Sequence record: LR746311 | Source of the DNA: Shigella phage vB_SsoM_113 | Length of the DNA: 64,000 nt | Direction: 5' to 3' (one strand) | Shown: positions 1-64,000 of the stretch, piece by piece | How the letters are laid out: every line of letters starts with the position of its first letter | Position numbering within the stretch: the first letter of the stretch is position 1 | Made by a program: the position numbers and the translations under genes | Notes under the pieces: model-generated | Database searches by the model: none | What the model saw: the letters and a program-made list of their open reading frames with translations, nothing else | Told to the model about the DNA's origin: nothing

Positions 1-117
1 TTCCGATATCTTTCTACTAAAGAACAATTGGAATATGTTCTTAAACTTAGGCCTAAAGATTTCGTTCTTAAAGGTTACGAATCTCACCCGCCAATTAAAG
101 GAAAAATGGCGGTATAA
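1..117 (+). CDS. td: thymidylate synthase, 3' end only (gene starts upstream of window)
   Basis: Frame 1 reads ...LEYVLKLRPKDFVLKGYESHPPIKGKMAV* ending at TAA 115-117; resembles ThyA C-terminus; lies upstream of nrdA as in T4. Confidence 0.7.
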   Translation, partial: FRYLSTKEQLEYVLKLRPKDFVLKGYESHPPIKGKMAV

Positions 118-135
118 ATTTAATTGCGAGGATAT

Positions 136-399
136 ATGATTTTACGATTTAAAGATACTTCTGGTGTAGTTCTTTTTACACTTCCTAATCCAAGCGAGTT
201 AGAAGTTCCAGGACCAAATCAGCCTATTATCATTTATGGCAAAAAATATTATACTCATAAAATGACTCGTGAGTATTTTGATAATAAAATTTCCACAGTT
301 AAAACTTCTTCTGACTGTTATTATGATATTACTGTTTTAACGGAAAAACAATATGACGAATTATCACCGCGCGAGCCGTCTATGCCAGGTAGTGAATAA
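136..399 (+). CDS. hypothetical protein (nrdA.1-like position)
   Basis: ORF track 124..399 begins at TTG; first in-frame ATG at 136 preceded by GAGGA. Overlaps next ORF by 47 nt in another frame. Confidence 0.4.
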
Positions 400-679
400 A
401 TATAAATCCGACTTTGATGTTAATATTCACCGTGGTACATTTTGGGGAAATTACGTCGGTAAAGATGCTGGCAGCCGGGAGGCTGCCATTGAATTATTCA
501 AAAAAGATTTTATACGTCGAATTAAATCCGGAGAAATAACTAAAGCACATTTAGAGCCTTTACGTGGAATGAGGCTAGGATGCACATGTAAACCAAAGCC
601 GTGTCATGGTGATATAATAGCTCATATAGTTAACCGATTGTTTAAAGACGATTTTCAAGTTGAGGACTTATGCAATTAA
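353..679 (+). CDS. hypothetical protein with Cys/His cluster ([11 protein letters not shown]), nrdA.2-like position
   Basis: 108-aa ORF, ATG at 353; ends just after nrdA start. Confidence 0.5.
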
Positions 680-2934
680 TTAATGTTATCAAAAGTAGTG
701 GTGTTTCTCAGAGCTTTGACCCGCAAAAAATTATTAAAGTTTTATCTTGGGCAGCTGAAGGAACATCTGTAGATCCTTATGAATTATATGAAAATATTAA
801 ATCATATCTCCGTGATGGAATGACCACTGATGACATTCAAACCATTGTAATTAAGGCTGCTGCGAATTCTATTTCAGTTGAAGAGCCTGATTATCAATAT
901 GTAGCTGCGCGCTGTTTAATGTTTGCTCTTCGTAAGCATGTTTATGGACAATATGAACCATGTTCATTTATTGACCATATTTCTTACTGTGTAAATGAAG
1001 GTAAATACGACCCTGAATTGTTGTCAAAATATTCTGCAGAAGAAATTACATTTTTAGAATCAAAAATTAAGCACGAGCGGGATATGGAATTTACTTATTC
1101 CGGGGCGATGCAATTAAAAGAAAAATATCTCGTTAAAGATAAAACCACTGGTCAAATTTATGAAACTCCCCAGTTTGCATTTATGACTATTGGAATGGCA
1201 TTGCATCAAGATGAACCTGTTGATAGACTAAAACACGTTATTCGTTTTTATGAAGCAGTATCTACTCGACAGATTTCATTGCCAACTCCTATTATGGCTG
1301 GTTGTCGTACTCCAACTCGACAGTTTAGTTCATGTGTTGTTATTGAAGCAGGTGATTCATTAAAGTCTATCAATAAGGCTTCCGCTTCAATTGTTGAATA
1401 TATCTCCAAACGCGCTGGAATTGGTATTAACGTTGGTATGATTCGTGCCGAAGGTTCTAAGATTGGCACAGGTGAAGTACGCCATACTGGCGTTATTCCT
1501 TTTTGGAAACATTTTCAGACTGCTGTTAAATCATGCTCACAGGGTGGAATTCGTGGCGGCGCTGCTACTGCTTATTATCCTATTTGGCATTTGGAAGTTG
1601 AAAATCTTCTCGTTTTGAAAAATAACAAAGGTGTAGAAGAAAACCGTATCCGTCATATGGATTATGGCGTTCAACTGAATGACCTAATGGTGGAACGATT
1701 CGGAAAGAATGATTACATTACTTTGTTCAGTCCACATGAAATGGGTGGCGAACTTTATTATTCTTATTTTAAAGACCAAGACCGTTTCCGTGAATTATAC
1801 GAAGCCGCAGAAAAAGACCCTAATATTCGTAAAAAGCGTATTAAAGCCCGTGAACTGTTTGAATTGCTCATGACTGAACGCTCAGGAACAGCAAGGATTT
1901 ATGTGCAGTTCATTGATAATACGAATAACTATACTCCATTTATTCGTGAAAAGGCGCCTATTCGTCAGAGCAACTTGTGTTGTGAAATTGCTATTCCAAC
2001 AAATGATGTGAATAGTCCTGATGCTGAAATTGGATTGTGCACGTTATCTGCATTTGTGTTAGATAACTTTGATTGGCAAGACCAAGATAAAATTAATGAA
2101 TTGGCAGAAGTCCAAGTTCGTGCTCTTGATAATCTTTTGGACTACCAAGGATATCCAGTTCCTGAAGCAGAAAAAGCTAAAAAGCGTCGAAACCTTGGCG
2201 TAGGTGTTACTAACTATGCAGCTTGGCTGGCAAGTAATTTTGCTTCTTATGAAGATGCTAACGATTTAACACATGAACTATTTGAGAGATTGCAGTATGG
2301 ACTCATTAAAGCATCCATTAAGCTCGCCAAAGAAAAAGGACCTTGCGAATATTATTCAGACACTCGTTGGTCTCGAGGCGAATTACCTATCGACTGGTAC
2401 AATAAAAAGATTGACCAAATCGCAGCTCCAAAATACGTTTGTGACTGGTCGTCGCTGCGGGAAGACCTTAAGCTCTTTGGCATCCGTAATAGCACATTAT
2501 CAGCACTTATGCCATGTGAGTCATCTTCCCAAGTTTCTAACAGTACAAACGGTATCGAGCCTCCACGTGGACCAGTCTCTGTTAAAGAATCAAAAGAGGG
2601 TTCCTTTAATCAAGTCGTGCCCAATATTGAACATAACATAGACCTGTATGATTACACTTGGAAATTAGCTAAGAAAGGCAATAAACCTTATCTTACGCAA
2701 GTAGCTATTATGCTGAAATGGGTATGTCAGTCAGCTTCAGCTAATACATATTATGACCCGCAGATTTTTCCAAAAGGAAAGGTTCCAATGTCAATAATGA
2801 TTGATGACCTTTTGTATTTTTGGTATTTTGGCGGAAAAAATTTCTATTATCATAATACCCGTGACGGTTCTGGTACTGATGATTATGAAATAGAAACTCC
2901 AAAAGCTGAAGATTGTTCATCCTGTAAATTATGA
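670..2934 (+). CDS. nrdA: aerobic ribonucleotide reductase large subunit
   Basis: 754-aa ORF; ATG 670 after GAGGA; sequence recognised as T4 NrdA (class Ia RNR alpha). Confidence 0.96.
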   Translation: MQLINVIKSSGVSQSFDPQKIIKVLSWAAEGTSVDPYELYENIKSYLRDGMTTDDIQTIVIKAAANSISVEEPDYQYVAARCLMFALRKHVYGQYEPCSFIDHISYCVNEGKYDPELLSKYSAEEITFLESKIKHERDMEFTYSGAMQLKEKYLVKDKTTGQIYETPQFAFMTIGMALHQDEPVDRLKHVIRFYEAVSTRQISLPTPIMAGCRTPTRQFSSCVVIEAGDSLKSINKASASIVEYISKRAGIGINVGMIRAEGSKIGTGEVRHTGVIPFWKHFQTAVKSCSQGGIRGGAATAYYPIWHLEVENLLVLKNNKGVEENRIRHMDYGVQLNDLMVERFGKNDYITLFSPHEMGGELYYSYFKDQDRFRELYEAAEKDPNIRKKRIKARELFELLMTERSGTARIYVQFIDNTNNYTPFIREKAPIRQSNLCCEIAIPTNDVNSPDAEIGLCTLSAFVLDNFDWQDQDKINELAEVQVRALDNLLDYQGYPVPEAEKAKKRRNLGVGVTNYAAWLASNFASYEDANDLTHELFERLQYGLIKASIKLAKEKGPCEYYSDTRWSRGELPIDWYNKKIDQIAAPKYVCDWSSLREDLKLFGIRNSTLSALMPCESSSQVSNSTNGIEPPRGPVSVKESKEGSFNQVVPNIEHNIDLYDYTWKLAKKGNKPYLTQVAIMLKWVCQSASANTYYDPQIFPKGKVPMSIMIDDLLYFWYFGGKNFYYHNTRDGSGTDDYEIETPKAEDCSSCKL

Positions 2935-2959
2935 TATAATTTGACTCACGGACGAGTCA
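2932..2959 (+). promoter_or_regulatory. extended -10 (TGaTATAAT) followed by hairpin TGACTC/GAGTCA upstream of nrdB
   Basis: TATAAT 2935-2940 with TG at 2932-2933; inverted repeat 2942-2947/2954-2959. Confidence 0.35.
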
Positions 2960-2985
2960 CTATCTATTAACTAAGCGGAAAATTT

Positions 2986-4164
2986 ATGAGCACAGTTTTT
3001 AATACAAATCCAGTTGATGTTTTAAAAGAACCTATGTTCTTCGGTTCAGGTCTTGGTATTGCGCGTTATGATATTCAACGCCATAAAGTTTTTGAAGATT
3101 TAACCGAAAAGCAATTGTCATTTTTCTGGCGTCCTGAAGAAGTAAACTTGATGATGGATGCTGCACAATTTAACAAGCTTCCCCAGTATCAGCAAGATAT
3201 TTTTACTAATAACCTGAAGTATCAATCACTTTTGGATAGCATTCAGGGTCGTGCACCGTCTGCTGTACTTATGTCGTTAATTTCAGACCCAAGTCTTGAT
3301 ACATGGGTTGCTACATGGACTTTTAGTGAAACTATTCACAGCCGTTCATATACTCATATCATGCGAAATCTTTATACTGATCCGTCAAAGGTATTTGATG
3401 AGATTGTATTAGATAAAGCTATTATGAAACGTGCTGAATCTATTGGTCGTTATTATGATGATGTTATTGAGAAAACTCGTGAATGGGAAAACGCAAAAGA
3501 AATTTTTAGGTGTTTTTCAGAGAATGAATATGATTTGGACGCATATTCAAATAGCCTTATGCATGTAGAAGAATGCAAATACGAACTAATGCGTTCTCTT
3601 TACCTTTGTCTGCATGTAATCAACGCATTGGAAGCTATTCGTTTTTATGTATCTTTCGCATGTACCTTTAACTTCCATAAGAACATGGAAATCATGGAAG
3701 GTAATGCCAAGATTATGAAGTTCATTGCACGTGATGAGCAGCTTCACCTTAAAGGCACCCAATATATTATTCGTCAACTTCAACTTGGCACTGATGGTGA
3801 TGAATGGGTTAAAATCGCCCAAGAGTGTGAACAAGAAGCAGTTGATATTTTCATGGAAGTTAACCGTCAAGAAAAAGACTGGGCAGTTCATTTATTTAAA
3901 GATGGTGATGTTCCTGGATTAAATACAAATAGCATGTGGAGCTTTATTGATTACTTAACCGTATCTCGTATGAAACAGTGCGGTCTTCCATGCCCAATTA
4001 CCGATGCTCCGGTTAAACATCCGTATCCTTGGATTCGTGAATATCTTAATTCTGATAATGTTCAATCCGCGCCACAAGAAGTAGAACTGTCATCTTACCT
4101 TGTAGCACAGATTGATAATGATGTTGATGATAAAGTTATGATGAGTTTTAAAAAATATTTTTAA
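2986..4164 (+). CDS. nrdB: ribonucleotide reductase small subunit, uninterrupted (no intron)
   Basis: 392-aa continuous ORF; ATG 2986; follows nrdA after a 51-bp gap. Confidence 0.95.
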   Translation: MSTVFNTNPVDVLKEPMFFGSGLGIARYDIQRHKVFEDLTEKQLSFFWRPEEVNLMMDAAQFNKLPQYQQDIFTNNLKYQSLLDSIQGRAPSAVLMSLISDPSLDTWVATWTFSETIHSRSYTHIMRNLYTDPSKVFDEIVLDKAIMKRAESIGRYYDDVIEKTREWENAKEIFRCFSENEYDLDAYSNSLMHVEECKYELMRSLYLCLHVINALEAIRFYVSFACTFNFHKNMEIMEGNAKIMKFIARDEQLHLKGTQYIIRQLQLGTDGDEWVKIAQECEQEAVDIFMEVNRQEKDWAVHLFKDGDVPGLNTNSMWSFIDYLTVSRMKQCGLPCPITDAPVKHPYPWIREYLNSDNVQSAPQEVELSSYLVAQIDNDVDDKVMMSFKKYF

Positions 4165-4191
4165 GGAGTGGGCCGCAAGGCCCATTTTATT
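4163..4191 (+). terminator. GC hairpin GGGCC-GCAA-GGCCC plus U-rich tail between nrdB and denA (or split-SD element)
   Basis: AAGGAG 4163-4168; stem 4170-4174/4179-4183 with GNRA loop GCAA; ATTTTATT 4184-4191; denA ATG 4192. Confidence 0.5.
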
Positions 4192-5779
<1,588 letters not shown>

Positions 5780-5782
5780 GCT

Positions 5783-5812
5783 GTTTACAAGTCCCTCGTG
5801 TTGTGTTACAGT
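5783..5812 (+). promoter_or_regulatory. T4 early-type promoter (GTTTAC -35), copy 1 of repeated cassette
   Basis: GTTTAC 5783-5788, 18-nt spacer, TACAGT 5807-5812 (weak -10). Confidence 0.5.
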
Positions 5813-5835
5813 AGTTTTACTGACATAACATGAGG
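5794..5835 (+). promoter_or_regulatory. RNA hairpin that would sequester the alc Shine-Dalgarno
   Basis: 13-bp stem incl. 2 G.U: 5794-5806 pairs 5823-5835; GAGGA at 5832-5836; loop holds -10 region. Confidence 0.5.
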
Positions 5836-5843
5836 ACTTTATG

Positions 5844-6347
5844 ATGGATTTGCAGCTTATTACTACTGAGATGGTCGTTGAAGCATACGGTGATACTACA
5901 GATGGGATTTCTGTATTTAAAGGAAATCGTCGAGTTGGATATATCACCGATCTTAAGAAAGATTTAGCTAAGCAAGTCAAGCGGAAAACGACCATTAAAG
6001 AATATCGAAATCGTCGTCTTGAGCAAGCCCGTGATATGCTTCCTGATGCAGTTGAGGAGATGAAAGTCTTTTTAGAAAATCAGCTTGCAAAATATGATTG
6101 TGATGTGTTCATTAATCAGACTCAACCTAATGTTCATATCAATAACTGTAAATGCTATATCATCGTTAATCCTTTGACTGGAAAACATCGTCTTGGAATT
6201 AGTAATCCAAATCGTAGCGCATCGGATATGGCAGAAGATGTTGAGGCATGCTTTAAAATTTCTAAATCTCCTGCTGAACATCATATTTTAATTAACGGTC
6301 TTTCTCAAGACGATATTATAGAGGTTATTAAAACTTTATGCAATTAA
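5844..6347 (+). CDS. alc: Alc (host transcription shutoff protein)
   Basis: 167 aa from ATG 5844 (MDLQLITTE...); immediately downstream of rnlA as in T4. Confidence 0.8.
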   Translation: MDLQLITTEMVVEAYGDTTDGISVFKGNRRVGYITDLKKDLAKQVKRKTTIKEYRNRRLEQARDMLPDAVEEMKVFLENQLAKYDCDVFINQTQPNVHINNCKCYIIVNPLTGKHRLGISNPNRSASDMAEDVEACFKISKSPAEHHILINGLSQDDIIEVIKTLCN

Positions 6348-6691
6348 GTAATACGACAACAGGCTTGCTATTAATTGTAATTGCATTGGGCGGAACTTCT
6401 TTAATTTTAAAAAATAAAATTGAAAGATTAGAAACGTCTGTTGTAGAAATTACAAAAACGGCCAATGAAAACGCTTTAGCATTAAATAATTTGCGAATTC
6501 AGTATAATTATATTGATGCGATGAATAATAAAAATCGTGAGGCAATTGCTGCTATTGAGCGTGAAAATGAAAAACTGCGCAAAGACGCAAAGAAGGCGGA
6601 TGTGGTGGCTCATAAGCCAGGATTGGTTGAAAAACAAATCAACAACTCCTTCAACAAGTTCGCAGAAGACATCCAGGACCTTTCTAAATGA
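6338..6691 (+). CDS. hypothetical membrane-anchored coiled-coil protein (pseT.3-like)
   Basis: 117 aa; N-terminal hydrophobic segment LLLIVIALGGTSLIL; start overlaps alc stop. Confidence 0.6.
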   Translation: MQLSNTTTGLLLIVIALGGTSLILKNKIERLETSVVEITKTANENALALNNLRIQYNYIDAMNNKNREAIAAIERENEKLRKDAKKADVVAHKPGLVEKQINNSFNKFAEDIQDLSK

Positions 6692-6987
6692 TTAAACTAT
6701 CAGCATTAATATTATCTATTGGTCTTCTAGTTGGTTGTTCGACAAAGCCTCTAGAAGTAAAGAAAGAAACAGTTCATCCTAATTGGCCAGTACAAATAAA
6801 GTCATATGATGAAGCTAAACTATCTTGGCAAGTTAAAGTTATTGATGGTAAAGCTTGGGTCGGTATGCCATTCGAAGATTCCCAGGAATTTCGTATTTGG
6901 CTCAATGATGTAAAACGATATGTACATGATCAGAAAACTATGATATGTTATTATCGTCAAGAGTTAAAAGAGGATAAATGTAAATGA
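6688..6987 (+). CDS. hypothetical lipoprotein (pseT.2-like)
   Basis: 99 aa; signal peptide plus lipobox-like LLVGC; ATGA overlap with previous ORF. Confidence 0.6.
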   Translation: MIKLSALILSIGLLVGCSTKPLEVKKETVHPNWPVQIKSYDEAKLSWQVKVIDGKAWVGMPFEDSQEFRIWLNDVKRYVHDQKTMICYYRQELKEDKCK

Positions 6988-7208
6988 TTTCATGGCATCA
7001 ATTTGAACATCTCAAAGGATTGATTTATGAATCCGAGATGGCTGCAATGATTTACGGACGCCAGATTCAGCGGTTAGAATCTTTACCTCCAACTAATGAT
7101 GTTTTATTAGCTCAATCACGTGCTAATCTTAAAAATGAATACCAAAATAAGTGGGGTAAAGCATCTAAAGACCTACATGATTATATTCAATCATTGGTTG
7201 AGAAATAA
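6984..7208 (+). CDS. hypothetical protein
   Basis: 74-aa ORF, ATG start, overlapping stop/start with neighbours. Confidence 0.5.
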   Translation: MISWHQFEHLKGLIYESEMAAMIYGRQIQRLESLPPTNDVLLAQSRANLKNEYQNKWGKASKDLHDYIQSLVEK

Positions 7209-7211
7209 TAA

Positions 7212-8436
<1,225 letters not shown>

Positions 8437-8437
<1 letters not shown>

Positions 8438-8634
8438 TGGCGTGGCATCATGAAACTTGGTCTATTGTTATTGTAAATAGTGGTTTAGTTGGTACTAGTG
8501 ATGGGCAATTTTGTGTATTCACTAGTGAAATCAGAGCTTGGGAGGAATGCCTTAAATTAAGAGAAAAGAATCCTGATGTTGAACTAACAGTAAAGAAAAC
8601 TAAACTGCCTTTACCATGGAAAACTTATGAATAA
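8437..8634 (+). CDS. hypothetical small protein
   Basis: ATG 8437 overlaps pseT stop (TAATG); ORF track start 8407 is non-ATG. Confidence 0.4.
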
Positions 8635-8827
8635 CATAGAAAAGATTTATCGGCTTTGTGATAAAATTGAAAAAGAAAAGAAATATCTATTTTGTTTATG
8701 GCCTATTGTTGATGGAAGAGTAGGCTTAGATGTTCTTGATTATGAAACAGAAGACAAAGTAGATGGTTCAACTTTTGATAATGCGTTGGATGTTATTGAT
8801 TGGCTTGAAGAAAATTATGTGAGGTAA
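8627..8827 (+). CDS. hypothetical small protein
   Basis: 66-aa ORF, ATG start. Confidence 0.45.
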   Translation: MNNIEKIYRLCDKIEKEKKYLFCLWPIVDGRVGLDVLDYETEDKVDGSTFDNALDVIDWLEENYVR

Positions 8828-8829
8828 AT

Positions 8830-9105
8830 ATGTTTCCGACTTATTCTAAAATCGTAGAAGTAGTGTTTAGCCAAATTATTGCTAATAATATGTTTGAAAA
8901 GCTTGATAACGCTGCCGAGCTTCGAATTCATGCTCAAGTGACTCATGTATTGAACACTTTGCTTCCAGACCAGGTGGATTCTATTGCCATTACGCTGTAT
9001 CCAGGTTCTGCGCATATCATTGTCGTATTCGGTCTTGATGCTGAGCTAGTCATCAAAGGCGATATTCGCTTTGAATCACAGACATCAGAATTCAAAGCAA
9101 TTTAA
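8830..9105 (+). CDS. hypothetical protein
   Basis: 91-aa ORF; ATG 8830 after GAGG. Confidence 0.5.
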   Translation: MFPTYSKIVEVVFSQIIANNMFEKLDNAAELRIHAQVTHVLNTLLPDQVDSIAITLYPGSAHIIVVFGLDAELVIKGDIRFESQTSEFKAI

Positions 9106-9107
9106 TA

Positions 9108-9137
9108 GTTTACTTTATGGTAGAGTTGTGATATTAT
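9108..9137 (+). promoter_or_regulatory. T4 early-type promoter
   Basis: GTTTAC 9108-9113, 18-nt spacer, TATTAT 9132-9137; upstream of ORF at 9168. Confidence 0.55.
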
Positions 9138-9167
9138 AGCTATACCAAAACAAATGAGGAAATTGAA

Positions 9168-9695
9168 ATGAGCGAATGGTTTGAAGAAGATAAGGTTTAT
9201 CGCTTTAAAGCTGGATATAAAGATATTTTTAATGAAACTTGCGGGGCTAATAAACGAATTGCCCAGTTTATTGGGGAAAATTCATTTAAAGTAAAAATAG
9301 ATCCTGCGAAAAATGTTATTAGCATTAAACGCGAAATTGATGACCGCTGGTATAAAGCTGTTGATGTAATGGGCGAATCCTATAAAGTTAGCCCGCTATT
9401 TTCAATTGCTTATATGTTAGAATATTCTTTTTTCGAAGAAGTTCAAAAAGATGATTCTGTCAGTAAATTTGAAATTAAAACTGATAAAGAAATTAAGTGG
9501 AAAGTAGTAGGTATTACTGGTTGTATGTTTTATATCTATGCTCAAACTGATACGAAGGAAGAAGCTAAAAAGAAAGCTCTAGAATATCTTGAAGAGTATG
9601 AAGAAGGCCCGGTAATGATTACACAAGATGCTGAATTAGTTTCTGTCAAATTAGTTAAAAACGTTGAAAGTAAGGAGCTGGGATCAACATGCTAA
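9168..9695 (+). CDS. hypothetical protein
   Basis: 175-aa ORF; ATG 9168 after GAGGA; early promoter upstream. Confidence 0.55.
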   Translation: MSEWFEEDKVYRFKAGYKDIFNETCGANKRIAQFIGENSFKVKIDPAKNVISIKREIDDRWYKAVDVMGESYKVSPLFSIAYMLEYSFFEEVQKDDSVSKFEIKTDKEIKWKVVGITGCMFYIYAQTDTKEEAKKKALEYLEEYEEGPVMITQDAELVSVKLVKNVESKELGSTC

Positions 9696-9925
9696 GTGAA
9701 AAACCAATTACTGTTAAAGAATTCCAAGAAAAAGTTAAACTATTTGCTCAGGAATTGGTAAATAAGGTTTCTGAACGATTTCCAGAAACATCGGTTCGCG
9801 TTATTACCGAAACTCCTCGTTCAGTATTAGTAATTGTGAATCCAGGTGATGGTGACCAAATAACACATCTCAAATTGGATTTTGATGGATTAGTTGAAGC
9901 ACAAAGGGTGTATGGCGTACTATGA
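9689..9925 (+). CDS. hypothetical protein
   Basis: 78-aa ORF after AAGGAG. Confidence 0.5.
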   Translation: MLSEKPITVKEFQEKVKLFAQELVNKVSERFPETSVRVITETPRSVLVIVNPGDGDQITHLKLDFDGLVEAQRVYGVL

Positions 9926-10260
9926 TGAATTTAACTGATATAATTGATAATTGTCTTGAAAATGATACTGGCGATCATAGAGCGCTTGACTCTGAAACAG
10001 CTCAGTTCATTAGAATAACTTTAATGAATGATACTCTAGTGAATAGTATTCATCCTTCTGTGTATGATGCTATTATTGTGACGAAGTATCCAGTTGAGCT
10101 TCACAAAAAGATGGTTGGCGCAATTTTTATTGATAAGAAAAACCGCTTTAAAGATGGGCAGAATATAATTAGTTCTGTTATTAAAAGTATAACTAAACTT
10201 CGTCACGAAATTTATCGTGTTGAAACTGCTAAATCTGCTTATCTGGTGATTATGAAATGA
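9922..10260 (+). CDS. hypothetical protein
   Basis: 112-aa ORF. Confidence 0.5.
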   Translation: MMNLTDIIDNCLENDTGDHRALDSETAQFIRITLMNDTLVNSIHPSVYDAIIVTKYPVELHKKMVGAIFIDKKNRFKDGQNIISSVIKSITKLRHEIYRVETAKSAYLVIMK

Positions 10261-10838
10261 AAGCGAGTACAGTACTTCAAATTGCATATTTAGTATCACA
10301 AGAATCAAAATGTTGCTCCTGGAAGGTAGGAGCAGTAATTGAAAAGAATGGACGTATTATTTCTACTGGATATAATGGTTCACCTGCAGGTGGTGTGAAC
10401 TGCTGTGATTATGCTGCTGAGCAAGGTTGGTTGCTGAATAAGCCTAAACATACTATCATTCAAGGTCATAAGCCTGAATGTGTATCATTTGGTTCAACTG
10501 ATCGTTTTGTCTTGGCGAAAGAACATCGTAGCGCGCACTCTGAATGGTCGTCTAAAAATGAAATTCATGCTGAACTAAATGCGATTTTGTTTGCTGCACG
10601 AAACGGTTCTTCAATTGAAGGTGCTACTATGTATGTAACACTTTCTCCTTGCCCAGATTGTGCAAAAGCAATAGCTCAATCTGGTATTAAAAAGCTGGTT
10701 TATTGTGAAACATACGATAAAAATAAACCTGGCTGGGATGATATTCTGCGAAATGCAGGTATTGAAGTGTTTAATGTTCCTAAGAAAAACTTGAATAAGT
10801 TAAACTGGGAAAATATCAACGAATTCTGTGGTGAATAA
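10257..10838 (+). CDS. cd: dCMP deaminase
   Basis: 193 aa; zinc-binding deaminase motifs HAELNA ... PCPDCA. Confidence 0.95.
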   Translation: MKASTVLQIAYLVSQESKCCSWKVGAVIEKNGRIISTGYNGSPAGGVNCCDYAAEQGWLLNKPKHTIIQGHKPECVSFGSTDRFVLAKEHRSAHSEWSSKNEIHAELNAILFAARNGSSIEGATMYVTLSPCPDCAKAIAQSGIKKLVYCETYDKNKPGWDDILRNAGIEVFNVPKKNLNKLNWENINEFCGE

Positions 10839-11074
10839 TGAAATTTCGTTTGGTACAGCTCACAGCAATTAGTTCTTATTCTACCGAGAACATTTCATTT
10901 GCTGTAGAGTATAAGAAATATTTTTTCTCTAGGTGGAAACAGTATTATAAATCAAACTGGGTTTGTATTGATAGACCGCATAGTTGGAAATCTGATTTAG
11001 AAAAATATCAAAAATTACTTTCCACTCTTAAAGAACGTGGAACAATTTATCATAAAACTGTAATAGGTAAATAA
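10838..11074 (+). CDS. hypothetical protein (31.2-like position)
   Basis: 78-aa ORF; TAATG overlap with cd. Confidence 0.5.
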   Translation: MKFRLVQLTAISSYSTENISFAVEYKKYFFSRWKQYYKSNWVCIDRPHSWKSDLEKYQKLLSTLKERGTIYHKTVIGK

Positions 11075-11383
11075 ATGAAACTGACGACTGAACAAAAAGT
11101 AGCAATTCGTGAAATTTTGAAAACTAAATTGTCCATGGGGGTTTCAAACGTAGTTTTTGAAAAGTCTGATGGTACTATTCGTACTATGAAAGGCACTCGT
11201 GATGCGGACTTTATGCCAACCATGCAAACTGGTAAATTGACTGAATCTACTCGGAAAGAATCTACTGATATGGTTCCAGTATTTGATGTTGAACTCGGTG
11301 CATGGCGAGGTTTTTCTATTGACAAATTGATTTCCGTTAATGGTATGAAAGTTGAGCATTTGCTTCAATTTATTGGTAAATAA
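11075..11383 (+). CDS. hypothetical protein (31.1-like position)
   Basis: 102-aa ORF. Confidence 0.55.
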   Translation: MKLTTEQKVAIREILKTKLSMGVSNVVFEKSDGTIRTMKGTRDADFMPTMQTGKLTESTRKESTDMVPVFDVELGAWRGFSIDKLISVNGMKVEHLLQFIGK

Positions 11384-11409
11384 ATGCTTTAAGAATTATT
11401 TGTTATTAT
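11384..11409 (+). promoter_or_regulatory. MotA-dependent middle promoter candidate for gene 31
   Basis: MotA-box-like aTGCTTtAa (TGCTT 11385-11389) about 19 nt upstream of TATTAT 11404-11409. Confidence 0.5.
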
Positions 11410-11439
11410 TAATTCATCTGTTAACAAAAAGGAAAAACG

Positions 11440-11775
11440 ATGTCTGAAGTACAACAGCTACCAATTCGTGCTGTCGGTGAATATGTGATTTTAGTTTCTG
11501 AACCTGCACAAGCCGGTGATGAAGAAGTTACAGAATCAGGGCTTATTATCGGTAAACGCGTCCAAGGCGAAGTTCCTGAACTGTGTGTAATTCACTCTGT
11601 TGGTCCTGATGTTCCTGAAGGTTTCTGTGAAGTTGGTGATTTGACTTCTCTTCCAGTTGGTCAAATTCGAAACGTTCCGCATCCTTTTGTAGCTCTGGGT
11701 CTTAAGCAGCCAAAAGAAATTAAACAAAAATTTGTTACCTGTCACTATAAAGCTATTCCGTGTCTTTATAAGTGA
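11440..11775 (+). CDS. 31: co-chaperonin GroES homologue for capsid folding
   Basis: 111 aa; recognised as T4 gp31; AAGGA upstream. Confidence 0.93.
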
Positions 11776-11783
11776 TATAAATA
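11776..11783 (+). promoter_or_regulatory. late promoter TATAAATA upstream of rIII
   Basis: Exact TATAAATA directly after gene 31 stop; about 140 nt upstream of rIII ATG. Confidence 0.55.
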
Positions 11784-11922
11784 ATAATATGAATTGGGTG
11801 TCGGAATAATAAGTTAACCGAACAATTCTATGTGGTAGTCTACAACTGAGAGATCTGTCGAAAGAAGATGAAATTCAGAAGAACGTGACTACCGAGTTTT
11901 AATCTCTAACGAGAATTTTTAA

Positions 11923-12171
11923 ATGATTAAACAATTACAACACGCTCTTGAACTGCAACGAAACGCATGGAATAATGGTCACGAAAACTATGGCGCATCT
12001 ATTGATGTTGAAGCCGAAGCTCTTGAAATCCTGCGTTATTTCAAACATCTGAATCCTGCTCAAACTGCATTAGCTGCTGAGCTTCAGGAAAAAGATGAAC
12101 TTAAGTATGCTAAGCCTCTGGCTTCTGCCGCACGAAAAGCAGTTCGTCACTTTGTGGTAACACTGAAGTAA
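11923..12171 (+). CDS. rIII: RIII lysis-inhibition accessory protein
   Basis: 82 aa; position after gene 31 and length match T4 rIII. Confidence 0.8.
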   Translation: MIKQLQHALELQRNAWNNGHENYGASIDVEAEALEILRYFKHLNPAQTALAAELQEKDELKYAKPLASAARKAVRHFVVTLK

Positions 12172-12567
12172 TTTATTGGAGATTCACTGCCTTAGTGTGA
12201 GCTAAAATCGAGGAGCCGTCGAACTGTCTGATTAATGATTTGCGAATCATTATAGTTTTAAGACCCCGGCAGTTTTACGGTGTACCTCTTGAATGTTATT
12301 CTTATAGCGGCAAGTGCATGCTACCCCGAGGTGATGGCCAATCGGGAGTACGCCTCAAGGCCTATATATCCATCAGTATATATCTTATCCTCGAGAAATC
12401 GAACCCGGAACCTTTAAGCTAACGGTGTGCAACAGATAAGAGTTATAAGTATGATGACGGGTTTATGGTTATCCTGTCGGTAAATACTCAAAACCTAAGT
12501 ACCCCCTTGAGGGCTTTCGCAGGCAATGCCAATAAGTCCTGCATTTTCATTTAAAAGAGAATTTATA
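12172..12567 (+). other. 396-bp non-coding, GC-enriched, hairpin-dense gap (candidate structured RNA or degraded insert)
   Basis: No ORF with an RBS; GC about 44% by hand count over 12181-12540; several hairpins (e.g. 12233-12252, 12216-12226/12270-12280, 12383-12389/12435-12441, 12456-12461/12473-12478). Confidence 0.4.
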
Positions 12568-12744
12568 ATGGCAAAACAAGCTAAAGCAAAGAAAGCAGTT
12601 GAAAAGAAAGTTGGTGATTCTAAACGCGCTGGTTACAAGCGTGGGTCGAACTCTCGTATCAATCAAACTGTTGAGAAGATCATGCGCCGAGCACGTGCGG
12701 TTCTTCGAGATGATGCTTCTCGTTTTGGTAAGCAGAAAGCATAA
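12568..12744 (+). CDS. small highly basic protein (30.9-like position)
   Basis: 58 aa from ATG 12568 (MAKQAKAKKAVEKK...); alternative in-frame ATG at 12526; followed by a strong terminator. Confidence 0.5.
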   Translation: MAKQAKAKKAVEKKVGDSKRAGYKRGSNSRINQTVEKIMRRARAVLRDDASRFGKQKA

Positions 12745-12749
12745 GTTGA

Positions 12750-12778
12750 GGACTCCTTCGGGAGTCCTTTTTTATTTT
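12750..12778 (+). terminator. rho-independent terminator
   Basis: GGACTCC-TTCG-GGAGTCC (12750-12767) followed by TTTTTTATTTT. Confidence 0.8.
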
Positions 12779-12797
12779 CCAAAGACTGCACAAAGTT

Positions 12798-12827
12798 GTT
12801 TACAGTATGGTTCCTTTGTGATAGTAT
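12798..12827 (+). promoter_or_regulatory. T4 early-type promoter with SD-sequestering hairpin
   Basis: GTTTAC 12798-12803, 18-nt spacer, TAGTAT 12822-12827; stem 12812-12819/12840-12847 overlaps AAGGAG 12843-12848. Confidence 0.45.
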
Positions 12828-12854
12828 TATCTTACACAAACAAAGGAGAATAAA

Positions 12855-13187
12855 ATGAAAACGATTAATCTGAACGCTGCAGTTAAAACTAAATGCTTCA
12901 ATGGTAAATATGATGAAACTATGTGGTTCTTAATGGCAGTTGAAGGTGATATTATTGAAGTAGAAACAACAGAAGGTATGGGAACAGATTTCACCTTTAC
13001 AATTCAAGTTCATAATTTCTTTACTGGTTGGATTTATGAATTGAATACAGTAATCGTTGGAAAAATTGAACAAAATGAATTGGGTGAATGGTATTATGTT
13101 ACAGCTCGCCAACGTGCCGAACGCTTAATTGAGAAGATGAAAAAAGTTGGTAAACTTGACATGCAGCACTGGAAAGTAGTAAAATAA
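12855..13187 (+). CDS. hypothetical protein
   Basis: 110-aa ORF; ATG 12855 after AAGGAG. Confidence 0.55.
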   Translation: MKTINLNAAVKTKCFNGKYDETMWFLMAVEGDIIEVETTEGMGTDFTFTIQVHNFFTGWIYELNTVIVGKIEQNELGEWYYVTARQRAERLIEKMKKVGKLDMQHWKVVK

Positions 13188-13189
13188 TT

Positions 13190-13229
13190 GTTTACTTTGG
13201 TACAGGATATGATATTATATACCTGTACC
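13190..13229 (+). promoter_or_regulatory. T4 early-type promoter with -10 inside a perfect 8-bp inverted repeat
   Basis: GTTTAC 13190-13195, 17-nt spacer, TATTAT 13213-13218; GGTACAGG 13199-13206 / CCTGTACC 13222-13229. Confidence 0.55.
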
Positions 13230-13254
13230 GCAATTAAACATCTTGGAGAATAAA

Positions 13255-13620
13255 ATGAACTACATCAACTTTGAACGTAAATATGTTTCTAACGGTATTG
13301 CAGGTTCTATTGATACTATCTGTCTTTGGAAACATCAAAATGGATCAGTATGCGAAATTGAACAGTATATGACTCCTAACTACGTTTATATGCGATTTGA
13401 AAATGGCATCACGGTTTCAATCACAATGGAAGGTTCCAACTTCAAAATCGCTTTGGATGATGATTTTCGTCAACGCGATTTAGGGACTCATCCTTGCTGG
13501 AATGGTGTTAATCGCAAGCTTCTGGTTAAAACTTGGATTCGTCATATTCTGAGTAACAGAGCTAAACCTGAGCATCTTGAAGCAATCTTTGATGTAGTTA
13601 TTAACGAATTTGATATTTAA
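13255..13620 (+). CDS. hypothetical protein
   Basis: ATG 13255 after GGAG; ORF track start 13243 is TTG. Confidence 0.55.
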   Translation: MNYINFERKYVSNGIAGSIDTICLWKHQNGSVCEIEQYMTPNYVYMRFENGITVSITMEGSNFKIALDDDFRQRDLGTHPCWNGVNRKLLVKTWIRHILSNRAKPEHLEAIFDVVINEFDI

Positions 13621-13630
13621 AATAAAATGA

Positions 13631-13644
13631 GGGGCTTCGGCCCC
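13631..13644 (+). other. stable tetraloop hairpin GGGGC-TTCG-GCCCC
   Basis: Between ORF stop 13620 and next SD; no U-tract. Confidence 0.45.
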
Positions 13645-13661
13645 TTACTGAGGAAAATACT

Positions 13662-13949
13662 ATGTTTATGACTACTTATTTTGACACCCGCAAAAATTTC
13701 TGTGAAGTGGTTTTCTCTAAGGCGCCTAAAGACCTTCCTGCTCATTTGCAACCTACCAGTGAATCAATTAAAAACTACGTTAATATAGTCTGCCCTTTGG
13801 AGTTCCGTATTGTAAATGGGTGCGATACTTTAGCTATCACTAAACTCAATCGTGAAATTGACATTGACCCTTCAATTGCGCGTGAAATTAATATTTCTGA
13901 TATTGGCGGCGGTAATGTTAAATCACATGGCTTTCAGATGAGATTTTAA
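13662..13949 (+). CDS. hypothetical protein
   Basis: 95-aa ORF; ATG after GAGGA. Confidence 0.5.
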   Translation: MFMTTYFDTRKNFCEVVFSKAPKDLPAHLQPTSESIKNYVNIVCPLEFRIVNGCDTLAITKLNREIDIDPSIAREINISDIGGGNVKSHGFQMRF

Positions 13950-13953
13950 TAAA

Positions 13954-14169
13954 ATGTTTAAGAAATTAATCCAGAAATTACTGGGCACGGAAATGGTTGA
14001 AGTTACTTATCGTGTGACTGATGTCTCTCCGCTCACTGAAGACCATTTAGAGCCATATATTATGACAATTAAAATGCTTAAATATGATGGCGGATTATCT
14101 GTTGAAGACCGTTTACCAAGTTATGGTCATTGGGCTGATATTGAAATTATAAGTATTGAAAATGTCTGA
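13954..14169 (+). CDS. hypothetical protein
   Basis: 71-aa ORF. Confidence 0.5.
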   Translation: MFKKLIQKLLGTEMVEVTYRVTDVSPLTEDHLEPYIMTIKMLKYDGGLSVEDRLPSYGHWADIEIISIENV

Positions 14170-14620
14170 GCTAGAGATAAGAAGCAATTTTAAATGGCCA
14201 TCATGCGCATTAAGTAATTTTGCCCAATGGCCTTTCGTTATGGATGGTATTCAATTTGGAGGTCTAGAAGGATTCCTCCAAGGGTGTAAGGTGAAAAATG
14301 TTGAACAACAACGTCGTATATTTGGGTTATCCGGGCTTGCCGCCCAACAGGCTGGAAGGTCTTATGCTAGAGCTCAGGACCGTGGCACGTTGTTCTGGCT
14401 TGGAGTTCCGTTTTCAAGATACTCCCCGGCGTGGAAAGAATTATACACAAATGCATATTTTGAAGCAGCGTTCCAAAACAAGGGCTTTCGCGATGCATTA
14501 CAAGCCTCGAAAGGAAAAGTTTTGAAGCACAGCATGGCTAGTGGTCTAACAAAAGATGATACAATACTAACCGAAGCTGAATTTATTGATGTGTTAAACC
14601 TATTAAGAGACTCTCTATGA
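14162..14620 (+). CDS. NADAR/YbiA-like (DUF1768) protein, putative ADP-ribose processing enzyme (30.3-like)
   Basis: ATG 14162 (track start 14156 is TTG); motif LSNFAQWPFVMDGIQF resembles E. coli YbiA FSNFAAWPIKVDG. Confidence 0.6.
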   Translation: MSELEIRSNFKWPSCALSNFAQWPFVMDGIQFGGLEGFLQGCKVKNVEQQRRIFGLSGLAAQQAGRSYARAQDRGTLFWLGVPFSRYSPAWKELYTNAYFEAAFQNKGFRDALQASKGKVLKHSMASGLTKDDTILTEAEFIDVLNLLRDSL

Positions 14621-15456
14621 AGCCTACTATTTTAACTGATATTGATGGAGTGTGTTTAAGCTGGCAATCAGGTCTTCCTTATTTTGCTCAGAAATATAAT
14701 CTTCCGTTAGAACATATTTTAAAAATGATCCAAGATGAGAAATTTATTTCTCCAGGTAAACTCTTTAATTGTGATGAAGAACTTGGTGTCAAGCTAATTG
14801 AAAAATACAATCGATCAGATTTTATTCGTTACTTGTCTCCATATAAAGATGCCTTGTGCGTAATTAACAAACTAAAAGAAGATTATAATTTTGTAGCTGT
14901 TACAGCGCTGGGTGATTCTATTGACGCTCTGTTGAATCGTCAATTTAATTTGAATGCTCTTTTTCCTGGTGCCTTCTCAGAAGTAATGATGTGTGGTCAT
15001 GATTCTTCAAAAGAAGAGTTGTTCAAAAAGGCAAAAGAGAAATATAACGTAATTTGTTATATTGACGATCTTGCTCACCACTGCGACCACGCGAGTGAAA
15101 TATTAAATGTTCCGGTTTATTGGATGGCTCGAGGAGAGCGTGACAATATTCCAAAAACTGCGCAGCGAGTTTATACATGGAATGATGTAGAAAATAAGTT
15201 TTTTTCGCCGAAGGAAAATAAAGAAAGTTTTGATAGTGAAAAAGCTATAAAAGATTTAATTGAGAAGATGGTTAAAAACGATTCTTTTCCTTGGAACACT
15301 ACCTGGAAAACGCCTGGATTTAATCCTTATAATCATCTATATCATCCATATCAGACACATCCGTTTCAGACATGGAACTACATTAAACCTGGTGGCATAG
15401 AGTATTTGTATAATAGACCTACTAGCGGTGATAATATTTTCCAAGGAGCATTCTAA
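14617..15456 (+). CDS. HAD-superfamily phosphatase/nucleotidase-like protein (30.2-like)
   Basis: 279 aa; N-terminal LTDIDGV (DxDG HAD motif I). Confidence 0.6.
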   Translation: MKPTILTDIDGVCLSWQSGLPYFAQKYNLPLEHILKMIQDEKFISPGKLFNCDEELGVKLIEKYNRSDFIRYLSPYKDALCVINKLKEDYNFVAVTALGDSIDALLNRQFNLNALFPGAFSEVMMCGHDSSKEELFKKAKEKYNVICYIDDLAHHCDHASEILNVPVYWMARGERDNIPKTAQRVYTWNDVENKFFSPKENKESFDSEKAIKDLIEKMVKNDSFPWNTTWKTPGFNPYNHLYHPYQTHPFQTWNYIKPGGIEYLYNRPTSGDNIFQGAF

Positions 15457-15725
15457 TGTTTGTTGTTCACACTATTTATGAAAATGAAGGTAATACTACA
15501 CGTGATTACGGTCACGTAAATCAATTTTTTAGATGTAATCCAGAATTCCGAGCTCAAAAAGACGAACGAATTTTTAAAAAATGTGTAGAGCAAGGTTTCA
15601 TTTACGTTAAGCACTGGATGCAAGGAAATAAAGTTAGAACTACATATCATAGGTCTTTGCCTGAGCTTAATGATGAATTGATTTATAATAGAGCTGTAAA
15701 CCAAACCTTGAAGGATGAGCAATGA
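15456..15725 (+). CDS. hypothetical protein (30.1-like)
   Basis: 89-aa ORF. Confidence 0.5.
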   Translation: MFVVHTIYENEGNTTRDYGHVNQFFRCNPEFRAQKDERIFKKCVEQGFIYVKHWMQGNKVRTTYHRSLPELNDELIYNRAVNQTLKDEQ

Positions 15726-17182
15726 TTCTTAAAATTCTGAATGAAATAGCATCTATTGGATCAACTAAGCAGAAGCAAGCAATTCTTGAAAAGAATAAAG
15801 ATAATGAATTGCTTAAACGAGTATATCGTCTGACTTATTCTCGTGGGTTACAGTATTATATCAAGAAATGGCCTAAACCTGGTATTGCTACCCAGAGTTT
15901 TGGAATGCTGACTATTACCGATATGCTTGACTTCATTGAATTCACGTTAGCTACTCGGAAATTGACTGGAAATGCTGCAATTGAGGAATTAACTGGATAT
16001 ATCACTGATGGTAAAAAGGATGATGTTGAAGTTTTGCGTCGAGTGATGATGCGAGATCTTGAATGCGGTGCTTCAGTATCTATTGCAAATAAAGTTTGGC
16101 CAGGTTTAATTCCTGAACAACCTCAAATGTTGGCAAGTTCTTATGATGAAAAAGGCATTAGTAAGAATATCAAATTTCCAGCCTTTGCACAGTTAAAAGC
16201 AGATGGAGCTCGGTGTTTTGCTGAAGTCCGAGGCGATGAATTAGATGATGTTCGTCTTTTATCACGAGCTGGTAATGAATATCTAGGATTAGATCTTCTT
16301 AAGGAAGAGTTAATCAAAATGACCGCTGAAGCTCGCCAGATTCATCCAGAAGGCGTGTTAATTGATGGCGAATTGGTATACCATGAGCAAGTTGAAAAAG
16401 AGCCAGAAGGCCTAGATTTTCTTTTTGATGCTCCTGAAATCAGTAAAGCTAAAGAGTTTTCCGAAGTAGCTGAATCACGTACTGCTTCTAATGGAATTGC
16501 CAATAAATCTTTAAAGGGAACTATTTCAGAAAAAGAAGCTCAATGTATGAAGTTTCAGGTCTGGGATTATGTCCCGTTAGTAGAAATATACGGTCTTCCA
16601 GCATTTCGTTTGAAGTATGATGTACGTTTTTCTAAACTAGAACAAATGACATCAGGATATGATAAAGTAATTTTAATTGAAAACCAGATAGTAAATAACC
16701 TAGATGAAGCTAAGGTAATTTATAAAAAGTATATTGACCAAGGTCTTGAAGGTATTATTCTCAAAAATATCGATGGATTATGGGAAAATTCTCGTTCAAA
16801 AAATCTCTATAAATTTAAAGAAGTAATTGATGTTGATTTAAAAATTGTAGGAATTTATCCTCACCGTAAAGACCCTACTAAAGCAGGTGGATTTATTCTT
16901 GAATCAGAGTGTGGAAAAATTAAAGTAAATGCTGGGTCAGGCTTAAAAGATAAAGCCGGTGTAAAATCGCATGAACTTGACCGTACTCGCATTATGGAAA
17001 ACCAAAATTATTATATTGGAAAAATTCTAGAGTGCGAATGCAATGGTTGGTTAAAATCTGATGGCCGCACTGATTACGTTAAATTATTTCTTCCGATTGC
17101 GATTCGTTTACGTGAAGATAAAACTAAAGCTAATACATTCGAGGATGTATTTGGTGATTTTCATGAGGTAACTGGTCTATGA
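15722..17182 (+). CDS. 30: ATP-dependent DNA ligase
   Basis: 486 aa; KADGAR adenylylation motif; recognised as T4 DNA ligase. Confidence 0.96.
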   Translation: MILKILNEIASIGSTKQKQAILEKNKDNELLKRVYRLTYSRGLQYYIKKWPKPGIATQSFGMLTITDMLDFIEFTLATRKLTGNAAIEELTGYITDGKKDDVEVLRRVMMRDLECGASVSIANKVWPGLIPEQPQMLASSYDEKGISKNIKFPAFAQLKADGARCFAEVRGDELDDVRLLSRAGNEYLGLDLLKEELIKMTAEARQIHPEGVLIDGELVYHEQVEKEPEGLDFLFDAPEISKAKEFSEVAESRTASNGIANKSLKGTISEKEAQCMKFQVWDYVPLVEIYGLPAFRLKYDVRFSKLEQMTSGYDKVILIENQIVNNLDEAKVIYKKYIDQGLEGIILKNIDGLWENSRSKNLYKFKEVIDVDLKIVGIYPHRKDPTKAGGFILESECGKIKVNAGSGLKDKAGVKSHELDRTRIMENQNYYIGKILECECNGWLKSDGRTDYVKLFLPIAIRLREDKTKANTFEDVFGDFHEVTGL

Positions 17183-17367
17183 AAGCTTACTTAGAAACAA
17201 TTGTCGTGGCTCAAAAAGAAGGTGGAGATGTTTCTACTTCTGTATCACAAATTATGATTGAATTTATAGATGCATATGCTTATAATAAATTCACAGAAAC
17301 ATTTGATACCTATGAAAAAGGTCCAAAGTTTGAAATATATCGTACTCTCTTACCAATAGATTATTAA
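17179..17367 (+). CDS. hypothetical small protein
   Basis: 62-aa ORF overlapping ligase stop; followed by hairpin and late promoter. Confidence 0.45.
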   Translation: MKAYLETIVVAQKEGGDVSTSVSQIMIEFIDAYAYNKFTETFDTYEKGPKFEIYRTLLPIDY

Positions 17368-17383
17368 AGGCCTTCGGGCCTTT
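17366..17383 (+). terminator. hairpin AAAGGCC-TTCG-GGCCTTT with U-rich tail
   Basis: Follows 62-aa ORF stop; AATTTTA downstream. Confidence 0.5.
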
Positions 17384-17388
17384 AATTT

Positions 17389-17396
17389 TATAAATA
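17389..17396 (+). promoter_or_regulatory. late promoter TATAAATA upstream of alt
   Basis: Exact TATAAATA 24 nt upstream of alt ATG. Confidence 0.6.
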
Positions 17397-17419
17397 GAAT
17401 AAACACTAGAGAGGATATG

Positions 17420-19513
17420 ATGGAACTCATTACAGAATTATTTGACGAAGATACTACTCTTCCGATTACAAACTTAAATCCAAAGAAGAAAATACCGCAA
17501 ATTTTTTCAGTTCATGTTGATGACGCAATTGAACAACCAGGTTTTCGTTTATGTACCTATACATCTGGAGGTGATACTAATCGCGATTTAAAAATGGGCG
17601 ATAAAATGATGCATATTGTTCCTTTTACATTAACTGCTAAAGGTTCAATTGCTAAATTAAAAGGTCTCGGTCCAAGCCCAATTAATTACATCAATTCAGT
17701 TTTTACTGTTGCGATGCAGACGATGCGTCAGTATAAAATTGATGCATGTATGCTCCGTATTCTTAAGTCTAAAACTGCTGGTCAAGCTCGTCAAATTCAA
17801 CTTATTGCTGATAGACTTATCCGTAGTCGTTCAGGTGGCAGATACGTCCTTCTTAAGGAACTCTGGGATTATGATAAAAAGTATGCATATATTCTTATAC
17901 ATCGCAAAAATGTATCATTAGAAGACATTCCAGGAGTTCCAGAAATTAGTACCGAGCTCTTTACTAAAGTTGAATCGAAGGTCGGTGATGTTTATATCAA
18001 TAAAGATACTGGAGCTCAAGTAACTAAAAATGAGGCAATTGCTGCATCTATTGCGCAAGAAAATGATAAACGTTCTGACCAAGCGGTAATCGTTAAAGTT
18101 AAAATTTCCCGTAGAGCAATTGCACAAAGTCAGTCATTGGAATCTTCTAGATTTGAAAGTGAATTATTCCAGAAGTATGAATCTACCGCAGCTAATTTCA
18201 ATAAACCTGCTACAGCTCCTTTAATTCCCGAAGCAGAAGAAATGAAGCTTGGAATTAATTCATTAGCTTCTAAAACTAAGGCAGCAAAAATTATTGCTGA
18301 AGGAACTGCAGATGAACTTCATTATGACTATAAATTCTTTTCAAAAAGTGAGGTTAATGAAGTTTCTGAAAAAATTAAAGATGTAATTCTTAATGCGATT
18401 AAAAATGAACCAACTACTTCAATAAAATGTTTAGAGAAATACGCAGCAGCTGTTAATCAATTATTTGAAGAATATAAAGATAACTGGCTTGATAAACATA
18501 ATAAAACTCGTAAAGGACAAACAGATGAAGTCTGGGAAGAAATAACTAAAAATTCCTGGAACGCAGCAAAAACTAAATTCCTCAAACGAATGATTTATAG
18601 CTTTTCCGGAATTGGTGCAGGTCCAATGATTGATATTACTATTGCCCGTGATGGTTCTAAATATACTCCATCACAAAAGCGCGGCATTAGAGAGTATTGT
18701 GGTTCAGGATATACTGACATCAATAATCTTCTTTTGGGTCGTTACAATCCAGAACGATATGATGTAATGAGTGAAAAAGAAATTGAATCTGCTATAAATA
18801 ACTTAGATTCAGCTTTTGAAAACGGTGACCGTATACCAGAAGGCATTACAGTTTATCGTGCTCAAAGCATGACTGCTCCTATATACGAAGCATTAGTTAA
18901 AAATAAAGTATTCTATTTCAGAAATTTTGTATCTACTTCTTTAACTCCTATCATTTTTGGACGTTTTGGAATTACACATGCTGGTATTGGTCTTTTAGAA
19001 CCAGAAGCTCGTAATGAATTGACAGTTGATAAAAATGAAGAAGGAATAACTATTAATCCAAACGAAATAAGAGCATATAAAGAAAATCCTGAATACGTTA
19101 AAGTTCAAATAGGATGGGCAATTGATGGAGCTCATAAAGTTAATGTTGTATATCCAGGAAGTCTCGGAATAGCAACAGAAGCTGAAGTTATTCTACCACG
19201 CGGATTGATGGTCAAAGTTAATAAAATAACTGATGCTTCTAATAATGACGGAACAACATCTAATAATACAAAACTCATTCAAGCTGAAGTTATGACTACG
19301 GAAGAACTCACCGAATCAGTAATTTATGACGGTGATCGTCTAATGGAAACTGGTGAAGTAGTTGCAATGACAGGTGATATTGAAATAGAAGACAGAGTTG
19401 ATTTTGCATCATTTGTTTCATCAAATGTTAAACAAAAAGTAGAATCATCTCTTGGAATTATTGCGTCTTGCATAGATATTGCAAACATGCCTTACAAGTT
19501 CGTTCAAGGATAA
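17420..19513 (+). CDS. alt: Alt-family ADP-ribosyltransferase (positional alt)
   Basis: 697 aa from ATG 17420 (MELITELF...); C-terminal R/S/E ART elements (YRAQ ... FVSTSL ... EAEVILPRG). Confidence 0.88.
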   Translation: MELITELFDEDTTLPITNLNPKKKIPQIFSVHVDDAIEQPGFRLCTYTSGGDTNRDLKMGDKMMHIVPFTLTAKGSIAKLKGLGPSPINYINSVFTVAMQTMRQYKIDACMLRILKSKTAGQARQIQLIADRLIRSRSGGRYVLLKELWDYDKKYAYILIHRKNVSLEDIPGVPEISTELFTKVESKVGDVYINKDTGAQVTKNEAIAASIAQENDKRSDQAVIVKVKISRRAIAQSQSLESSRFESELFQKYESTAANFNKPATAPLIPEAEEMKLGINSLASKTKAAKIIAEGTADELHYDYKFFSKSEVNEVSEKIKDVILNAIKNEPTTSIKCLEKYAAAVNQLFEEYKDNWLDKHNKTRKGQTDEVWEEITKNSWNAAKTKFLKRMIYSFSGIGAGPMIDITIARDGSKYTPSQKRGIREYCGSGYTDINNLLLGRYNPERYDVMSEKEIESAINNLDSAFENGDRIPEGITVYRAQSMTAPIYEALVKNKVFYFRNFVSTSLTPIIFGRFGITHAGIGLLEPEARNELTVDKNEEGITINPNEIRAYKENPEYVKVQIGWAIDGAHKVNVVYPGSLGIATEAEVILPRGLMVKVNKITDASNNDGTTSNNTKLIQAEVMTTEELTESVIYDGDRLMETGEVVAMTGDIEIEDRVDFASFVSSNVKQKVESSLGIIASCIDIANMPYKFVQG

Positions 19514-19516
19514 ATC

Positions 19517-21574
19517 ATGGAACTTATTACAGAATTATTTGACGGCGCTTCGGCGCCGGTTGTTAACTTAAATCCTAAGCATAAAATACCTCAAATTTTT
19601 GCTATTCAAGCCGGTGAAGAAAGCGTGCTTCCTGGATTTAGATTTTGTACATACACCTCTGGTGGTGATACAAATAAAAACGTTAAGCCAGGCGATAAAA
19701 TGATGCATATCGTAATGATAGGTGTCAATGAGAAACTATCATTAGTTAAACTTAAAAACTTGGGTGGAAATCCAATTGGTGTCATTAATGCCGTTTTTGA
19801 TACTGCTCTTCAAACAATGAAACAGTATAAAATTGACGCATGCCTATTCCGCGTACTAAAGAGTAAAACAAATGGCGCAGCTCGTCAAATGCAAGTTATT
19901 GCTGACCGTTTAGTACGTACTAAAGGAGCAGGTCGATATGTTCTTTTAAAAGAAATCTGGGATTATGATAAAAAGTATGCATATATTATGGTTTACCGTA
20001 AAAATGCCAATTTAGAAGACATTCCAGGTGTACCTCCTATTTCAACTGAGTTATTCACAAAAGTTGAATCAAAGGTTGGTGATGTTTATGTAGATGTTAA
20101 AACAGGTAATGCTGTTCCTAAAGCCGTTGCTGTGGCTGCTTCTATTGCTTTAGAAAATGATAAGCGCACGGATCAAGCTGTTATTCAGAAAACTAAAATT
20201 AGCCGTCGATTAGCAGCACAAGCTCAATATTCTACTGTCGATGCTTCACTTCAGGGTGATAGCTTCGCTGCCAAGAAATATCAAGAGTTTGAATCTAAAG
20301 TTCCGGTATATAAAGCAGAAGGACCAATGAACTCTGGTGTTATTCAGATTGGTTCCAACTTCAGCAAAGGAGCTATCGGTGGTATGAGAAGTGCTTCTCG
20401 TTTTAAATCTAACGATTATGAACTAGAAAGCTTCCGAAATCATATTGCATTGGCCCATGCACGTTTACGTGATCCGTCTATCAGACTGCAGAGCGATATA
20501 ACATATCAAGGTTCTCAAGAATATTTAAAGAATAAAGAATTTTTTGATTATAAAACCGATAAAATTTTGAGCGATCTCGCTGACATTAATATTTCTAATA
20601 GCTTTGATGTTATTAAGAAAATTGTCAATGATTTAGTTAAAGGTTCTAAAGCCGCACCAGACGAAAAGGTAGCTATTATTCAATTTGTCATGAATAGCAT
20701 TTATAAATTGATTAATGAATCTGCTGCTCAGGCATATGAATACGCAAGCACCGAAGTAACTCCAAAAGGATTAACTCAGTCTGAGTCTGATGTAATTGAA
20801 GATTATTGTGCAGATTCATATGTTGAAATGAACTCGTTCCTCTTGGGTAAACCAGATTCTACCCGTGAAGAATACATGGAACGAGCTATTAAACACATCG
20901 AGACGCTGGATTCTGCATTCGCCAAAGGATCAGTTCTTCCTCCAGGAACTACGCTTTATCGTGGGCAAGAAGTTACTTTTAAAACTTTACGTCATAATAT
21001 TGAAAATAAAATGTTCTATTTTAAGAACTTCGTATCAACATCGCTTAAACCAAATATCTTCGGTGAGCATGGTAAAAACTATATGGCTCTAGATGATTCA
21101 GGTGCAGTATTTTCTGGTGAAGGAGAAGGTTCTGTTGATGCTGAAGATTTAATGCATATGGGTAGTCATTCTGCATATGCTAATGAAGATGCTGAAGCTA
21201 GCGTAGGTATGGTAATTAAAGGGGCTGAGCGAATCAAAGTTATCGTTCCAGGTCATTTATCAGGATTTCCATCAGAAGCTGAAGTTATTCTACCACGTGG
21301 AATTTTGTTAAAGATTAATAAAGTAAGCACGTACATGATGAAAGAAACTGCTTATAACAAGTATCTAATCGAAGGCACAATCGTTCCTCCTTCTGAACAA
21401 TTAGAAGAATCAGTATATGATGGCGATCATCTAATGGAAACTGGTGAAGTTCGTCCAATGGCTAGGTTTAATCAATTCCTTGTAGAAGAATCAAAAGAAG
21501 AGGAAAACGAAGTTTCTCAAATCTTGGCTTCTTTGGTTAACATCAATGGAATGTCTAAAAAGTTCAAGATGTAG
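19517..21574 (+). CDS. second Alt-family ADP-ribosyltransferase (tandem paralogue)
   Basis: 685 aa (MELITELFDG...); conserved N-terminal region and C-terminal YRGQ ... FVSTSL ... EAEVILPRG; middle region diverged. Confidence 0.85.
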   Translation: MELITELFDGASAPVVNLNPKHKIPQIFAIQAGEESVLPGFRFCTYTSGGDTNKNVKPGDKMMHIVMIGVNEKLSLVKLKNLGGNPIGVINAVFDTALQTMKQYKIDACLFRVLKSKTNGAARQMQVIADRLVRTKGAGRYVLLKEIWDYDKKYAYIMVYRKNANLEDIPGVPPISTELFTKVESKVGDVYVDVKTGNAVPKAVAVAASIALENDKRTDQAVIQKTKISRRLAAQAQYSTVDASLQGDSFAAKKYQEFESKVPVYKAEGPMNSGVIQIGSNFSKGAIGGMRSASRFKSNDYELESFRNHIALAHARLRDPSIRLQSDITYQGSQEYLKNKEFFDYKTDKILSDLADINISNSFDVIKKIVNDLVKGSKAAPDEKVAIIQFVMNSIYKLINESAAQAYEYASTEVTPKGLTQSESDVIEDYCADSYVEMNSFLLGKPDSTREEYMERAIKHIETLDSAFAKGSVLPPGTTLYRGQEVTFKTLRHNIENKMFYFKNFVSTSLKPNIFGEHGKNYMALDDSGAVFSGEGEGSVDAEDLMHMGSHSAYANEDAEASVGMVIKGAERIKVIVPGHLSGFPSEAEVILPRGILLKINKVSTYMMKETAYNKYLIEGTIVPPSEQLEESVYDGDHLMETGEVRPMARFNQFLVEESKEEENEVSQILASLVNINGMSKKFKM

Positions 21575-21603
21575 TTTACAAGTCCATCGTGTTGTGTTAT
21601 AAT
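21574..21603 (+). promoter_or_regulatory. T4 early-type promoter, copy 2 of repeated cassette
   Basis: GTTTAC 21574-21579, 18-nt spacer, TATAAT 21598-21603. Confidence 0.55.
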
Positions 21604-21626
21604 AATCTTACTGACATAACATGAGG
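21584..21626 (+). promoter_or_regulatory. RNA hairpin that would sequester SD of ORF at 21635
   Basis: 5' arm 21584-21597 (one bulged A) pairs 21614-21626; GAGGA 21623-21627. Confidence 0.45.
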
Positions 21627-21634
21627 AACACAAA

Positions 21635-21925
21635 ATGAAATCTTCTTTACGCTTTTTAGGTCAAGAACTTATAGTTGAAGGCGTTATTCCTGCTGATAAT
21701 GCTTTTAATGAAGCAGTTTATGATGAATTTATCAAAATTTTTGGAATAGATAAAAAGTTCGGAATTTTTCCTTCTGAAAATTTTTCAAAGCCAGAGCAGA
21801 CTGAAAGCATTTTCCAAGGTGTAGTAACAGGTAAATTCGAGTCAGAAGCTCCGGTAAAAATTGAAGTTTATATTGAAGACAGTTTAGTTGCTTCAGTTGC
21901 TGCTTTTATTTCATTCCGTAAATAA
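21635..21925 (+). CDS. hypothetical protein
   Basis: 96-aa ORF after GAGGA; preceded by second copy of promoter/hairpin cassette. Confidence 0.5.
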   Translation: MKSSLRFLGQELIVEGVIPADNAFNEAVYDEFIKIFGIDKKFGIFPSENFSKPEQTESIFQGVVTGKFESEAPVKIEVYIEDSLVASVAAFISFRK

Positions 21926-21930
21926 AAATA

Positions 21931-21950
21931 TGGGGACCAAAAGGTCCCCA
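21931..21950. terminator. bidirectional hairpin terminator between convergent ORF (21635..21925) and gene 54
   Basis: TGGGGACC-AAAA-GGTCCCCA flanked by T-rich sequence on both strands. Confidence 0.6.
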
Positions 21951-21953
21951 TTG

Positions 21954-22919
21954 TTATATTGCTCCTAATATTTTACTTTGCGAATTGACAATTCCCGTCA
22001 TAGTATTAATGTTTGAAATGCTTCCAGCAGTTCCCCCTAATCTACTAAGTCGTGAAAGCGAATTAGATAATCCAGTAACACCTCCACTATTTCCGAGAAC
22101 GCTTTGAATGCCATTTATAGCAGCAGATTCAAGCCACTCAAGCGCAGCTTGTCTATCAACTGACCCAGCTTGCATGACTCTATACGCAAAAGTAACATCA
22201 AATGTAGTTATTTGGTTATCTCCATCATATGATAACTCAGGAGCGCTCACTGACACTGGAATGCATCCGGTGAACATCACTGCAGTATGAGGTAATCCAT
22301 TACGAGCATGAAGATTAACCTGAATATCTGCCTCGACATCTTGTGGCAAAGCGCGCAGTCCAGTTACTGGGTCTTGAACAGCGTTAACCCAGTCTTGCAT
22401 TGCACGATAGTTACAAGCTTCTGAATCCATTCTAAATGAAATAACCAAAGGGTCTAATTCTCTCCCAGTTATACGAATATTAGGAGAGTTATAGTTCCAG
22501 TCAGTTTCATAGGATAATCTATTCTCTGGCATTTTTACAGAATATATCATCAATCCAGACGAGTTATATGCCATGTTAAAGAAGTCAATTAAATATGTAC
22601 CGACGGTAAATGAGCCCAATAAACTTTGAACTGTACGTTGACTCATGGCACCAATAAGATATTTACTAACCCCTGATTTTCTTATCAGTTTTTGTGTGCC
22701 AGCAGTAATTAGCGTGGTAATTCCCTGATTAATATCGCCTTGAGACAATCCTAACCAGTCTGAATTTAAACCCAAATTATTATAAGAAAAGTTGCTAATT
22801 GAACTTATCAACGAAGAGCTTTTAGTTGATGGAGTTGTCGCAAAAACACAGCTAAACATATTATTACGTTGAAAATCTGCGTTTATTGCTTGATTATTAA
22901 ATTCCTCTAAAGAATACAT
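21954..22919 (-). CDS. 54: baseplate tail-tube initiator
   Basis: 321 aa; position and size match T4 gp54. Confidence 0.88.
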   Translation of the reverse strand: MYSLEEFNNQAINADFQRNNMFSCVFATTPSTKSSSLISSISNFSYNNLGLNSDWLGLSQGDINQGITTLITAGTQKLIRKSGVSKYLIGAMSQRTVQSLLGSFTVGTYLIDFFNMAYNSSGLMIYSVKMPENRLSYETDWNYNSPNIRITGRELDPLVISFRMDSEACNYRAMQDWVNAVQDPVTGLRALPQDVEADIQVNLHARNGLPHTAVMFTGCIPVSVSAPELSYDGDNQITTFDVTFAYRVMQAGSVDRQAALEWLESAAINGIQSVLGNSGGVTGLSNSLSRLSRLGGTAGSISNINTMTGIVNSQSKILGAI

Positions 22920-24013
22920 TAAAAAGTCCCCGCATATAAAGAAGCACGATTTAACGTGATAATTTCTCTCATAGTAATCTCAAGAGTAAATGTACTAGGG
23001 AGGTTTGGAGCAATAGCTAATCCGTTAAAATTACCATTCGGAGTTTTATCAAATCTAATACTTTGAATTTGACACGGTCCAAACACTTCTGTTTTTCCGT
23101 CAAATTTAGAAGTTGCGCCAAAGTTTTTAACCATCCAAATTGTCGGGTTTGAAACTACAAGAACGTTAGTTAAACTCGATGTCATTTTCTCAAATAACGT
23201 CTTATTTTTAACTGCATCTTCTGGAGTTAATGGCTCAATAAAAGTAGAGCGATACCACTCATCTAAATATCCTTTTATTTCAGCAGCATATTGAGATTTA
23301 CCCGTTTCACCATAAGAAAAATAGTTAAAATATTGATAGATATTAATAATAGCCATTAAATCTTCTGTGGAACGCGGAGTCAAATCCCAAGTGAACACTT
23401 TAGTTCTATTCTCAGCACCACCATACATACTTCTGGCTGTCGTATAAATCTGTTCATTATTATCAGCCATTATACCTTGTGTTATACTTTCCAGTGCTCC
23501 AAATACTGCAGTTGAAGCCATATTGCTTAACACGCCAGTAGCAGTACCTCCACCTTTTGTAATAAGACTATCTTGAACATCGTTAAATCTATGTGATGAT
23601 GTATCAACATCGGATTTAGATCTCGGTAAAAGAATATTTGCAACAGGAACTTTACTTATTGTTCCTGAATTATTATCTGATATTAATCCATTTGACAGTT
23701 TTGATACTGTATTACTGATAGTGTTTCTGGCTGTACGTAAAATACTAGAAGATGAAGAAGAGTAGTTAGATCTCATCGTTCTGAGACTTCCAGAATCCCT
23801 AGATGACATATTGTATGCAGTAAATAATAATCCATTCTTATATAGATCTGTTACCTGGAAGTCCCCTGTAGTGTCATTCCCACTAGCACGCCCAGTTGGA
23901 AACTGGGCTGTGTATGTTTTAGTTCCTACTTCTGATTTAGTACTCTGTCCGGCTGAAATTTTCTCACCGGACTTTTTAATTAAATCAGCAGTTATTTCTT
24001 TAACAATTGCCAT
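22919..24013 (-). CDS. 48: baseplate tail-tube cap
   Basis: 364 aa; matches T4 gp48 size and order. Confidence 0.88.
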   Translation of the reverse strand: MAIVKEITADLIKKSGEKISAGQSTKSEVGTKTYTAQFPTGRASGNDTTGDFQVTDLYKNGLLFTAYNMSSRDSGSLRTMRSNYSSSSSSILRTARNTISNTVSKLSNGLISDNNSGTISKVPVANILLPRSKSDVDTSSHRFNDVQDSLITKGGGTATGVLSNMASTAVFGALESITQGIMADNNEQIYTTARSMYGGAENRTKVFTWDLTPRSTEDLMAIINIYQYFNYFSYGETGKSQYAAEIKGYLDEWYRSTFIEPLTPEDAVKNKTLFEKMTSSLTNVLVVSNPTIWMVKNFGATSKFDGKTEVFGPCQIQSIRFDKTPNGNFNGLAIAPNLPSTFTLEITMREIITLNRASLYAGTF

Positions 24014-24021
24014 ATTATTCC

Positions 24022-25794
24022 TTAATTAACTCCAGTCGCGCCAAATACACCAGGAGCAGTTGTGCTCGTTACGGGTGTCATATTATGAACGACAGTATTT
24101 TTCTTAATAACATTATTAGTATTATTGATCGAAGGAGATGCTTGTTGAACAGGAGCCTGTTGTGCTTTGTTCTTTTCTATTACCTGGACTTGTTTTGCTT
24201 CTGGCGATTTAGCAGAAGTTTCAGGTTTGGCATTAGGCTGATTTTTCTTGAGCTCTTGATAAGTAGCATCAATTTTAGAAAATCTAGCAGCAAGTTCTTT
24301 TTTAACTGCTGGTGAATTATTTAAATCCGGGTCATCCATCCGTTTTTTAAGGTCTTCATAGGCAGCTTCAACTGATTTAACCGTTGAGTCTTTACTCATA
24401 TCAGCCGAATCAGCGTATTTTTCAAAACGAATCATCGCAGCACGAGCTTCATTAGCCTTCATTAAAGCGTTTTTTCTTTCTTCTGGTGAAAGTTGCTTTA
24501 ATTTTTCTTCTTCTGCTGCGCGTTCTTCATCAGTTGTCAATGCTTCTTTATTATCAACACCACGAATCCAGTTAGATGCACGGGTTTTCCAATTAGCAAT
24601 TTTATCTAATCCTTTTGCTATTGGACCAAGATCGTCATTCATTCGTTTATCTTGATAATTTGCTACTTTTTCTTGGTCTTCTTTATTGAGAGATGCTCCA
24701 GTAGAATTTTGGAAATTTTCTAATGCTCTTCCTTCTACTTCATCAGCAGTATCTTTCATACCAGGAATAACTCGAAGAATTGCTGCTGATAATTTAGCCA
24801 TTCCAAGTTGAATAAGTTCTCCTAAATTATAAAGAACACTTCCAAGTCCTTCCACAATAGCTACTGTCAATCCACCCCAGTCTCCAGCTTCCCAGAACTT
24901 TTTAATTTTATCAATAGATTTAAAGATGCTCTGTAATAAAGGACCCCAAGTTCCGGTTTCGCTTGAAAAAGTTTTAAAATCAGTGCTAAACAAATCCCAG
25001 GCTTTTGAAAATTTATCTGACCAATATTTAAAATGAACCATCAGTAGGTCTATTCCAATAACAACAGCCATTATTAATGCAACCATTTTAGCAGCTTCAA
25101 TAGCAGCACTGACAGTATACTTAAATAGCATGCTTGATATTTTATCAGTAATTGAAATGGATTTTTTAAATCCAAAATCAACAGTCTTTGTTAATTTATC
25201 TAAAGCTTGAGATAATTTTAAATTAAATGCTTCTTTTTTCTGTTTTTCTTCCGGTGACTCTCGCTTAGGTTCAACTGGTTGAGGGGCAGGGAAAAAATCA
25301 GCGTCAGGATCATTATTAACTGCTTCAGGAGCTGGTAATAATGGACCAACAAATTCAGCTGTATCATCCTCAACAACTTTAACGGGAATAGCACTTTCGA
25401 CTACAGCTAAGCTGGTTCCTGTCTGTTGAATTCCAGCTGTTTGAATTTTTTGTTCTAGTAAACTCGTTAATTTATCTAATTTACTTCCGAGTGATTCACC
25501 GATTTCTTTATTAATATTGTTGCCAATTTCTACAGTTTCAGCAATTAACTCAGAACCAGCAGTAGTATCACTCACTGCGCTTTCGACATTGTCAATTGCT
25601 CCAATTATTTCATTCGATTTTTCTTCAACAGTTTGAGCTATTAATTCAGAAGCAGCTTGAGCATCATCCAATTTTGTAGAAATGTCATTAAGCCCAGATA
25701 AAGTGTTAGAAGCGGATTTAGCCGCTTCCTGAACTGGTTTATTATCTGAAATAACTTTTCTACGCATCGTTTGCATTTCTTGTGGCTTTTTCAT
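24022..25794 (-). CDS. 29: baseplate hub / tail-length tape-measure protein
   Basis: 590 aa; matches T4 gp29. Confidence 0.9.
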   Translation of the reverse strand: MKKPQEMQTMRRKVISDNKPVQEAAKSASNTLSGLNDISTKLDDAQAASELIAQTVEEKSNEIIGAIDNVESAVSDTTAGSELIAETVEIGNNINKEIGESLGSKLDKLTSLLEQKIQTAGIQQTGTSLAVVESAIPVKVVEDDTAEFVGPLLPAPEAVNNDPDADFFPAPQPVEPKRESPEEKQKKEAFNLKLSQALDKLTKTVDFGFKKSISITDKISSMLFKYTVSAAIEAAKMVALIMAVVIGIDLLMVHFKYWSDKFSKAWDLFSTDFKTFSSETGTWGPLLQSIFKSIDKIKKFWEAGDWGGLTVAIVEGLGSVLYNLGELIQLGMAKLSAAILRVIPGMKDTADEVEGRALENFQNSTGASLNKEDQEKVANYQDKRMNDDLGPIAKGLDKIANWKTRASNWIRGVDNKEALTTDEERAAEEEKLKQLSPEERKNALMKANEARAAMIRFEKYADSADMSKDSTVKSVEAAYEDLKKRMDDPDLNNSPAVKKELAARFSKIDATYQELKKNQPNAKPETSAKSPEAKQVQVIEKNKAQQAPVQQASPSINNTNNVIKKNTVVHNMTPVTSTTAPGVFGATGVN

Positions 25795-26324
25795 TCAAAT
25801 AATCCAATAATATTGCCAATTCCAGTTATTGGACCATTAGGGCCAGGAATTGCTAAAGTTGTAGAAATATCATTTGCCCATTTTAATACAAATGCTGGCA
25901 TCTCAAGAAAATTAATTTCTTTAACTTCATCATTGACCTTAAGCAAGCATTTAGATAACATATCGCTTACTGTCAAAAATTGCTCAAATTTTCCAGGAGG
26001 TCTAAAATAAAATGTATTTCCTTGGTATTGAAATTCTAATCTTTGGCATACATAAACGTCATTTATGTCATAAGTATAACCATCTATTTCTTTACGAGAT
26101 TTAATCTTTCCATTAAATTCCAATAAATGAATGGAAACGAAATCAACTTCTGCTGGTGATAAATTCGGACAAATAGAATCGATCAAAAGTTTTAAATTTT
26201 CATCAGGACCTTTAACATCTTTTAAAATGTTATAATGTTTAAGACCCATTTTAGGAATAGAAACTTCTTTATTGCTTATTGGAAGAACTACTTTCTTCAG
26301 TGGTAGTATCAGATTTAAATTCAT
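25791..26324 (-). CDS. 28: baseplate hub distal subunit
   Basis: 177 aa; overlaps gene 27 end. Confidence 0.82.
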
Positions 26325-27444
26325 TTTTAACCTTAACTGGGTCTATTGTTTCCAGTTTCGTTGCATTAGTGAACATATATAGATGAGTTACTGAATTATT
26401 ATTGGATAATTCATGGATAACTTCATCAACGTAAAATTCTGTTTTAAATTGGTTTTTACTATCATTAAAAATAATTTTAACGCCAGGAGTCAAGTTAAAA
26501 TTACCGACAGTAGAACATTTAGCATAGCCATCGTATTGCGCCATAGTTTGAAGACGAATAGCTTCTTCATATCCATTCCTATAAGTCATTTCAGAATAAG
26601 CACCCGACCTTGACACTACAATAGAGTTTTCTCCCTTTCCTGTAGTAATCATTGGCAATGAAGAGTCTAAAAATGAATGCGCATAGATAGTAGCGTTTTT
26701 CATTGGGTCACGTTTGTGAGGATTCGATTTAGTCAACCAAATGAAATCATATGCTAATGGATATTTTAATTCTTGGATGAATTGACCTATTAAAGATGGC
26801 TCACCGACAATCATTGGATATGGTTCTTGATTTATCATCATATCATAGTCCATCATGTTAACTCCCATGATGTCTTGCCATACAAATACAAATTTGTCAC
26901 TTCCTACAGCTAGAGCAACTTCTCTGACATACGACAAATAGTTTTCAAATGTGCTAGTCCATGGAATATCAGGAACATAAGCATTTATAGCATTTATTGC
27001 TGGAGTTAATAACGTGCGATCCTGATAAATGACACCAAGCATTTCCTTTATAGATTCACCTGCATCAGGGAAAAACGGTCTGCCAAATTTAAGATTTTCT
27101 ATAGAATGAATAGTTCCCAATTCAATAGCAATGATGTTATCACCCTTTGAATCTACCGATACGGAAAAGTGCTTACATCCATAAATTCGTGTTTTAACAT
27201 TATTAATATCGTTTGCATTAGCTACAGAAATCTGAATTATTTCATTTCCATCCATTTTTGTATGGATATTTTTAGAATCATAAAACTGCAGCATTCCTTC
27301 ATTTCGACCATAAAGAGAATCCCGCATAGTTAATGTGGTAATAGTAGCAGCTAATTCAACAAATCTATTATTACTCCAAGCGTCATAACTCTCAAATAAT
27401 TTAACGCTGAGATTTGGATATCCGGGGCGTTGCAACATACTCAT
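26269..27444 (-). CDS. 27: baseplate hub subunit
   Basis: 391 aa; matches T4 gp27. Confidence 0.9.
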
Positions 27445-28193
27445 TGTTGTTTATCCTTCTCAATCAGTTTTAATACGAATCCGCGCTCAGCAGGAATCAT
27501 TTTCATTATTGAATTTAAGCTATAATTACTTTTTACGAGCGTGTGATTGATTTGATAAAAAGTAAATATTTCATCTGGGTTAACTAATAGCTTAAACACA
27601 TCTACTATATCAGTGTATTTTTTTACATACTTATTACAACACGACATATGCAGTGTTAAATTAATAGGATTCATTGCATCGAGAATTTTTTCTAATGTTT
27701 CTATCTCGATGGCGTCAACAAGTTCTATTTGACTCGATTCGCTAATTTCCTTCCAATCATACCACATTTCATCTACTTGAACAGAATGAATATTTTCAGT
27801 AATCATCTTTGCTTTATTTTCATAAAACTCAGAAGGAAACTTTAATTTAATTTTAACATTAGCTACATCAAAAACAGGTTCCTTTAATTCTTTTTGATAT
27901 ATTTCAAATGGAACTGTCTTTTCTTTTTTGCATTTTGGACATACAAATGTGACCGGTACTTTAGTTTTACCTATTGACCCTACAAATACCTGCAAAAATA
28001 TAAATGGTTGCCAAGTCTTCGGATAGTCTCCAAAATAATCGGCAATTAAATCAGCAATTATTTCTTTTTGTTCTTGCGGTGACCGATGTTCTATATCGTT
28101 TCGAACTAACAAAAAATCTCGATAATCTTCTACCGTAAATGGTTTAAAACGATGAACACCATCTGGTAATTTACAACGAATAATGTTTGCCAT
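27441..28193 (-). CDS. 51: baseplate hub assembly catalyst
   Basis: 250 aa; late promoter immediately upstream. Confidence 0.85.
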
Positions 28194-28210
28194 AGATGCT
28201 CCTTTTATTC

Positions 28211-28218
28211 TATTTATA
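28211..28218 (-). promoter_or_regulatory. late promoter TATAAATA for gene 51
   Basis: Reverse complement of TATTTATA at 28211-28218; about 18 nt upstream of gene 51 ATG. Confidence 0.7.
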
Positions 28219-28222
28219 AATA
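28215..28222 (+). promoter_or_regulatory. late promoter TATAAATA for genes 26-25
   Basis: TATAAATA on + strand overlapping the - strand box by 4 nt; gene 26 ATG at 28244. Confidence 0.7.
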
Positions 28223-28243
28223 TGATAAATAAAGGAGCTAAAT

Positions 28244-28870
28244 ATGTATGAATACAAATTTGACGTGAGAGTTGGTTCTAAAATAATCAACTGTCGCGCA
28301 TTTACTCTTAAAGAATATCTAGAACTTATTACTGCTAAAAAGAACGGTTCAGTAGAAGAGATCGTTAAAAAGCTAATCAAAGACTGTACAAATGCAAAAG
28401 ATTTAAACCGTCAAGAATCAGAACTACTATTGATTCATTTATGGGCGCATTCTCTTGGAGAAGTTAATCACGAAAACTCCTGGAAGTGCACCTGTGGAAC
28501 TGAAATACCAACCCATATAAATCTATTACATACACAAATAGATGCACCAGAAGACCTCTGGTATACACTGGGTGACATTAAAATTAAGTTCCATTACCCT
28601 AAAATTTTTGATGATAAAAACATAGCCAACATGATAGTATCATGTATAGAAACGATTCATGCTAACGGTGAAAGCATTCCAATTGAAGACTTAAATGAAA
28701 AAGAGTTGGAAGATTTATATTCTATCATCACAGAGTCAGATATTGTAGCTATAAAAGATATGCTTTTAAAGCCTACTATTTATTTGGCTGTTCCAATTAA
28801 GTGTCCAGAGTGTGGAAAAACTCACGCTCATGTAATAAGAGGACTCAAAGAATTCTTTGAGCTATTGTAA
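28244..28870 (+). CDS. 26: baseplate hub subunit
   Basis: 208 aa; AAGGAG 6 nt upstream; divergent from gene 51. Confidence 0.85.
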
Positions 28871-29268
28871 TGGCAAATATTAATAAGCTTTATTCTGACA
28901 TTGACCCAGAAATGAAAATGGATTGGGATAAAGATGTTTCTAGATCCCTTGGATTAAGGTCAATTAAAAATAGCCTTTTAGGAATTATTACAACCAGGAA
29001 AGGGTCAAGACCATTTGACCCAGAATTTGGATGCGATTTATCTGACCAGCTTTTTGAGAATATGACTCCTCTTACTGCTGATACTGTTGAGCGTAACATT
29101 GAAAGCGCAGTAAGAAACTACGAGCCACGTATTGATAAATTAGCAGTTAATGTAATACCAGTTTATGATGATTATACTCTGATAGTAGAAATACGCTTTT
29201 CAGTCATCGATAACCCTGATGATATTGAGCAGATAAAACTGCAACTGTCTTCTAATAACAGAGTATAA
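28870..29268 (+). CDS. 25: baseplate wedge protein gp25
   Basis: 132 aa; TAATG overlap with gene 26. Confidence 0.9.
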   Translation: MANINKLYSDIDPEMKMDWDKDVSRSLGLRSIKNSLLGIITTRKGSRPFDPEFGCDLSDQLFENMTPLTADTVERNIESAVRNYEPRIDKLAVNVIPVYDDYTLIVEIRFSVIDNPDDIEQIKLQLSSNNRV

Positions 29269-29294
29269 TGCTTCACGTATAAACGTGGTATAAT
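29269..29294 (+). promoter_or_regulatory. MotA-dependent middle promoter of uvsY (candidate ori(uvsY) promoter)
   Basis: MotA box aaTGCTTcA 29267-29275, TATAAT 29289-29294 (20-nt offset); AT-rich region downstream. Confidence 0.6.
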
Positions 29295-29334
29295 GAATCT
29301 AAGTCCATCCAATAACAATTGAATAGAGAACAAC

Positions 29335-29748
29335 ATGAAATTAGAAGATCTTCAAGAAGAATTGAAGAAAGATGTGTTTATAGATTCGACTAAATTACAG
29401 TATGAAGCAGCTAATAATGTGATGTTATATAGTAAATGGCTCAATAAGCATTCAAGTATTAAAAAGGAAATGCTTAGAATTGAAGCACAGAAAAAAGTTG
29501 CTCTTAAAGCTAAATTAGACTACTACTCGGGACGAGGAGATGGTGATGAATTTAGTATGGACCGTTATGAGAAATCAGAAATGAAGACAGTTCTATCAGC
29601 TGATAAGGATGTTTTAAAAGTTGATACTTCATTGCAATATTGGGGAATTTTATTGGATTTCTGTAGCGGAGCTCTTGATGCTATTAAATCACGCGGATTT
29701 GCTATTAAGCATATTCAAGACATGCGAGCATTTGAGGCTGGAAAATAA
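29335..29748 (+). CDS. uvsY: recombination mediator UvsY
   Basis: 137 aa (MKLEDLQEELKK...); recognised as T4 UvsY. Confidence 0.95.
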   Translation: MKLEDLQEELKKDVFIDSTKLQYEAANNVMLYSKWLNKHSSIKKEMLRIEAQKKVALKAKLDYYSGRGDGDEFSMDRYEKSEMKTVLSADKDVLKVDTSLQYWGILLDFCSGALDAIKSRGFAIKHIQDMRAFEAGK

Positions 29749-29972
29749 TGAAATATAGCATTGATGATGCTTTTAATTATGAAGAAGAATTCGAAACGGA
29801 AATTCAATTCTTAATGAAAAAGTATAATCTCAAGCGTCAGGATATTCGTATCCTGGCCGACCACCCATGCGGTGAAGATGTACTTTATGTTAAAGGAAAA
29901 TTTGCCGGATATCTTGATGAATATTTTTATTCTAAAGATATGGGCATTGATATGCATATGAGAGTTATATAA
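29748..29972 (+). CDS. hypothetical protein (uvsY.-1-like)
   Basis: 74-aa ORF; TAATG overlap with uvsY. Confidence 0.5.
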   Translation: MKYSIDDAFNYEEEFETEIQFLMKKYNLKRQDIRILADHPCGEDVLYVKGKFAGYLDEYFYSKDMGIDMHMRVI

Positions 29973-29975
29973 ATA
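29968..29975 (+). promoter_or_regulatory. late promoter TATAAATA upstream of small ORF 30001..30168
   Basis: Exact TATAAATA 26 nt upstream of ATG 30001. Confidence 0.55.
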
Positions 29976-30000
29976 GATATATAATTTAGAGGAGACAATC

Positions 30001-30168
30001 ATGTCAGATAAGATTTGTGTTGTCTGTAAAACTCCAATCGATTCTGCATTGGTTGTTGAAACAGACAAAGGTCCTGTACATCCTGGGCCTTGTTATAATT
30101 ACATTAAAGAACTACCAGTTTCAGAAAGTTCGGAAGAACAATTAAATGAAACACAACTTTTGCTATAG
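30001..30168 (+). CDS. small Cys-rich (zinc-ribbon-like) protein (uvsY.-2-like), absent from ORF track
   Basis: Read manually: ATG 30001 after GAGGAG, 55 codons MSDKICVVCKTPIDSALVVETDKGPVHPGPCYNY..., stop TAG 30166-30168; terminator follows. Confidence 0.45.
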   Translation: MSDKICVVCKTPIDSALVVETDKGPVHPGPCYNYIKELPVSESSEEQLNETQLLL

Positions 30169-30191
30169 TGTGACCTTTAGTCTATAGTTTT

Positions 30192-30220
30192 GGCCCTTCC
30201 TTTTTGGTTGGGCCTTTTTT
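30192..30220 (+). terminator. rho-independent terminator ending the uvsY transcription unit
   Basis: GGCCC ... GGGCC stem (30192-30196/30210-30214) followed by TTTTTT. Confidence 0.65.
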
Positions 30221-30223
30221 AAT

Positions 30224-30454
30224 TTAAAAGCTTTCTTCTACTTCATCGTCTGAATCTTCTAATTCAGCTCTTTTTCCTGCCAAAGCATCTCTCACAGAGA
30301 TGTCATCAGTATCTTTTAATTCAGTTTCTTTAACTCTTTTCTTGTAATAAGCTTCAAGTTCTTCTAGACCTTCTATCGTTTGACAAGAGGCAATTTTACC
30401 CATAAATTCATCAATAGAAGCTTCATAAAGAAATTGTTTAAATTCTAGTAACAT
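30224..30454 (-). CDS. uvsW.1: UvsW.1 small protein
   Basis: 76 aa from ATG 30454 (MLLEFKQFLYEAS...); GGAG upstream; track start 30466 is TTG. Confidence 0.8.
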   Translation of the reverse strand: MLLEFKQFLYEASIDEFMGKIASCQTIEGLEELEAYYKKRVKETELKDTDDISVRDALAGKRAELEDSDDEVEESF

Positions 30455-30465
30455 CTTTTTCTCCA

Positions 30466-30481
30466 AAGGGCCGAAGCCCTT
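30466..30481 (-). other. tetraloop hairpin (AAGGGC-UUCG-GCCCUU on - strand) between HNH ORF and uvsW.1
   Basis: Spans HNH stop codon; immediately upstream of uvsW.1 SD. Confidence 0.45.
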
Positions 30482-31172
30482 ATAAATTAACTGTTTTTCT
30501 AAGTATTCTTAGTTTGTACATTGATAATCCAGTAGCTTTAGAAGCATCTTTCATACATTTATACTTAACACCATTTACTTCTATAGGTTTAGCAGCTGGG
30601 TTATTAGCTCCTGAATTATCTGGCATGTTATCTTTAATTTTCTGAATAGATTTAGCGGAATGCTTCCTTCCATACATGCCGTTATTTTTACCCGATTGAT
30701 TGATTGAATGTAATCTTTTAGCTTCTTCAGTCCATTTCGTTGGGTTCATTCTTTTAGTTTTACTAATTTTATTTCCCCATGTAATTGGACGGCTTTTCAT
30801 GAGTTTTGACATATATTGTTTATGTTCTTCCGTATGATGTTTTCCGTAAAATGGATTACCTTCGCCGGATTGAAGTTCTGCCATTTTACGACGTTCCCAT
30901 GCGTAAGATTTATTGACGTGTCTTTCATGAGTATTTGAATTCATTCCCATACATATAACGGCTTTAATTATACCGTAATGATTTGGATGAATTTTAGCTA
31001 AAAGTTTATGGGCTATAAAATGTTCTTCAGCCGTTAGTTCTACTAAATTACACTTATCATCTGTACCACCCATACATCTAGGAATTATATGATGAGTTTC
31101 AGTGTATCCATTAAGGCGAGCCCGATTCTGGGCTCTATTAATTAAATTATCATATATTAATTTATAATTCAA
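30480..31172 (-). CDS. HNH homing-endonuclease-like protein between uvsW and uvsW.1
   Basis: 230 aa; N-terminal HNH core THHIIPRCMGGTDDKCNLVELTAEEHFIAH; two NUMOD3-like repeats (GEGNPFYGKHHTEEHK, GKNNGMYGRKHSAKS); no ATG near N-terminus, candidate TTG start 31172-31170 overlapping uvsW TGA, GAGG 7 nt upstream. Confidence 0.8.
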   Translation of the reverse strand: MNYKLIYDNLINRAQNRARLNGYTETHHIIPRCMGGTDDKCNLVELTAEEHFIAHKLLAKIHPNHYGIIKAVICMGMNSNTHERHVNKSYAWERRKMAELQSGEGNPFYGKHHTEEHKQYMSKLMKSRPITWGNKISKTKRMNPTKWTEEAKRLHSINQSGKNNGMYGRKHSAKSIQKIKDNMPDNSGANNPAAKPIEVNGVKYKCMKDASKATGLSMYKLRILRKTVNL

Positions 31173-32680
31173 AGTTTAACCTCTTTCATCACATAATTAA
31201 ACTTTTCATCAGCATAACGCTGAATACGATCAAGTCCATGTTTTAAAAGATAGTTTAAATGCGAGTATTTTTTAGAAGATGTTTTTGATTTAGAAACTAC
31301 GCCCGCGTCATCTATAAGATCCCAGACCGTTGCGATTGTTTTAGAACCATGCTTACGTAATACGCGACCTATTGTTTGCAATACAATAATTTTAGATTTA
31401 ACACCGTGTGCTAAAACAACGTGATGCAGATTTTTAACTGAAATACCAGTAGAAAATACACCATAACTAGCTACTATAATTATTCCTTTACCGTTTTCAG
31501 CTAAGGTTTTCATTACATTGCGGGTTTCGGTATCAACTTCCCCTGATACGTAATAAACTTTATCGTATTCATTTTTAATTAAATCGAAAATAGCTTTACC
31601 GTGCGATACGTGTTTAAACATGACAAAAGCATTTTCATCTTTTTGCGCAAGCTTAATAGCTAATTTAGCGATCCATTTATTTCTTTTACTGAGCCCAGTA
31701 ATAATTTTTATTTCTTCTTGGTAAGTTTTTCCCTTTAATTTAGTAGTGAACTCATCGGGATAGCGAAGAAAAATACTATTAATTTTTAACTCAGTTACTT
31801 GTCCATCTTCCATTAATTTAGAGGTCGTTACTGGCTTAAATATTTCACCGAACATTCCAACATACTGCATGATATTAGCTTTGCCATCGCGCAATGAACC
31901 AGACAAACCAAATTTAAACATACAGTTATTTAAACCTGATATGATAGATGAAATACTTTTTCCTGTAGCAAGATGACATTCATCATTCATCATCATTCCA
32001 AACTGTGAGAACCATTCTTTTGGTTGTTTTACTACAGTTTGCCATGTACCAACAACGACTGGTGCATCATTTTTATATTTATCATCTTTTGATGCTCCAC
32101 CGCCGATTTTCTTTATCATTGCATGACTGAATAAACGATAGTCAACAAAGTCATCAGCCATCTGAGTTGTCAGAGCAGTTGTTGGAACAATGATAAGAAT
32201 TTTACCTTCATAATTTTCCAAATAATACCGAGCGAGCAAAGCTTGAATTAAAGATTTACCTGCGGATGTTGGAAGATTAAGAATTCTACGACGATTAACT
32301 AATCCTTCGAACACTGCATCTTTTTGATACCAATGCGGTTCAATTCTTTTATTTCCTGAATAGATTTCTAATTTAGAAAGCCATTCATCAAAATCTTTTC
32401 TTGATAATTCTTCTTTTTCGTTAATTTGCGGGTCAATCCAGGCTTTATAGCCAAAGTTATCACAGAACTTTTTAATTTGCCCGACTAAACCGAATGGAAG
32501 AAGGCGATTATAATCTAAAAGACGAATTCGTCCATCCCAGTGGCCATATTTGTATTTCGGATTAAAACGATACCCATCAGCTTCAAAGCTAAAGAAATCA
32601 CGGAGTTCATGAAATGTGCTTTCTTCACAATCAATTCTCACGTGACTAAAATCATAAAAATGTACTTTAATGTCAGTCAT
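31169..32680 (-). CDS. uvsW: UvsW SF2 helicase
   Basis: 503 aa; TSAGKS (motif I) and DECH (motif II). Confidence 0.95.
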   Translation of the reverse strand: MTDIKVHFYDFSHVRIDCEESTFHELRDFFSFEADGYRFNPKYKYGHWDGRIRLLDYNRLLPFGLVGQIKKFCDNFGYKAWIDPQINEKEELSRKDFDEWLSKLEIYSGNKRIEPHWYQKDAVFEGLVNRRRILNLPTSAGKSLIQALLARYYLENYEGKILIIVPTTALTTQMADDFVDYRLFSHAMIKKIGGGASKDDKYKNDAPVVVGTWQTVVKQPKEWFSQFGMMMNDECHLATGKSISSIISGLNNCMFKFGLSGSLRDGKANIMQYVGMFGEIFKPVTTSKLMEDGQVTELKINSIFLRYPDEFTTKLKGKTYQEEIKIITGLSKRNKWIAKLAIKLAQKDENAFVMFKHVSHGKAIFDLIKNEYDKVYYVSGEVDTETRNVMKTLAENGKGIIIVASYGVFSTGISVKNLHHVVLAHGVKSKIIVLQTIGRVLRKHGSKTIATVWDLIDDAGVVSKSKTSSKKYSHLNYLLKHGLDRIQRYADEKFNYVMKEVKL

Positions 32681-32709
32681 GTCTAAATACCATGTAATAA
32701 ATATATCTA

Positions 32710-32717
32710 TATTTATA
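32710..32717 (-). promoter_or_regulatory. late promoter TATAAATA for uvsW
   Basis: Reverse complement of TATTTATA; about 30 nt upstream of uvsW ATG 32680. Confidence 0.6.
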
Positions 32718-32730
32718 CTGAGGAAATATT

Positions 32731-33411
32731 ATGATAGATAAAGATTATATTGCAGAGCTGAAGGCTCTTGATGATAATAAAGAAGCTAAAGCTAAATTAG
32801 CTGAATATGCTGAACAGTTTGGTATAAAGGTCAAAAAGAATAAATCTTTTGATAATATCGTTAATGATATTGAAGAAGCTCTCCAGAAGCTCGCTAGTGA
32901 ACCTATGCCAGAGACTGATGGGTTATCTATTAAAGACTTAATTGATGCTGCTGATGCTGCAGACGGATTAAAATATGACGATGAAGAAGTCAATCCAGAG
33001 GCAGCACTTCTGATTGATTCTCCGGTTAAATCTGACATTAAAATTGAAGTAGTAGAAACGGATAAAATTCCTGAAAATACTGATGTTTTGATTGAAGATA
33101 CTCCTTTTGTTGAAGAAAAATTCGAACAGGCTGTAGCTGAGATTATTGAATCTGAAAAGCCGTCTGTATTTACTCTTCCGGAAAACTTTAGTCCGAATCT
33201 TCAGCTGATTGGAAAAAATCCAGGATTCTGCACTGTTCCTTGGTGGATTTATCAATGGATTGCTGAAACCCCAGATTGGAAATCTCACCCAACTAGTTTT
33301 GAACACGCGTCGGCACACCAAACTTTGTTTAGCTTAATTTATTACATTAATCGTGACGGATCAGTTCTAATTCGTGAAACACGCAATTCTTCTTTCGTAA
33401 CATTAAAATAA
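32731..33411 (+). CDS. inh: Inh, prohead protease inhibitor
   Basis: 226 aa; position upstream of hoc. Confidence 0.75.
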   Translation: MIDKDYIAELKALDDNKEAKAKLAEYAEQFGIKVKKNKSFDNIVNDIEEALQKLASEPMPETDGLSIKDLIDAADAADGLKYDDEEVNPEAALLIDSPVKSDIKIEVVETDKIPENTDVLIEDTPFVEEKFEQAVAEIIESEKPSVFTLPENFSPNLQLIGKNPGFCTVPWWIYQWIAETPDWKSHPTSFEHASAHQTLFSLIYYINRDGSVLIRETRNSSFVTLK

Positions 33412-33420
33412 GGATAACTT

Positions 33421-34551
33421 ATGACTTTTACAGTTGATATAACTCCTAAAACACCTACTGGAGTTATTGATGAAACCAAGCAGTTTACTGCTGCACCCAG
33501 TGGTCAAACTGAAGGTGGAACTATTACCTATGCTTGGAGTGTAGATAATGTTCCACAGGATGGAGCTGAAGCAACTTTTGATTATGTATTAAAAGGACCT
33601 GCTGGTCAAAAGACTATTAAGGTGGTTGCAACAAATACAGTTCCAGAAGCTGATCCTGAAACAGCAGAAACTACGACAACTATCACAGTCAAAAATAAAA
33701 CACAAATAACTACATTAGCCGTAACTCCTGATAGCCCTGATGCTGGAGTAATCGGAACAGCTGTCCAATTTACTGCTGCCTTAGCTTCACAGCCATCGGG
33801 CGCAACTGCCACGTATCAATGGCACGTTGACGGTTCTCCTGTAAGCGAAGCAACTTCTGCTACATTCAATTACACTCCTGCCACAAGCGGAGTTAAAAAA
33901 ATCAAGTGCGTAGCTCAAGTAACCGCGACTGATTACGATACATTGAGCGTTACTTCTAATGAAGTATCATTAACAGTTAATAAGAAAACAATGAATCCAC
34001 AGGTTACATTGACTCCTCCTTCTATTAACGTTCAGCAAGATGCTTCGGCTACATTTACGGCTAATGTTACTGGAGCACCTGAAACAGCACAAATTACTTA
34101 TTCATGGAAGAAAGATTCTTCTCCTGTGGAAGGGTCAACTAATGTATACACCGTTGATACATCATCTATTGGAAGTCAAACTATTGAAGTTACTGCTGTC
34201 GTTACAGCAACTGACTATGATAGTAAAACAGTTAAAGCGACTGGTCAAGTTCAGGTAACTGATAAAGTTGCTCCGGAACCAGAAGGTGAATTGCCTTATG
34301 TTCATCCTCTTCCACATCGTACTTCAGCTTATATCTGGTGCGGTTGGTGGGTTATGGATGAAATCCAAAAAATGACCGAAGAAGGTAAAGATTGGAAAAC
34401 TGAAGATCCAGATAGTAAATACTACCTGCATCGTTACACTCTTCAGAAGATGATGAAAGACTATCCGGAAGTTGATGTTCAAGAATCACGCAATGGATAC
34501 ATCATTCATAAAACTGCTTTAGAAACTGGTATCATCTATACCTATCCATAA
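33421..34551 (+). CDS. hoc: Hoc, highly immunogenic outer capsid protein
   Basis: 376 aa; repeated T/V-rich modules consistent with Ig-like domains. Confidence 0.9.
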   Translation: MTFTVDITPKTPTGVIDETKQFTAAPSGQTEGGTITYAWSVDNVPQDGAEATFDYVLKGPAGQKTIKVVATNTVPEADPETAETTTTITVKNKTQITTLAVTPDSPDAGVIGTAVQFTAALASQPSGATATYQWHVDGSPVSEATSATFNYTPATSGVKKIKCVAQVTATDYDTLSVTSNEVSLTVNKKTMNPQVTLTPPSINVQQDASATFTANVTGAPETAQITYSWKKDSSPVEGSTNVYTVDTSSIGSQTIEVTAVVTATDYDSKTVKATGQVQVTDKVAPEPEGELPYVHPLPHRTSAYIWCGWWVMDEIQKMTEEGKDWKTEDPDSKYYLHRYTLQKMMKDYPEVDVQESRNGYIIHKTALETGIIYTYP

Positions 34552-34563
34552 TCATAATCATAA

Positions 34564-34589
34564 GGGGCTTCGGCCCCTTTCTTCATTTT
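34564..34589 (+). terminator. rho-independent terminator after hoc
   Basis: GGGGC-TTCG-GCCCC (34564-34577) then TTTCTTCATTTT. Confidence 0.7.
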
Positions 34590-34646
34590 GAAAGCACACA
34601 AAACATACTCAGAAAATGATGTATATAATGGCATCAACTCGATAAC

Positions 34647-34862
34647 ATGAGATTGATTATGAGAACTGAGGTTGTGGTGTTTACTCTTCATGAGTCTGGA
34701 AAGTCATTCATTGAAATTGCTCGTGAATTAAACTTACAGGCGAAAGAAGTGGCTGTATTATGGGCTCGAGCTATGACTGCTAAGAATAAATTTGAAACTC
34801 GAGAAAAAGTTGTCTATAGAAAAAGACATATTAATAAAAAGGTGAAAAATGGAACAGTATGA
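34647..34862 (+). CDS. hypothetical protein (24.3-like)
   Basis: 71-aa ORF, ATG 34647. Confidence 0.45.
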   Translation: MRLIMRTEVVVFTLHESGKSFIEIARELNLQAKEVAVLWARAMTAKNKFETREKVVYRKRHINKKVKNGTV

Positions 34863-35127
34863 TCTTTATGAAAATGAATCTTTTGCTAATCGATTACGCG
34901 AAAAAGCACTTAAAAGTAAACAGTTTAAGCTAGAGTGTTTTATTAAAGATTTTTCGGAACTTGCTAATAAAGCAGCTGAACAAGGTAAAACATATTTTAG
35001 TTATTATTGTACTGCTCGCGATAAATTGATTACTGAAGAAATTGGTGATTGGCTGAGAAAAGAAGGATTTAGCTTTAAAGTCAATAGTGATCAGCGTGAT
35101 GGTGATTGGTTAGAAATTACATTTTGA
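34849..35127 (+). CDS. hypothetical protein (24.2-like)
   Basis: 92-aa ORF. Confidence 0.5.
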   Translation: MEQYDLYENESFANRLREKALKSKQFKLECFIKDFSELANKAAEQGKTYFSYYCTARDKLITEEIGDWLRKEGFSFKVNSDQRDGDWLEITF

Positions 35128-35136
35128 GGATTAATT

Positions 35137-36141
35137 ATGTTTAAAAAGTATAGCAGTCTTGAAAATCATTACAATTCTAAATTCATTGAAAAACTTTATA
35201 GTTTAGGATTGACTGGTGGCGAATGGGTAGCTCGTGAAAAGATTCATGGCACAAATTTCTCGTTGATTATTGAGCGTGATAAAGTAACTTGTGCTAAACG
35301 CACTGGTCCTATTCTTCCTGCTGAAGATTTCTTTGGGTATGAAATTATTTTGAAGAATTACGCTGATTCCATTAAAGCAGTACAAGATATTATGGAAACT
35401 TCAGCGGTTGTATCTTATCAAGTCTTCGGTGAATTCGCTGGACCTGGCATTCAGAAGAATGTCGATTATGGCGATAAAGATTTTTATGTATTTGACATTA
35501 TTGTTACTACAGAAAGTGGTGATGTGACTTATGTCGATGATTATATGATGGAATCATTTTGTAATACATTTAAATTTAAAATGGCTCCACTTTTAGGTCG
35601 TGGTAAATTTGAAGAGCTTATTAAATTGCCAAATGATTTAGATTCTGTCGTCCAAGATTATAATTTTACAGTAGACCATGCTGGATTAGTTGATGCAAAT
35701 AAATGCGTTTGGAATGCTGAAGCAAAAGGCGAAGTATTTACCGCTGAAGGATATGTATTGAAACCTTGTTATCCTTCTTGGCTGCATAACGGCAATCGTG
35801 TAGCTATCAAATGCAAGAACTCTAAATTTAGTGAAAAGAAAAAGTCTGATAAGCCTATTAAAGCTAAAGTTGAACTGTCAGAAGCTGATAACAAATTGGT
35901 TGGAATTTTAGCTTGTTACGTTACACTGAACCGAGTAAATAACGTTATTTCTAAAATTGGCGAAATTGGTCCAAAAGATTTTGGAAAGGTGATGGGACTA
36001 ACTGTTCAAGATATTTTGGAAGAAACTTCTCGTGAAGGTATTACTCTAACTCAAGCAGATAATCCTTCTTTGGTTAAAAAGGAATTAGTTAAAATGGTAC
36101 AAGATATACTTCGTCCGGCTTGGATTGAATTGGTAAGTTAA
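35137..36141 (+). CDS. rnlB: RNA ligase 2
   Basis: 334 aa; EKIHGTN lysine adenylylation motif. Confidence 0.95.
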
Positions 36142-36146
36142 ATAAA

Positions 36147-36166
36147 AAGGGACCTTTCGGTCCCTT
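36147..36166. terminator. bidirectional terminator between rnlB and gene 24
   Basis: AAGGGACC-TTTC-GGTCCCTT; U-rich flanks on both strands. Confidence 0.65.
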
Positions 36167-36170
36167 TGTT

Positions 36171-37454
36171 TTATTCATCAACGATAATTTTTGGTAGCTT
36201 AACACCTAATAAAACAGACAAATCTGAACGACCCGCCATTTTATCCATGTCTCCACCATCAATTACTCTTGCTTCTTTTTCATCTTTTGCTACAGTGTAA
36301 GGATTTGCAGATAAAGCATATCTAACTAATAAACCGATAGATGGCTGCAAACTTTCTGGATCAACTACAACTTTAAATGCACCTACATGTTCAGGGTCAT
36401 CTAAGTCAAGACCTTCTGTATACGGAGCATAGAAAATTGATCCAACAATTTCTTTTTCACCGATATTTTCTACTACGCCAACGATTACATAATCTAATGG
36501 GCTGTTGGTATCGCAATAAAGCGGTAAACCATTAGCTAAGAACCCATAGGCATTTTGTGAAAGATATTTGTCATCTTCTGGTTTATGTTTTAACCAACCT
36601 GACGCAGCAAGAATCGCAGCGGCACGAGCTGAAGCAACACAGAACGTTGCGGTGTAAGTTGATTCTTTCTGGATATGTGAAACCATTTCACATACCATTC
36701 GGTATAATGAACGACCTGCTTCAGGTGCAGATGCATAACTCAAATCAATGAATCCAGTATCAGTAATTCCTGTAACTTTATAGCGTTTTGATACTGTAAT
36801 CAAAGACTGTAGAATATCTTTATTGATTTCATCCGCCATTTCAGTTGCAAGCAAATCTTCCAAGAAATTAGGAGCATCGAATCCATTTGCTTCTAAATCT
36901 TGTGCTAATTCGACTGTGATGCCAGTTTTAAGTTTACGAGATTTAACTGCGGTTTGCCATTTATTAATCTGGAATCTAGCATCCGCAATTTCACTATCAG
37001 AGCTTTCAAATTTGCTTGTTACTGCAGCATCAGAAAATAGACGAACCTTTAAAAGAACAATTGCAATCTGAAGAGCTAATTCTAAATCGCTTTCTTCAAT
37101 ATCAGCAAATGGTGTATCTTCTAATACTTTATAAACGATATTGTTATATTTGAATAAATCGCCTTTATTGAGAGTTAATTTAGACTCTTCTGTTAATTCT
37201 GTGATTTGTTTTCGGTCTACGTATCCAGCTTCGCCAGCGTAAGTAGCACCAGTTTTAAATGTAAATTCGTTATCTGGGTTAAGGTATTTAATACCGTAAA
37301 AAGCAGCAACAGGTTGATTAGTTCTTTGCGTTGCTACAATATCAGAATATATTAATTTAGTGGTAGCGCGAGTCAAAGCAACGAGATTTGGGCGACCGAT
37401 TGAGTTGCTATTCGTTGTGGTTGATTCGCGCAGAAGTTCGTTGATTTTAGCCAT
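36171..37454 (-). CDS. 24: capsid vertex protein
   Basis: 427 aa; late promoter and upstream terminator present. Confidence 0.95.
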   Translation of the reverse strand: MAKINELLRESTTTNSNSIGRPNLVALTRATTKLIYSDIVATQRTNQPVAAFYGIKYLNPDNEFTFKTGATYAGEAGYVDRKQITELTEESKLTLNKGDLFKYNNIVYKVLEDTPFADIEESDLELALQIAIVLLKVRLFSDAAVTSKFESSDSEIADARFQINKWQTAVKSRKLKTGITVELAQDLEANGFDAPNFLEDLLATEMADEINKDILQSLITVSKRYKVTGITDTGFIDLSYASAPEAGRSLYRMVCEMVSHIQKESTYTATFCVASARAAAILAASGWLKHKPEDDKYLSQNAYGFLANGLPLYCDTNSPLDYVIVGVVENIGEKEIVGSIFYAPYTEGLDLDDPEHVGAFKVVVDPESLQPSIGLLVRYALSANPYTVAKDEKEARVIDGGDMDKMAGRSDLSVLLGVKLPKIIVDE

Positions 37455-37481
37455 TGCGCTTTCCTTTTGGTTTATATGATT

Positions 37482-37489
37482 TATTTATA
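37482..37489 (-). promoter_or_regulatory. late promoter TATAAATA for gene 24
   Basis: Reverse complement of TATTTATA; 28 nt upstream of gene 24 ATG. Confidence 0.7.
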
Positions 37490-37504
37490 CCATAAAAACA
37501 ACTA

Positions 37505-37524
37505 AAGGGACCCGAAGGTCCCTT
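37505..37524 (-). terminator. terminator hairpin after gene 23 (AAGGGACC-UUCG-GGUCCCUU on - strand)
   Basis: Followed on - strand by UAGUUGUUUUUAUGG; lies between gene 23 stop and gene 24 late promoter. Confidence 0.65.
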
Positions 37525-37537
37525 AAATCGTCAAAGA

Positions 37538-39103
37538 TTAGATACCTTTAACATATACACGGCGGAAGTAAGCGTTTTTACCAAGGCTATTCAGAATAGA
37601 AGGCATACCGCTCTGGATGCGAGAAGCCGGAGCCTGAGCAGCGGATTCTGCAAATGGGTTGATACCGATACCGTAACGAGTTTTGAATCCCATTACCGGT
37701 TGGAAGTTCTTCGGATCGGAACCACGCAGCGGAGTCAGAGCTACATATGGAGCGTAGTAAATACCAGCATCCATTTCGTTCGGACCTTTATAACCTACAG
37801 TGAAATAATCCTGTTTAGCATACTGGTCGATATATACACGGTATTTACCACCCAGAACACCAGCAAATACTGACTTGGTAGTATCAGTGTTAAAGCCGGT
37901 AGCCAGACCCTGTGCAGCATAAGAAATGCCAGTATCAACTGAAGCCAGAACGTTAACTACGTTACGGGAAGCGATAATGAAGTTACCTTCACCACGACCG
38001 GTTTGACGAGCAATTTCAACTGCTTCTTTGTCAATCTGGAACAACAGAGCTTTAAAGGATTCACCCGCCCAGCGAGCACCACGAATATCAATTGGATCCT
38101 GGAAGTCAAATACACCAGCTTTAGAACCCGGAGTCAGGGTCATACCAGATTTACCAACCTGAGCTGAGTAGTTAATCCAATCAACAACTTCACGGTTGAT
38201 TTCCAGCATAATTTCGGTAGCCAGAATACCAGACAGTTCAGCATCAGCATCCATACCGTGAACAGCGCGGAGGTCTTGTGCTAATTCGATAGAGTAAGCA
38301 GCTTTCAGCTGACGAGATTTAGCTTCGATAACTTGTTTATCGATACGGAAGCCCATTTCATTCCATGGGTTATCAGTAGAACCGTTGAAACCTTCCTGAA
38401 GTTCAGCGATAGAAGTAGCCATACCTTCAGCGATTTCTACCAATGCGCCAGCTTCCATTTGTTTCTTAATTTCAGCATCTAATTTAGCTGCATCATCTGC
38501 AGTAGAACTAATTGTTACTTGAGCAGAAGCTTGCAGATATACAGTACCAGTTTCCTGGAAGAAGTGAGTATAGATATCACCTACTTTGGTTTGTGTGCTA
38601 GCAGCCAGAGCTGGGAATTTCTTAGCAGCACCCTGACCAGAGAACATTGCATCTGGACCATACATTGGGTGGAATGCTTCTTTAGCATCAGCAGCGATTG
38701 GGTCTTTACCATATACTGCACGCAGTGCGAATACCTGGCCAGTCGGGCTATTCATCGGCTGAACACCGCAAATATCGAAAGCAATCAGGTTAGGAATAGC
38801 ACGACGTACCATACCCATAACAGCTGGGCCAATCTGAGTTACTGCGCCAGAAGTCTGACCAGCAGCGATGTTAGTAGCGTTGTAACCGTGGTCACCACCG
38901 ATTTCAGCTTCTGTTAAGAAAGAACCAAATGCCTGGGCGATTTTTTCGTCTTTGTACTCTGGAGCTGTCTGGAAATCTTTTTCCTGGTTTTCAAAGATTT
39001 TAGCGATAATCGCTTGTTTGCTATTAGCAATTTCCGGTAAACCTTCACCTTCCAGTAATGGCTTCCATTTGTTCAAAAGTTCAGCTTTAGTTTTGATAGT
39101 CAT
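37538..39103 (-). CDS. 23: major capsid protein
   Basis: 521 aa; recognised as T4 gp23. Confidence 0.97.
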   Translation of the reverse strand: MTIKTKAELLNKWKPLLEGEGLPEIANSKQAIIAKIFENQEKDFQTAPEYKDEKIAQAFGSFLTEAEIGGDHGYNATNIAAGQTSGAVTQIGPAVMGMVRRAIPNLIAFDICGVQPMNSPTGQVFALRAVYGKDPIAADAKEAFHPMYGPDAMFSGQGAAKKFPALAASTQTKVGDIYTHFFQETGTVYLQASAQVTISSTADDAAKLDAEIKKQMEAGALVEIAEGMATSIAELQEGFNGSTDNPWNEMGFRIDKQVIEAKSRQLKAAYSIELAQDLRAVHGMDADAELSGILATEIMLEINREVVDWINYSAQVGKSGMTLTPGSKAGVFDFQDPIDIRGARWAGESFKALLFQIDKEAVEIARQTGRGEGNFIIASRNVVNVLASVDTGISYAAQGLATGFNTDTTKSVFAGVLGGKYRVYIDQYAKQDYFTVGYKGPNEMDAGIYYAPYVALTPLRGSDPKNFQPVMGFKTRYGIGINPFAESAAQAPASRIQSGMPSILNSLGKNAYFRRVYVKGI

Positions 39104-39121
39104 TTGTGTTAACCTTTAAAA

Positions 39122-39931
39122 TTAGAAACGAGATGCGACTTTCGCATATACACTTACAATATCTTCTGCACCAGGTGCAGTTTTATCTTCTACAGCTTCA
39201 GTGACGAAATTCAGTCCGGCTGCTTCAGTATCAGGAGTATTTATACTCTCAGTAATAGTGCTTTCATCTTTATTAGACTTCTTCACCATTTCTACGATGG
39301 CACTCAATTTACTTGAGAATGCATCTGAATAATCCATACCTTCGACCAGAGCAGAGACTTTTTCTTTTTGAGACTCAGTCAGATCTTTAGTACTTTCGCT
39401 CAATGCCACTTCACGCTGCACATAATTGATATATGCGTCACGCTTATTGAGTTCTTCGAACAGACGAGCTGATTCTTCTTTATGTTCTTGCAGCTCTTCT
39501 TCCATTTCAGCTACAACATCAACTGATTCTTCTGGAACAACAACGTTGTGTTCAACAAAGAGCTCTTTTAATCCACCAAGCATGGATTCAAACAGTTCGG
39601 CTTTGATGCCTTTATCAACTGCTAATTTATTTTCAGCGAGCCATTCTTTCGCAAGATGGTCGATGAATTTAGAAGCTTGCTCAGCGATTTTCTTCTCAGC
39701 TTTTTCTTCGGCTTCTTCTTTATTTTTTTCTACTTCTTCTTCTGCTTTTTCAGCAATTTTAGCGATATGAGATTCAGCTAATTTAACGGCGTGCTGCTTG
39801 ACGGTAGCTTCGAATACAGTGCCGAAAGTTTCTTTTGCTTCCGGAGAAATATTAACTGATTCGAAAATACTATCAAGAGCAACGGAAGCATCAATTTTTT
39901 GCGCTTCAGCAATCAGTTGTTCTTTAAGCAT
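39122..39931 (-). CDS. 22: prohead core scaffold protein
   Basis: 269 aa, acidic/coiled-coil; late promoter upstream. Confidence 0.9.
   Translation of the reverse strand: MLKEQLIAEAQKIDASVALDSIFESVNISPEAKETFGTVFEATVKQHAVKLAESHIAKIAEKAEEEVEKNKEEAEEKAEKKIAEQASKFIDHLAKEWLAENKLAVDKGIKAELFESMLGGLKELFVEHNVVVPEESVDVVAEMEEELQEHKEESARLFEELNKRDAYINYVQREVALSESTKDLTESQKEKVSALVEGMDYSDAFSSKLSAIVEMVKKSNKDESTITESINTPDTEAAGLNFVTEAVEDKTAPGAEDIVSVYAKVASRF
39238..39245 (-). promoter_or_regulatory. candidate late promoter TATAAATA for gene 23 (inside gene 22 3' end)
   Basis: Reverse complement of TATTTATA; about 135 nt upstream of gene 23 ATG. Confidence 0.35.
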
Positions 39932-39958
39932 TTTGTAGTCCTGTTGTTTAGATAATAA

Positions 39959-39966
39959 TATTTATA
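39959..39966 (-). promoter_or_regulatory. late promoter TATAAATA for gene 22
   Basis: Reverse complement of TATTTATA; 28 nt upstream of gene 22 ATG. Confidence 0.65.
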
Positions 39967-40600
39967 ACGCTTTTTTCATGGCCTCTGCGAGAGCCATATA
40001 GGCGTCATCGGCACTTGTATCGGCTTCCGCCGTCTGTGATTCGGTAATTTCCTTAGGAGTTACCCATGCATCTGGAGCACTTGGACCCCATACTGCATCA
40101 ACACCTACAGTTAATTTGAATCCTTCGTTTACGATACGATAACCTTTATTTGTGTCAGTCAATGAACCTAATCCACGAGAAGAAACTCCTGGAATCCATC
40201 CGGCACGAATATTAGCTGCTAATTTATCTCCAGGACCATGGTCACCTTCAATAACACGAGCTCGTCCGTATACGTCATTTCCTTTCCACCACATATCTTC
40301 TATAATGATAGCGGCTTGCATCGGGTCAACATTAGCGCGTGGAGGATGATTTAATTCTCCGAGAGCTTGTTTAGTTAAAACTTGCTCATTGATATAGTCT
40401 TTTACCGCTTTTTCTAATATGCGTTTTGGATAAAGACGTTTATTTCTATTGACGACTTCCGCTTGCATGAATATTCCTTCGATGTATAAACCGGGTTTTA
40501 AACCTAGGTCTTTTCCATCATGAGATTCAAGCATTGGCACGCCATCAATAATTTCGCCAGGTTGACCCCAAGTTTCAATTAGTAATTGGGGTTCATTCAT
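39962..40600 (-). CDS. 21: prohead protease
   Basis: 212 aa. Confidence 0.93.
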   Translation of the reverse strand: MNEPQLLIETWGQPGEIIDGVPMLESHDGKDLGLKPGLYIEGIFMQAEVVNRNKRLYPKRILEKAVKDYINEQVLTKQALGELNHPPRANVDPMQAAIIIEDMWWKGNDVYGRARVIEGDHGPGDKLAANIRAGWIPGVSSRGLGSLTDTNKGYRIVNEGFKLTVGVDAVWGPSAPDAWVTPKEITESQTAEADTSADDAYMALAEAMKKAL

Positions 40601-41025
40601 TAGCTTAATCCTAATGCTTTACGGCGTTTAAGAGCTTTTTTACGCTTACGCTGAGCACGAGATTGACCTGCTGGATTGGCAATCTTCGTTTTGGTAGCTT
40701 TGCGAGCAATTTGTCTACGTTTTGCTTTAGACAGCCCGGTGGTTTGAAATGCATTACGTTCACGCGTTTTGCGGTCTTTGGTACGTGTAATTTCACCACG
40801 AGCAGAAACATGTTTAACGATGAATTCATTTAGCGGCATATCTTCATTAATAGAAGCTAATGCAATTGCTAAATCAGTTTCATCATCAAGCATATTCTCG
40901 ACAATTGTATTTATATCGTCTTTATTTAAAGCAGAAGACAATTCGTCAAAGCGACCCTGTGCTTCAGGAATAAGTGCTTCGACATTCTCGAGAACTAATT
41001 CATGAGTTTCAGGGATCAGAAGCAT
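40600..41025 (-). CDS. 68: prohead core protein
   Basis: 141 aa. Confidence 0.8.
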
Positions 41026-41263
41026 TATTCATCATCCTCGTCTTCGTCATCTTCATCAGAGTCTTTGTCTTTTTTGTCGTCTTTATCATCACTATCTTCG
41101 TCATCCTCATCATCAGGTTCTTCACCTTCGATTAAGAAATTACGAGCGATAGCGATTTTTTCTTCTTTAATTAAATCAATCGTTCTTGCAGCCATGGCTT
41201 CAGCAAATAATTTACGAGCGGCTACGAGGTCGTTTGATTTAATAGCTTCAATTAAACCTTCCA

Positions 41264-41264
<1 letters not shown>
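41025..41264 (-). CDS. 67: prohead core protein with acidic C-terminal tract
   Basis: 79 aa; poly-D/E tail. Confidence 0.8.
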
Positions 41265-42889
<1,625 letters not shown>

Positions 42890-42921
42890 TTAAGCAGGAT
42901 GGGGATTTCTCCCCATTCATT

Positions 42922-43413
42922 TTATTCCCAATAATCGAGAGCGAGAGTTACTTCAAAGGTTTGGATTTCATTGTTTGAATCCCAATCTAATTGAAGTTCA
43001 CCCACGTTAGTAGGCCACAGGCCTTTAATTTCGACTTCTTTTGTTACAGTTTTAGCATCACGAGCATATTGGCGAACAACAGCGCTCTTTTTATACTCTG
43101 CTGGTTTTCCACCAGTAATTTCGTTCCCTTGCCCAGCAGCAATGCTTTGCCAATCAACAAACTTCTGGCGAGCATCATGTGCCTCATCGTTCATTACCGT
43201 AACAGTCCAGTCATCGAATGTACGATCGCCTGCTACGTTAATTTTACGGTTCATAAAACCGACTGGAATTTTTTCTACAATACCAGCTGGTAAAGCAGTG
43301 GCTTTACATTGAAACGTAAAATTTTGTCCAAGATAAGAAATTTCTACTTGGAATAAGTTAGGTCGAGCAAAATCACCAGATTCAAACGCTCGTGTTACAT
43401 CATCTACAAACAT
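42922..43413 (-). CDS. 19: tail tube protein
   Basis: 163 aa. Confidence 0.95.
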   Translation of the reverse strand: MFVDDVTRAFESGDFARPNLFQVEISYLGQNFTFQCKATALPAGIVEKIPVGFMNRKINVAGDRTFDDWTVTVMNDEAHDARQKFVDWQSIAAGQGNEITGGKPAEYKKSAVVRQYARDAKTVTKEVEIKGLWPTNVGELQLDWDSNNEIQTFEVTLALDYWE

Positions 43414-43427
43414 ATTAGCCTCTGTAG

Positions 43428-43435
43428 TATTTATA
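43428..43435 (-). promoter_or_regulatory. late promoter TATAAATA for gene 19 (proximal)
   Basis: Reverse complement of TATTTATA; 15 nt upstream of gene 19 ATG. Confidence 0.6.
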
Positions 43436-43486
43436 TCCCTATGTTTAACCTAGGGCATATAGAATTAAAGAATTAAGGATATAGTG

Positions 43487-43494
43487 TATTTATA
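43487..43494 (-). promoter_or_regulatory. second late promoter TATAAATA (distal), next to HNH cassette
   Basis: Same GTATTTATAT context as proximal box; immediately downstream (on - strand) of hairpin 43496-43513. Confidence 0.5.
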
Positions 43495-43495
43495 T

Positions 43496-43513
43496 GGCCT
43501 GCCGAAACAGGCC
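43496..43513 (-). other. hairpin GGCCTG-(6 nt)-CAGGCC following HNH ORF stop
   Basis: Perfect 6-bp GC stem 7 nt downstream of HNH stop; no U-tract. Confidence 0.4.
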
Positions 43514-43520
43514 TTTAGAA

Positions 43521-44162
43521 TCATTCTAGTAAATCCCAAAGATCTACGCTATTTCTTTTTGACTTTTCTCGGTTAGATTCCCAAGTGATTATTTCTAAAT
43601 TTTTTACGCTTGCTATAATTTCCGGCGGAATTAAATTATCAAATCCATATTTGATAGATACTTTATGATCAAGTTGGTAAGCACCTTCTACGCCGCACAC
43701 TCCTATTTTATCAGCATTCGGCCATTTTGACCAAATTTTTCTTATTTTAGCTGACTTAGTTATAGAATGAACTCTACTAGCATATAATGCAAACTCTTTT
43801 CTTTTACCAGTCCATCGAGGATGTTTATCGCCTCTTTGCCATGGTCTGCTTATTCCAGATTGAACTTCCGAATTTTTAATAGCAACCTGTTTAATGCTAC
43901 ATTTTCTACATGCATGTGTGGGTGTTCTATTTAAAAGCTGAATGCTTCTACTAAATTTAATACCACACAAATCACATTTAGCGTCAACTATTTTATTACT
44001 ATTCTTTGGCATTAATTCTATTGGAACAGATATTGTATCATGATATGATACTTTATATCCCAGAATTGTCGACCACATTTTTGAATGATTTCTTGGTTTT
44101 ATTGTAACAAACTTAGAAATAATCACTTGTTTCCTCGAGAATAGGGGGCCGAAGCCCCACAA
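43521..44162 (-). CDS. HNH endonuclease-like protein with N-terminal CxxC...CxxC, between genes 18 and 19
   Basis: C-terminal HNH-like core YQLDHKVSIKYGFDNLIPPEIIASVKNLEIITWESNREK; start uncertain: TTG 44162, GTG 44126 (GAGGA 5 nt upstream) or ATG 44078. Confidence 0.7.
   Translation of the reverse strand: MWGFGPLFSRKQVIISKFVTIKPRNHSKMWSTILGYKVSYHDTISVPIELMPKNSNKIVDAKCDLCGIKFSRSIQLLNRTPTHACRKCSIKQVAIKNSEVQSGISRPWQRGDKHPRWTGKRKEFALYASRVHSITKSAKIRKIWSKWPNADKIGVCGVEGAYQLDHKVSIKYGFDNLIPPEIIASVKNLEIITWESNREKSKRNSVDLWDLLE
44145..44158 (-). other. tetraloop hairpin GGGGC-UUCG-GCCCC (on - strand) after gene 18
   Basis: Just downstream of gene 18 stop and inside the 5' end of the maximal HNH ORF. 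Confidence 0.45.
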
Positions 44163-44166
44163 TCAA

Positions 44167-46146
44167 TTAACCTGCAAGACCAGTTAACTCATCGAAATCT
44201 GCACCAGTAGCAGTTGCGACGAAATTAAGTTGGATATAATTTATACTACGAGCCGGTTGAATGTAGAATGTTGCAACAAACTCATTTCTATCAATTACTG
44301 ACGGAGTGTTATTTGTTGTATCGCAAACTACACGATATTCATAAATTCCACCGAGAGCTTTAATTCCCTGTAAGTATTGGGCAGTTTCTGTGCGGAATGA
44401 TGAACGAGTAAACGCGTTGTTTAATTCGAACAAACGATATTTTGAACTACGTCCGATATTCGTTTTCAACATATTAAACAGACGACGAACGTTAATACGA
44501 TCAAATGGAGAAGGAACAGAAGTAGCTGTTTTATCACCATACAGTACGTAACCATCACCACCTGTACCAGTTACTGGGTTGATAGCTTCTTGATATAAAC
44601 GGTCGCGCTGAGCTTGGCGAGTTTCAATAGCAAGTTTAATAACGTTAAGAATCTGGCCACGATTATAACCAGCTGGAGACATCCAAGTCTGAGAAACGTT
44701 ATCAGTTCTCGCGCATAAACCAGCAATATCAGCTGCTAATGGAACCCAACGATTCACATCATTATATTTGTCATACTGATACTTGTAGTTACCATCGATT
44801 GCTGCATAGGTTGAACTGATATTAAAGTTATTATCAGTGTATGAACCTGCTGCGGTTCTCCAATTGACTAAGTTATCAACAGCGCGAGTTACAGGAATTC
44901 CAACTACAGTTTCGCGCGGCGGTGAGCACAGTACTAGGCAATCTTGGCGAGCATCTCCAATTGAAACGACGTGTTTTTGGACAGTAGATGCTGTTTCTAA
45001 AGATTCACCGGCACAAGAACCCGCAATAAACAACTGAACGTCAACAGATTCGCGGTCAGCAAAGAAGTCCCAAGCTTCCATCAAATCTCCTGCTGTTACT
45101 TCAGCATTTGATGATAATCCACCAGACAGAGTTAAAATTCCAGAGAAGCCTTCTGGCCAGTTTTGCGCAGTTGCGAAAATATATTCTGAACCACCTTTTG
45201 CGAAAAAGTCATCAATATAGATGTTACTATCGTAAATATCTTTTTCACCTCGCTTTGTCGAAAGAACAACGCTTTGAACAATAGCATCGTTGCGACGAAC
45301 TATAATAGCGTATTGTGAATCAGTTTGTGGTCCATATCCAAACACTGCTTTGGCAGTAGATGCGCGTGTTCCGCCACCTGGATAAATTGGAAGTAATGCA
45401 GAAGCACCTTTTGCGTAGTCAGCTTTAGATACGATTTCAATTTCGATTTTATCGCCCAACTCGCCTGGATAAAGAGCTACTACTCCAGGAATTCCATATT
45501 TTTCGAGATTTGCCTGAAAGTCAACAGCTGTCATAGCAGCTTCGGCATTTTCAATTTCAGCTAATAAAATACCAGAATCAGTAATAATTTTTCCAAGAGT
45601 TATTACTGCAGCTAAACCAGAGGAAGACGAAGAAATTTCCGCGGTCCAATTAGAACCTAATGCTGGATATTCGCCTACTTCTTTTGCTTTAGCGATAATT
45701 TTTGCGGTAGGAATATTAATTTTCTTAATTTTTCCATCAGCATCTACTTCGGTAACTTTACATTCTGTTTCAACATCTTCTGAAACATACTTAACCGTGA
45801 TTTTATCTCCAACCGCGTAGTTACTACCTGGGGTAGAAATAGTGTATTCAATATTACCGGCAATCGGAGATGAGTTTTTAGCGGTATCTCTATCGACAGC
45901 ACGCACGACTCGCAAATCATTTCCATATTGTAAGAAATTCATTGCAGACATAAAATAGTCAGCAGTTTCAGCTGTAGGTTGACCAAAAGTATTAACTAAA
46001 TCTACTTCATTTGTAACCTGTTTAATTTGAAAAGCAGGACCCCACTGGAATTTACCGGCCAAAGCTGCTGTACCAGTAGAGTTATTAACCACGGTGCTTT
46101 GAACCGTAGTTTCTTTGAGCTCAATGCCCGGAGATAATAAAGTCAT
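44167..46146 (-). CDS. 18: tail sheath protein
   Basis: 659 aa. Confidence 0.97.
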   Translation of the reverse strand: MTLLSPGIELKETTVQSTVVNNSTGTAALAGKFQWGPAFQIKQVTNEVDLVNTFGQPTAETADYFMSAMNFLQYGNDLRVVRAVDRDTAKNSSPIAGNIEYTISTPGSNYAVGDKITVKYVSEDVETECKVTEVDADGKIKKINIPTAKIIAKAKEVGEYPALGSNWTAEISSSSSGLAAVITLGKIITDSGILLAEIENAEAAMTAVDFQANLEKYGIPGVVALYPGELGDKIEIEIVSKADYAKGASALLPIYPGGGTRASTAKAVFGYGPQTDSQYAIIVRRNDAIVQSVVLSTKRGEKDIYDSNIYIDDFFAKGGSEYIFATAQNWPEGFSGILTLSGGLSSNAEVTAGDLMEAWDFFADRESVDVQLFIAGSCAGESLETASTVQKHVVSIGDARQDCLVLCSPPRETVVGIPVTRAVDNLVNWRTAAGSYTDNNFNISSTYAAIDGNYKYQYDKYNDVNRWVPLAADIAGLCARTDNVSQTWMSPAGYNRGQILNVIKLAIETRQAQRDRLYQEAINPVTGTGGDGYVLYGDKTATSVPSPFDRINVRRLFNMLKTNIGRSSKYRLFELNNAFTRSSFRTETAQYLQGIKALGGIYEYRVVCDTTNNTPSVIDRNEFVATFYIQPARSINYIQLNFVATATGADFDELTGLAG

Positions 46147-46174
46147 TTTTAATCCTCTTTAATATGCTTTAATA

Positions 46175-49315
<3,141 letters not shown>

Positions 49316-49356
49316 GATTTCTCCTAATCTGGGCTTTAATTAGTTTATAATATTTA

Positions 49357-51058
<1,702 letters not shown>

Positions 51059-51070
51059 TTAAAATCCTTT

Positions 51071-51086
51071 GGGGCCTTGCGGCCCC
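51071..51086 (-). other. GNRA hairpin (GGGGCC-GCAA-GGCCCC on - strand) between wac and gene 13
   Basis: Perfect 6-bp GC stem; followed on - strand by AAAGGAUUUU and gene 13 ATG. Confidence 0.45.
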
Positions 51087-51089
51087 ATG

Positions 51090-52547
51090 TTATGCTGGTG
51101 ATAAAAAGGTAGAAAGTAATACCCATTCGCCGTCTTTACGAACGTAAGCTTGGCCATCTTTTGGAGCTTCAGGAATATAACCTGCTTCTTGTAGATCTTG
51201 AACGCTACTCTGTAAAGAGGATATATTTTCTTTAACTGTATTTACTTCCTGTGTGACTGCCGCAATGTTAGTTTCATTCGTTTTTACAGAATTAGTTAAT
51301 CCTCGTTCTTCAACAGTTGATCCGTCAGGATTATTTCCATTTATAAGTGAAGTAAGTTCAATAACTTGACCTTTAATTCCTGTTCTATTATTTCCTATTT
51401 CAACTTGTATATTTTGAACATTATTGTTTAAAACTGAAACTTCTCCTTCAATCACTGAAACTTTATTTAATAGAGATCCAGAAGGAGACGGTTGTCCTCC
51501 ACTGGAGTCAGTTCCAACAATTTGATTTAACCACGAAACATTTGCTCTTAAACCAGACGAAGTGTTTTCACCGACAATTCCATTTAAAGACTCAATAGAA
51601 GTTGTGTGATTTTTAATTTTTCCTTTAATACTAGAAGGAATATCATCTGAACCTATAGAAGTTTCAATAGCCGTTAAGCGCTGTTTAACACCTTCACTCT
51701 GATTTAATTCATTATTAATAGCTTCAATGCTACTTTTGTTATTATTAATTTCTGTTATTATAGAAACATTTTCTGGGTATCCAATAGAAGATTTAATTTC
51801 TGCTATATCAGAAATTATTAAAGTTTGTTTATCATCTATGGTGTTTAATCTATTATAAATATTTGGCCCAAAATCTACCGGTTTATTACCAAGTTCATCG
51901 CGTAATTTACCAACTTCAACAGTTAATGATCCTACGTCAGATTCAGTAAATTTAGTTTCTAATTCGCTTAAACGAATGCCTTGTGAAGATAATAACGTAC
52001 TATTTGTTATTATTCTGTGTTTCATTCCTGTGCTAGCATTACCAACAACAGGAAGACCGTTAATGTCTTGACCAGAATATTGTCCTAATTCCTGTTTAAT
52101 CCACAATAAATCATTTCTAATTGTTCTGTAAACAGAGTTTTCTTCATCATTAAATGGACCTATATCAGCAATAATTTTGTCAACTGTATTATTAGTTCCA
52201 GTTAATATATCAGTGTGTTCATTAGTAAGTGTCTTTAAATTTGATATGTCATTTTTATTAACACTGATCTGTGCTAGTGCTTCTATATCTCCTGATACAT
52301 CTAAAACTCCTTGAATTGTTTTAATATCTTTCTGTGATGTTTCAATGGCAGTTTTAAGAATTCCCACATTTTCATCAAGAACTTCGACATTTTTAAACAC
52401 GGAAACAATAGGTCTATTCATTGATCCATCATTTCCATACTTAGTACTAGCTCCTAATATTTCTTCACCATTTTTAATCCATGAAATACGCTCTTGACCT
52501 TCGTCAGGAGCGCTATCAACAAAAGGTAACTCTTTTAATTCAATCAT
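51090..52547 (-). CDS. wac: fibritin (whiskers)
   Basis: 485 aa, coiled-coil-rich. Confidence 0.9.
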
Positions 52548-52556
52548 TTGTAATCC

Positions 52557-54107
52557 TTAGTAATGAATTTTAATAATATAGTTTAATGATATATTCCATG
52601 GTCTAGTTTCATAACCAATTAATCCTTCACGATTAAGTGTACCATGAGCATCTCTCGGTCCACCTAATTCAAATCCATCATTAGTGAAGTATGAAGCATT
52701 ATCCCAGTCGGAATATTTTCTAGTTCCAAGATATCCTTGATAAACTGACGCGCCAAATGGGCCTTCACTTCTGTTATATTCTCCCCAACCACCGGCGTGT
52801 TTATGGTATGACATTTGTTGTGCCTGGACACCACCAACATGCATTCCGTCACATCCTACACCAAGTCTATCCTTTCCATAACCATCTTGTCCTCGTTGAT
52901 TTAAAATATGACCGCCAGTACCGGCTCCTCTGACGAAAAGACCTCGCATATCAGGAATACCAGGATTATTCCAATCACCACCAAATCTTGATCCAACTAC
53001 GTTTCTATAATCAGGAAATTGGTCACCTGACACGGTTCCACCGTGACACATAATCCAACCTGGAGGTGCTGAATCACCCGCAAACATCATAATAGTTCCA
53101 ACTGGAACCCTTTCGGACGCATATCTTTCAGTGGCAACAGGTTGATCGCCATTTTTCCACATTCCACCGCGTGACCAAATTCCATTTGCTGTAAGATGGT
53201 CTAAATTTAAAGAACCATTAATAGTTTGTCCACCACGAGTATTAATTACATCTGCGTTCCATGCTAATGCTCCAGAGCTATCACCTTCAGGGGCAATACC
53301 GGCTTGCGTCGTTAATTTAACTACTCCACGCATAGAACCGGTAGCTCCTCGACCATTTAGTGTTTCACCTGTTACTGCAACACCACCCAAATTATTATTA
53401 ATTTCAGTCTGCGTTCCTAGGCGTATAACACCCTTATATTCATGTGTTGCAACAGAATTCATAAAGGTATACGGGGAAATTGCATATCCTTCGCGGAGAG
53501 TTCCTTGACGAATTTGTGCAACAGTAGATAATTGAACTACTCCTCTCACCGATTCTGTTGCAGTGTCTTCTGAAGGAGCTATTTGCGAAATTAATTTTAT
53601 TGCAAGTTTTTGGGTTTTTAGCGGAGTCATCGCAGTAGTATCATCAACTCCAGCCAAAGCTGCAGGTGTAGATGATATTTTAATAACCCCGTTTGATGAC
53701 TCAGACGAATATCTATTTTTGAACACATCGTCAGTGTGGTATTTCAGTTTTTGTGGTGTTATTGATGAATTATTATCTGAGCCTTTTAATGTTTCTTCAT
53801 TTGTTGAATAACGCGTTAAACCATATTTAGTTTCAGTAGCATTTGGATACAATAATCTTGTTGCTAATGTAGCTGGTGTAACGATTTTAGAATTATTAGT
53901 TCCATCTAAAACCTCTTGTTCTGACGCAATCATTGCTATTCCTTTAACTTCCATAGTTGCATCAGGAATACCATTTACGCCGATATTACTTATTTTTGAT
54001 AATGCAGACTGTACTGTCGTAACAGTGCCAGGAAAATTCGATCCAGTAGGATCGAATTTAACATATTTTGATTCATTTGATACGTGCTGATATGTATTGT
54101 TACTCAT
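52557..54107 (-). CDS. 12: short tail fibre protein
   Basis: 516 aa, Gly/Thr-rich. Confidence 0.9.
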
Positions 54108-54763
54108 GCTACTCTCTCAAAATAATAAAATACTGTAGGTTGTGTGTGACTATCTAGCGTAACAGTTTGCGCACCTAATAATTGCCAAGTTCCATACCCA
54201 GGTTTAGAAGGAGAAATTATTTCCTGTTTGAAAGTAATTCCTTTATCAGAGTATTGTTCTAAGATATGTTCTTGGTTATCTAAATACTTAACTTGTATTT
54301 TATTTCCTATGGTAGGATGGTCTTCAAATGAATCAATTGCAATAAATTTTACAACCATTTCCTGTAGAGCTATTCTAACGGCACTAGTAAATTCAATTGA
54401 AGTCATTCCATTAGTAGCTTTAACTGGAATACCAAACATGTTAACAATAACTGGGTCACCTGATTTGACTGAAGTATCAGTAACAGTTCCTTCAAATGAC
54501 CAATAGTCGGTTTGTTGCACGCCAGTAGGAGATACGCCGCTTATATTAACTAATACAGCTCCAACCGGTTGCTCTGCCATATTTCTAACGTCATTGATAG
54601 CAGATTCTACATTTGAATCATAAAAACCTTTTGATATTTGTGAAATTGTTACAGCGCCTACTGGCTGATTATTCATAATCGAAATATCATTTTTCTTAGT
54701 TCTAAAACCAAGAAAATCCGCTAAGCGGGAAATAACTCCCGCTTTATTATTAAGTAAACTCAT
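54104..54763 (-). CDS. 11: baseplate wedge protein
   Basis: 219 aa from ATG 54763; track start 54781 is TTG. Confidence 0.9.
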
Positions 54764-56568
54764 TATGCAATCCTTATCCAACGGTATACAGTAATAGACG
54801 GTTGAATATTACTAATATTAGTAGGAGGAGTATGTGAAGAGTTTGTTGTTGCATAGTCTTCACGATATTTTGTATATATAGGACCAGTTTCATCTGGGTC
54901 ATATTGACAACCTCCAATAATAACTGATCCATTTTCATCTTCAATTAAAACTCTTTCATCAGTTTTAGTCGCAGGAAGATTTGCGTTTTCAAGCGTTACT
55001 GACGTTGTTCCAACTGTTCCACCGGCAGTGTGTGAAGGATTTCCACTAGAATCTAAATCATTATTGTTTAAAGCAAAGTTTGGATCCGTAACATCATCAT
55101 TCCATCCTACTAAAACTTGTCCTTTACCAAATAATTTCCACGAACCAAACCCCATATAAGTCACCGGATTATTTGGGTTTATAGCATTTTCATAAATTGA
55201 ACCTACAGGATAAATGCTATCGAAAATAGATGATATTGAATTATACGTTCTAGTATAAGAATCAACTTTTTCAACATTTGGCCAACCAATTTTATCAAAA
55301 TCTGTTAAGGCTACATCGCCAGTAACTTCGGTAGACGATCCTTTGCTAACATAACGGTCATCAGTCAATTCAATGATGTCATCTTTTTCTAAAAGAGTTC
55401 CTAAATCATTATTGAACCACGTTATAACGATTATATCGCCTGATTCAAATTTTCTATCAAATAAAAGACTGGTAGGTTTTCCATCTTCATATTCTATAGA
55501 ATAATCTGTGTTTGATTCTTTCCATTCGCCACCAAGAGATATACATCCTTCTTGCGTATCTGAATTAGCGCCTTCGCACAAAAACAGAGGATACCCAGCT
55601 GTTCCAGCCTGTTGCTGTAAAATTCCATTAAAACGAACCTCGAGAGAATTAGGATTAATGGGTTCGCCAGGAATTAATCCAAACGCAGAGAATGGAATTG
55701 ATTTCATCGCCGATAAATCAGTAACATAAATGCTTCCTTCTAAAGAAGTCTTTGATGTTAGTTTTGAATCTAGTACTTTTATTTGGCGTCTTGTATATGA
55801 ACTTCTCCATTGTGATACACCATCCATAAACGTTTCAATTTGAACAGTGTCGCCAATATTACAAGGCTGTCTTAACCTAATATTAAATCCATCAAGAGGA
55901 ATTAATTCTCCTTCATTTTCCCCCGGAGAGCCAAAGTCACTGTTTTCACTAAATACATCGCCGTAATATAATTCGTTACCGCGGTGTTTTACTCTGATGT
56001 TATTGACATTATAACTAGTTCCATGGAAAACATCTAAAAAGTCAGTTTGTCCTTGAACTTCTACTAAAAATTCTTTGCGAGCTACATTACTAATATCTGA
56101 ACTAACAATTTTATCAATTTGTTTGTTTTTGACATACTCCCAACGTCCTGGAGCGCAATAAACAAGCTCTAAATCACTAAATTGAATATTAATTTCAACT
56201 GACGATGACGACCCTTTAATTGTATCTCCAGAAGCAGCTACTAAAGTAACTGGATTAATGTTCCATGTTGCAAATACATCCCTAGCTCTAATTACTTTAT
56301 TATAATCATTAACAGTTCCTTTAGGAAGTTGTAAAGTTACTCTTCCAGAAGAGGTATTAATAGCGTATGATTTTCCCCACTTAGCTTTTAGTGTTTGACC
56401 AGATGAAGCATTATAAGTTTTCCAGGCACCGGCTGAATATGGAACATCTCCATCACCGAGTTCATAATAAAGTTCATCAAAGTTTTCATTTATTTTTATA
56501 CCACCTTTACGCAGGTAGTCACCGGTACCATCATCAACAACATTACCGATATTAATATTTTGTTTCAT
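54763..56568 (-). CDS. 10: baseplate wedge protein
   Basis: 601 aa. Confidence 0.9.
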
Positions 56569-57434
56569 TATTGAGCCACCCCGATTTTCTGCGTAGCGAT
56601 AACTTTAACTGCTGCTCTCATACCGACAGTTGAAGAACTTATAGTCGCTGTTACATAATTTGTTTTAATACTAAATGCAATATTAGCGATTTCGTCTTCT
56701 TCAGTTTCATTCCCAACTCGCATGACAGCATATTCAGAAGAAATGACCTCTGAATTAACAGTATCTACAAGAATATTTATTTCTGCTGTTTTAATTTTTC
56801 TTCCATCTACTGATTGGCATGTAACTAACAATTTAGCCATATTATATTCAGTACGATGAAATAGCGGAATGTCAACTGATCCAGACGTAGAAATATTCCA
56901 TGTACCTTCGGCCGGTGATTCCTTTTGGCCAAACATACTTTCAATAGAATAATTCCAAACAGACGTAGAATTATCAGATGAAATACATCGTAAAGTAACT
57001 TTACTATATGGGCTAGTTACTACCAAATTACCCGAAACACCTTTGATTGAATCAATAGCCTGAATTGTTAAAGGATTAGTAACTGATATTGACCCATTTG
57101 AGTTAATAAATTCAACACAGTCGCCAAGTTCGCCTTTTTCAATGATAACTTTAACACCTACAGTAGAGGTATCAATATCATGTCTAGTGCCAACTTTTAC
57201 TGGAGTTGCATACTCTGCTATAGAGTGCTTTTGATAATATCCAGTAGCATGGATAATTTGGCCATTTGCTCCAGTGCCATTTGCTACTGCCATTTTGCGC
57301 TGATCGCCAAACGCATTATAAATTGCGTTAAAATCACTATTAATTTTATTACCACCGTCGAATAAGATATCACCAGTAGAAGCGTTACCAATTTCGCCGG
57401 TATCAATCAATTTCTTTGGTTCTTGAATGAACAT
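56568..57434 (-). CDS. 9: baseplate wedge / long-tail-fibre socket protein
   Basis: 288 aa; late promoter upstream. Confidence 0.9.
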   Translation of the reverse strand: MFIQEPKKLIDTGEIGNASTGDILFDGGNKINSDFNAIYNAFGDQRKMAVANGTGANGQIIHATGYYQKHSIAEYATPVKVGTRHDIDTSTVGVKVIIEKGELGDCVEFINSNGSISVTNPLTIQAIDSIKGVSGNLVVTSPYSKVTLRCISSDNSTSVWNYSIESMFGQKESPAEGTWNISTSGSVDIPLFHRTEYNMAKLLVTCQSVDGRKIKTAEINILVDTVNSEVISSEYAVMRVGNETEEDEIANIAFSIKTNYVTATISSSTVGMRAAVKVIATQKIGVAQ

Positions 57435-57458
57435 AGCGGTTTCCTTATGAGTTTATAG

Positions 57459-57466
57459 TATTTATA
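57459..57466 (-). promoter_or_regulatory. late promoter TATAAATA for gene 9
   Basis: Reverse complement of TATTTATA; 25 nt upstream of gene 9 ATG. Confidence 0.65.
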
Positions 57467-57475
57467 AAGAAAAAA

Positions 57476-57493
57476 GGGAGCCTATGGGCTCCC
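57476..57493 (-). terminator. rho-independent terminator after gene 8
   Basis: GGGAGCC-CAUA-GGCUCCC on - strand followed by UUUUUUC. Confidence 0.7.
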
Positions 57494-57498
57494 TTAAT

Positions 57499-58503
57499 TT
57501 AAAATGTAAACAGAATATTGATTTCTTCTGTTTGATCCATTGCCATGATAATAGGTGGCCTATTTTCCATATAAATCATTTCGCCCGAATGCCTCATTAA
57601 ATCTTCCGGATCATAATAATCCTTTTCAGCTTTAACGTTTGGGTCATTTGGATGAACTTTAGCTTCAAGAGGATTGGTGATTATTGATATTTGTCTAAAT
57701 CCTTTATTTCCCGGTAATGCAGCATCAGGAAAGTAAACTGAATCTAAATATGCTTTAAAACGTATAGTGTTTGCCTTAACGCGATAAATTAATCCAAAAT
57801 CATCTTGTTGCCAAGTGAGATTATCTTCATACCCCCATCTAGTTGGGTCTTCTTTTAATTCCTCAGGCCAAGGAACTACGATATATTCATTTGTGCATCT
57901 ATTTATAGATACATCAGGCGGAATCTCAAAAAGATATTCCCAAACATATCCGTCTCCAGGTTCGATTGTTCCTTCCGCGTCTCCTCGACCTTCAGGAGGA
58001 GTCATTGACCTAACAGAAGGAGTCCATTTTCCACCTAACTTAATACATTCATCCTTGTCAGTCAAAGATGTTATTGAGCATGTTCCTGTGTCAGGAACAT
58101 CTAAACAACGATATACTAGCCAGCCTGCGCCTGATTCAGTAGCATTGTAAGGAGCTGAGTTACACACTACAATATCGTTAATTCTAAATGTGTATGGATC
58201 CGGATATCTAGTATCTCCCCAATCTCTACGAGGAATAACCGCATCAAGCATAGATGGAAGAACCTTTACGGTTCCCATCATATGAGTCCACATGTCAGTT
58301 ACACCCAATACAGAATCAGTTGGATAAGGTGGAGCAAAGCCCACCTCATTTTCATTTGATGACCACGGTTCTGATCTTCCAAATGTGATAAAGATAGTGT
58401 TTTTATCCGGACCACTCCCAATTGAATTATAAAAATTCAACATTTTTTCTGTTCTAAATTTTGAAGTAACTATCGCACGATAGATAACACTTGAATCATT
58501 CAT
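57499..58503 (-). CDS. 8: baseplate wedge protein
   Basis: 334 aa; terminator downstream. Confidence 0.9.
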   Translation of the reverse strand: MNDSSVIYRAIVTSKFRTEKMLNFYNSIGSGPDKNTIFITFGRSEPWSSNENEVGFAPPYPTDSVLGVTDMWTHMMGTVKVLPSMLDAVIPRRDWGDTRYPDPYTFRINDIVVCNSAPYNATESGAGWLVYRCLDVPDTGTCSITSLTDKDECIKLGGKWTPSVRSMTPPEGRGDAEGTIEPGDGYVWEYLFEIPPDVSINRCTNEYIVVPWPEELKEDPTRWGYEDNLTWQQDDFGLIYRVKANTIRFKAYLDSVYFPDAALPGNKGFRQISIITNPLEAKVHPNDPNVKAEKDYYDPEDLMRHSGEMIYMENRPPIIMAMDQTEEINILFTF

Positions 58504-61500
58504 CTATTTTAACCTGTGTTGGATTTTCAGGGTCTCTTGGATTTCCTATATTATCTTTTAGACGTTTATTAACTAAATCCCTAAACTGTGCAAATGTTGT
58601 TCCAGATGCGTCAAATAGAGGACTCATTAACTTGCGTCGTTCAGAAGGCAATTGACCTTGAAATATTGAATTATTATTTTCAGCATTATAGTCATCAGGA
58701 AGAGGATATTTTACACCAGCCATTGGGCCAGGTTCATAAATTGCTTCTCCTGTTACTGAATCATGTTCAATTTCGCCAGTTGGAGTTAATTTAGCTACTC
58801 TATCAGCATATTCAGTAGGCAATCCAGAATCCCATTTGTAGTTTTTGTATTTATTAATTATAGTCTCTGTGTGTTTAAGAGTTAAACCAACATTAATAAA
58901 CATCGTTAAAAGGGTAATTGCTATAAATCCAAATCCTACTGGATGAACAAAACGAATAACGTCAGATTTCCAGCGAGAAGAAGGTAAATTGGATTTAATT
59001 TTCATTACATAATATGATCGGCTTCTATTAATATAGTCTATATTATTTTGAAGCAAATCCTTTCCTTTAACACCACGAATAATTTCGCCTTCAAAACTCG
59101 GAAGTCTTTCTGCTTTAACTTCTTGACCAGCAATTAATCTTCCCAAAAGATTATGAATAGTTACGGTCCATTGCAATTTACCATCAGAATAACTTCTTTC
59201 TATATAAGTAACATTACATCTTCCTGTAGCTGTATAAATCGTTTGTCCTACCAAATCTTCAGTTAAAGAATCAGATTGAACGATTATATCGTATTCAGTA
59301 CCAGCACCAGATTCAATTTCAATTTCAACTTCTTCATTATAAAGAACTTTAAAAAGAAATTTATATGATGCTTCAATTCCTTTAGTAGAATAAAAATCAT
59401 AGCTACGTGATTCAAAAAATCTTGCAACAGCATCACGTTTGTCAGCATTTAAATAAATGTTTCTTTTATATATCTCTGACCACAAATATTCCCATGCATG
59501 CTCTTCTCGTGGATATTTGTTACGAATTAAATTTCGTAAATTGTTATACTGAGTTCCATATCCATCAGAAAGATATTGAATATATGCTTCGCAAAATGCC
59601 TCAAAATTCGAATCTTGCAGTAAATAAGAATCAGGCATCATTGTGCCAATCAATGGTCTTAAATCAGGGTCAGCTAATCCATGCTCTTCTTCTGGTGACC
59701 AAGGAGTTTCATGCTCTTGGTTTTGTAAAAATGCTTTTAAAAATATTCCAGTTGGCTTCCAAATTATTTCAACCGTGTCTCTCACTCGATAGTTAAAATC
59801 ATAATAAGAAATTATTTCACCAGAGGATTTATAAAAAAGCATCCCAGACGCATATTTTTTAAATCCCGTGAATTTAACGTTTGGCATTACTATAGTGCAA
59901 TCGCCGTCATCCCAGTATTCATGAACTAATCTATCTGGCGATGTTTCTGGAAAATTTTCAATAACTTTAGTATATTTTAAATCTGCATAAACTACCACAG
60001 CCCTATTAGAGTTGTTTATCCAGCACCGTGTATTAGACTTTTTAGACCAGTTAAAGAATGGTTCTGCATAGTATTTCATCGGCTGAGGCGTAAAAGTTTC
60101 CCAATCAGACTTTTCATCTGCTATAAATGCCATCATATGATAATGCTTATCAGCTAACCATTCACGAGGAAATTCATATTTAACGGCACCGATTAACTGA
60201 TATTTTGCTACAGTTTCAGGGTCATTAACAATATTATCACTTAAAAATTTAAAATTACTCGAAGATAGAGAAACTAATTTACCATCAGTTGACATATTCG
60301 CATACCCAGGTTGAATACGTCTTCTTTCTTCTTCAGTGTTGCCAAAAACTCTTTTCCACGTTTTTGTGTCATGATTTAAAACATATATTCCTTTATCAGC
60401 AGAATCAATTATTTTTGACGTTCTAGGATTAGCATTTAATGTTTCAACTTCACCGATAATAAGAGCAAAAACTTTATCACCAATAGAATCCATTTTATAG
60501 CATACTGCTTTAGGATTTCCAGTTATAGTCATTGTATCAGGTTCAAATAGCCTTTCTGAATATGTTGGAGATAATGGATCAGAATCTATAGGTGCATTGC
60601 TCGTTTTTATGTATCTAACTTTGTCTCTGGCGACAACGTAAATGTAATCATCGGTGCAAGTAATAGCTTCAGCTATACGATACACATTTGCAGGTAATGT
60701 AGCATAAGTACCAAAGATTTCAACATCAAATCCCAAATGAAGTTGATCACCAAGTTTAGCGAATGTTATGTCCTGCGAACTAAATCTGACATCATCAGCT
60801 GACCATCTAACATCAGTAGATTTGCGGCCATAGAAAATCTTGTCGTATCCTAGAACATATGTTGTGCTCGCAGATTGGTAATATACAGTCTTAGATAAAG
60901 GATATCCTACACGATCATTGAAGAGCTTTACAGCTTTCCAGGTTTGACCTTTATCATTGGATACTTTAACTACAGGTTGATAACGCTCAAAAAGATATAG
61001 AATCCCTTCTGATTCCATCAAATAAACTCGATTAATATCCTTACATACTTGCTGAATAGAACCTTGTATTTCATGATACTCATTTTCACCAATAATAAAA
61101 TTACTTATTGATGAAACATCAGCATATGATGGGCTGAATTGGAATGATTCATTCATCAATGCAGCCATTATAGTGTCATTATTAAAATTAACATAGTCAG
61201 AATTATTAAGAGTAAATTTTTCCTGAATGAATTTATTAGCTAATTGCATTTCAATCATGTTTTGAAATGTATAAGCGTTTGTAGCAAAAGTTTCAAACTC
61301 TTCGGTATAAATCCAATCAGACTGCTCAAAATCCTGTGCAGCTGTAGCTACTCTAATAATGTACGATGTCAATGGATTAGCATTATCAAAAAAGAAGCTG
61401 TTATTTGCAGTATATCCTAAGTTAATCCATTGGTATTGATTGCTCGGGAGATTTCCCCCCGAGTTTGTTTTTGTCTCAGCGATTTCTACAAAATAGTAGA

Positions 61501-61594
61501 AATTAGCACCAACGTCATCCCAGCGTACTTGCACCTGATTTGCGGATAACTTGGAAATTCTGAGACTAGTGACTGAAGGTGCTTTTACTGTCAT
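58496..61594 (-). CDS. 7: baseplate wedge protein
   Basis: 1032 aa. Confidence 0.95.
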   Translation of the reverse strand: MTVKAPSVTSLRISKLSANQVQVRWDDVGANFYYFVEIAETKTNSGGNLPSNQYQWINLGYTANNSFFFDNANPLTSYIIRVATAAQDFEQSDWIYTEEFETFATNAYTFQNMIEMQLANKFIQEKFTLNNSDYVNFNNDTIMAALMNESFQFSPSYADVSSISNFIIGENEYHEIQGSIQQVCKDINRVYLMESEGILYLFERYQPVVKVSNDKGQTWKAVKLFNDRVGYPLSKTVYYQSASTTYVLGYDKIFYGRKSTDVRWSADDVRFSSQDITFAKLGDQLHLGFDVEIFGTYATLPANVYRIAEAITCTDDYIYVVARDKVRYIKTSNAPIDSDPLSPTYSERLFEPDTMTITGNPKAVCYKMDSIGDKVFALIIGEVETLNANPRTSKIIDSADKGIYVLNHDTKTWKRVFGNTEEERRRIQPGYANMSTDGKLVSLSSSNFKFLSDNIVNDPETVAKYQLIGAVKYEFPREWLADKHYHMMAFIADEKSDWETFTPQPMKYYAEPFFNWSKKSNTRCWINNSNRAVVVYADLKYTKVIENFPETSPDRLVHEYWDDGDCTIVMPNVKFTGFKKYASGMLFYKSSGEIISYYDFNYRVRDTVEIIWKPTGIFLKAFLQNQEHETPWSPEEEHGLADPDLRPLIGTMMPDSYLLQDSNFEAFCEAYIQYLSDGYGTQYNNLRNLIRNKYPREEHAWEYLWSEIYKRNIYLNADKRDAVARFFESRSYDFYSTKGIEASYKFLFKVLYNEEVEIEIESGAGTEYDIIVQSDSLTEDLVGQTIYTATGRCNVTYIERSYSDGKLQWTVTIHNLLGRLIAGQEVKAERLPSFEGEIIRGVKGKDLLQNNIDYINRSRSYYVMKIKSNLPSSRWKSDVIRFVHPVGFGFIAITLLTMFINVGLTLKHTETIINKYKNYKWDSGLPTEYADRVAKLTPTGEIEHDSVTGEAIYEPGPMAGVKYPLPDDYNAENNNSIFQGQLPSERRKLMSPLFDASGTTFAQFRDLVNKRLKDNIGNPRDPENPTQVKIDE

Positions 61595-63573
61595 TGTGAT
61601 ATAGGCTCCAAATCGATAGTTAAGTATTGTGGACGTAAGTCATTTTCAAATACAATCAGTGAACCATCGCGAGTAAAGATAACATCATCGGTTGGGTCAG
61701 AATATAATTCAATAGTCTGAACTTCAAATTTTTCAGATGTTAAATTAATTTTAGCGATATTCCAATAAATCACATCAGCTGGATAATTTATTTCACCGAT
61801 AACATAGTATTTGTCGCGTCCACTAGAATTTGCTAATTTATTAAAATCGTTGCCTGTATATGGACGAATGTTTTTATTTTCTGTAACATCGCCAGAAGCA
61901 AATGGACCAATAATAACTTTACCAATTCCTTTAGAATTTCGGTCTGTTGATACTATGCGAACGTCATATAATACATCTTCTTCTAAACCAGTATCAGGAT
62001 TTACAACCTTTCGTCCAGAATTAAATGAAAACGTATTAGATTCCATAGAACGATCTTTTATTTGATTATTGTATTTAATACCTGCTTCAGGCGTTTTATA
62101 GAAGTTTTGTACTTCACGAACAATTTGAATTGTCGCTGATGAGCCAATGATAGAATGATCTGCATCATCTACATATGTCAACATCTTAGATTTAGCGAAA
62201 GACGAGTTAAAAATTTCTACGTCTTCGGTATAATAACGATCAATTTTATCAATTATTTGACCTTCAAGCCACTGTTCAGATTCTTGCAGCTTGTTTAAAG
62301 CATATGTGACTTTTAAATTAGTCTTAATAAAAAGGTAATTAGGAGAAATAATTGATGGGGTAATAGGAGCTAAATTATAGTCTTTGAGATAATTTTTAAT
62401 ATCTTCACGCTGTACAGTAGTTAAATACAGACCTGATTTAGGTTTAGCAGCAATAAATGCATAACCGGGTTTTGTAGAATCAGTGAACGTCTGAACTGCT
62501 TGAATAATAGAACCAAATCTCTCTGAAACGAATGTATCATAATCAGTCGCAGTTACGCAGCGTTGTTGGGTTTCGCGTTTAATAGTACCCAATTCGCGAA
62601 TACGCTCAATATCTTCTGGGTCACCGCCGCCGTCTGCTCCAACAAAATCTGGGTCGTCGTTTGGATTTTCATTAATATTGATGACAGTTATATTTGTTAA
62701 TGTATCTGCATATGAAAATCCGACTGCGCCGTTCGCATCTGCACCGTTAGTACTGATGTATTCAATAACAATCGTAGAGTTCTGAGTAGGTTTAAGACCT
62801 CCAATATAATTAGCGGTCAATGCTCCTTCTGCCGCATTAACAGAAATCTCACCTTCACCAAAATAAAACTCGGTATTTCCATCAATAGTTTCACGCATGT
62901 AGTAAATTGTTGATGTAGAACCAGCATGAACCATTGACTTTCTTGTCCAGTTAATCCATTCTGCTCCATCAACGTATAGTTTAACTTGGTTTCTATCTAT
63001 ATTTTTGTCATAAATGATAATAGGTGTTAATTTATCATAAATGATTTCAGTTCTTACTATACGTCCCTGGGCTAATTTTAAACGTGGAAAATACTGGTTA
63101 TTTTTATCGCGAATAGCAATAACATCTTCAGTAGATACAAAGTTATAAGGATTAACGGAAGTATCTTTTGCATATGCTAAAAAGCGAGTACCACGAGGAA
63201 TAGTAATATAATTTCTATTCAATGCGTCTGTACAAGTTAGCATAATTTCAGTTTGAGCAGCTGATTTTGAAGTAGGTAAATATCCATTATCTTGTGCAGC
63301 TTGAACTACTGAACTACGCAAATTAGCAGTACGCATAAAGCTTTCATACAAGGCAGCATTACCAAACTGCTGAATGTACAATGTATTATAAGCCAAAAGG
63401 TCACACAGAACGTTTAATCTTGAGCCTTCAAAATCATAATCCAAAAATTCATTTTGGCCATTAAGCCATTCAATGAGGTTTTGTTTTATTTCAGCAAATG
63501 TACCCCCGACGAATATCTCGGGAATAGCATTTGCTGTTCTTGTTAATTGATAATTTACAGGGGTCTTTGCCAT
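61591..63573 (-). CDS. 6: baseplate wedge protein
   Basis: 660 aa. Confidence 0.95.
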   Translation of the reverse strand: MAKTPVNYQLTRTANAIPEIFVGGTFAEIKQNLIEWLNGQNEFLDYDFEGSRLNVLCDLLAYNTLYIQQFGNAALYESFMRTANLRSSVVQAAQDNGYLPTSKSAAQTEIMLTCTDALNRNYITIPRGTRFLAYAKDTSVNPYNFVSTEDVIAIRDKNNQYFPRLKLAQGRIVRTEIIYDKLTPIIIYDKNIDRNQVKLYVDGAEWINWTRKSMVHAGSTSTIYYMRETIDGNTEFYFGEGEISVNAAEGALTANYIGGLKPTQNSTIVIEYISTNGADANGAVGFSYADTLTNITVININENPNDDPDFVGADGGGDPEDIERIRELGTIKRETQQRCVTATDYDTFVSERFGSIIQAVQTFTDSTKPGYAFIAAKPKSGLYLTTVQREDIKNYLKDYNLAPITPSIISPNYLFIKTNLKVTYALNKLQESEQWLEGQIIDKIDRYYTEDVEIFNSSFAKSKMLTYVDDADHSIIGSSATIQIVREVQNFYKTPEAGIKYNNQIKDRSMESNTFSFNSGRKVVNPDTGLEEDVLYDVRIVSTDRNSKGIGKVIIGPFASGDVTENKNIRPYTGNDFNKLANSSGRDKYYVIGEINYPADVIYWNIAKINLTSEKFEVQTIELYSDPTDDVIFTRDGSLIVFENDLRPQYLTIDLEPISQ

Positions 63574-63581
63574 TTTAAATC

Positions 63582-63875
63582 CTATTTAATGAATACTTTA
63601 GATGATGCCTGAGCCACAGTATCACCGCATGATATTGGATCAGCCATTTGAACAGCTTTCTTTCCAGTGACATATACTTTAGAAGTTCTAGGTTGTGTCA
63701 CTCCGCCATGTGTTTCATATGGCTTTTTAATTTCTGTATGTTCTGTAATTGGATCACCTGCCACGAGAACAGCAATTCCTCCAGTGAATACTTTACTTTG
63801 TGTAGCATTCACAACTGTTGGAGGCCACGCTTCATGACCAGCAGTAACACACTTATCATAGCTTAATCCTGACAT
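63582..63875 (-). CDS. 5.4: PAAR-repeat spike-tip protein
   Basis: 97 aa. Confidence 0.85.
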
Positions 63876-64000
63876 TTATTGCCTCTCATACACGTAGCTT
63901 CTCAATTTATTAGCCCAACGACTCCAATTTCCAACTATAGTTTTTGTGTAATTTTTAACAAGAGTTTTTCTTATTGGAGCTGGAGGATCAGTTGGTTCAG
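63876..64000 (-). CDS. 3' end of upstream ORF (5.3-like position), partial
   Basis: Open frame on - strand from window edge to TAA at 63878-63876, directly abutting 5.4 ATG. Confidence 0.4.

Follow-up and report, generated by a model that had tools for sequence, protein, structure and literature searches.

Organization of the rnlA-alc junction

The stretch of DNA analysed here (the window) comprises 64,000 nucleotides from Shigella phage vB_SsoM_113 (LR746311). It is a segment of a Tequatrovirus (T4-like) genome with 98% identity to ime09, LF73P3 and similar phages and 96% identity to T4, and early transcription in T4 runs in the same direction as the + strand of the window. The genes nrdB, denA, rnlA, alc, pseT.3, pseT.2, pseT.1 and pseT follow each other in this order, and the spacer between rnlA and alc measures 64 nt, equal to that in the T4 annotation. 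The 54-nt element that a preliminary description of the locus had placed behind the rnlA stop codon was recovered as an exact string at 5783-5836 on the + strand, in front of alc. Coordinates of the genes and elements are collected in Table 1.

Table 1. Genes, promoter elements and RNA structures at the alc junction and at the two other cassettes of the window
Feature	Position	Strand	Remarks
nrdB	2986-4164	+	
rnlA (gene 63, RNA ligase 1)	ORF 4619/4655-5779	+	stop TAA 5777-5779
alc	5841/5844-6347	+	start codons ATGATG 5841-5846; T4 annotation uses the second, 5844 (167-aa form)
Outer 5-bp helix	5781-5785/5843-5847	+	partly covers the alc AUGs
-35 GTTTACA, T4-type early promoter	5783-5789	+	invariant in all related junctions
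Hairpin 5' arm, within promoter spacer	5789-5806	+	minimum-energy structure; C5795 bulged
Anti-SD UCC(C)U, pairing with GAGGA	5792-5796	+	inside 5' arm
Extended -10 (TG 5804-5805, TACAGT 5807-5812)	5804-5812	+	TGnTAnnnT near-invariant in the alignment
Apical stem-loop CAGUA-GUUU-UACUG	5809-5822	+	overlaps -10 and start site
Predicted +1, A5819, 7 nt past -10	5819	+	about T4 coordinate 136300; placed by position rule
Hairpin 3' arm with alc SD GAGGA (5832-5836)	5823-5839	+	
Third cassette, before gene 30.8	12798-12857	+	sequence unrelated; GTTTACA; ATG 12855
Elements of the 30.8 cassette	anti-SD TTCCTTTG 12811-12818, -10 TAGTAT 12822-12827, SD AAGGAG 12843-12848	+	
Cassette copy 2	21574-21627	+	flanked by the second alt paralogue (stop 21572-21574) and alt.-3 (ATG 21635)
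Elements of copy 2	-35 21574-21579, -10 TATAAT 21598-21603, SD 21623-21627	+	
Predicted +1 of copy 2, A21610	21610	+	placed by position rule

Downstream of the junction, pseT.3 (i-spanin) begins with the ATG at 6338 and shares 10 nt with the 3' end of alc (stop codon 6345-6347). Should the spanin genes be translationally coupled to alc, silence of alc on read-through RNA would affect this coupling too. Upstream, the nrdB stop codon TAA (4162-4164) overlaps an SD-like AAGGAG (4163-4168), which is followed by a GC hairpin, GGGCCGCAAGGCCC (4170-4183), with TTTTATT, and then by the ATG at 4192 that starts a 136-aa denA; the denA start in the T4 annotation is the GTG at 4168 (144 aa). Because the GC hairpin and TTTTATT precede ATG 4192, denA has a terminator-like hairpin between its SD and AUG, with an opening cost of 15.3 kcal/mol (4162-4194). 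This layout recalls the split ribosome-binding sites of genes 38 and 25.

Early promoter and hairpin in front of alc

The early-type -35 sequence GTTTAC noted earlier at this site is present at 5783-5788 and belongs to a full T4 early-promoter signature. The pattern GTTTAC-N15-TGnTAnnnT has four matches in the window, where 0.05 would be expected; all four are on the + strand, and no shuffled sequence reached this number. The homologous site in the record of phage fPS-65 was annotated by another group as 'predicted early promoter'. The predicted transcription start falls in the 3' half of the apical stem, within the loop or 3' arm where it had been proposed to lie. The -10 of T4 is TATAGT, and the variant TACAGT of the window converts a U.G pair of the apical stem to C-G.

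The folding check suggested in the preliminary description returned a hairpin at 5789-5839 with a predicted energy of -28.6 kcal/mol (z = -5.96), and none of 200 shuffled sequences folded as well (repeated with 500 shuffles). In this minimum-energy structure of 22 bp, 5789-5794 pair with 5834-5839, C5795 is bulged, 5796-5806 pair with 5823-5833, and a 2-nt internal loop UA leads to an apical stem (5809-5813/5818-5822) with the loop GUUU. The 13-bp stem 5794-5806/5823-5835 described previously is real, consisting of 11 Watson-Crick and two G.U pairs; it does not represent the whole hairpin, being a sub-structure or slipped register of the larger one. The placement of the alc GAGGA within the 3' arm was correct. 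A terminator scan called no terminator at the alc site. The Rfam 15 covariance models gave no match at E <= 1 for this copy of the element; near the second copy their sole match was a chance miRNA model, away from the element. RegB cleavage at alc was set aside as a possible role, the SD of Tequatrovirus alc being GAGGA, without GGAG.

A second copy upstream of alt.-3

The element had been described as one copy of a repeat, and a second copy with 49 of 54 positions identical is indeed found 15.8 kb away in the window (Table 1). The similarity extends exactly from the first base of the -35 to the last base of the SD. The hairpin of copy 2 is weaker (-17.8 kcal/mol, z -3.2 to -3.4), and its -10 is a perfect TATAAT. 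The ORF that follows encodes 96 amino acids and is named alt.-3 in the T2, RB51 and T4 records.

In T4, the alc and alt.-3 cassettes are identical at 53 of 54 positions, whereas the orthologous alt.-3 cassettes of T4 and the window share 50 of 54. Paralogous copies that resemble each other more than orthologues are the signature of gene conversion between the two sites, and the sequences thus point to recombination or gene conversion as the process that homogenises the pair. The alc site has no associated indel. Around alt.-3, the presence of the remnants alt.-1 and alt.-2 distinguishes T4 from the window.

The window carries tandem Alt (ADP-ribosyltransferase) paralogues at 17417-19513 and 19517-21574, which are 698 and 685 aa long and 41% identical, with a late promoter TATAAATA at 17389 before the first. 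T4 has one alt, and the remnants alt.-1 and alt.-2 stand in place of the second paralogue.

Conservation and covariation of the hairpin

Alc was found in more than 1100 phage records, with a gap in identity between Tequatrovirus (at least 95%) and all others (below 60%). The rnlA-alc junctions of the window, 11 further named phages and 41 IMG/VR loci were compared. In Tevenvirinae, Bragavirus and PSTCR6 the spacer measures 57-64 nt, and GTTTACA lies 0-6 nt past the rnlA stop codon. Positions G1, T2, T4, A5, C6 and A7 of the -35 are invariant in the alignment, T22 G23 n T25 A26 nnn T30 show little or no variation, and columns 36-37, the TA of the predicted start, reach a conservation of at least 90%.

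A long hairpin masking the SD (type A) is predicted in at least eight genera, namely Tequatro-, Gelderland-, Karam-, Jiaoda-, Braga-, Dhaka-, Winkler- and Roskildevirus, and in several further IMG/VR lineages, with z values of the minimum-energy hairpins from -2.6 to -6.2. In all of these the 5' arm directly follows GTTTACA and lies entirely between -35 and -10, and the SD forms the 3' arm; in eight lineages, its pairing partners are located 0-10 nt past the -35. SD and anti-SD vary together (GAGGA/TCCTC, GGAGA/TCTCC, GGGGA/TCCCC and GAGAGG/CCTCTC), and the stems otherwise differ by lineage.

Attempts to fold whole spacers with MAFFT and RNAalifold gave no consensus structure because the register of the SD shifts between genera, and trimming of the ends left the register unfixed. 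A covariance model seeded with eleven 54-nt sequences aligned most lineages; its alignment was rejected for pair counts, as it mis-registered Tequatrovirus owing to the bulged C and mixed in minus-strand matches, and the counts were therefore made on a curated subset and on the gapless seed. In the curated subset of 26 unique stems, 89% of the cells over 13 rungs are canonical, and rungs 3, 4, 6, 7, 8, 10 and 11 each show 8-15 double (compensatory) changes. The first 10 rungs are 95% paired, compared with 40-50% when the 3' arms are slid and 67 +/- 3% (maximum 78%) when the 3' arms are dealt among the sequences. The gapless alignment of 11 sequences is 96.5% paired, against 35-52% for slid controls, with changes on both sides in 8 of the 13 pairs and a covariation score of 0.49 versus 0.16 that none of 500 shuffles attained. 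The register of each 3' arm had been set by folding, which fits one degree of freedom per sequence and leaves all other pairs free. These comparisons support an anti-SD:SD pairing that is kept by compensatory changes in at least eight genera.

The promoter is also kept in Mosigvirus and in L056/L057, where the only hairpin is a small one inside the spacer, which leaves the SD free. In PSTCR6, L038/L054 and L043, GTTTACA is followed by a hairpin of 12-13 bp that encloses the -10 and whose 3' end stops 1-4 nt short of the SD (type B). The unmasked SD in these groups indicates that masking is dispensable, and the type-B hairpins, which leave out the SD, suggest that the hairpin may have a role besides masking of the ribosome-binding site. 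At the junction between alt and alt.-3, the SD-masking form occurs only in Tequatrovirus, and the form with the small spacer hairpin is found in Gaprivervirus, Mosigvirus, Karamvirus and one Klebsiella phage. The alc and alt.-3 cassettes of Mosigvirus show 0.75-0.78 identity. Given this likeness of cassettes within a genus, one cassette type seems to have replaced the other in Tequatrovirus, and the replacement seems to have gone in the opposite direction in Mosigvirus.

The small spacer hairpin has a consensus of about CCACAAGGA(T/C)GTGG with an AAGGA-like loop, and its 3' arm runs into TGn. It occurs in L008, L041, L056, L057 and L063-L066 and at the T4 promoters before rIIA.1, nrdC.4 and ndd.6, and its stem covaries between genera (CACCA/TGGTG, ACACA/TGTGT, GCAC/GTGC, CCAC/GTGG). 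A different layout is present at the alc junction of three IMG/VR loci with Alc 55-56% identical, L030, L031 and L058 (the last being UViG_2706795394_000001, 171541 bp). There the -35 (GTGTACA) is in the loop of a GC-rich hairpin AAGGGG...CCCCTT. Downstream of the predicted start, the SD is covered by a local hairpin of its own, GGTTCCATCA/TGATGAGGACC, which would thus be present in promoter-initiated RNA too. The match to Alc is broken up in all three and extends over about 740 nt.

Predicted masking of the alc ribosome-binding site

According to the preliminary description, read-through RNA from rnlA would occlude the alc SD and a transcript starting at the promoter would leave it free. Both halves of this proposal agree with the calculated cost of opening the region from SD to AUG, which is 13.3 kcal/mol in upstream-initiated RNA and 3.7-4.2 kcal/mol in RNA starting at A5819. 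For alt.-3 the corresponding predicted values are 8.2 kcal/mol in read-through and 3.2 kcal/mol in promoter-initiated RNA. Among 85 candidate starts in the window, the ribosome-binding site of alc is the most masked, and that of alt.-3 ranks fifth. The models thus support an early promoter embedded in a hairpin that masks the alc ribosome-binding site on read-through RNA, and Alc is probably made only from transcripts starting at its own promoter. A mapped 5' end, structure probing or a translation measurement for the alc site was not found in the literature, nor was a genome-wide set of transcription starts for T4, and a T4 omics paper yielded nothing particular to alc.

We consider it likely that the cassette works as an autonomous unit of expression, with its sigma-70 early promoter lying inside a hairpin that masks the ribosome-binding site. 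Upstream-initiated RNA would consist of delayed-early or middle transcripts running through nrdB-denA-rnlA. The middle promoters PnrdB, PI-TevIII and PnrdA have been mapped on the alc strand (PMC2988021); Rnl1 and Pnk, whose genes flank alc, belong to the delayed-early class, and early promoters cease to act after 2-3 min (PMC3014915). With middle promoters mapped upstream and delayed-early genes on either side, RNA from upstream is expected at alc. A late promoter for rnlA, by which alc would lie downstream of late genes, found no support, no TATAAATA being present on the + strand before 11776; the sources of upstream RNA would be the middle and delayed-early transcripts.

In read-through RNA, the pyrimidine-rich anti-SD just 3' of the -35 would be made first and would pair with the alc SD as soon as this emerges, giving a local hairpin of about 50 nt that excludes the 30S subunit. 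Since the predicted start at about A5819 is downstream of the anti-SD, RNA from the cassette's own promoter would carry a free SD and be translated. With the SD masked on all other RNA, Alc synthesis would follow its own immediate-early promoter and be off within minutes, and read-through RNA would still serve the downstream genes pseT.3-pseT while alc is silent. The same cassette would operate at alt.-3, downstream of two late-transcribed alt genes. That there is an advantage in confining Alc synthesis to the first minutes is conjecture.

Relation to known regulatory hairpins

The site had been likened to the T4 lysozyme and soc genes, and the same geometry is predicted here, with an early promoter instead of a late one. 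In T4 e, soc, 49 and I-TevI (and in I-TevII/III, Aeh1 mobE and segB), the SD and/or AUG is buried on upstream-initiated transcripts; in the e/soc/49/I-TevI type the promoter lies in the hairpin region, and its own transcripts, without the 5' arm, are translated (PMC3014915). The predicted fold and the covariation likewise place the SD and start of alc in a stable helix of upstream RNA, with the -10 of the promoter in the loop and the putative start positioned so that own transcripts would lack the 5' arm. The promoters of the e/soc/49/I-TevI type are gp55-dependent late promoters (TATAAATA) giving late-only translation, whereas that of alc is of the early sigma-70 type, for which early-only translation is predicted, and the anti-SD of the alc cassette sits in the -35/-10 spacer itself. 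A review of 2010 lists e, soc, 49, I-TevI and other homing-endonuclease genes, all with late promoters, and includes neither alc nor an early-promoter case (PMC3014915); Liebig and Rueger 1989 and Miller et al. 1994/2003 may describe the alc hairpin.

The anatomy of the element corresponds to that of the promoter-early stem-loop (PeSL) cassettes of T4-like phages (Arbiol 2010; Comeau 2014; PMC2839356, PMC4122927), which have been reported for the PST/T4 pair with the promoter consensus TTTACW-N17-TAYWAT. Both are stop-to-ATG intergenic units, repeated in the genome and serving as recombination substrates, in which a strong sigma-70-like promoter is combined with a stem-loop that overlaps -10 or fits between -35 and -10, and in which the SD comes at the 3' end; at alc, the 64-nt stop-to-ATG unit, the stem-loop associated with the promoter and the signs of repetition and recombination were all found. 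However, PeSL stem-loops have been read, and put to the test, as terminators or attenuators only, with no discussion of translation (PMC2839356). Moreover, the PST/T4 paper draws the PeSL stem-loop upstream of the promoter, whereas the 3' arm at alc is the SD, and the alc site has no U-tract and lies in a block of conserved synteny (rnlA-alc) and not in a hot spot of indels. A Rho-independent terminator shares with the alc hairpin a stable stem directly after a stop codon but differs in its GC-rich stem with an immediate U-tract; the alc hairpin has A-U-rich basal pairs and no conserved U-tract, encloses a functional-looking promoter and ends in an SD. Predicted structure and anatomy together support an alc cassette of PeSL type that would work like the e/soc/49/I-TevI hairpins, with an early promoter.

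Alternative explanations for the hairpin

Following the published reading of PeSLs, the hairpin could be a transcription attenuator, insulator or 3'-end stabiliser, with the SD overlap secondary: polymerases coming from rnlA would be stopped or paused, or the 3' end of the rnlA mRNA protected, and alc would be driven by its own promoter. This would fit the PeSL stem-loops of RB49 and phi1, which lie between -35 and -10 or overlap -10; in a transcriptional fusion, such stem-loops lowered the expression of downstream lacZ, one of them in the manner of a strong terminator (PMC2839356). At L038, L043 and PSTCR6 and at the window promoters 9108 and 13191, too, hairpins surround the -10 and leave out the SD, and the Tequatrovirus alc stem can be read as ending in GGAC, followed by UUUAU. 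Yet the 8 nt past the stem contain only 0-4 U, with a longest run of at most two (19 lineages), and without a conserved U-tract the hairpin is not a classical terminator. The basal pairs, too, are often A-U, and what covariation preserves is specifically the anti-SD:SD pairing. Attenuation as the main role is considered unlikely, although the hairpin may attenuate transcription without a U-tract; it would be compatible with masking of the SD rather than exclusive. A site for RNase III or another double-strand RNase could allow the message to be cut between rnlA and alc, as happens in T7 early mRNA, and cleavage would then activate or destroy the alc ribosome-binding site on read-through RNA. 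The Tequatrovirus hairpin, with about 22 stacked pairs, a bulge and an internal loop, is in the size range of RNase III substrates. Most other genera, however, have an uninterrupted stem of 9-13 bp with a 20-nt loop, which is too short, the hairpin of copy 2 is much weaker, and T4 growth is not known to depend on RNase III. The enzyme could be envisaged to act on the long Tequatrovirus stem alone, and as a general explanation such processing is highly improbable.

The inverted repeat around the -10 might instead act in DNA, as a cruciform, in promoter modulation or as a recombination hot spot spreading promoter cassettes, with RNA folding a by-product. The resemblance of the cassettes would fit this: the T4 copies are homogenised (53/54, closer than the 50/54 of the alt.-3 orthologues in T4 and the window), the Mosigvirus alc and alt.-3 cassettes are alike, and recombination takes place through PeSLs (PMC2839356, PMC4122927). 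In genera other than Tequatrovirus the stems are almost all Watson-Crick and strand-symmetric, so that sense and antisense folds are equally stable there and the comparison of the two is informative for Tequatrovirus only; in that genus, two to three G.U pairs make the sense RNA 8-9 kcal/mol stabler than the antisense. Recombination would account for the repeat but not for the hairpin, and an element acting in DNA would not explain why the SD forms the 3' arm across lineages or why SD and anti-SD change together, which leaves this explanation little room. Translational coupling, by which alc would be silent on polycistronic RNA unless a ribosome finishing rnlA opens the hairpin, draws on the position of the rnlA stop codon, 0-6 nt before the -35 in every lineage, which brings the terminating ribosome near the base of the stem. 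Judged from general ribosome footprint data, a ribosome at the rnlA stop should unwind the RNA to about 5785-5787, which would open the outer helix but not the main stem beginning at 5789, and in genera where the stop overlaps the -35 (TAGTTTACA) the stem begins just past that reach. Coupling is accordingly a very improbable account of the site.

Recurrence of the design in the window and in T4

Masking of the ribosome-binding site by a hairpin around an early promoter recurs elsewhere. The design is present at three of the six early promoters of the window with a nearby gene start (alc, alt.-3 and 30.8). Assignment of the ORF at 12855 to gene 31 was rejected; from T4 coordinate 130253 it is 30.8. 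Over the whole genome of T4, 37 candidate early-promoter cassettes were evaluated, and nine of them (those of alc, alt.-3, ndd.4, nrdC.8, regB, modB, 30.8, e.8 and denV) differ by at least 7 kcal/mol between read-through and promoter-initiated RNA. Strongly masked ribosome-binding sites are enriched at promoter-proximal starts in T4 (9/33 vs 21/219, Fisher p = 0.008), as are anti-SD tetramers in early-promoter spacers (8/29 vs 2.3 +/- 1.4 in shuffles).

T4 is a textbook case of temporal gene control, and to our knowledge a promoter inside a hairpin is a device known in this phage for late genes only. We suggest tentatively, giving it slightly less than an even chance, that about one T4 early promoter in four, together with the alc promoter of most Tevenvirinae genera, acts as an early-only translational switch, that many PeSL stem-loops are translational insulators and that these units are copied intact between loci. 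If true, the anti-SD in the spacer would silence the downstream gene on all transcripts but the promoter's own, and immediate-early and delayed-early expression would differ at a post-transcriptional level as well. It would help to account for the restriction of toxic takeover functions (Alc, RegB, ModB) to the first minutes and show how the phage can silence a gene translationally yet transcribe through it to downstream genes. The strong conservation of the rnlA-alc junction across genera would receive a testable reason, PeSLs, published as mobile promoter cassettes, would be reinterpreted, and synthetic biology would gain a compact, portable part of about 55 nt for expression from the adjacent promoter only, insulated from read-through.

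At the GTTTAC-type promoters at 9108-9170 and 13191-13257, the inverted repeats (TGGTAGAG/CTATACCA and GGTACAGG/CCTGTACC) enclose the -10 and not the SD, and the cost of opening the SD is equal in the long and the short RNA, which suggests that hairpins around the -10 have there some role other than masking the ribosome-binding site. A second pair of near-identical cassettes with a built-in anti-SD is found in T4 (AF158101) at 53885-53942 (nrdC.8) and 166749-166806 (ndd.4), where GTTC(C/T)TC pairs with GGAGGAAC. The annotated start of T4 ndd.4, 166764, falls inside the SD, and the ATG at 166749 has a better SD spacing. The window further contains divergent starts at 28193 (- strand) and 28244 (+ strand), by position those of T4 genes 26 and 51. 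They share the palindrome GCTCCTTT...TATAAATA...AAAGGAGC, in which the two SDs pair with each other around late-promoter cores, with opening costs of 9.7 and 9.0 kcal/mol, and the site is weakly matched by the covariance model of the alc hairpin.

Follow-up and report, generated by a model that had tools for sequence, protein, structure and literature searches.

The gap between rIII and 30.9 in Shigella phage vB_SsoM_113 carries, at positions 12305-12445 on its plus strand, an RNA that belongs to a phage-specific family whose members are ~140 nt long, and the gap as a whole is a non-coding concatenation of RNA structure modules. Positions refer to the window, by which we mean the entire 64-kb stretch of DNA analyzed. 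We favor the explanation that this RNA family is autonomous and acts in trans on one specific partner, likely in host takeover or counter-defense, to which we give a probability of roughly 0.55. The family appears to be new, judging from its lack of any detectable relative; the newness refers to the family and not to its mechanism.

The gap opens after the end of rIII (12171) and closes at the start of a 30.9 homologue (12568; phrog_1427, E 2e-31). A first-pass annotation had singled it out as the only long stretch without a credible gene, and 12172-12525 (354 nt) is indeed the largest ORF-free stretch in the window, counting ATG-initiated ORFs of 60 aa or more on both strands; the runner-up, 30003-30223 (221 nt), was dropped as a second gap, and consists of an ordinary small ORF plus a terminator. 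The hand-counted G+C content of ~44% for 12181-12540 is reproduced by computation (44.2%), with the whole gap at 41.9% against a window mean of 35.8% (the top 6.7% of 396-nt windows) and its center, 12305-12445, at 47.5% (the top 1.6%). The flanking genes had been described as AT-rich, but the immediate neighbors are equally G+C-rich (rIII, 41.8%; 30.9, 44.1%), and only genes farther away are AT-rich. The 60-aa ORF at 12240-12422 is, as suspected, not a credible gene: it has no PHROG hit, and no frame is open family-wide. Members of the RNA family share no conserved reading frame, nearly all have stops in all six frames, and their indels are not multiples of three. A homology search gave no PHROG match, so that the conserved protein-coding ORF named beforehand as evidence against an RNA was not detected, and covariation was found instead. 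In GenBank, the RNA region is either unannotated or overlaid with spurious "hypothetical proteins" called on either strand.

Thermodynamics alone lends modest support to structure, and it is the comparative evidence that is decisive. Shuffle tests give z = -1.89 for the fold of the whole gap (2/100 shuffles) and z = -2.55 for 12200-12296, and the central 141 nt (z = -0.77 on the plus strand, +0.75 on the minus strand) are not unusual in single-sequence stability. Among 26 distinct sequences, aligned by fitting to the covariance model, 98.3% of cells pair and 30/43 pairs have compensatory changes, and the covariation score of 0.53 compares with 0.07 or less in slid controls and is reached in 0/500 shuffles; RNAalifold on a model-independent MAFFT alignment returns 22/43 pairs with compensatory changes. 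Covariation in related phages, whose absence was to have counted against an RNA, is thus present. The alignment contains 50 G-U cells versus a single A-C cell, and therefore the RNA lies on the plus strand and the constraint acts at the RNA level. A mutual-information scan for extra tertiary pairs was uninformative, being dominated by a two-clade split. The proposal of a structured non-coding RNA is accordingly strong for 12305-12445 by comparative evidence; for the candidate pseudoknot at 12456-12495 the evidence is moderate.

The fold (Table 1), for which the covariance model R1 gives one match in the window, is predicted to be a four-way junction in which P1, the P1a-P2 arm, P3, and P4 (carrying P5 and P6) meet without linker nucleotides, a call that depends on P1a. 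The P1a helix is itself a prediction, with no covariation test because it is invariant. P1 varies among members as UAGC/GUUA, AAAC/GUUU, AAGC/GCUU, AUAC/GUAU, ACAC/GUGU, AAUC/GAUU, GUAG/CUAC, and UUAG/CUAA, and it lengthens to 8 bp in this phage through 12301-12304/12446-12449. The P2 and P3 arms are held side by side by a 6- to 7-bp loop-loop kiss. This kiss was spotted by inspection and tested afterwards, and at least six contiguous pairs form in 13/13 distinct combinations, with a mean of 3.9 bp in mismatched-partner controls; the six different complementary L2/L3 pairs are CGAUGG/CCAUCG, UGAUGG/CCAUCA, CUAUGG/CCAUAG, CAAUGA/UCAUUG, UUGUAUU/AAUACAA, and UGCAUUU/GAAUGCA. Most of P6 is invariant and hence outside covariation testing, and a C-G to U-A change in it is found in Slopekvirus copies. 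Altogether 49 positions are invariant, 27 of them unpaired, and the unpaired ones lie in two blocks, the P1a/P2 internal loop (GGCAAGKGCAUG...CUNNNG; K is G or U) and the P4 sub-junction (ACCYGGA...GCUAACRGUGWGCAACRG; Y is C or U, R is A or G, W is A or U). With these invariant positions, a junction, and a covarying kiss, the RNA would almost certainly bind something specific.

Table 1. Features of the rIII-30.9 gap and of the RNA family member that it holds
Feature	Position	Strand	Remarks
Module A, long imperfect hairpin	12210-12288	+	GAGG/CCUC closing pairs; stem 12216-12229/12267-12280; inner UGCG hairpin 12233-12252
Cassette (154 nt) holding the 141-nt RNA	12297-12450	+	T4 has 2 nt (GA) instead
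141-nt four-way-junction RNA, whole fold	12305-12445	+	R1, 168 bits
P1	UAGC 12305-12308 / GUUA 12442-12445	+	All 4 pairs covary
P1a-P2 arm, whole	12309-12362	+	
P1a	GGC 12309-12311 / GCC 12360-12362	+	Predicted; invariant
P1a/P2 internal loop	AAGUGCAU 12312-12319 / CUCAAG 12354-12359	+	Invariant
P2	12320-12329 / 12342-12353	+	Two bulges; 9/10 pairs compensatory
P2 2-bp tip	12330-12331 / 12338-12339	+	
L2 (UGAUGG)	12332-12337	+	Kisses L3
P3 hairpin (UAUAUAU / GUAUAUA) with loop L3	12363-12382	+	4/7 pairs compensatory
L3 (CCAUCA), 6-nt loop	12370-12375	+	Kisses L2
P4 domain, whole	12383-12441	+	
P4	12383-12389 / 12435-12441	+	5/7 pairs compensatory; encloses P5 and P6
P5	12391-12394 / 12399-12402	+	GAAA loop; 4/4 pairs compensatory
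P6	12403-12407 / 12423-12428	+	One bulge; 15-nt loop GAACCUUUAAGCUAA; 2/5 pairs compensatory
Joiner GCAACA inside P4	12429-12434	+	Conserved
Module C, candidate H-type pseudoknot	12456-12495	+	Preceded by conserved UAUGAUG
Module C stem 1	GACGGG 12456-12461 / CCUGUC 12473-12478	+	
Module C stem 2	GGUU 12467-12470 / AACC 12492-12495	+	
Module D, short hairpin motif GUACCC(N)GGGCUU	12499-12518	+	
Module E	12519-12567	+	Hairpin GCAGG 12519-12523 / CCUGC 12538-12542, read from sequence

The helices listed in the first-pass annotation find their places within these modules. The 8-bp stem with a UGCG loop is present at 12233-12240/12245-12252 by reading of the sequence; the longer 11-nt helix around it, 12216-12226/12270-12280, exists but pairs at 10/11 positions, with one C.U mismatch and one G.U pair. 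The 7-bp stem UCUUAUC/GAUAAGA is P4 of the 141-nt RNA, and the 6-bp stem downstream is stem 1 of the candidate pseudoknot; P1, P2, P3, P5, P6, and the kissing loop had been overlooked.

The 141-nt RNA behaves as a self-contained cassette, with precise presence or absence among close relatives and occurrence in two unrelated genomic contexts. Its bounds come from alignment of rIII-30.9 spacers together with the T4 sequence, and the Tequatroviruses KarlGJung and PECP20 have an unrelated cassette of ~48 nt at the same point. The comparison with T4 and other T-even phages that had been suggested gives a split answer: the outer modules are conserved, but 12297-12450 is absent from T4 and present in many relatives, and the gap is a mosaic whose outer parts T4 also has. 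In T4, the RNA is absent from the rIII locus, from uvsY-uvsW (a 55-bp spacer), and from the tRNA/rnaC/rnaD region, and 30.9 and modules A and C-E are kept intact despite this absence. Phage records matching any part of the gap number 993, and in 179 of these a single region covers 80% or more of it; the 141-nt RNA itself is carried by about 400 sequenced T4-like phages, ACG-C40, JS98, KpV477, and phiEap-3 among them, from more than 10 genera. Across related genera its identity to the window is 93/90/83/78%, versus 74/72/71/67% for rIII, the first of these values being for Tequatrovirus to Jiaodavirus. The suggestion of a decayed inserted element therefore stands as to insertion, relative to T4, but not as to decay, since conservation exceeds that of the flanking genes.

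We found no match to the RNA among 28 Gb of E. coli genomes or among the plasmids of PLSDB, and covariance-model matches in 596 Gb of bacterial genomes were all below 19 bits. A host or plasmid origin, whether of the RNA or of the other modules, was dropped, since blastn against E. coli genomes and plasmids gave no match. Loose motif scans of IMG/VR, bacterial genomes, and metagenomes gave ~180 extra loci, which, T4-like ones excepted, are chance matches by the covariance model, and therefore exact-motif scans provide no distant relatives outside enterobacterial Straboviridae. Literature searches, including exact sequence strings, returned no description of the element, and one string search gave papers on ToxI only. 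The proposed scan against Rfam 15 (cmscan, 4227 models) yielded no match in 12172-12567 at E <= 10 with lax filters, nor did a gathering-threshold scan of the whole window, and scans at the RNA in seven related loci gave no consistent match.

The second genomic context bears directly on whether the RNA is autonomous. Divergent copies (86 to 103 bits) lie in eight uvsY-type loci, six of which were inspected with annotation and belong to Slopekvirus, Pseudotevenvirus, or an unassigned straboviral genus (JC221). Here the RNA is placed between the convergent genes uvsY.-2 and uvsW.1, and is followed by ~200 to 400 nt without a conserved ORF and then a bidirectional terminator, with no downstream gene on the same strand. 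A late-promoter-like [T/C]ATAAATA ends 5 to 8 nt before P1 in 3/4 distinct upstream sequences, with a perfect TATAAATA in phiEap-3; the fourth (the GAP161 group) lacks the motif. The uvsY-type RNA would thus apparently start directly at P1 from a late-promoter-like site of its own, and an autonomous RNA is favored over a leader of 30.9 because this copy lies behind such a motif with no gene downstream. In the window, a late promoter (TATAAATA) is found at 11776 and a terminator at 12748-12769, and no promoter-like or terminator-like site was found on the plus strand within 12172-12567; the RNA would be produced as part of the rIII-30.9 transcript between these two signals. The terminator hairpin and an early promoter that follow 30.9 (12748-12827) read as a PeSL cassette.

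A cis-acting leader, in which the fold as a riboswitch-like aptamer senses a ligand or protein, perhaps gp30.9, and sets translation or stability of 30.9, is possible but in our judgment unlikely. In all Tevenvirinae loci examined the RNA does lie on the coding strand, after rIII and before 30.9 with no intervening terminator, gp30.9 is small and very basic, and the 141-nt fold matches the typical build of riboswitch aptamers, which combines a junction, kissing loops, invariant internal loops, and a covarying P1. Nonetheless, P1 has no abutting expression platform and no terminator after it, the spacing between the RNA and the start of 30.9 ranges from 41 to 182 nt and is taken up by unrelated modules that differ and are shuffled in order, and T4 and many relatives lack the RNA but retain 30.9 and its proximal leader. 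The Slopekvirus and Pseudotevenvirus copies have no same-strand gene downstream, and Rfam riboswitches give no match even at E = 10; an aptamer coupled to the expression platform of a conserved downstream gene, as expected for a riboswitch, is not what we see. The earlier suggestion of a long leader for the protein at 12568 is possible for 12451-12567, which T4 also has, and unlikely for the central RNA, since the T4 30.9 leader is intact without the cassette and the distance is variable. That the RNA is a new self-cleaving ribozyme or a processing signal, cutting the rIII-30.9 transcript or trimming its own ends, we regard as quite improbable: small self-cleaving ribozymes are common in phage genomes, and the intercistronic position and the many invariant unpaired nucleotides in a compact junction fold are consistent with one, but the RNA is unlike every Rfam ribozyme class, at 141 nt it exceeds known small self-cleavers, and no cleavage site is marked.

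We give very little credence to a DNA-level or junk feature, such as a decaying mobile element, a recombination site, or an overlooked small gene. Precise presence or absence relative to T4 and the "hypothetical proteins" in GenBank fit such an explanation, but the RNA is better conserved than its flanking genes, its compensatory changes are strand specific (as the G-U and A-C counts indicate), six-frame stops, non-triplet indels, and the absence of PHROG hits oppose a gene, and the terminal pairing P1 covaries and is not a conserved inverted repeat. Antitoxin mimicry, by which the RNA, with or without neighboring modules, imitates the RNA antitoxin of a type III (ToxIN-like) defense so that the toxin RNase stays inactive during infection, would be one particular form of the trans-acting explanation that we favor, and one that we consider doubtful. 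Phage phiTE reportedly escapes ToxIN through a pseudo-ToxI RNA, and in Jiaoda- and Marfaviruses a near-complete ToxI unit, matching 29/32 collinear positions of the 36-nt ToxI repeat, ends 2 nt before P1; ToxI-like units occur in 198 phage records, and the Jiaodavirus unit is not flagged by Rfam either. In the window, the RNA and ToxI have four exact 7- to 9-mers in common (ACCTTTAAG, TGCTACC, AAGTGCA, and AGGTGAT), which 0/2000 dinucleotide shuffles reach, although the comparison is post hoc and the words are in scrambled order, not collinear with ToxI. Two of them fall where positions covary or vary, in the kissing loop and a P2 strand, and divergent family members lack most of them. In ToxI, 36-nt pseudoknot units are arrayed in tandem and are cut apart by ToxN, whereas the gap contains no direct-repeat family and no tandem repeats of the ToxI kind, the RNA is single copy, and no intact ToxI unit was found in the window with up to three mismatches allowed; blastn of its spacer against E. 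coli genomes and plasmids likewise gave no match. The two are alike as small, structured, phage-borne RNAs with no coding capacity, but the window RNA is a single 141-nt junction fold without collinearity to ToxI, and the likeness weakens in divergent members.

Comparison with other known RNAs places the element near several classes. With riboswitch aptamers it has in common a covarying P1, a multi-helix junction, parallel arms joined by Watson-Crick loop-loop pairing, and invariant internal loops and joiners; the L2-L3 contact of the purine riboswitch and the P2-P3 loops of the lysine riboswitch are parallels, as are the four-way junctions of SAM-I, NiCo, and yybP-ykoY. It differs in having no Rfam match or adjacent platform, in being confined to phages, and in that some copies have no downstream gene. 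phi29 pRNA, ROOL, and GOLLD are phage- or prophage-borne RNAs with elaborate conserved folds that are not cis-regulatory, and the window RNA resembles them in being phage-borne with an elaborate conserved fold; it is much smaller than ROOL and GOLLD and has no match in the Rfam comparison. T4-like packaging motors are not known to need a pRNA. T4 rnaC and rnaD (species 1 and 2 RNAs) are late RNAs "of yet unknown functions" (PMC9697503). Like the window RNA, these are non-coding, of similar size (~120 to 140 nt), from the same phage group, and behind late promoters, but they map to the tRNA cluster and undergo processing together with tRNAs, and T4 has them and not the window RNA; homology was rejected, with no R1 match to T4 70908-71171 with filters off and no tRNA genes in the window, where ARAGORN predicts 0 tRNA or tmRNA genes. 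PeSLs are promoter-early stem-loop cassettes of T4-type phages (PMC2839356, PMC4122927), and are similar in being short non-coding cassettes at module borders in hyperplastic regions, tied to insertion, deletion, and shuffling; they combine a terminator-like hairpin with an early promoter as DNA or transcription signals, whereas the 141-nt RNA has neither and is constrained as an RNA fold. Several other resemblances were discarded: on the minus strand, a GGTTCGATT-like string that suggests a tRNA complements P5-P6 and lacks T-arm pairing, and a likeness by eye to 16S rRNA helix 27 (GGGAGUACG..CAAGG) involves a 9-mer expected by chance, with no blastn match in E. coli genomes. A search of the window for antisense targets, using complements of the two longest invariant single-stranded blocks, returned the element itself or chance-level matches only.

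The outer modules have their own histories. Module A is also in the T4 spacer with the same sequence except for one U-A to U.G change in the stem, variation too small for a covariation test, and its interior is deleted in phage VIPECOOM03. In module C (n=11 sequences), 90.9% of cells are paired, 4/9 pairs are compensatory, and the score is 0.35 versus 0.14 or less in slid controls; it lies downstream of the 141-nt RNA in this phage and upstream of it in Jiaoda-, Marfa-, and Muldoonvirus. An AUGAUG mini-ORF in module C was rejected, with neither length nor frame conserved. Module D is present as a single copy in the window, and recurs at module borders in most related spacers, the uvsY-type loci included; its GGGCUUG motif was rejected as a MotA box of a middle promoter because there is no correctly spaced -10 and the downstream sequence is unconserved. 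The hairpin of module E is followed by an A/U-rich stretch and then the 30.9 ribosome-binding region (AAGAG, 12555-12559), and the module is kept in T4; in Jiaoda-, Moon-, Karam-, Marfa-, and Roskildevirus (Cronus) another structured module takes its place.

In the trans-acting explanation that we favor, the RNA would fold by itself, and its invariant loops would form a pocket that binds a single specific partner, either protein or small ligand, without controlling 30.9. Host takeover or counter-defense, with the RNA as a decoy or sponge, would be the most likely functional class because of the patchy, dispensable distribution, the hypervariable accessory region, and the abutting ToxI mimic of Jiaodavirus. 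A bolder extension, which we put forward tentatively as an outside chance, is that the spacer between rIII and 30.9 in T-even-type phages forms an island of counter-defense modules made of RNA alone, in which the 141-nt RNA would be an immune decoy or sponge for an RNase toxin (type III, ToxN family), another RNA-binding effector, or a signaling nucleotide, beside simpler mimics such as the Jiaodavirus ToxI unit. If true, viruses would have a further class of anti-immune factor, new in consisting of a complex folded RNA and not of protein.

T4-like phages rank with the best-studied viruses and are in wide use in therapy cocktails, yet this RNA was overlooked, probably because T4 itself lacks it. 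The natural presence/absence variants, together with compensatory mutations that can be designed in the kissing loop, make the question directly testable, and a new class of functional RNA would be gained by identifying the partner. Be it a ligand sensor, a ribozyme, or an immune decoy, any outcome would mean that the "hyperplastic" spacers of these phages encode RNA-level functions besides small proteins.

The gap between rIII and the 30.9 homologue (12172-12567), singled out in the first-pass annotation as a long stretch without a credible ORF, is indeed the longest ORF-free stretch within the window, and the observation is both real and stronger than was suspected there: its central 141 nt (the central RNA) define a structured-RNA family that is new and has strong support, carried by T4-like phages that infect enterobacteria. 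The window phage is a Tequatrovirus, with phage ACG-C40 as its closest record over the gap (99.5% identity). We found no promoter-like sites inside the gap on either strand and no terminator-like sites on the + strand, and because a late promoter precedes rIII and a terminator follows 30.9, the gap is expected from its sequence to be transcribed as an internal spacer of an rIII-30.9 RNA. The terminator hairpin and early promoter at 12748-12827 fit the pattern of PeSL, described in PMC2839356 as a 'mobile regulatory cassette' of T4-type phages; weak Rfam matches to Atu_C8 and Phe_leader there are simply the terminator.

Coordinates of features in and around the gap (window positions unless a locus is named)
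Feature	Position	Strand	Remarks
cd, 31.2, 31.1, then gene 31	11440-11775 (gene 31)	+	5' of rIII
Late-promoter consensus TATAAATA	11776		ahead of rIII
rIII	11923-12171	+	gene 5' of gap
Module A	12210-12288		long hairpin, common to T4 and window
P1	12305-12308 / 12442-12445	+	8 bp in window phage
P1a	12309-12311 / 12360-12362	+	invariant
P2	12320-12329 / 12342-12353	+	
L2	12332-12337	+	6-nt P2 loop, UGAUGG, complementary to L3
P3	12363-12369 / 12376-12382	+	
L3	12370-12375	+	6-nt P3 loop, CCAUCA, complementary to L2
P4	12383-12389 / 12435-12441	+	
P5	12391-12394 / 12399-12402	+	
P6	12403-12407 / 12423-12428	+	
Module C	12456-12495		candidate H-type pseudoknot, moderate covariation support
Module D	12499-12518		short hairpin, GUACCC(N3-5)GGG(G)CUUG motif
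Module E	12519-12542		hairpin directly 5' of 30.9 ribosome-binding site
30.9 homologue	12568-12744	+	gene 3' of gap
Intrinsic terminator	12748-12769		UUCG-loop hairpin, 3' of 30.9
T4-type early promoter	12799-12827		TTTACA 12799-12804, 17-nt spacer, TAGTAT 12822-12827; between 30.9 and 30.8
30.8		+	3' of 30.9 homologue
Single ToxI-like unit	L002:1965-1995 (Klebsiella phage KpV477)		rIII-30.9 spacer; also L015, L016, L034

Comparison of its copies shows how the central RNA folds. When 20 distinct copies were aligned with MAFFT, RNAalifold predicted a consensus with 43 pairs, of which 22 show compensatory changes; the resulting covariance model finds a single copy in the window (12305-12445, 168 bits). 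Among 26 distinct sequences, standard pairs fill 98.3% of cells and 30 of the 43 pairs have changed on both sides, covariation that bears out the earlier suggestion of a structured non-coding RNA. The covariation score is 0.53; displacing partners by one to three columns lowers it to 0.07 or less, and none of 500 shuffles attained 0.53. G-U cells far exceed A-C cells (50 to 1 in these 26 sequences), and the constraint therefore acts on the + strand RNA. Helices P1, P1a, P3, and P4 abut without unpaired nucleotides and would form a perfect four-way junction, although this depends on P1a, a helix whose invariance leaves it unproven. A loop-loop pairing of L2 with L3 (the kiss), spotted by inspection and tested afterwards, has six or seven contiguous pairs in each of the 13 distinct loop combinations, which between them employ six different sequence pairs, versus a mean of 3.9 pairs with mismatched partners; it supersedes the innermost RNAalifold pair, which had weak support. 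Invariant positions number 49, 27 of them unpaired, and they concentrate in two places, the P1a/P2 internal loop (GGCAAGKGCAUG; CUNNNG) and the P4 sub-junction (ACCYGGA; GCUAACRGUGWGCAACRG). The four helices named in the first-pass annotation are all found in the sequence, and folding energies deviate only mildly (z of -1.89 over the whole gap, -2.55 over 12200-12296, and -0.77 over the centre). The reported G+C enrichment holds relative to the window (44.2% over 12181-12540 versus 35.8%; 47.5% in the gap centre), but the flanking genes are not AT-rich as claimed (rIII, 41.8%; 30.9, 44.1%).

A conserved coding ORF is not found: all six frames are interrupted by stop codons in almost all members, indels among members are not multiples of three, and no local ORF matches a PHROG. 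GenBank 'hypothetical proteins' over the central RNA are mutually inconsistent, lie on either strand (L001:1557-1751; L002:2078-2221, minus; L011:995-1129; comparison loci in their own coordinates), and are almost certainly spurious calls. The central RNA is better conserved than its neighbouring genes, with Tequatrovirus-to-Jiaodavirus identity of 93% compared with 74% for rIII and 68% for gene 31, and its identity declines in step with phage relatedness (99, 93, 90, 83, 78, and 70%). Searches for it in Rfam 15 (even at E = 10), E. coli genomes, and plasmids all came back empty; when 596 Gb of bacterial genomes were scanned with exact motifs, only chance matches (<19 bits) appeared, and IMG/VR and metagenome scans returned T4-like phages only. 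ARAGORN reports no tRNA or tmRNA genes in the window, the T4 orphan RNAs rnaC and rnaD proved unrelated, and a literature search that included exact sequence strings found no published description.

Comparison with T4 and its T-even relatives reveals the gap as a mosaic, partly present in T4 but lacking its centre there. Some part of the gap is matched by 993 phage records, but most of it by only 179. The 244-bp T4 spacer contains module A in its 5' part and modules C-E in its 3' part, with just 'GA' in place of a 154-nt cassette (12297-12450) that carries the central RNA; an unrelated insert of ~48 nt (TACTATCATGCGTCAGAAAAGTGTTATCTGTGTAAGTCTTGGTG) at this point in Tequatroviruses KarlGJung (L004:925-975) and PECP20 (L005) makes a third allele, and a further Tequatrovirus variant has a deletion within module A. 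Searched on its own, the cassette has matches in 407 records, 395 of which cover at least 80% of it, at 74-99% identity and always directly 3' of rIII, in Tequatro-, Dhaka-, Moon-, Jiaoda-, Karam-, Marfa-, Muldoon-, Roskilde-, and Kagamiyamavirus and more. The distance from the central RNA to 30.9 varies from 41 to 182 nt among loci, and module order differs.

Module C, 3' of the central RNA here, is 5' of it in some genera; the conserved UAUGAUG at its start opens a 10-codon mini-ORF (12451-12483) here and in Jiaodavirus, with the same UAA ending both, but in T4, Cronus, EcS1, and COW86c this frame is interrupted or displaced, no ribosome-binding site precedes it, and judging from the sequence it is probably untranslated. 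The module D motif, present once in the 64-kb window, recurs at rIII-type and uvsY-type loci alike (L009, L010, L011, L013, L137, L138, L140), either beside the central RNA or where modules meet, 5' of the central RNA in some and 3' in others, and may mark a site of processing or a recombination joint. Another shuffled structured module is present in the window's gene 31-rIII spacer (11832-11896) and at L002:2150-2215, L007, L008, L012, L014, and L015; its closing stem surrounds the invariant CUACAAC ... GAAGAACGUG together with an inner GAAA hairpin. In Tequatro- and Dhakavirus, T4 included, this module is 5' of rIII, but Jiaoda-, Moon-, Karam-, Marfa-, and Roskildevirus have it 5' of 30.9; 7 of its 17 predicted pairs have compensatory changes among six sequences, and Rfam gives no match.

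Divergent copies of the central RNA (86-103 bits) occur in Yersinia phage JC221 and in Slopekvirus/Pseudotevenvirus members (phiEap-3, GAP161, K41P2, CPRSA, and others), away from rIII and between convergent uvsY.-2 and uvsW.1, with all helices and the kiss kept through many compensatory changes. A late-promoter-like [T/C]ATAAATA, perfect TATAAATA in phiEap-3, ends 5-8 nt 5' of P1 in three of four distinct upstream sequences. On the 3' side, ~200-400 nt without a conserved ORF precede a bidirectional terminator, and because this stretch is conserved and non-coding (L137:1650-1890, L140, L009:1550-1960; example GGCGUACUCUUUUGCGCCGUCCGAUGGAGUUUACCUUCGGCGGGGUGAUUGAUAAC), its sequence suggests a longer composite non-coding transcript. 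The T4 spacer of this type is only 55 bp, and no central RNA copy is present in the three T4 loci scanned (this spacer, the rIII locus, and the tRNA cluster).

The central RNA is thus a self-contained folding unit placed in two unrelated spots and is dispensable for T4; in one lineage its flanking signals suggest a late transcription unit of its own, without a gene to regulate. Because of these properties, and because neither distance to 30.9 nor module order is fixed, we favour an autonomous, probably trans-acting RNA over the regulated 30.9 leader proposed earlier, a role that the 3' modules may well have. Its architecture, a junction with parallel arms clamped by the kiss and with invariant loops, resembles those of aptamers, ribozymes, and RNP cores, which form a precise pocket. 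A cis-regulatory aptamer would share this architecture, but is unlikely given the unfixed position relative to 30.9; a ribozyme, to which the same resemblance extends, is more doubtful still.

A special case of an autonomous partner-binding RNA would be mimicry of ToxI, the RNA antitoxin of the ToxIN abortive-infection system (36-nt repeat sequence from PMC8610362). In Jiaoda- and Marfaviruses, the 31 nt ending 2 nt before P1 align with the P. atrosepticum ToxI repeat, with identity at 29 of 32 positions; Rfam does not flag this Jiaodavirus-type unit. A tripled ToxI query finds single units in 198 phage records from very different families (162 Klebsiella phages; also Salmonella SE131, Eos, XT18, PWKp9S, Vibrio JSF12, and Yersinia TG1), and the window has no intact unit. 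Four exact 7-9-mers are common to ToxI and the window's central RNA, a level reached by none of 2,000 dinucleotide shuffles, but this comparison was post hoc, the shared words are in scrambled order and partly at variable positions, and divergent members have lost most of them. Antitoxin mimicry is improbable, and we treat the link of ToxI to the central RNA as a hypothesis.

The best-supported reading, to which we assign a probability of roughly 0.55, is that the central RNA is an autonomous partner-binding RNA. By analogy with pocket-forming RNAs, it may bind one specific partner through its invariant loops, and its accessory, patchy distribution would best fit a function in host takeover or counter-defence.

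Follow-up and report, generated by a model that had tools for sequence, protein, structure and literature searches.

The question raised by this locus is whether phage genes that write and erase ADP-ribose marks have been kept together for a common purpose, or lie close to each other through inherited gene order. The window analysed here is a stretch of 64,000 nt from Shigella phage vB_SsoM_113 (LR746311). A sequence-only reading of it had pointed to a NADAR-like open reading frame, a HAD phosphatase-like one directly after it and two Alt-type ADP-ribosyltransferase genes further downstream, and had suggested that this arrangement would fit an anti-defence role. We consider it highly probable that the first gene product (gp30.3) is AdfN, that the second (gp30.2) is a HAD phosphatase of the DNA ligase neighbourhood, and that the proximity of alt reflects inherited gene order. 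The anti-DarT hypothesis was right, and it was already known, since T4 gp30.3 has been published as AdfN (PMC11825919). The main point, erasure by a phage NADAR of the ADP-ribose marks set on DNA by DarT1, is established biology, to which the window adds one more intact allele.

The window belongs to a Tequatrovirus, a T4-like phage, and was read against the T4 map. At the DNA level, the 1.9-kb stretch around genes 30.3 and 30.2 is 96-97% identical to hundreds of Tequatrovirus genomes. The order of genes along the window is rIII, 30.9, 30.8, 30.7, 30.6, 30.4, 30.3, 30.2, 30.1, 30 (ligase), alt.1, alt, a second alt-like gene, alt.-3 and gene 54; this is the order found in phage ime09 and, when read on the opposite strand, in T4. 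From gene 30.4 to gene 30, a T4-type run of early genes, the coding sequences overlap at every junction (ATGA for 30.3/30.2, one shared base for 30.2/30.1 and ATGA again for 30.1/30). The start of gene 30.3 is the ATG at 14162, which is the start used in T4, and not the upstream TTG at 14156. All that the sequence-only reading had described lies at the positions it gave. The features that matter here are the following:

13954..14169 (+): gene 30.4, 71 aa (phrog_2042, a family of 'unknown function'); ends 8 nt into adfN
14162..14620 (+): gene 30.3 = adfN, 152 aa, full length; NADAR-family DNA (guanine) ADP-ribosylglycohydrolase with E36, K43 and the phage-type H123; PF08010, E 1.3e-69
14298..14525 (+): internal out-of-frame ORF of 75 aa, the '30.3 prime' (30.3') of the T4 annotation; doubtful as a gene
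14617..15456 (+): gene 30.2, 279 aa; residues 1-195 (about 14617..15201) form a HAD phosphatase domain with a helical C1 cap, residues 196-279 a poorly conserved tail
15456..15725 (+): gene 30.1, DUF3045, 89 aa (PF11243, E 1.6e-63); lies between 30.2 and the ligase gene and overlaps both
15722..17182 (+): gene 30, ATP-dependent DNA ligase (PF01068, E 2.6e-32); conserved downstream partner of 30.2
17417..19513 (+): alt, Alt ADP-ribosyltransferase, 698 aa (PF03496, E 1.5e-37; ime09 and T4 annotation)
19517..21574 (+): second full-length Alt paralogue, 685 aa (PF03496, E 3.1e-20), directly after alt

The product of gene 30.3 is identical to T4 gp30.3 at 149 of 152 positions (98%), has the same length, retains an intact C-terminal helix and is encoded at the same place, between 30.4 and 30.2. 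The three substitutions (K11R, F104I and M125I, relative to T4) do not affect catalytic residues. The protein matches the Pfam family PF08010 ('Phage_30_3') well above the cutoff. When searched alone against the general NADAR family, PF08719, it gives no match at E <= 1, so that its direct match comes from the family-specific model. A family alignment and profile were built from 74 homologues drawn from a large protein collection: all 74 match PF08010, 30 of them also match PF08719 (best E 1.5e-7), and several carry the label 'YbiA (DUF1768 family)' from JGI. Compared with E. coli YbiA (PDB 2b3w), the 74-member profile gives E 0.008, with 'LSNFapheFvldGvecasmEGFLqslK' aligned to 'FSNFAAWPIKVDGKTWPTSEHYFQAQK'. 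This alignment spans the motif from which the YbiA/NADAR signature had been proposed and continues through the E-x6-K motif, so that E36 and K43 fall on the YbiA segment 'EHYFQAQK'. Both residues, as well as H123, are invariant in the 74 homologues. E36 and K43 contact ADP-ribose and were both mutated in the published work (PMC11825919), and a histidine at the third catalytic position is described as a hallmark of phage gp30.3-type NADARs (PMC11543638).

The structural comparison gave the same answer. The AF2 model of gp30.3 is confident (pLDDT 94, pTM 0.89), with H123 located at strand E120-122, and a Foldseek search of the PDB returned, at a probability of at least 0.98, three entries only: YbiA 2b3w (E 2.5e-5, TM 0.69), the Phytophthora enzyme PnNADAR with bound ADP-ribose (8bau) and the DarT1-associated (DarG1-type) NADAR of Geobacter lovleyi (8bat). 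Single-sequence searches of the PDB with gp30.3 and gp30.2 returned noise only, searches of NCBIfam and PADLOC gave no match, and PHROGs gave families of 'unknown function' together with weak matches of gp30.2 (see below). Four independent lines (profile, Pfam, predicted structure and invariant residues) establish that gp30.3 is a NADAR, which bears out the assignment made from the signature; the matches obtained for 30.3, 30.2 and the Alt genes are not due to chance.

What such a protein does in infection is documented for T4. Resistance of T-even phages to DarTG1 was mapped to gene 30.3, the product of which was renamed AdfN (anti-DarT factor NADAR) and found to be both necessary and sufficient to defeat this defence (Johannesman et al., Nat Commun 2025, PMC11825919). 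In that study, deletion of adfN in T4 or T2 abolished plaquing on DarTG1 hosts, a phenotype specific to these hosts; ectopic AdfN-T4 rescued RB69, the own allele of which is frameshifted and lacks the last helix; and purified AdfN took ADP-ribose off DarT1-modified DNA, the E36A and K43A substitutions impairing function (PMC11825919). T4 gp30.3 hydrolyses guanosine-ADPr in vitro and leaves thymidine-ADPr intact (Toxins 2024, PMC11125620), as do all the NADARs tested (PMC11543638, PMC11125620), and the structural mechanism of the family was described by Schuller et al. 2023 (PMC11543638). The action of a phage NADAR against DarT1 marks had been predicted in 2012-2022 and was demonstrated by biochemistry in 2023-2024 and by genetics in 2025. 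Since gene 30.3 is 459 nt long in the window, as against the 414 nt (137 aa) annotated for the inactive RB69 allele, it was classed as an intact allele of the active type. By orthology (98% identity), gp30.3 would almost certainly work as AdfN does in T4, removing DarT1 marks from guanines of the phage DNA; the eraser role suggested earlier is experimentally proven for the T4 protein (PMC11825919, PMC11125620) and is extended to the window by this sequence similarity.

The mechanism, demonstrated experimentally for T4 AdfN and extended to the window by orthology, runs as follows. DarTG1 is a host toxin-antitoxin system of which the toxin, DarT1, once the system is triggered, ADP-ribosylates guanines of the phage DNA and so blocks replication. 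AdfN is a stand-alone N-glycosidase of NADAR fold, which cleaves the bond between guanine and ADP-ribose by means of E36, K43 and the phage-specific H123; removal of the mark restores the template and allows the phage to replicate. The phage protein shares the YbiA/NADAR fold and the Glu...Lys catalytic pair with the DarG1 or DarT1-associated NADAR antitoxins (BC4488 family; G. lovleyi 8bat) and with E. coli YbiA (2b3w), and hydrolysis of guanine-ADP-ribose is common to DarG1-type NADARs, YbiA and T4 gp30.3 (PMC11543638, PMC11125620). The third catalytic residue differs, being His in the phage protein, Asp in the DarG1 type and Glu in the YbiA type. Unlike DarG1, the phage protein has neither an N-terminal extension nor a partner toxin gene and, as found with the T4 protein, does not neutralise DarT1 in uninfected cells, which it leaves without protection (PMC11125620). 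AdfN-T4 is active in vitro and during T-even infection, whereas it is inactive in uninfected E. coli and weak for T5 and Bas25; having excluded DNA modification, the authors proposed that AdfN needs a further T-even protein in vivo (PMC11825919).

The gene that follows adfN encodes a protein 96% identical to T4 gp30.2. Searched alone, gp30.2 has no direct Pfam match at E <= 1, NT5C (PF06941) included, and none in NCBIfam. An alignment of 47 homologues nevertheless reveals the four HAD motifs: in motif I, which corresponds to the LTDIDGV segment singled out in the sequence-only reading, D8-x-D10 is invariant; T96 is conserved in at least 90% of sequences; K132 is invariant; and D150-D151 are again conserved in at least 90%. 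A DxD motif I marks a phosphatase rather than a dehalogenase. Within the set of homologues, 13 of 47 match PF00702, 9 match NT5C (weakly, best E 1.2e-4) and 6 match HAD_2. The predicted structure is confident for residues 1-195, where helices inserted behind the first strand make up a C1 cap; residues 227-279 are predicted to be disordered (pLDDT < 50). When the model was compared with the PDB using Foldseek, the best 50 of 106 matches (E <= 0.001) were all of HAD fold, with cytosolic 5'(3')-deoxyribonucleotidase (cdN) coming first. We conclude that gp30.2 is, at the superfamily level, a HAD phosphatase, with a genuine fold, four motifs and a helical cap, as had been surmised from the motif. 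Judging from motifs and modelled fold, it is quite probably an active Mg-dependent phosphatase, in which D8 would serve as nucleophile and D10 as acid/base.

The 47-member profile matches mouse cytosolic 5'(3')-deoxyribonucleotidase (2jao) weakly (E 0.058), with D8 at the position of the cdN nucleophile, and weakly suggests that the 5'(3')-deoxyribonucleotidases are the nearest group. Identity to the cdN/mdN enzymes (NT5C; PDB 2jao, 2i7d and 1mh9) and to the deoxyribonucleotidase-like protein of S. epidermidis (3bwv) is only 16-22%, and gp30.2 differs from cdN/mdN in having an extra tail of roughly 85 residues, rich in Trp, Pro and Tyr, which is variable among gp30.2 homologues and missing in many of them; the lack of a direct NT5C match for the window protein also sets it apart from that family. 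In PHROGs, gp30.2 weakly matches polynucleotide kinase (E 0.002) and phosphoheptose isomerase; these matches fit a generic HAD core and are uninformative as to substrate. Some homologues have been named automatically 'FMN phosphatase YigB' or '5'(3')-deoxyribonucleotidase', and a literature search for the function or biochemistry of gp30.2 yielded nothing relevant. HADs with a C1 cap usually act on small molecules. As a guess, slightly more apt to be wrong than right, the substrate could be a (deoxy)nucleoside monophosphate, and gp30.2 an enzyme of the DNA ligase and nucleotide-metabolism neighbourhood. The tail (residues 196-279; 15202..15456) is also rich in Asn; the homologues in which it is missing are roughly 200 aa long, and a subset of the long ones has, near the end, a short motif resembling G-(T)-G-I-E-Y-L-x-x-(Q/R)-P-T.

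Whether these genes belong together was addressed by scoring the neighbours at 80 AdfN-type and 78 gp30.2-type loci from IMG/VR; 66 of the former, with less than 60% identity, made up the distant AdfN set. At 72 of the 78 gp30.2 loci a DNA ligase gene follows within 2.5 kb, and an Alt-like gene usually comes after it. The adjacency of gp30.2 and ligase extends through the T4-like phages to relatives as distant as about 40% identity (loci L082-L158), with DUF3045 (30.1) lying between them in the closer relatives only. In 37 of the 78 loci the gene directly before gp30.2 is that of AdfN. The zero-gap coupling of 30.3 with 30.2 is limited to close relatives, the gap at other loci ranging from 6 to 1252 nt, and in seven genomes the two genes are more than 50 kb apart. 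Within 8 kb of the 66 distant AdfN genes, gp30.2 was found at 8 loci, ligase at 9 and an Alt-like gene at 2. Clustering of same-strand neighbours around the 80 AdfN loci detected no partner conserved in distant phages, and no other family was common to more than 10 of the 66. In T4-like phages, Alt, ligase and gp30.2 remain grouped with or without AdfN. Among cultured T4-like phages, the two genes (30.3 and 30.2) occur in 1510 and 1438 records, respectively, with near-identical host-genus counts; these similar numbers reflect the fact that both are widespread in Straboviridae rather than a specific pairing.

It appears, then, that the HAD gene 30.2 is a gene of the ligase neighbourhood and that AdfN is a stand-alone gene of variable context. 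We know of no explanation for the conserved pairing of the HAD gene with ligase. Both that conservation (a bona fide HAD phosphatase, the conserved neighbour of which is DNA ligase and not AdfN) and the absence of any conserved neighbour of AdfN-type NADARs in distant phages are absent from the AdfN papers. The ATGA overlap between 30.3 and 30.2, which are also neighbours at roughly every second locus, may nonetheless allow for a functional tie.

These data bear directly on the suggestion that the location of the NADAR gene near the Alt or HAD genes is functionally meaningful, the part of the sequence-only reading that was not supported. Two Alt-type genes do lie downstream, at 2.8 kb where about 3 kb had been stated, in the same orientation as adfN, and Iyer et al. 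2022 had previously pointed out that NADARs of T4-like phages are co-expressed early with ADP-ribosyltransferases. One could imagine that AdfN reverses the phage's own Alt ADP-ribosylation and that this is why the genes have remained close to each other. However, Alt is a mono-ADP-ribosyltransferase of proteins (RNA polymerase) according to the T4 annotation, whereas AdfN erases from DNA the marks of the host's DarT1; the restriction of the tested NADARs to guanosine-ADPr in DNA and that of the deletion phenotype to DarTG1 hosts (see above) point the same way. So does gene order, given that Alt follows ligase irrespective of AdfN and is almost never seen near a distant adfN. This reading is extremely improbable: the closeness of adfN and alt is a matter of synteny and does not define a writer-eraser pair. 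A different link, between the NADAR and the HAD protein, would be a small-molecule pathway in which the former cleaves an N-ribosyl phosphate metabolite (similar to a riboflavin intermediate or derived from ADPr) and the latter dephosphorylates the product. The C1 cap and the automatic names of the gp30.2 homologues agree with such a scheme, as do the N-glycosidase activity of YbiA-family NADARs on riboflavin intermediates and the preference expressed by Iyer et al. 2022 for soluble ADPr derivatives as substrates of phage NADARs. Against it, de-ADP-ribosylation of DNA has been directly shown to be the activity needed against DarTG1 (PMC11825919, PMC11125620), 30.3 and 30.2 do not form a conserved pair, and the names are best-hit labels, not tests; we regard it as very improbable.

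A further alternative concerns the additional T-even protein that AdfN is proposed to need (PMC11825919). If gp30.2 were this factor, 30.3 and 30.2 would constitute a translationally coupled, two-gene counter-defence module, in which gp30.2 stabilises or localises AdfN or completes its reaction. The overlap of the two genes and their adjacency at 37 of 78 gp30.2 loci are in its favour, and 30.2 is intact in RB69, a phage that gives ectopic AdfN-T4 full activity; the similar frequency of both genes in cultured T4-like phages could be added, but co-occurrence at the genome level is explained by common Straboviridae ancestry. Moreover, gp30.2 tracks ligase (72/78) and not AdfN: it is missing within 4-8 kb of 58 of the 66 distant AdfN-type genes, and the two genes are far apart in the seven genomes mentioned above. 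General HAD biology would also make a C1-capped protein an enzyme of small molecules, and some 100 further T-even genes are as much candidates as gp30.2. That gp30.2 is the T-even factor of AdfN or, alternatively, a phosphatase that goes with ligase and has a novel part in processing DNA ends or nucleotides is improbable, and we think that it is not a dedicated partner of AdfN. The neighbourhood results slightly narrow the search for the factor needed by AdfN, for which gp30.2 is a cheap, if weak, candidate.

Several other features of the region deserve mention. The frame of 30.3' (14298..14525) is open in Tequatrovirus and in a group with 86% identity. Its status as a gene is doubtful: its ATG start is replaced in many relatives, the peptide changes freely, an internal stop is present in one relative (L012) and distant homologues have the frame closed. 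Probably, 30.3' is not maintained as a gene. A strong terminator-like hairpin (9 bp followed by a T-run) is located at 12748..12769 (+), after the 30.9-like ORF, and a sigma-70-like promoter match (11/12; TTGACA-18-TAAAAT) at 13156..13185 (+), just upstream of 30.7; these two elements could bound the transcription unit that contains adfN. A scan of the region for promoters and terminators gave counts that were not enriched relative to shuffled sequences (39 vs 36 and 6 vs 6, respectively). Because the matches are at shuffle level, no operon boundaries were drawn.

The T4 gene 30.5 is absent from the window, where 30.6 (up to 13949) is directly followed by 30.4 (from 13954); ime09 and RB69 are alike in this respect. 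Tequatroviruses that hardly differ elsewhere also seem to have one or the other of two divergent versions of gp30.4, since the window protein is 96% identical to that of ime09 and about 50% identical to those of loci L002-L004. Further downstream, the second Alt paralogue shares about 41% identity with alt in related contigs. At its site T4 keeps only two short remnants, alt.-1 and alt.-2, which according to the T4 annotation represent an old duplication of the initial part of alt.

Follow-up and report, generated by a model that had tools for sequence, protein, structure and literature searches.

The locus that we describe here raises a simple question: why does Shigella phage vB_SsoM_113 have two complete alt genes in tandem, when phage T4 has a single full-length one? 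We have analysed a stretch of 64,000 nt from its sequence record LR746311, which we call the window. The first-pass annotation had found two adjacent Alt-family reading frames with 697 and 685 aa, and the ORF list confirms their coordinates. Copy 1 and copy 2 (Table 1) are separated by a gap of 3 nt. The frame of copy 1 opens mechanically one codon earlier, at 17417; we place its start at 17420 because of the spacing of a GAGGA Shine-Dalgarno sequence and the annotated MELITE start of T4. The two proteins align from end to end with 41% identity (E = 4e-157), which excludes chance by far. Both match Pfam PF03496, ADPrib_exo_Tox (1.5e-37 for copy 1, 3.1e-20 for copy 2), and over their full length phrog_802, "Alt-like RNA polymerase ADP-ribosyltransferase"; neither is matched in NCBIfam. 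The pair sits on the early-gene strand, flanked by DNA ligase gene 30/alt.1 and by alt.-3/gene 54. We are quite confident that it is the standard alt array of T-even phages, two tandem paralogues which code for Alt-type internal head proteins. Scans for tRNA and Rfam families in the entire window were empty.

Table 1. Features of the alt locus (positions in the window)
Feature	Positions	Strand	Evidence
alt.1, 62 aa, conserved upstream neighbour	17179..17367	+	Pfam PF24647 5.4e-29; same place in T4, ime09, MX01, HX01
Hairpin AAAGGCC-TTCG-GGCCTTT then AATTTT, likely intrinsic terminator of early transcription, 5' of alt	17366..17389	+	Sequence
Putative late promoter, T4 consensus TATAAATA, 24 nt 5' of copy 1 start	17389..17396	+	Consensus match
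Alt copy 1 (697 aa), T4 alt allele with mosaic structure	17420..19513	+	ORF, Pfam, PHROG, alignment
Copy 1 N-terminal Alt domain (aa 1-240), includes ITE-6 motif, basic, pI 9.5	17420..18139	+	Alignment, motif scan
Copy 1 variable helical middle (aa 241-410)	18140..18649	+	Identities; all-helical AF2 model
Copy 1 ART domain (aa 411-632): R480, S505-T-S507, E587-A-E589, end at LTE-632	18650..19315	+	Pfam, motifs
Copy 1 acidic C-terminal segment (aa 633-697, pI 4.1) and stop	19316..19513	+	Corresponds to C-terminal propeptide (63 residues) in T4 Alt
Alt copy 2 (685 aa), intact counterpart of T4 alt.-1/alt.-2 remnant	19517..21574	+	ORF, Pfam, PHROG, blast
Copy 2 N-terminal Alt domain (aa 1-240) with ITE-6 motif, basic, pI 9.7	19517..20236	+	Alignment
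Copy 2 segment (~1.69 kb) deleted in T4 and 90 other records	19865..21554	+	T4 locus compared by blastn with the window
Copy 2 variable helical middle (aa 241-412)	20237..20752	+	Comparisons; helical, pLDDT 80-92
Copy 2 ART domain (aa 413-631): R482, S507-T-S509, E587-A-E589, end at LEE-631	20753..21409	+	Pfam, motifs, AF2
Copy 2 acidic C-terminal segment (aa 632-685, pI 4.5) and stop, putative propeptide	21410..21574	+	SVYDGDHLMETGE conserved after L-x-E; low pLDDT
Sigma-70-like promoter, TTTACA-17-TATAAT with TG, directly 3' of copy 2 stop, upstream of alt.-3	21575..21603	+	Consensus match
alt.-3, 96 aa, DUF5498, conserved downstream neighbour	21635..21925	+	ORF, Pfam, T4 and ime09 loci
Bidirectional hairpin terminator separating alt.-3 from convergent late gene 54	21930..21951	.	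Terminator scan

Such an intact pair is already known: it is the majority state among sequenced T-even phages, it is annotated in RefSeq, where the two genes are labelled as Alt-like ADP-ribosyltransferases, and it is found in the literature. Paralogues of alt were noted by Nolan in 2006 (PMC1524935), and a 2026 paper mentions two Alt-like proteins in a Tequatrovirus (PMC13600099). Tandem Alt-like genes are annotated in T6, RB32, AR1, ime09, Shfl2, MX01 (three copies) and 44RR (ORF187c), with no material difference from the arrangement described here.

Each protein very probably has four parts: a conserved basic N-terminal domain opening with an I-T-E site for the prohead protease, a hypervariable stretch of helices about 170 aa long, an ADP-ribosyltransferase (ART) domain and an acidic tail. 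With equal confidence we assign the ART part to the C3/VIP2/iota-like arginine type (R, S-T-S, E-x-E), and we consider it just as probable that an L-x-E protease site precedes the acidic C-terminus. The motifs quoted in the first-pass annotation are all present. MELITELFD opens both proteins, and the catalytic arginine lies in YRAQ in copy 1 (R480) and in YRGQ in copy 2 (R482). The FVSTSL motif contributes S505-T-S507 and S507-T-S509 respectively, and EAEVILPRG gives E587-A-E589 in both. We looked by alignment for a loss of R/S/E residues in one copy and found them intact in both; among the 62 family representatives with an alignable ART the R, STS and ExE elements are invariant, with the exception of P0183. 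In the R-S-E clade such an ExE motif is characteristic of ARTs specific for arginine. ITE-6 is kept in the two copies, while LTE-632 of copy 1 and LEE-631 of copy 2 align with the mapped LTE-619 of T4 Alt. Further L-x-E motifs occur at several sites in either copy, so that the motif by itself is no proof of cleavage.

The four parts are not equally conserved between the copies. Their N-terminal domains have 66–68% identity. Their middle regions (~170 aa, about aa 245-410) have only 13–20%, do not cross-match in BLASTP and give a probability of 1.2% in a profile-profile comparison of the two families, as expected from the earlier statement that these segments are unrelated in sequence; both are nevertheless of similar size and predicted to be all-helical. 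The ART domains are only 36% identical. They have a variable insert between the STS and ExE motifs, and the loop ahead of ExE is different (GIATEAE vs GFPSEAE).

T4 Alt (NP_049811), a packaged NAD+--arginine ADP-ribosyltransferase, shares with both copies the locus, the four-part layout, the MELITE start and the catalytic motifs. Copy 1 has 99% identity to it in the N-terminal domain (residues 1-235) and 95% in the C-terminal tail, but it differs in the middle (30%) and in the ART (67%), where it resembles gp196 of Dhakavirus MX01 (64% and 95%); in the middle its identity to copy 2 is 14%. The mosaic is also seen in the DNA: the ART module is 89–97% identical to the Dhakavirus gene, whereas the N-terminal domain has only about 55% identity to the same gene. 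As judged from these sequence identities, copy 1 appears, with good confidence, to be a recombinant allele in which T4-like ends surround an effector module common to Dhakavirus. Copy 2 has 43% identity to T4 Alt overall and 68% in the N-terminal domain (residues 1-235), with no detectable relation in the middle region, which is 47% identical to MX01 gp194 and to JS10 Alt.

The origin of the second gene becomes clear in T4 itself. The first-pass annotation described T4 as having one alt gene and small ORFs toward gene 54, which is correct according to the T4 annotation. These small ORFs, alt.-1 and alt.-2 (NP_049810, NP_049809), are the same gene as copy 2, broken in T4 and intact here: they are nearly identical to residues 1-55 and 62-116 of copy 2, approximately its first 116 codons. 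The PHROG families of alt.-1 and alt.-2 score copy 2 at 2e-40 and 3e-38, compared with 1e-21 and 2e-19 for copy 1. In relation to the window T4 has a 1-nt deletion in an A-run of the second alt gene, which produces a frameshift, and the large deletion listed in Table 1, whose junction has a 9 bp microhomology, CTAAA(A/G)AGT. The frameshift and the deletion at a microhomology indicate that T4 is the derived, degraded state. An identical two-gene layout in T4, which the first-pass annotation had named as grounds against its reading, is not literally found, but the T4 annotation already describes alt.-1/alt.-2 as duplicating the beginning of alt.

The distribution among relatives agrees with this. 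Of 499 Tequatrovirus records, 91 (about 18%) have the T4-type junction as contiguous sequence, natural isolates among them. An intact second gene is found in about 400 of some 500 records (about 80%), including T6, AR1, ime09 and phiC600P9; 396 phage records contain copy 2 at 95% identity or more, and hundreds have the two-gene arrangement at 97–98% DNA identity. Dhakavirus MX01 has three tandem copies, the last of which is the counterpart of copy 2 and has the matching position; Mosigvirus HX01 has one.

These observations bear on the view that alt was duplicated recently, in the lineage of this phage only, and that T4 with its single gene shows the ancestral state. The lone full-length gene in T4 and in HX01 would fit it, as would the N-terminal domains, which are somewhat closer within one genome (68%) than to other genera (42–45%). 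Yet T4 carries a frameshifted and internally deleted copy 2, and about 80% of the Tequatrovirus records have an intact one. The middle, ART and C-terminus of copy 2 have 47–64% identity to MX01 gp194 and JS10 Alt, against 14–37% to copy 1. Even the N-terminal domains of the two copies, at 66%, are about as far apart as that of copy 2 is from several family representatives (59–65%). A recent duplication from copy 1 to copy 2 inside Tequatrovirus is contradicted by the T4 remnant together with the MX01 counterpart, and the deletion junction speaks against alt.-1/alt.-2 being a partial duplication which later grown to a full gene. We consider a recent duplication extremely improbable, and the lineage-specific expansion proposed at first is not compatible with the T4 remnant, the ~400 intact records and the MX01 counterpart. 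Most probably the second alt gene is ancestral rather than new, and it has been lost in T4 and in about 18% of its sequenced relatives.

Copy 2 is under strong purifying selection. Its dN/dS is about 0.05 (0.04-0.09 overall) and stays below 0.1 in every region in three informative comparisons, so it is not a pseudogene. The most constrained part is the N-terminal domain (about 0.01), which would be expected if copy 2 were chiefly a structural or scaffolding component of the prohead core, its ART activity being irrelevant or lost; one paper considers T4 Alt an important core protein aside from catalysis (PMC11404850), and this also counts in favour of a structural role. However, R482, S507-T-S509 and E587-x-E589 are intact and invariant in copy 2, its ART domain has a dN/dS of about 0.05, and a phage without it, T4, assembles normally. 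A mainly structural role is thus very improbable.

A redundant copy 2, kept as a back-up or for dosage, whose targets, RNA polymerase alpha among them, would be those of copy 1, has somewhat more in its favour, although we still find it unlikely. The family, the catalytic motifs and the predicted processing sites are common to both proteins, which probably come from a single transcript, and copy 2 seems dispensable, given that 91 records (T4 and 90 others) have lost it; these indicate that it is so at least on some hosts. But the ART domains are divergent in their inserts and in the loops before ExE as well as in overall identity, and the middle regions have no detectable homology. Both types persist in different genera, each as a lineage of its own and with strong purifying selection, which is unexpected for a redundant copy. 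The divergence of sequence rather suggests separate targets for copy 2.

The signals around the genes are unequally distributed. The late-promoter motif TATAAATA at 17389 is kept in six Tequatrovirus loci including T4, and the hairpin before it is identical in T4, T6, AR1, ime09 and phiC600P9; a simple terminator scan missed this hairpin, but a conserved predicted terminator upstream of alt had been reported by Nolan in 2006 (PMC1524935). We searched for a late promoter of copy 2 and found none: the conserved motif and the hairpin lie upstream of copy 1 only. The only other TATAAATA, at 18793, was rejected as a promoter for copy 2; it is inside the coding sequence of copy 1 and is allele-specific. 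Late expression of copy 2 therefore relies on read-through from copy 1, and the two genes are probably co-transcribed. The sigma-70-like site beyond copy 2 has 11 of 12 matches and the top promoter-like score of the region. The generic promoter and terminator scan gave sites no commoner than in shuffled sequence, so that we only report those supported by conservation and context.

By analogy with T4, both genes would be transcribed late from the TATAAATA promoter, and copy 2 would be translated by coupling across the short gap, with its AAGGA Shine-Dalgarno sequence. The shared N-terminal domain would carry both proteins into the prohead core, where gp21 would trim either of them at both ends, to about 70 and 69 kDa. 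Each T4 head contains about 40 copies of Alt, which undergo cleavage at either end and leave the head along with the DNA on ejection (PMC9026906, PMC5694885); the reported cleavage sites are ITE-6 and LTE-619 (PMC5694885). By the same analogy both Alt-type enzymes are probably injected along with the DNA, and they would mono-ADP-ribosylate arginines of host proteins before phage gene expression. Copy 2 would in this way be packaged, injected and directed to its own targets; the divergent helical and ART modules may give the two enzymes different target sets. We found no literature on virion proteomics or functional work for the second Alt.

No solved Alt structure appears in PDB sequence searches with either copy. 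Copy 1 has only weak matches there, to the ART toxins CdtA and iota Ia, and copy 2 has none at E <= 0.01. The AF2 model of copy 2 (pLDDT 76.9) does find the Vis, Certhrax, CDTa, C3, VIP2 and iota folds in Foldseek, with E 1e-6 to 1e-3. C3 exoenzyme, VIP2, iota Ia, CDTa, Vis and Certhrax share the catalytic fold and the R / STS / ExE elements at 13–20% identity. Their delivery is different: bacterial ART toxins use secretion or a binary toxin, whereas Alt has an N-terminal domain for the phage head. ModA and ModB of T4 are also ARTs of the R-S-E clade and act on host transcription and translation proteins (PMC9503650). However, they are early, non-packaged proteins of about 200 aa, without the N-terminal Alt domain and at another locus. 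The BLASTP comparison with ModA/ModB proposed in the first-pass annotation gave no significant similarity (best E 0.99 to 7 over 22–62 residues), and tblastn found no homologue of them in the window.

The Alt N-terminal domain family has 69 representatives at 50% identity, and the domain is N-terminal in every one; precomputed PF26846 matches are found on the cluster representatives P0001 and P0028. PF03496 is present in 64 of 66 representatives. We rejected the idea that this domain is also joined to non-ART effectors: at least one of the remaining two (P0122) is too short for an ART. As an analogy only, the T4 internal proteins IPI-IPIII, for which the CTS concept has been described (PMC9026906), and polymorphic toxins also combine a conserved part for delivery or targeting with a variable effector part which is swapped by recombination. 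Unlike them, the variable part of Alt is always an ART, so that its diversity stays within one enzyme class.

These results correct the perspective given by the reference phage. T4 is the exception: its second alt has decayed and its first is an allele found in a minority, so that views on "the" injected ADP-ribosyltransferase of T-even phages have been built on a set that lacks the strongly conserved second enzyme. The mosaic copy 1 demonstrates movement of the Alt effector part across genera. We tentatively suggest, as a possibility somewhat short of an even chance, that the alt locus is a small recombining array of injected-effector cassettes, which includes copy 2 as an uncharacterised injected ART. 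If so, the N-terminal domain for head targeting and the C-terminal propeptide would be fixed ends between which helical-plus-ART modules are exchanged, even across genera; the unequal DNA identity of the copy 1 ART and N-terminal domain to the Dhakavirus gene is the basis for such swapping. Copy 2 would then act on a host protein of its own, perhaps one involved in defence or stress, and work on T4 would have overlooked a regular injected ART which is present in about 80% of the T-even phages.

The two adjacent Alt-family ORFs described in the first-pass annotation are present in the window, and all the motifs it quoted are found. They lie in a segment of a Tequatrovirus (T4-like) genome, in which the + strand is the early-gene direction. 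We will call the 697-aa ORF copy 1 and the 685-aa ORF copy 2. Both match the Pfam family PF03496 (ADP-ribosyltransferase exoenzyme, ART) and, end to end, phrog_802 ('Alt-like RNA polymerase ADP-ribosyltransferase'). They align with each other over their full length with 41% identity (E = 4e-157). The mechanical ORF of copy 1 opens one codon upstream (ATGATG); we place its start at 17420 because of the spacing of the GAGGA Shine-Dalgarno sequence, the start annotated in T4 and the published ITE-6 numbering. The DNA of the alt region has 97–98% identity to many phage records. In Tequatrovirus the array is bracketed by the small genes alt.1 and alt.-3; Dhakavirus and Mosigvirus have small ORFs at the matching positions. 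The GC skew switches sign at ~22 kb, where early-strand genes meet convergent late baseplate genes. Neither tRNA genes nor Rfam families (gathering threshold) were found across the window, 1–64000.

Features of the alt region and parts of the two Alt proteins (identities are copy 1 versus copy 2; dN/dS values refer to copy 2, three informative comparisons)
Feature	Position	Strand	Remarks
30.2	14617–15456	+
30.1	15456–15725	+
DNA ligase gp30	15722–17182	+
alt.1	17179–17367	+	Pfam PF24647 'Phage_blade', 5.4e-29
Hairpin	17366–17389		AAAGGCC-TTCG-GGCCTTT, then AATTTT; overlaps alt.1 stop codon, upstream of copy 1
T4 late-promoter consensus	17389–17396		TATAAATA, directly after hairpin
Copy 1, 697-aa ORF	17420–19513	+	PF03496, 1.5e-37
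Copy 2, 685-aa ORF	19517–21574	+	PF03496, 3.1e-20
alt.-3	21635–21925	+	DUF5498, 2.5e-63
gp54 and gp48	beyond alt.-3	opposite
N-terminal domain	aa about 1–240		68% identity; basic, pI 9.5–9.7; alpha/beta in both AF2 models; dN/dS about 0.01
Middle region	aa about 241–410		13–20% identity; dN/dS about 0.09
ART domain	aa about 411–631		36% identity; variable insert between STS and ExE motifs; dN/dS about 0.05
C-terminal tail	last 55–65 residues		37% identity; acidic, pI 4.1–4.5; dN/dS 0.03–0.07

The tandem Alt pair is already known and annotated: many RefSeq records give both genes the name 'Alt-like RNA polymerase ADP-ribosyltransferase'. Nolan et al. 2006 reported as alt paralogues T4 alt.-1/alt.-2, RB49 ORF183c and 44RR ORF187c/188c (PMC1524935). 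[quoted passage not shown] In the literature searched we did not find it stated that alt.-1/alt.-2 are what a deletion has left of a full paralogue present in most of the genus, that the second paralogue is under strong constraint, or that copy 1 is an inter-genus mosaic.

The first-pass annotation proposed copy 2 as a lineage-specific expansion, provided that T4 has a single alt gene plus small ORFs toward gene 54. The evolutionary direction is the reverse: the second gene was lost by T4, not gained by the phage studied here. Downstream of alt, the T4 reference record lists the small ORFs alt.-1, alt.-2 and alt.-3, and a note in the record itself derives alt.-1/alt.-2 from the first part of alt by an old duplication. 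Of the two window proteins it is copy 2 that alt.-1 and alt.-2 match almost identically, in residues 1–55 and 62–116; the PHROG families built on them also score far higher against copy 2 than against copy 1. Compared with the window, T4 has a 1-nt deletion in an A-run (AATAAAAAC to AATAAAAC), which gives the stop of alt.-1, and lacks 19865–21554 (about 1.69 kb); this deletion is out of frame and lies at the microhomology CTAAA(A/G)AGT. With a 301-nt probe centred on the junction, the T4-type sequence was found contiguous in 91 of the 499 matching phage records. The carriers include T4 stocks as well as natural isolates, for example RB55, RB59, vB_EcoM_112, SG1 and slur03. An intact copy 2 (full length, at least 90% amino-acid identity) is found in about 401 records, and at least 80% of the whole two-gene region is covered in 340; we confirmed the pair individually in T6, AR1, ime09 and phiC600P9.

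In other genera, three tandem Alt genes occupy the matching slot in Dhakavirus MX01 (864–7124 of the locus extracted, L003), and a single one is present in Mosigvirus HX01. Krischvirus JSE carries one Alt gene plus a 274-aa ORF whose similarity to Alt proteins is confined to their C-terminal half (about 30% identity, ART region). Outside the genus, copy 2 is most closely related to the final gene of the MX01 array and to the JS10 Alt. Identity to copy 2 is there 47% (middle region), 60% (ART domain) and 64% (C-terminal tail); between copy 2 and copy 1 the values are 14%, 36% and 37%. The second gene is therefore old, and the two copies are almost certainly intact, ancestral Alt paralogues. The second MX01 gene, gp195, has only 10–23% identity with both window copies in the middle region and 38–41% in the ART domain; it is unlike either of them and therefore represents a third effector type.

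Selection was estimated from pairwise Nei-Gojobori comparisons in five Tequatrovirus phages. Copy 2 shows dS values of 0.07–0.25 and dN/dS of 0.04–0.09; copy 1-type alleles have dN/dS of 0.015–0.03. In the closest pair, the window and ime09, substitutions are too scarce to inform on the single regions. These ratios rule out that copy 2 is a decaying duplicate; judged by its constraint, it is a working gene.

A sliding-window comparison and domain-wise identities divide both proteins into four parts. The middle segments had been described as unrelated, and this is borne out at sequence level: they give no BLASTP cross-hit, and a profile-profile comparison was also negative (probability 1.2%). 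In the AF2 models of both copies the middle region is confidently all-helical and of similar size. At the head of both tails stands a conserved block, SV(I)YDGDxLMETGE. The catalytic set consists of R480, S505-T-S507 and E587-A-E589 for copy 1 and of R482, S507-T-S509 and E587-A-E589 for copy 2. Alignments of 31–32 relatives show no variation at these residues, and all family representatives with an alignable ART domain keep them except one (P0183). The PDB folds that best match the copy 2 model (mean pLDDT 76.9) are those of Vis, Certhrax, CDTa, C3, VIP2 and iota Ia, all ARTs of the R-S-E clade, whose arginine-specific members typically have an E-x-E motif. Neither protein has significant similarity to T4 ModA or ModB. 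Sequence and predicted fold thus support the proposed assignment of both copies to the Alt family as catalytically competent enzymes. In T4 Alt itself, mutation of a catalytic glutamate (E577A in the numbering of that paper) abolishes ADP-ribosylation (PMC11404850). In the NC_000866 translation (5455–7503 of our T4 locus, L001), whose numbering agrees with the published LTE-619, the ExE glutamates stand at positions 574 and 576, offset from E577A.

The N domain of copy 2 was searched against 1.84 billion representative proteins and gave only 69 representatives at 50% identity, mostly proteins of 600–712 aa. PF03496 is present, with no other Pfam domain, in 64 of the 66 scanned, and the domain is always N-terminal. 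The N domain is therefore specific to Alt-type ARTs, not a general delivery module.

The hairpin and late-promoter block upstream of copy 1 is identical in T4, T6, AR1, ime09 and phiC600P9; Nolan et al. 2006 (PMC1524935) had reported that a predicted terminator ahead of alt is conserved. Copy 2 starts after a 3-nt gap and has its own AAGGA Shine-Dalgarno sequence. A late-promoter motif proper to copy 2 was sought and none was found; from this and the short gap we infer that it would be co-transcribed with copy 1. A second exact TATAAATA lies at 18793–18800 within the copy 1 coding sequence (codons A-I-N-N). It is kept in the ime09 and T6 alleles, which share the effector module (middle region plus ART domain) of copy 1, and missing in those of T4, AR1 and phiC600P9. 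It is probably a coding coincidence; alternatively, it could add to the late transcription of copy 2. Among sigma-70-like promoters in the region, the best (21575–21603, TTTACA-17-TATAAT with extended TG) starts right behind the stop codon of copy 2 and lies upstream of alt.-3; the sequence just past the T4 deletion junction is retained.

In T4, Alt belongs to the prohead core, with about 40 copies per head, and leaves with the DNA; gp21, the prohead protease, cleaves it after ITE-6 and LTE-619, removing 63 C-terminal residues (PMC9026906, PMC5694885). ITE-6 is kept in both copies, and LTE-619 is aligned with LTE-632 in copy 1 and LEE-631 in copy 2. Further L/I-x-E triplets are found elsewhere in both proteins. 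At the level of motifs, gp21 would trim both copies; cleavage at both sites would give mature proteins of 70.1 kDa (copy 1) and 69.1 kDa (copy 2). We found no experimental work on the second Alt protein (virion proteomics, activity data or targets) in the literature searched. We consider it rather probable that both copies are packaged, processed and injected, and give about even chances to their hitting distinct targets.

Copy 1 has a mosaic structure. Its DNA identity with T4 alt is 93–99% in codons 1–240, 37–79% in codons about 250–620 and 87–96% in the last ~70 codons. The comparison with gp196 of Dhakavirus MX01 (L003, 864–2948) shows the reverse pattern: about 55% in the N domain, 60–84% in the middle and 89–97% in codons about 463–624. 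As protein, the ART domain is 95% identical to gp196 and 67% to T4 Alt. Copy 1 is a recombinant gene, and these identities point to an exchange of the effector module between genera. The copy 1 type of module (at least 95% identity) is found in 316 records, including T6, RB5 and RB68, whereas T4-type modules have about 47%; within the genus, position 1 of the array is thus polymorphic. Position 2 is either deleted or, at 95% or more in 396 records, nearly monomorphic. N domains tend to group by phage genus, and effector parts by type across genera. This pattern agrees with an exchange of cassettes between conserved ends and also with homogenisation of the N domain.

Follow-up and report, generated by a model that had tools for sequence, protein, structure and literature searches.

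Results

Two copies of a 54-bp cassette precede alc and alt.-3

The window analyzed here, the whole 64-kb stretch of DNA, belongs to a Tequatrovirus (T4-like) genome. On its + strand, rnlA (gene 63; 4655-5779) is followed by alc (5844-6347), which encodes an inhibitor of host transcription; both were identified from the list of open reading frames and the annotation of relatives. Between them lies the first copy of a cassette (5783-5836, + strand) that comprises an early promoter, a 5' arm, a leader and a Shine-Dalgarno (SD) sequence. The second copy (21574-21627, + strand) stands between a second full-length alt paralogue (19517-21574, + strand) and a homologue of alt.-3 encoding 96 aa (21635-21925, + strand), and a bidirectional terminator-like hairpin (21930-21951) closes this alt/alt.-3 unit. 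Both cassettes and their downstream genes are on the early-transcribed strand. alc is an early gene (PMC2988021), and the alt.-3 gene of T4 is uncharacterized and dispensable (PMC11618068).

An earlier note on this DNA had proposed that both copies begin at or just after the stop codon of a large gene and end at the SD of the next one, and the coordinates confirm this arrangement. Copy 1 begins 4 nt past the rnlA stop codon (5777-5779), and the first base of copy 2 is also the last of the alt paralogue's stop codon. The SD sequence GAGGA occupies 5832-5836 in copy 1 and 21623-21627 in copy 2, and the start codons follow at 5844 (alc) and 21635 (alt.-3). An in-frame ATG is also present at 5841; we assigned the alc start to 5844 because relatives read ATAATG at the first ATG. 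Further upstream, a MotA-box/TACTAT middle-type promoter (4601-4628) precedes rnlA, and the terminator scan found no terminator-like site between this promoter and the copy 1 cassette. A late promoter, TATAAATA, at 17389-17396 immediately follows a terminator-like hairpin and stands shortly before the first alt paralogue.

Pairwise comparison of the two intervals, which are 16 kb apart, revealed 49 identical positions out of 54 without gaps, exactly as had been estimated by eye. The anticipated distribution of differences, one in the 5' arm and four in the loop, was also recovered: a C-to-A change at cassette position 13, where the 5' arm has its bulge; changes at positions 27 and 29, which turn the TACAGT of copy 1 into the perfect TATAAT -10 of copy 2; and changes at positions 32 and 34 in the apical region. 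The similarity runs from GTTTAC to GAGGA, far beyond the GTTTAC box to which it might have been limited, and the flanking sequences are unrelated. Searched whole or by either half, the cassette occurs at these 2 sites only in the 64-kb window. In 100 dinucleotide-preserving shuffles no cassette match was obtained, and chance similarity of the copies is rejected.

The same two copies, and exactly two, are found at fixed, conserved junctions in about 500 phage records, so the pair is common to related phages and not a peculiarity of a single genome. The rnlA-alc junction carries an identical or near-identical cassette in 499 phage records, copy 2 is present at the alt/alt.-3 junction of Tequatrovirus records, and in T4 the two copies match at 53/54 positions. 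A transposable element is rejected, since there are two fixed copies without flanking repeats or an associated gene.

Each copy contains a near-consensus early promoter

The promoter scan identified TTTACA (5784-5789), a 17-nt spacer and TACAGT (5807-5812) in copy 1, and TTTACA (21575-21580), a 17-nt spacer and TATAAT (21598-21603) in copy 2, each on the + strand and each with a TG before the -10. Both copies thus have a GTTTAC(A) -35, a spacer within 17 +/- 1 nt and a TAnnnT -10 with GT-rich or TG sequence, and both stand in the same orientation directly before their genes, with the order strong sigma-70-like early promoter, SD and ATG. The copy 2 promoter matches the consensus at 11/12 positions plus TG; it ties for the top score between 3000 and 22900 and is the sole 11/12 site with TG in that interval. 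No late promoter TATAAATA was found in or near either cassette. Judged from sequence, both cassettes are near-consensus T4 early (sigma-70) promoters of the form TTTACA-N17-TAYART with TGn. Annotations of relatives agree: NC_055724 carries a 'predicted early promoter' at both sites, and MH355584 a 'promoter' at the alc site. From the usual 7-nt distance after the -10, transcription is predicted to start near A5819 in copy 1 and A21610 in copy 2, equivalent in T4 (NC_000866.4) to about 136,300 (-) and 123,057 (-), respectively.

The promoter spacer is predicted to pair with the SD in read-through RNA

RNA folding placed each promoter inside a hairpin on the + strand. In copy 1 (5789-5839), the 5' arm (5789-5806) is followed by an apical stem-loop containing the -10 (5809-5822) and by a 3' arm that includes the SD (5823-5839); the helix has 22 pairs with one bulge, and its minimum free energy of -25.7 kcal/mol (z -5.6) was equaled in 0/200 shuffles. 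The copy 2 hairpin (21583-21627; 5' arm 21583-21597, 3' arm 21614-21627 ending in the SD) reaches -17.8 kcal/mol (z -2.7), having lost the apical stem because its -10 is a perfect TATAAT. The hairpin still forms in 121-nt contexts. Together with the promoter scan, these folds support the earlier description of a GTTTAC -35 and a -10 in the loop, within an inverted repeat that ends at the SD.

With the -10 at the hairpin apex, the predicted start is downstream of both the 5' arm and the apical loop and precedes the 3' arm of the SD helix by 4 nt. The transcript of the internal promoter is therefore predicted to lack the 5' arm, and RNA that starts past the -10 folds at only 0 to -1.4 kcal/mol. 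In modeled RNA initiated upstream, the SD is predicted to be buried in a hairpin of 14-22 bp at -18 to -26 kcal/mol, and its pairing probability in read-through RNA is 0.95-1.00. The mean pairing probability of positions -14 to -5 was too noisy across genes in 160-nt contexts, so we used the cost of opening the ribosome-binding site (RBS). For copy 1 this cost is 14.8 kcal/mol in read-through RNA versus 3.7 in the internal-promoter RNA, and for copy 2 it is 12.1 versus 1.9 kcal/mol. The two read-through values are the highest among the 16 same-strand genes computed, the rest of which range from 1.2 to 10.1 kcal/mol.

A hairpin directly 3' of the stop codon of a long gene might instead serve the upstream message, either by stabilizing its 3' end or by providing a site of processing (by RNase III, for instance, on a helix of about 20 bp) that terminates or separates the rnlA and alt mRNAs, with burial of the SD as a side effect. 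The 22 pairs and single bulge of copy 1 would suit such a role, and the PeSL (promoter-early stem-loop) structures of T4-like phages have been described as terminators (PMC2839356). Against it, the terminator scan listed neither cassette, and the tails CUUUAUGAUG and ACACAAAAUG, the latter following copy 2, have no U-tract, which also leads us to reject an intrinsic (rho-independent) terminator. Comparison with Rfam 15 covariance models gave no match at E <= 1 over either cassette.

Pairing at the rnlA-alc junction is kept in seven other lineages while the sequence changes

The rnlA-alc spacer has the same design in Karamvirus, Roskildevirus, Dhakavirus, Kagamiyamavirus and three Klebsiella phages: GTTTACA with an anti-SD spacer, a loop that carries the -10, and a 3' arm that includes the SD. 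In these seven lineages the helices comprise 11-16 pairs of differing sequence (-12 to -26 kcal/mol), with CCUC or CUCC invariably present in the 5' arm and the SD in the 3' arm. A stabilizer or RNase III site needs neither of these motifs, and the helix length varies from lineage to lineage; we consider it quite unlikely that the hairpin exists for the upstream message.

No RNAalifold consensus emerged from a MAFFT alignment of the intergenic regions of 12 lineages, because their helices differ in register. In place of an alignment consensus, we folded each sequence individually, tabulated the pairs with the SD as anchor and ran a permutation test of native versus chimeric halves. Two or three pair types occur at eight of the first nine helix positions inward from the SD. 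The mean folding energy is -17.7 kcal/mol for native 5' and 3' halves versus -11.9 +/- 1.0 for mismatched partners, and the native value was reached in 0/7419 derangements. On this comparison, complementarity that is kept across genera while the sequence changes is the signature of a folded nucleic acid. One stretch of the 5' arm, the TGTG before the -10, belongs to the T4 early promoter consensus and is conserved on that account alone. The alc gene of Mosigvirus lacks the hairpin (-6.5 kcal/mol), which indicates that the design is dispensable. Scans of IMG/VR and of metagenome contigs contributed few T4-type contigs (42 and 8 stretches, with most of the 42 being unrelated chance matches), and searches for the locus with single proteins returned close relatives only.

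Within Tequatrovirus, variants of the 5' arm are changes of C to U opposite G, of G to A opposite U, or changes at the bulge, with one exception, 11B_SA_NWU, a natural variant that breaks a G-C pair. The window's own copy 2, with its missing apical stem, is the weakest variant seen but one. The G.U pairs and the direction of the 5'-arm changes suggest that the hairpin acts as + strand RNA. The earlier note had offered strong selection for the structure as one reason for its duplication, and this idea gains support from the compensatory changes across genera and from the Tequatrovirus substitutions, which nearly all fall at the bulge or yield G.U or A-U pairs.

These data also bear on a simpler explanation, in which a promoter was merely duplicated and its dyad either has no RNA function or works as DNA, by forming a cruciform or by serving as the operator of a factor that turns early promoters off. 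According to a review (PMC3014915), how T4 early promoters are shut off is incompletely understood, and several other early promoters in the window have -10-centered dyads that do not all reach the SD. However, complementarity without sequence conservation across genera is unlike a protein-binding site; the G.U pairs and the C-to-U and G-to-A changes tolerated in + strand RNA would be mismatches in a cruciform or on the opposite strand; and the anti-SD content of the spacer is left unexplained. We regard this explanation as very unlikely.

The alt.-3 copy probably derives from the alc cassette

The alt.-3 gene presents a different picture outside Tequatrovirus. In Dhakavirus, Karamvirus, Mosugukvirus, a Klebsiella phage, E. 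coli phage HY126 and three uncultured contigs, it is preceded by an early promoter of another kind, with no pairing between spacer and SD, and the hairpin is absent before alt.-3 in the other lineages sampled.

These promoters are informative about translational coupling, in which a ribosome ending at the rnlA or alt stop codon would melt the base of the stem, where anti-SD and SD pair, so that downstream translation would be proportional to upstream translation and the internal promoter would merely add early expression. In keeping with coupling, every lineage has its stop codon next to or overlapping the -35 box (TAGTTTACA, TAACCGTTTACA, TAAGCTGTTTACA); the 5' arm begins about 4-11 nt past the stop, in or near the footprint of the terminating ribosome, which may allow the stem to open; and the lowest pairs of the stem are exactly those of the SD. 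Yet the other-type alt.-3 promoters pack the stop codon and the -35 equally close without SD pairing, and thus genome compaction alone explains this proximity. Moreover, the ribosome would open just the lowest few of 14-22 pairs, and the documented precedents in T4 are blocks, not couplers (PMC3014915). Coupling seems an improbable account, though the best placed of the three alternatives.

Since other lineages keep the hairpin design at rnlA-alc and have an alt.-3 promoter of another type, the alt.-3 copy appears to be a Tequatrovirus-specific transplant of the alc cassette, and we take the alc version to be the ancestral one in Tevenvirinae. Identity between the copies stops exactly at the boxes common to both promoter types. 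We propose that in the Tequatrovirus lineage the alc version replaced the segment of the alt.-3 promoter between the shared -35 and the shared ACATGAGGA box, probably through ectopic recombination or gene conversion. Polymorphisms common to both loci suggest that the copies are still exchanging sequence. The linked variant T11/T15/A16 was seen before alt.-3 in 26 records and before alc in 8; A29/A32, typical of alt.-3, is found at alc in 11 records; and C27, typical of alc, is found at alt.-3 in ACG-C40. The alternative reason given earlier for the duplication, a mobile promoter cassette, also holds with a qualification. The lineage-specific replacement at alt.-3 and the polymorphisms common to both loci speak for movement, but exactly two copies at fixed positions in the roughly 500 phage records indicate that the cassette is not a freely transposing element.

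Discussion

We propose that each copy combines an early promoter with a leader, wherein the promoter spacer doubles as the anti-SD strand. Host sigma-70 RNA polymerase would initiate about 7 nt past the -10, near 5819 and 21610, and the resulting RNA, starting ACUGACAUAACAUGAGGA, would carry no 5' arm, leaving the SD free for translation of alc or alt.-3. RNA arriving from upstream would also carry the spacer AGUCCCUCGUGUUGUGU, which would pair with ACAUAACAUGAGGA(CU) and lock the SD in a helix of 14-22 bp. Such read-through could reach copy 1 as middle-mode or delayed-early RNA via rnlA, and copy 2 as late RNA from the TATAAATA promoter ahead of alt. Consequently, alc and alt.-3 would be made essentially only while their own early promoters fire, immediately after infection. 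We favor, with some confidence, this reading of a self-hiding early-promoter cassette whose SD is freed only in its own transcript and whose alt.-3 copy probably arose from alc by recombination or conversion.

The principle has precedents, and no new type of system is revealed here. In T4, the RBSs of e, soc, 49 and I-TevI are hidden in long transcripts and freed in RNA from a promoter inside the hairpin, and I-TevII, I-TevIII, segB and mobE of Aeh1 are reviewed along with them (PMC3014915, PMC2988022). The cassettes are predicted to share both elements with e, soc, 49 and I-TevI: an SD held in a stable helix of upstream-initiated RNA, and a promoter within the hairpin-coding DNA that yields a translatable transcript without the 5' arm. 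For gene e an effect of about 100-fold has been reported, and the predicted opening cost of about 10 kcal/mol in the cassettes is of matching order. In contrast, the internal promoters of all these reviewed cases are late ones (gp55, TATAAATA), and their hairpins delay translation to late infection, whereas those of the cassettes are of the early sigma-70 type and their spacer itself is the anti-SD strand. The modeled effect is thus the reverse of the gene e type, as translation would be confined to the immediate-early period. Therefore, the cassettes are a variant of the e/soc/49/I-TevI principle and not members of the late-gene set. Neither alc nor alt.-3 is among the RBS-sequestering hairpins of T4 listed in the reviews (PMC3014915, PMC2988022).

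The control predicted for alc would be the mirror image of that of lysozyme (e). Early in T4 infection, Alc stops host DNA that contains cytosine from being transcribed (PMC2988021), and the T4 reviews give no account of how its synthesis stays confined to the early period. A promoter spacer that hides the RBS in all transcripts from elsewhere would restrict translation to a single promoter class in a simple, protein-free manner. More tentatively, we suggest that early-promoter cassettes of T-even phages may be 'self-insulating' units, in which the spacer is selected as an anti-SD, so that ribosomes would read a gene solely on transcripts of its own promoter. Ectopic gene conversion, with the -35 and SD boxes as anchors, would copy and homogenize these units between loci; alc across Tevenvirinae, alt.-3 of Tequatrovirus and the promoter at 12798 would be instances. 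If true, such units would form a general, so far undescribed layer that sharpens the immediate-early class and makes promoters swappable as modules.

The ordinary T4 early promoter consensus, GTTTAC ... TGTG(A/G)TA(C/T)(A/T)AT (PMC1524935; bioRxiv 10.1101/2024.04.04.588121), accounts for the -35, the spacing, the GT-rich extended -10, the -10 hexamer and the place before an early gene (alc). It leaves unexplained the conservation of the whole spacer plus 18 nt of leader, the 49-54/54 identity of sites 16 kb apart and the covariation of spacer and leader.

The copy pair offers a clean natural example of a promoter-and-leader module that appears to have been moved before another gene and kept similar by exchange, and such a module bears on the rewiring of expression in T4-like genomes. 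The nearest comparison is with PeSLs (PMC2839356, PMC4122927), likewise compact, conserved modules of early promoter, SD and ATG that are repeated within a genome. The PST/T4 consensus from the PeSL work, TTTACW-N17-TAYWAT, fits both copies, save the fourth -10 base of copy 1 (TACAGT). PeSLs have been implicated in recombination between copies, with crossovers mapped between the -10 and the SD/ATG; for the cassettes, the polymorphisms common to the two loci argue for exchange. However, the PeSL stem-loop lies upstream of the -35 and terminates the preceding gene, whereas in the cassettes 0-4 nt separate GTTTAC from the upstream stop codon, and the single stem surrounds the -10 and has the SD at its end. 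With the stem so placed, a PeSL in the strict sense is rejected. PeSLs are also numerous in each genome and flank variable ORFans in hyperplastic regions, whereas the two cassettes stand beside conserved genes, and mini-circle formation between them would remove 16 kb including the DNA ligase gene (30).

A duplicated early promoter and leader precedes alc and alt.-3

The window is a Tequatrovirus (T4-like) genome whose early-transcribed strand is the + strand, and its cassette regions are 97-98% identical to many E. coli and Shigella phages. The two copies of the 54-bp cassette (copy 1, 5783-5836; copy 2, 21574-21627) align without gaps at 49/54 positions, the figure given in the earlier note. 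From copy 1 to copy 2, C changes to A at cassette position 13, changes at positions 27 and 29 turn TACAGT into the perfect TATAAT reported for copy 2, and the remaining differences lie at positions 32 and 34. Rather than being confined to the GTTTAC box, the similarity starts there and runs on to GAGGA, the Shine-Dalgarno sequence (SD), and alignment beyond these boundaries showed no relatedness of the flanks. The whole cassette and each of its halves (≤3 mismatches allowed) occur at these two sites only in the window, and none of 100 dinucleotide-preserving shuffles gave a match.

On the + strand, copy 1 is flanked by rnlA (gene 63; 4655-5779) and alc (5844-6347), and copy 2 by an alt.-3 homologue (21635-21925) and, before it, the second (19517-21574) of two full-length alt paralogues. 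Either of two in-frame ATGs, at 5841 and 5844, is annotated as the alc start in public records; because the first is destroyed in 11 records (UFV06 type), whose sequence is ATAATG, we place the start at 5844, 7 nt after GAGGA. The tandem alt (ADP-ribosyltransferase) paralogues (17417-19513 and 19517-21574) are ~73-84% identical over their repeated stretches, whereas T4 has a single alt and the remnants alt.-1 and alt.-2.

Each copy is scored as a sigma-70/T4-early promoter in which TG precedes the -10 (TTTACA-N17-TACAGT and TTTACA-N17-TATAAT), and over 3000-22900 copy 2 has the joint best score and is the sole 11/12 site with TG. Public records already annotate the promoter part: the Yersinia phage fPS-65 record has a "predicted early promoter" at both sites, and the JB75 record a promoter at the alc site. 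Transcription is predicted to start ~7 nt after the -10, near 5819 and 21610.

The promoter spacer is predicted to bury the SD in read-through RNA

RNA from just after the -35 to the SD is predicted to form a single long hairpin, in which the promoter spacer (AGUCCCUCGUGUUGUGU) is the 5' arm, the site of the -10 is the top, and the leader ACAUAACAUGAGGA, SD included, is the 3' arm. The copy 1 hairpin has 22 pairs and one bulge (-25.7 kcal/mol, z -5.6), that of copy 2 a lower stem of 14-17 pairs (-17.8 kcal/mol, z -2.7); the hairpin is still predicted in 121-nt contexts, and no Rfam family matches the cassette. RNA begun near 5819 or 21610 lacks the 5' arm and is predicted to be nearly unstructured (0 to -1.4 kcal/mol). 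By computation, opening the SD through the AUG costs 14.8 kcal/mol in read-through RNA, which enters the cassette from upstream, versus 3.7 in own-promoter RNA for alc, and 12.1 versus 1.9 kcal/mol for alt.-3. These read-through costs are the top two among 16 genes computed on the same strand, the others ranging from 1.2 to 10.1 kcal/mol. The folding energies suggest a translational block in read-through RNA. Alternatively, the nearby upstream stop codon could provide translational coupling, or the hairpin could be a 3'-stabiliser or an RNase III site.

The hairpin design is conserved while its sequence varies

We compared rnlA-alc junctions from ten lineages besides the window's. The spacer (58-72 nt) is built alike in seven: Karamvirus, Roskildevirus, Dhakavirus, Kagamiyamavirus and three Klebsiella phages. 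In these, GTTTACA is followed by a promoter spacer that contains CCUC or CUCC plus additional bases, the loop holds the -10, and GAGG or GGAG ends the 3' arm of a helix of 11-16 pairs (-12 to -26 kcal/mol). Helix sequence varies by lineage, e.g. CCAUUUGGUU/AACCAAAUGG, CCUCAUCAG/CUGAUGAGG and CCUCGUUUGUU/AACAAACGAGG, and the arms covary: two or three pair types occur at 8 of the first 9 positions inward from the SD anchor, with double changes including G-C to A-U and to C-G. When each 5' half was joined to its own or a foreign 3' half and folded, native halves averaged -17.7 kcal/mol versus -11.9 +/- 1.0 for mismatched halves, and none of 7419 derangements attained the native mean. As for the other lineages, the SD is unpaired in Mosigvirus, which has a small hairpin within the spacer instead, Acinetobacter phage Ac42 has a different gene upstream, and the hairpin of Aeromonas phage 31 is of another kind.

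Within Tequatrovirus, the 5'-arm variants C11U, C15U and G16A change a pair to G.U or G.U to A-U, C12A or C13A fall at the bulge, and A8C at the extreme base of the stem; one disruptive variant, G18A, occurs in a single phage. The cassette could also act at the DNA level, but a cruciform or protein operator does not fit the G.U pairs and the direction of the 5'-arm changes, which are compatible with + strand RNA. The cassette is a real, strongly conserved regulatory module.

Copy 2 is probably a lineage-specific transplant

The 81-nt copy 2 query matched 1116 places in 618 phage records and the copy 1 query 995 places in 499. A single copy in related phages, which the earlier note had set against its reading, was not the pattern found: nearly every Tequatrovirus record holds exactly two places. 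Within-genome identity was 49-54/54 in the 14 genomes with both copies read; the T4 copies differ at 1/54 positions, and those of phage UFV06 and of one uncultured contig are identical.

We also compared alt/alt.-3 junctions of Dhakavirus JS98, E. coli phage HY126, a Klebsiella phage, Mosugukvirus PM2, Karamvirus KMB17 and three uncultured contigs. At each of these junctions an early promoter occupies the corresponding position, and in most the alt stop codon overlaps it (as TAGTTTACA). This other type of promoter carries a spacer mini-hairpin (CCACAAGGAUGUGG and variants) in all but PM2, and none of the junctions shows spacer-SD pairing. Both kinds share the -35 box, all of the other type have an SD at that place, and ...ACATGAGGA is common to the cassette and several of them, e.g. 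JS98 and HY126. Identity between the Tequatrovirus copies stops exactly at the boxes that both kinds share. The duplication is a lineage-specific transplant of a promoter-and-leader module; the simplest reading of these sequences is that, in the Tequatrovirus lineage, the alc cassette replaced the inner part of the alt.-3 promoter, presumably by conversion.

Exchange between the two loci seems to be continuing, judging from shared variants. The linked variant T11/T15/A16 is flanked by alt.-3 sequence in 26 records and by alc sequence in 8. Eleven records have the A29/A32 state, which is typical of alt.-3, between alc flanks, and ACG-C40 has the C27 state, which is typical of alc, at its alt.-3 locus. 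Recurrent mutation could produce the single-site variants common to both loci, but is unlikely to account for the linked triple.

A model for immediate-early expression

Sequence features point to sources of read-through RNA for both genes. A middle-type promoter precedes rnlA (4601-4628; MotA-box TGCTT 4603-4607, TACTAT 4623-4628), and the terminator scan found no terminator-like site between it and alc. Upstream of alt, the stretch 17366-17396 holds a terminator-like hairpin (~17366-17388; AAAGGCCTTCGGGCCTTT plus a T-run) and, directly after it, a late promoter, TATAAATA at 17389, which is separated by 20 nt from the first alt paralogue; this arrangement would insulate alt from early read-through. 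A weaker 6-bp match lies within the second alt paralogue (20122-20137), and the scan calls no further terminator-like site after a gene end until the bidirectional hairpin at 21930-21951, 3' of alt.-3; therefore, late alt mRNA should traverse copy 2. The latter hairpin is a perfect, G+C-rich 9 bp between the converging alt.-3 and 54.

We propose that the cassette's own promoter fires immediately after infection, yielding a translatable short-leader mRNA, and that longer RNAs from upstream promoters would carry the anti-SD spacer and keep the ribosome-binding site closed. Synthesis of alc, and likewise of alt.-3 in Tequatrovirus, would therefore be confined essentially to the immediate-early period.

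The closest known mechanism is that of T4 e, soc, 49, I-TevI and several homing-endonuclease genes, in which a late promoter inside a hairpin frees the ribosome-binding site (PMC3014915, PMC2988022); the cassette instead has an early promoter inside the hairpin, with the opposite temporal logic. These reviews name neither alc nor alt.-3. The hairpin logic is a new, early-promoter example of a known T4 principle, although older T4 papers may mention the pair. The earlier note had suggested a mobile promoter cassette or strong selection. Strong conservation and the signs of transplant and exchange agree with this, but the defining features of PeSLs, the closest known mobile promoter cassettes, are missing: their stem-loop lies upstream of the -35 with a terminator role, and they are numerous, in hyperplastic regions (PMC2839356, PMC4122927), whereas the cassette matches neither the stem position and role nor the abundance.

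Related modules elsewhere

Three further + strand GTTTAC-type early promoters have dyads centred on the -10. At 12798-12857, CCUUUGUG pairs with CACAAAGG, covering the SD AAGGAG, and the opening cost of its gene (10.1 kcal/mol) is third highest among the 16; at 13190-13260 the stem has 8-14 bp (GGTACAGG...CCTGTACC) with the SD outside it; at 9108-9170 pairing is weak. The spacer of the middle-type promoter at 4601-4628 contains a mini-hairpin, CCACATGGAGTGTGG. This motif recurs (CCACAAGGATGTGG and variants) in the alt.-3 early promoter spacer of four other lineages and in the alc promoter spacer of Mosigvirus, which suggests a second promoter-core module of repeated occurrence. Finally, in Shigella phage JK36 (Mosigvirus), an unrelated small ORF near ndd is preceded, at 1485-1543, by the half of the alt.-3 cassette that runs from the -10 to the ATG (TATAGTAGTC.TACT...AACATGAGGAACACAAAATG); the 5' half differs, and a GTAGGA/TCCTAC stem surrounds the -10. 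This points to leader modules common to different genera and loci.
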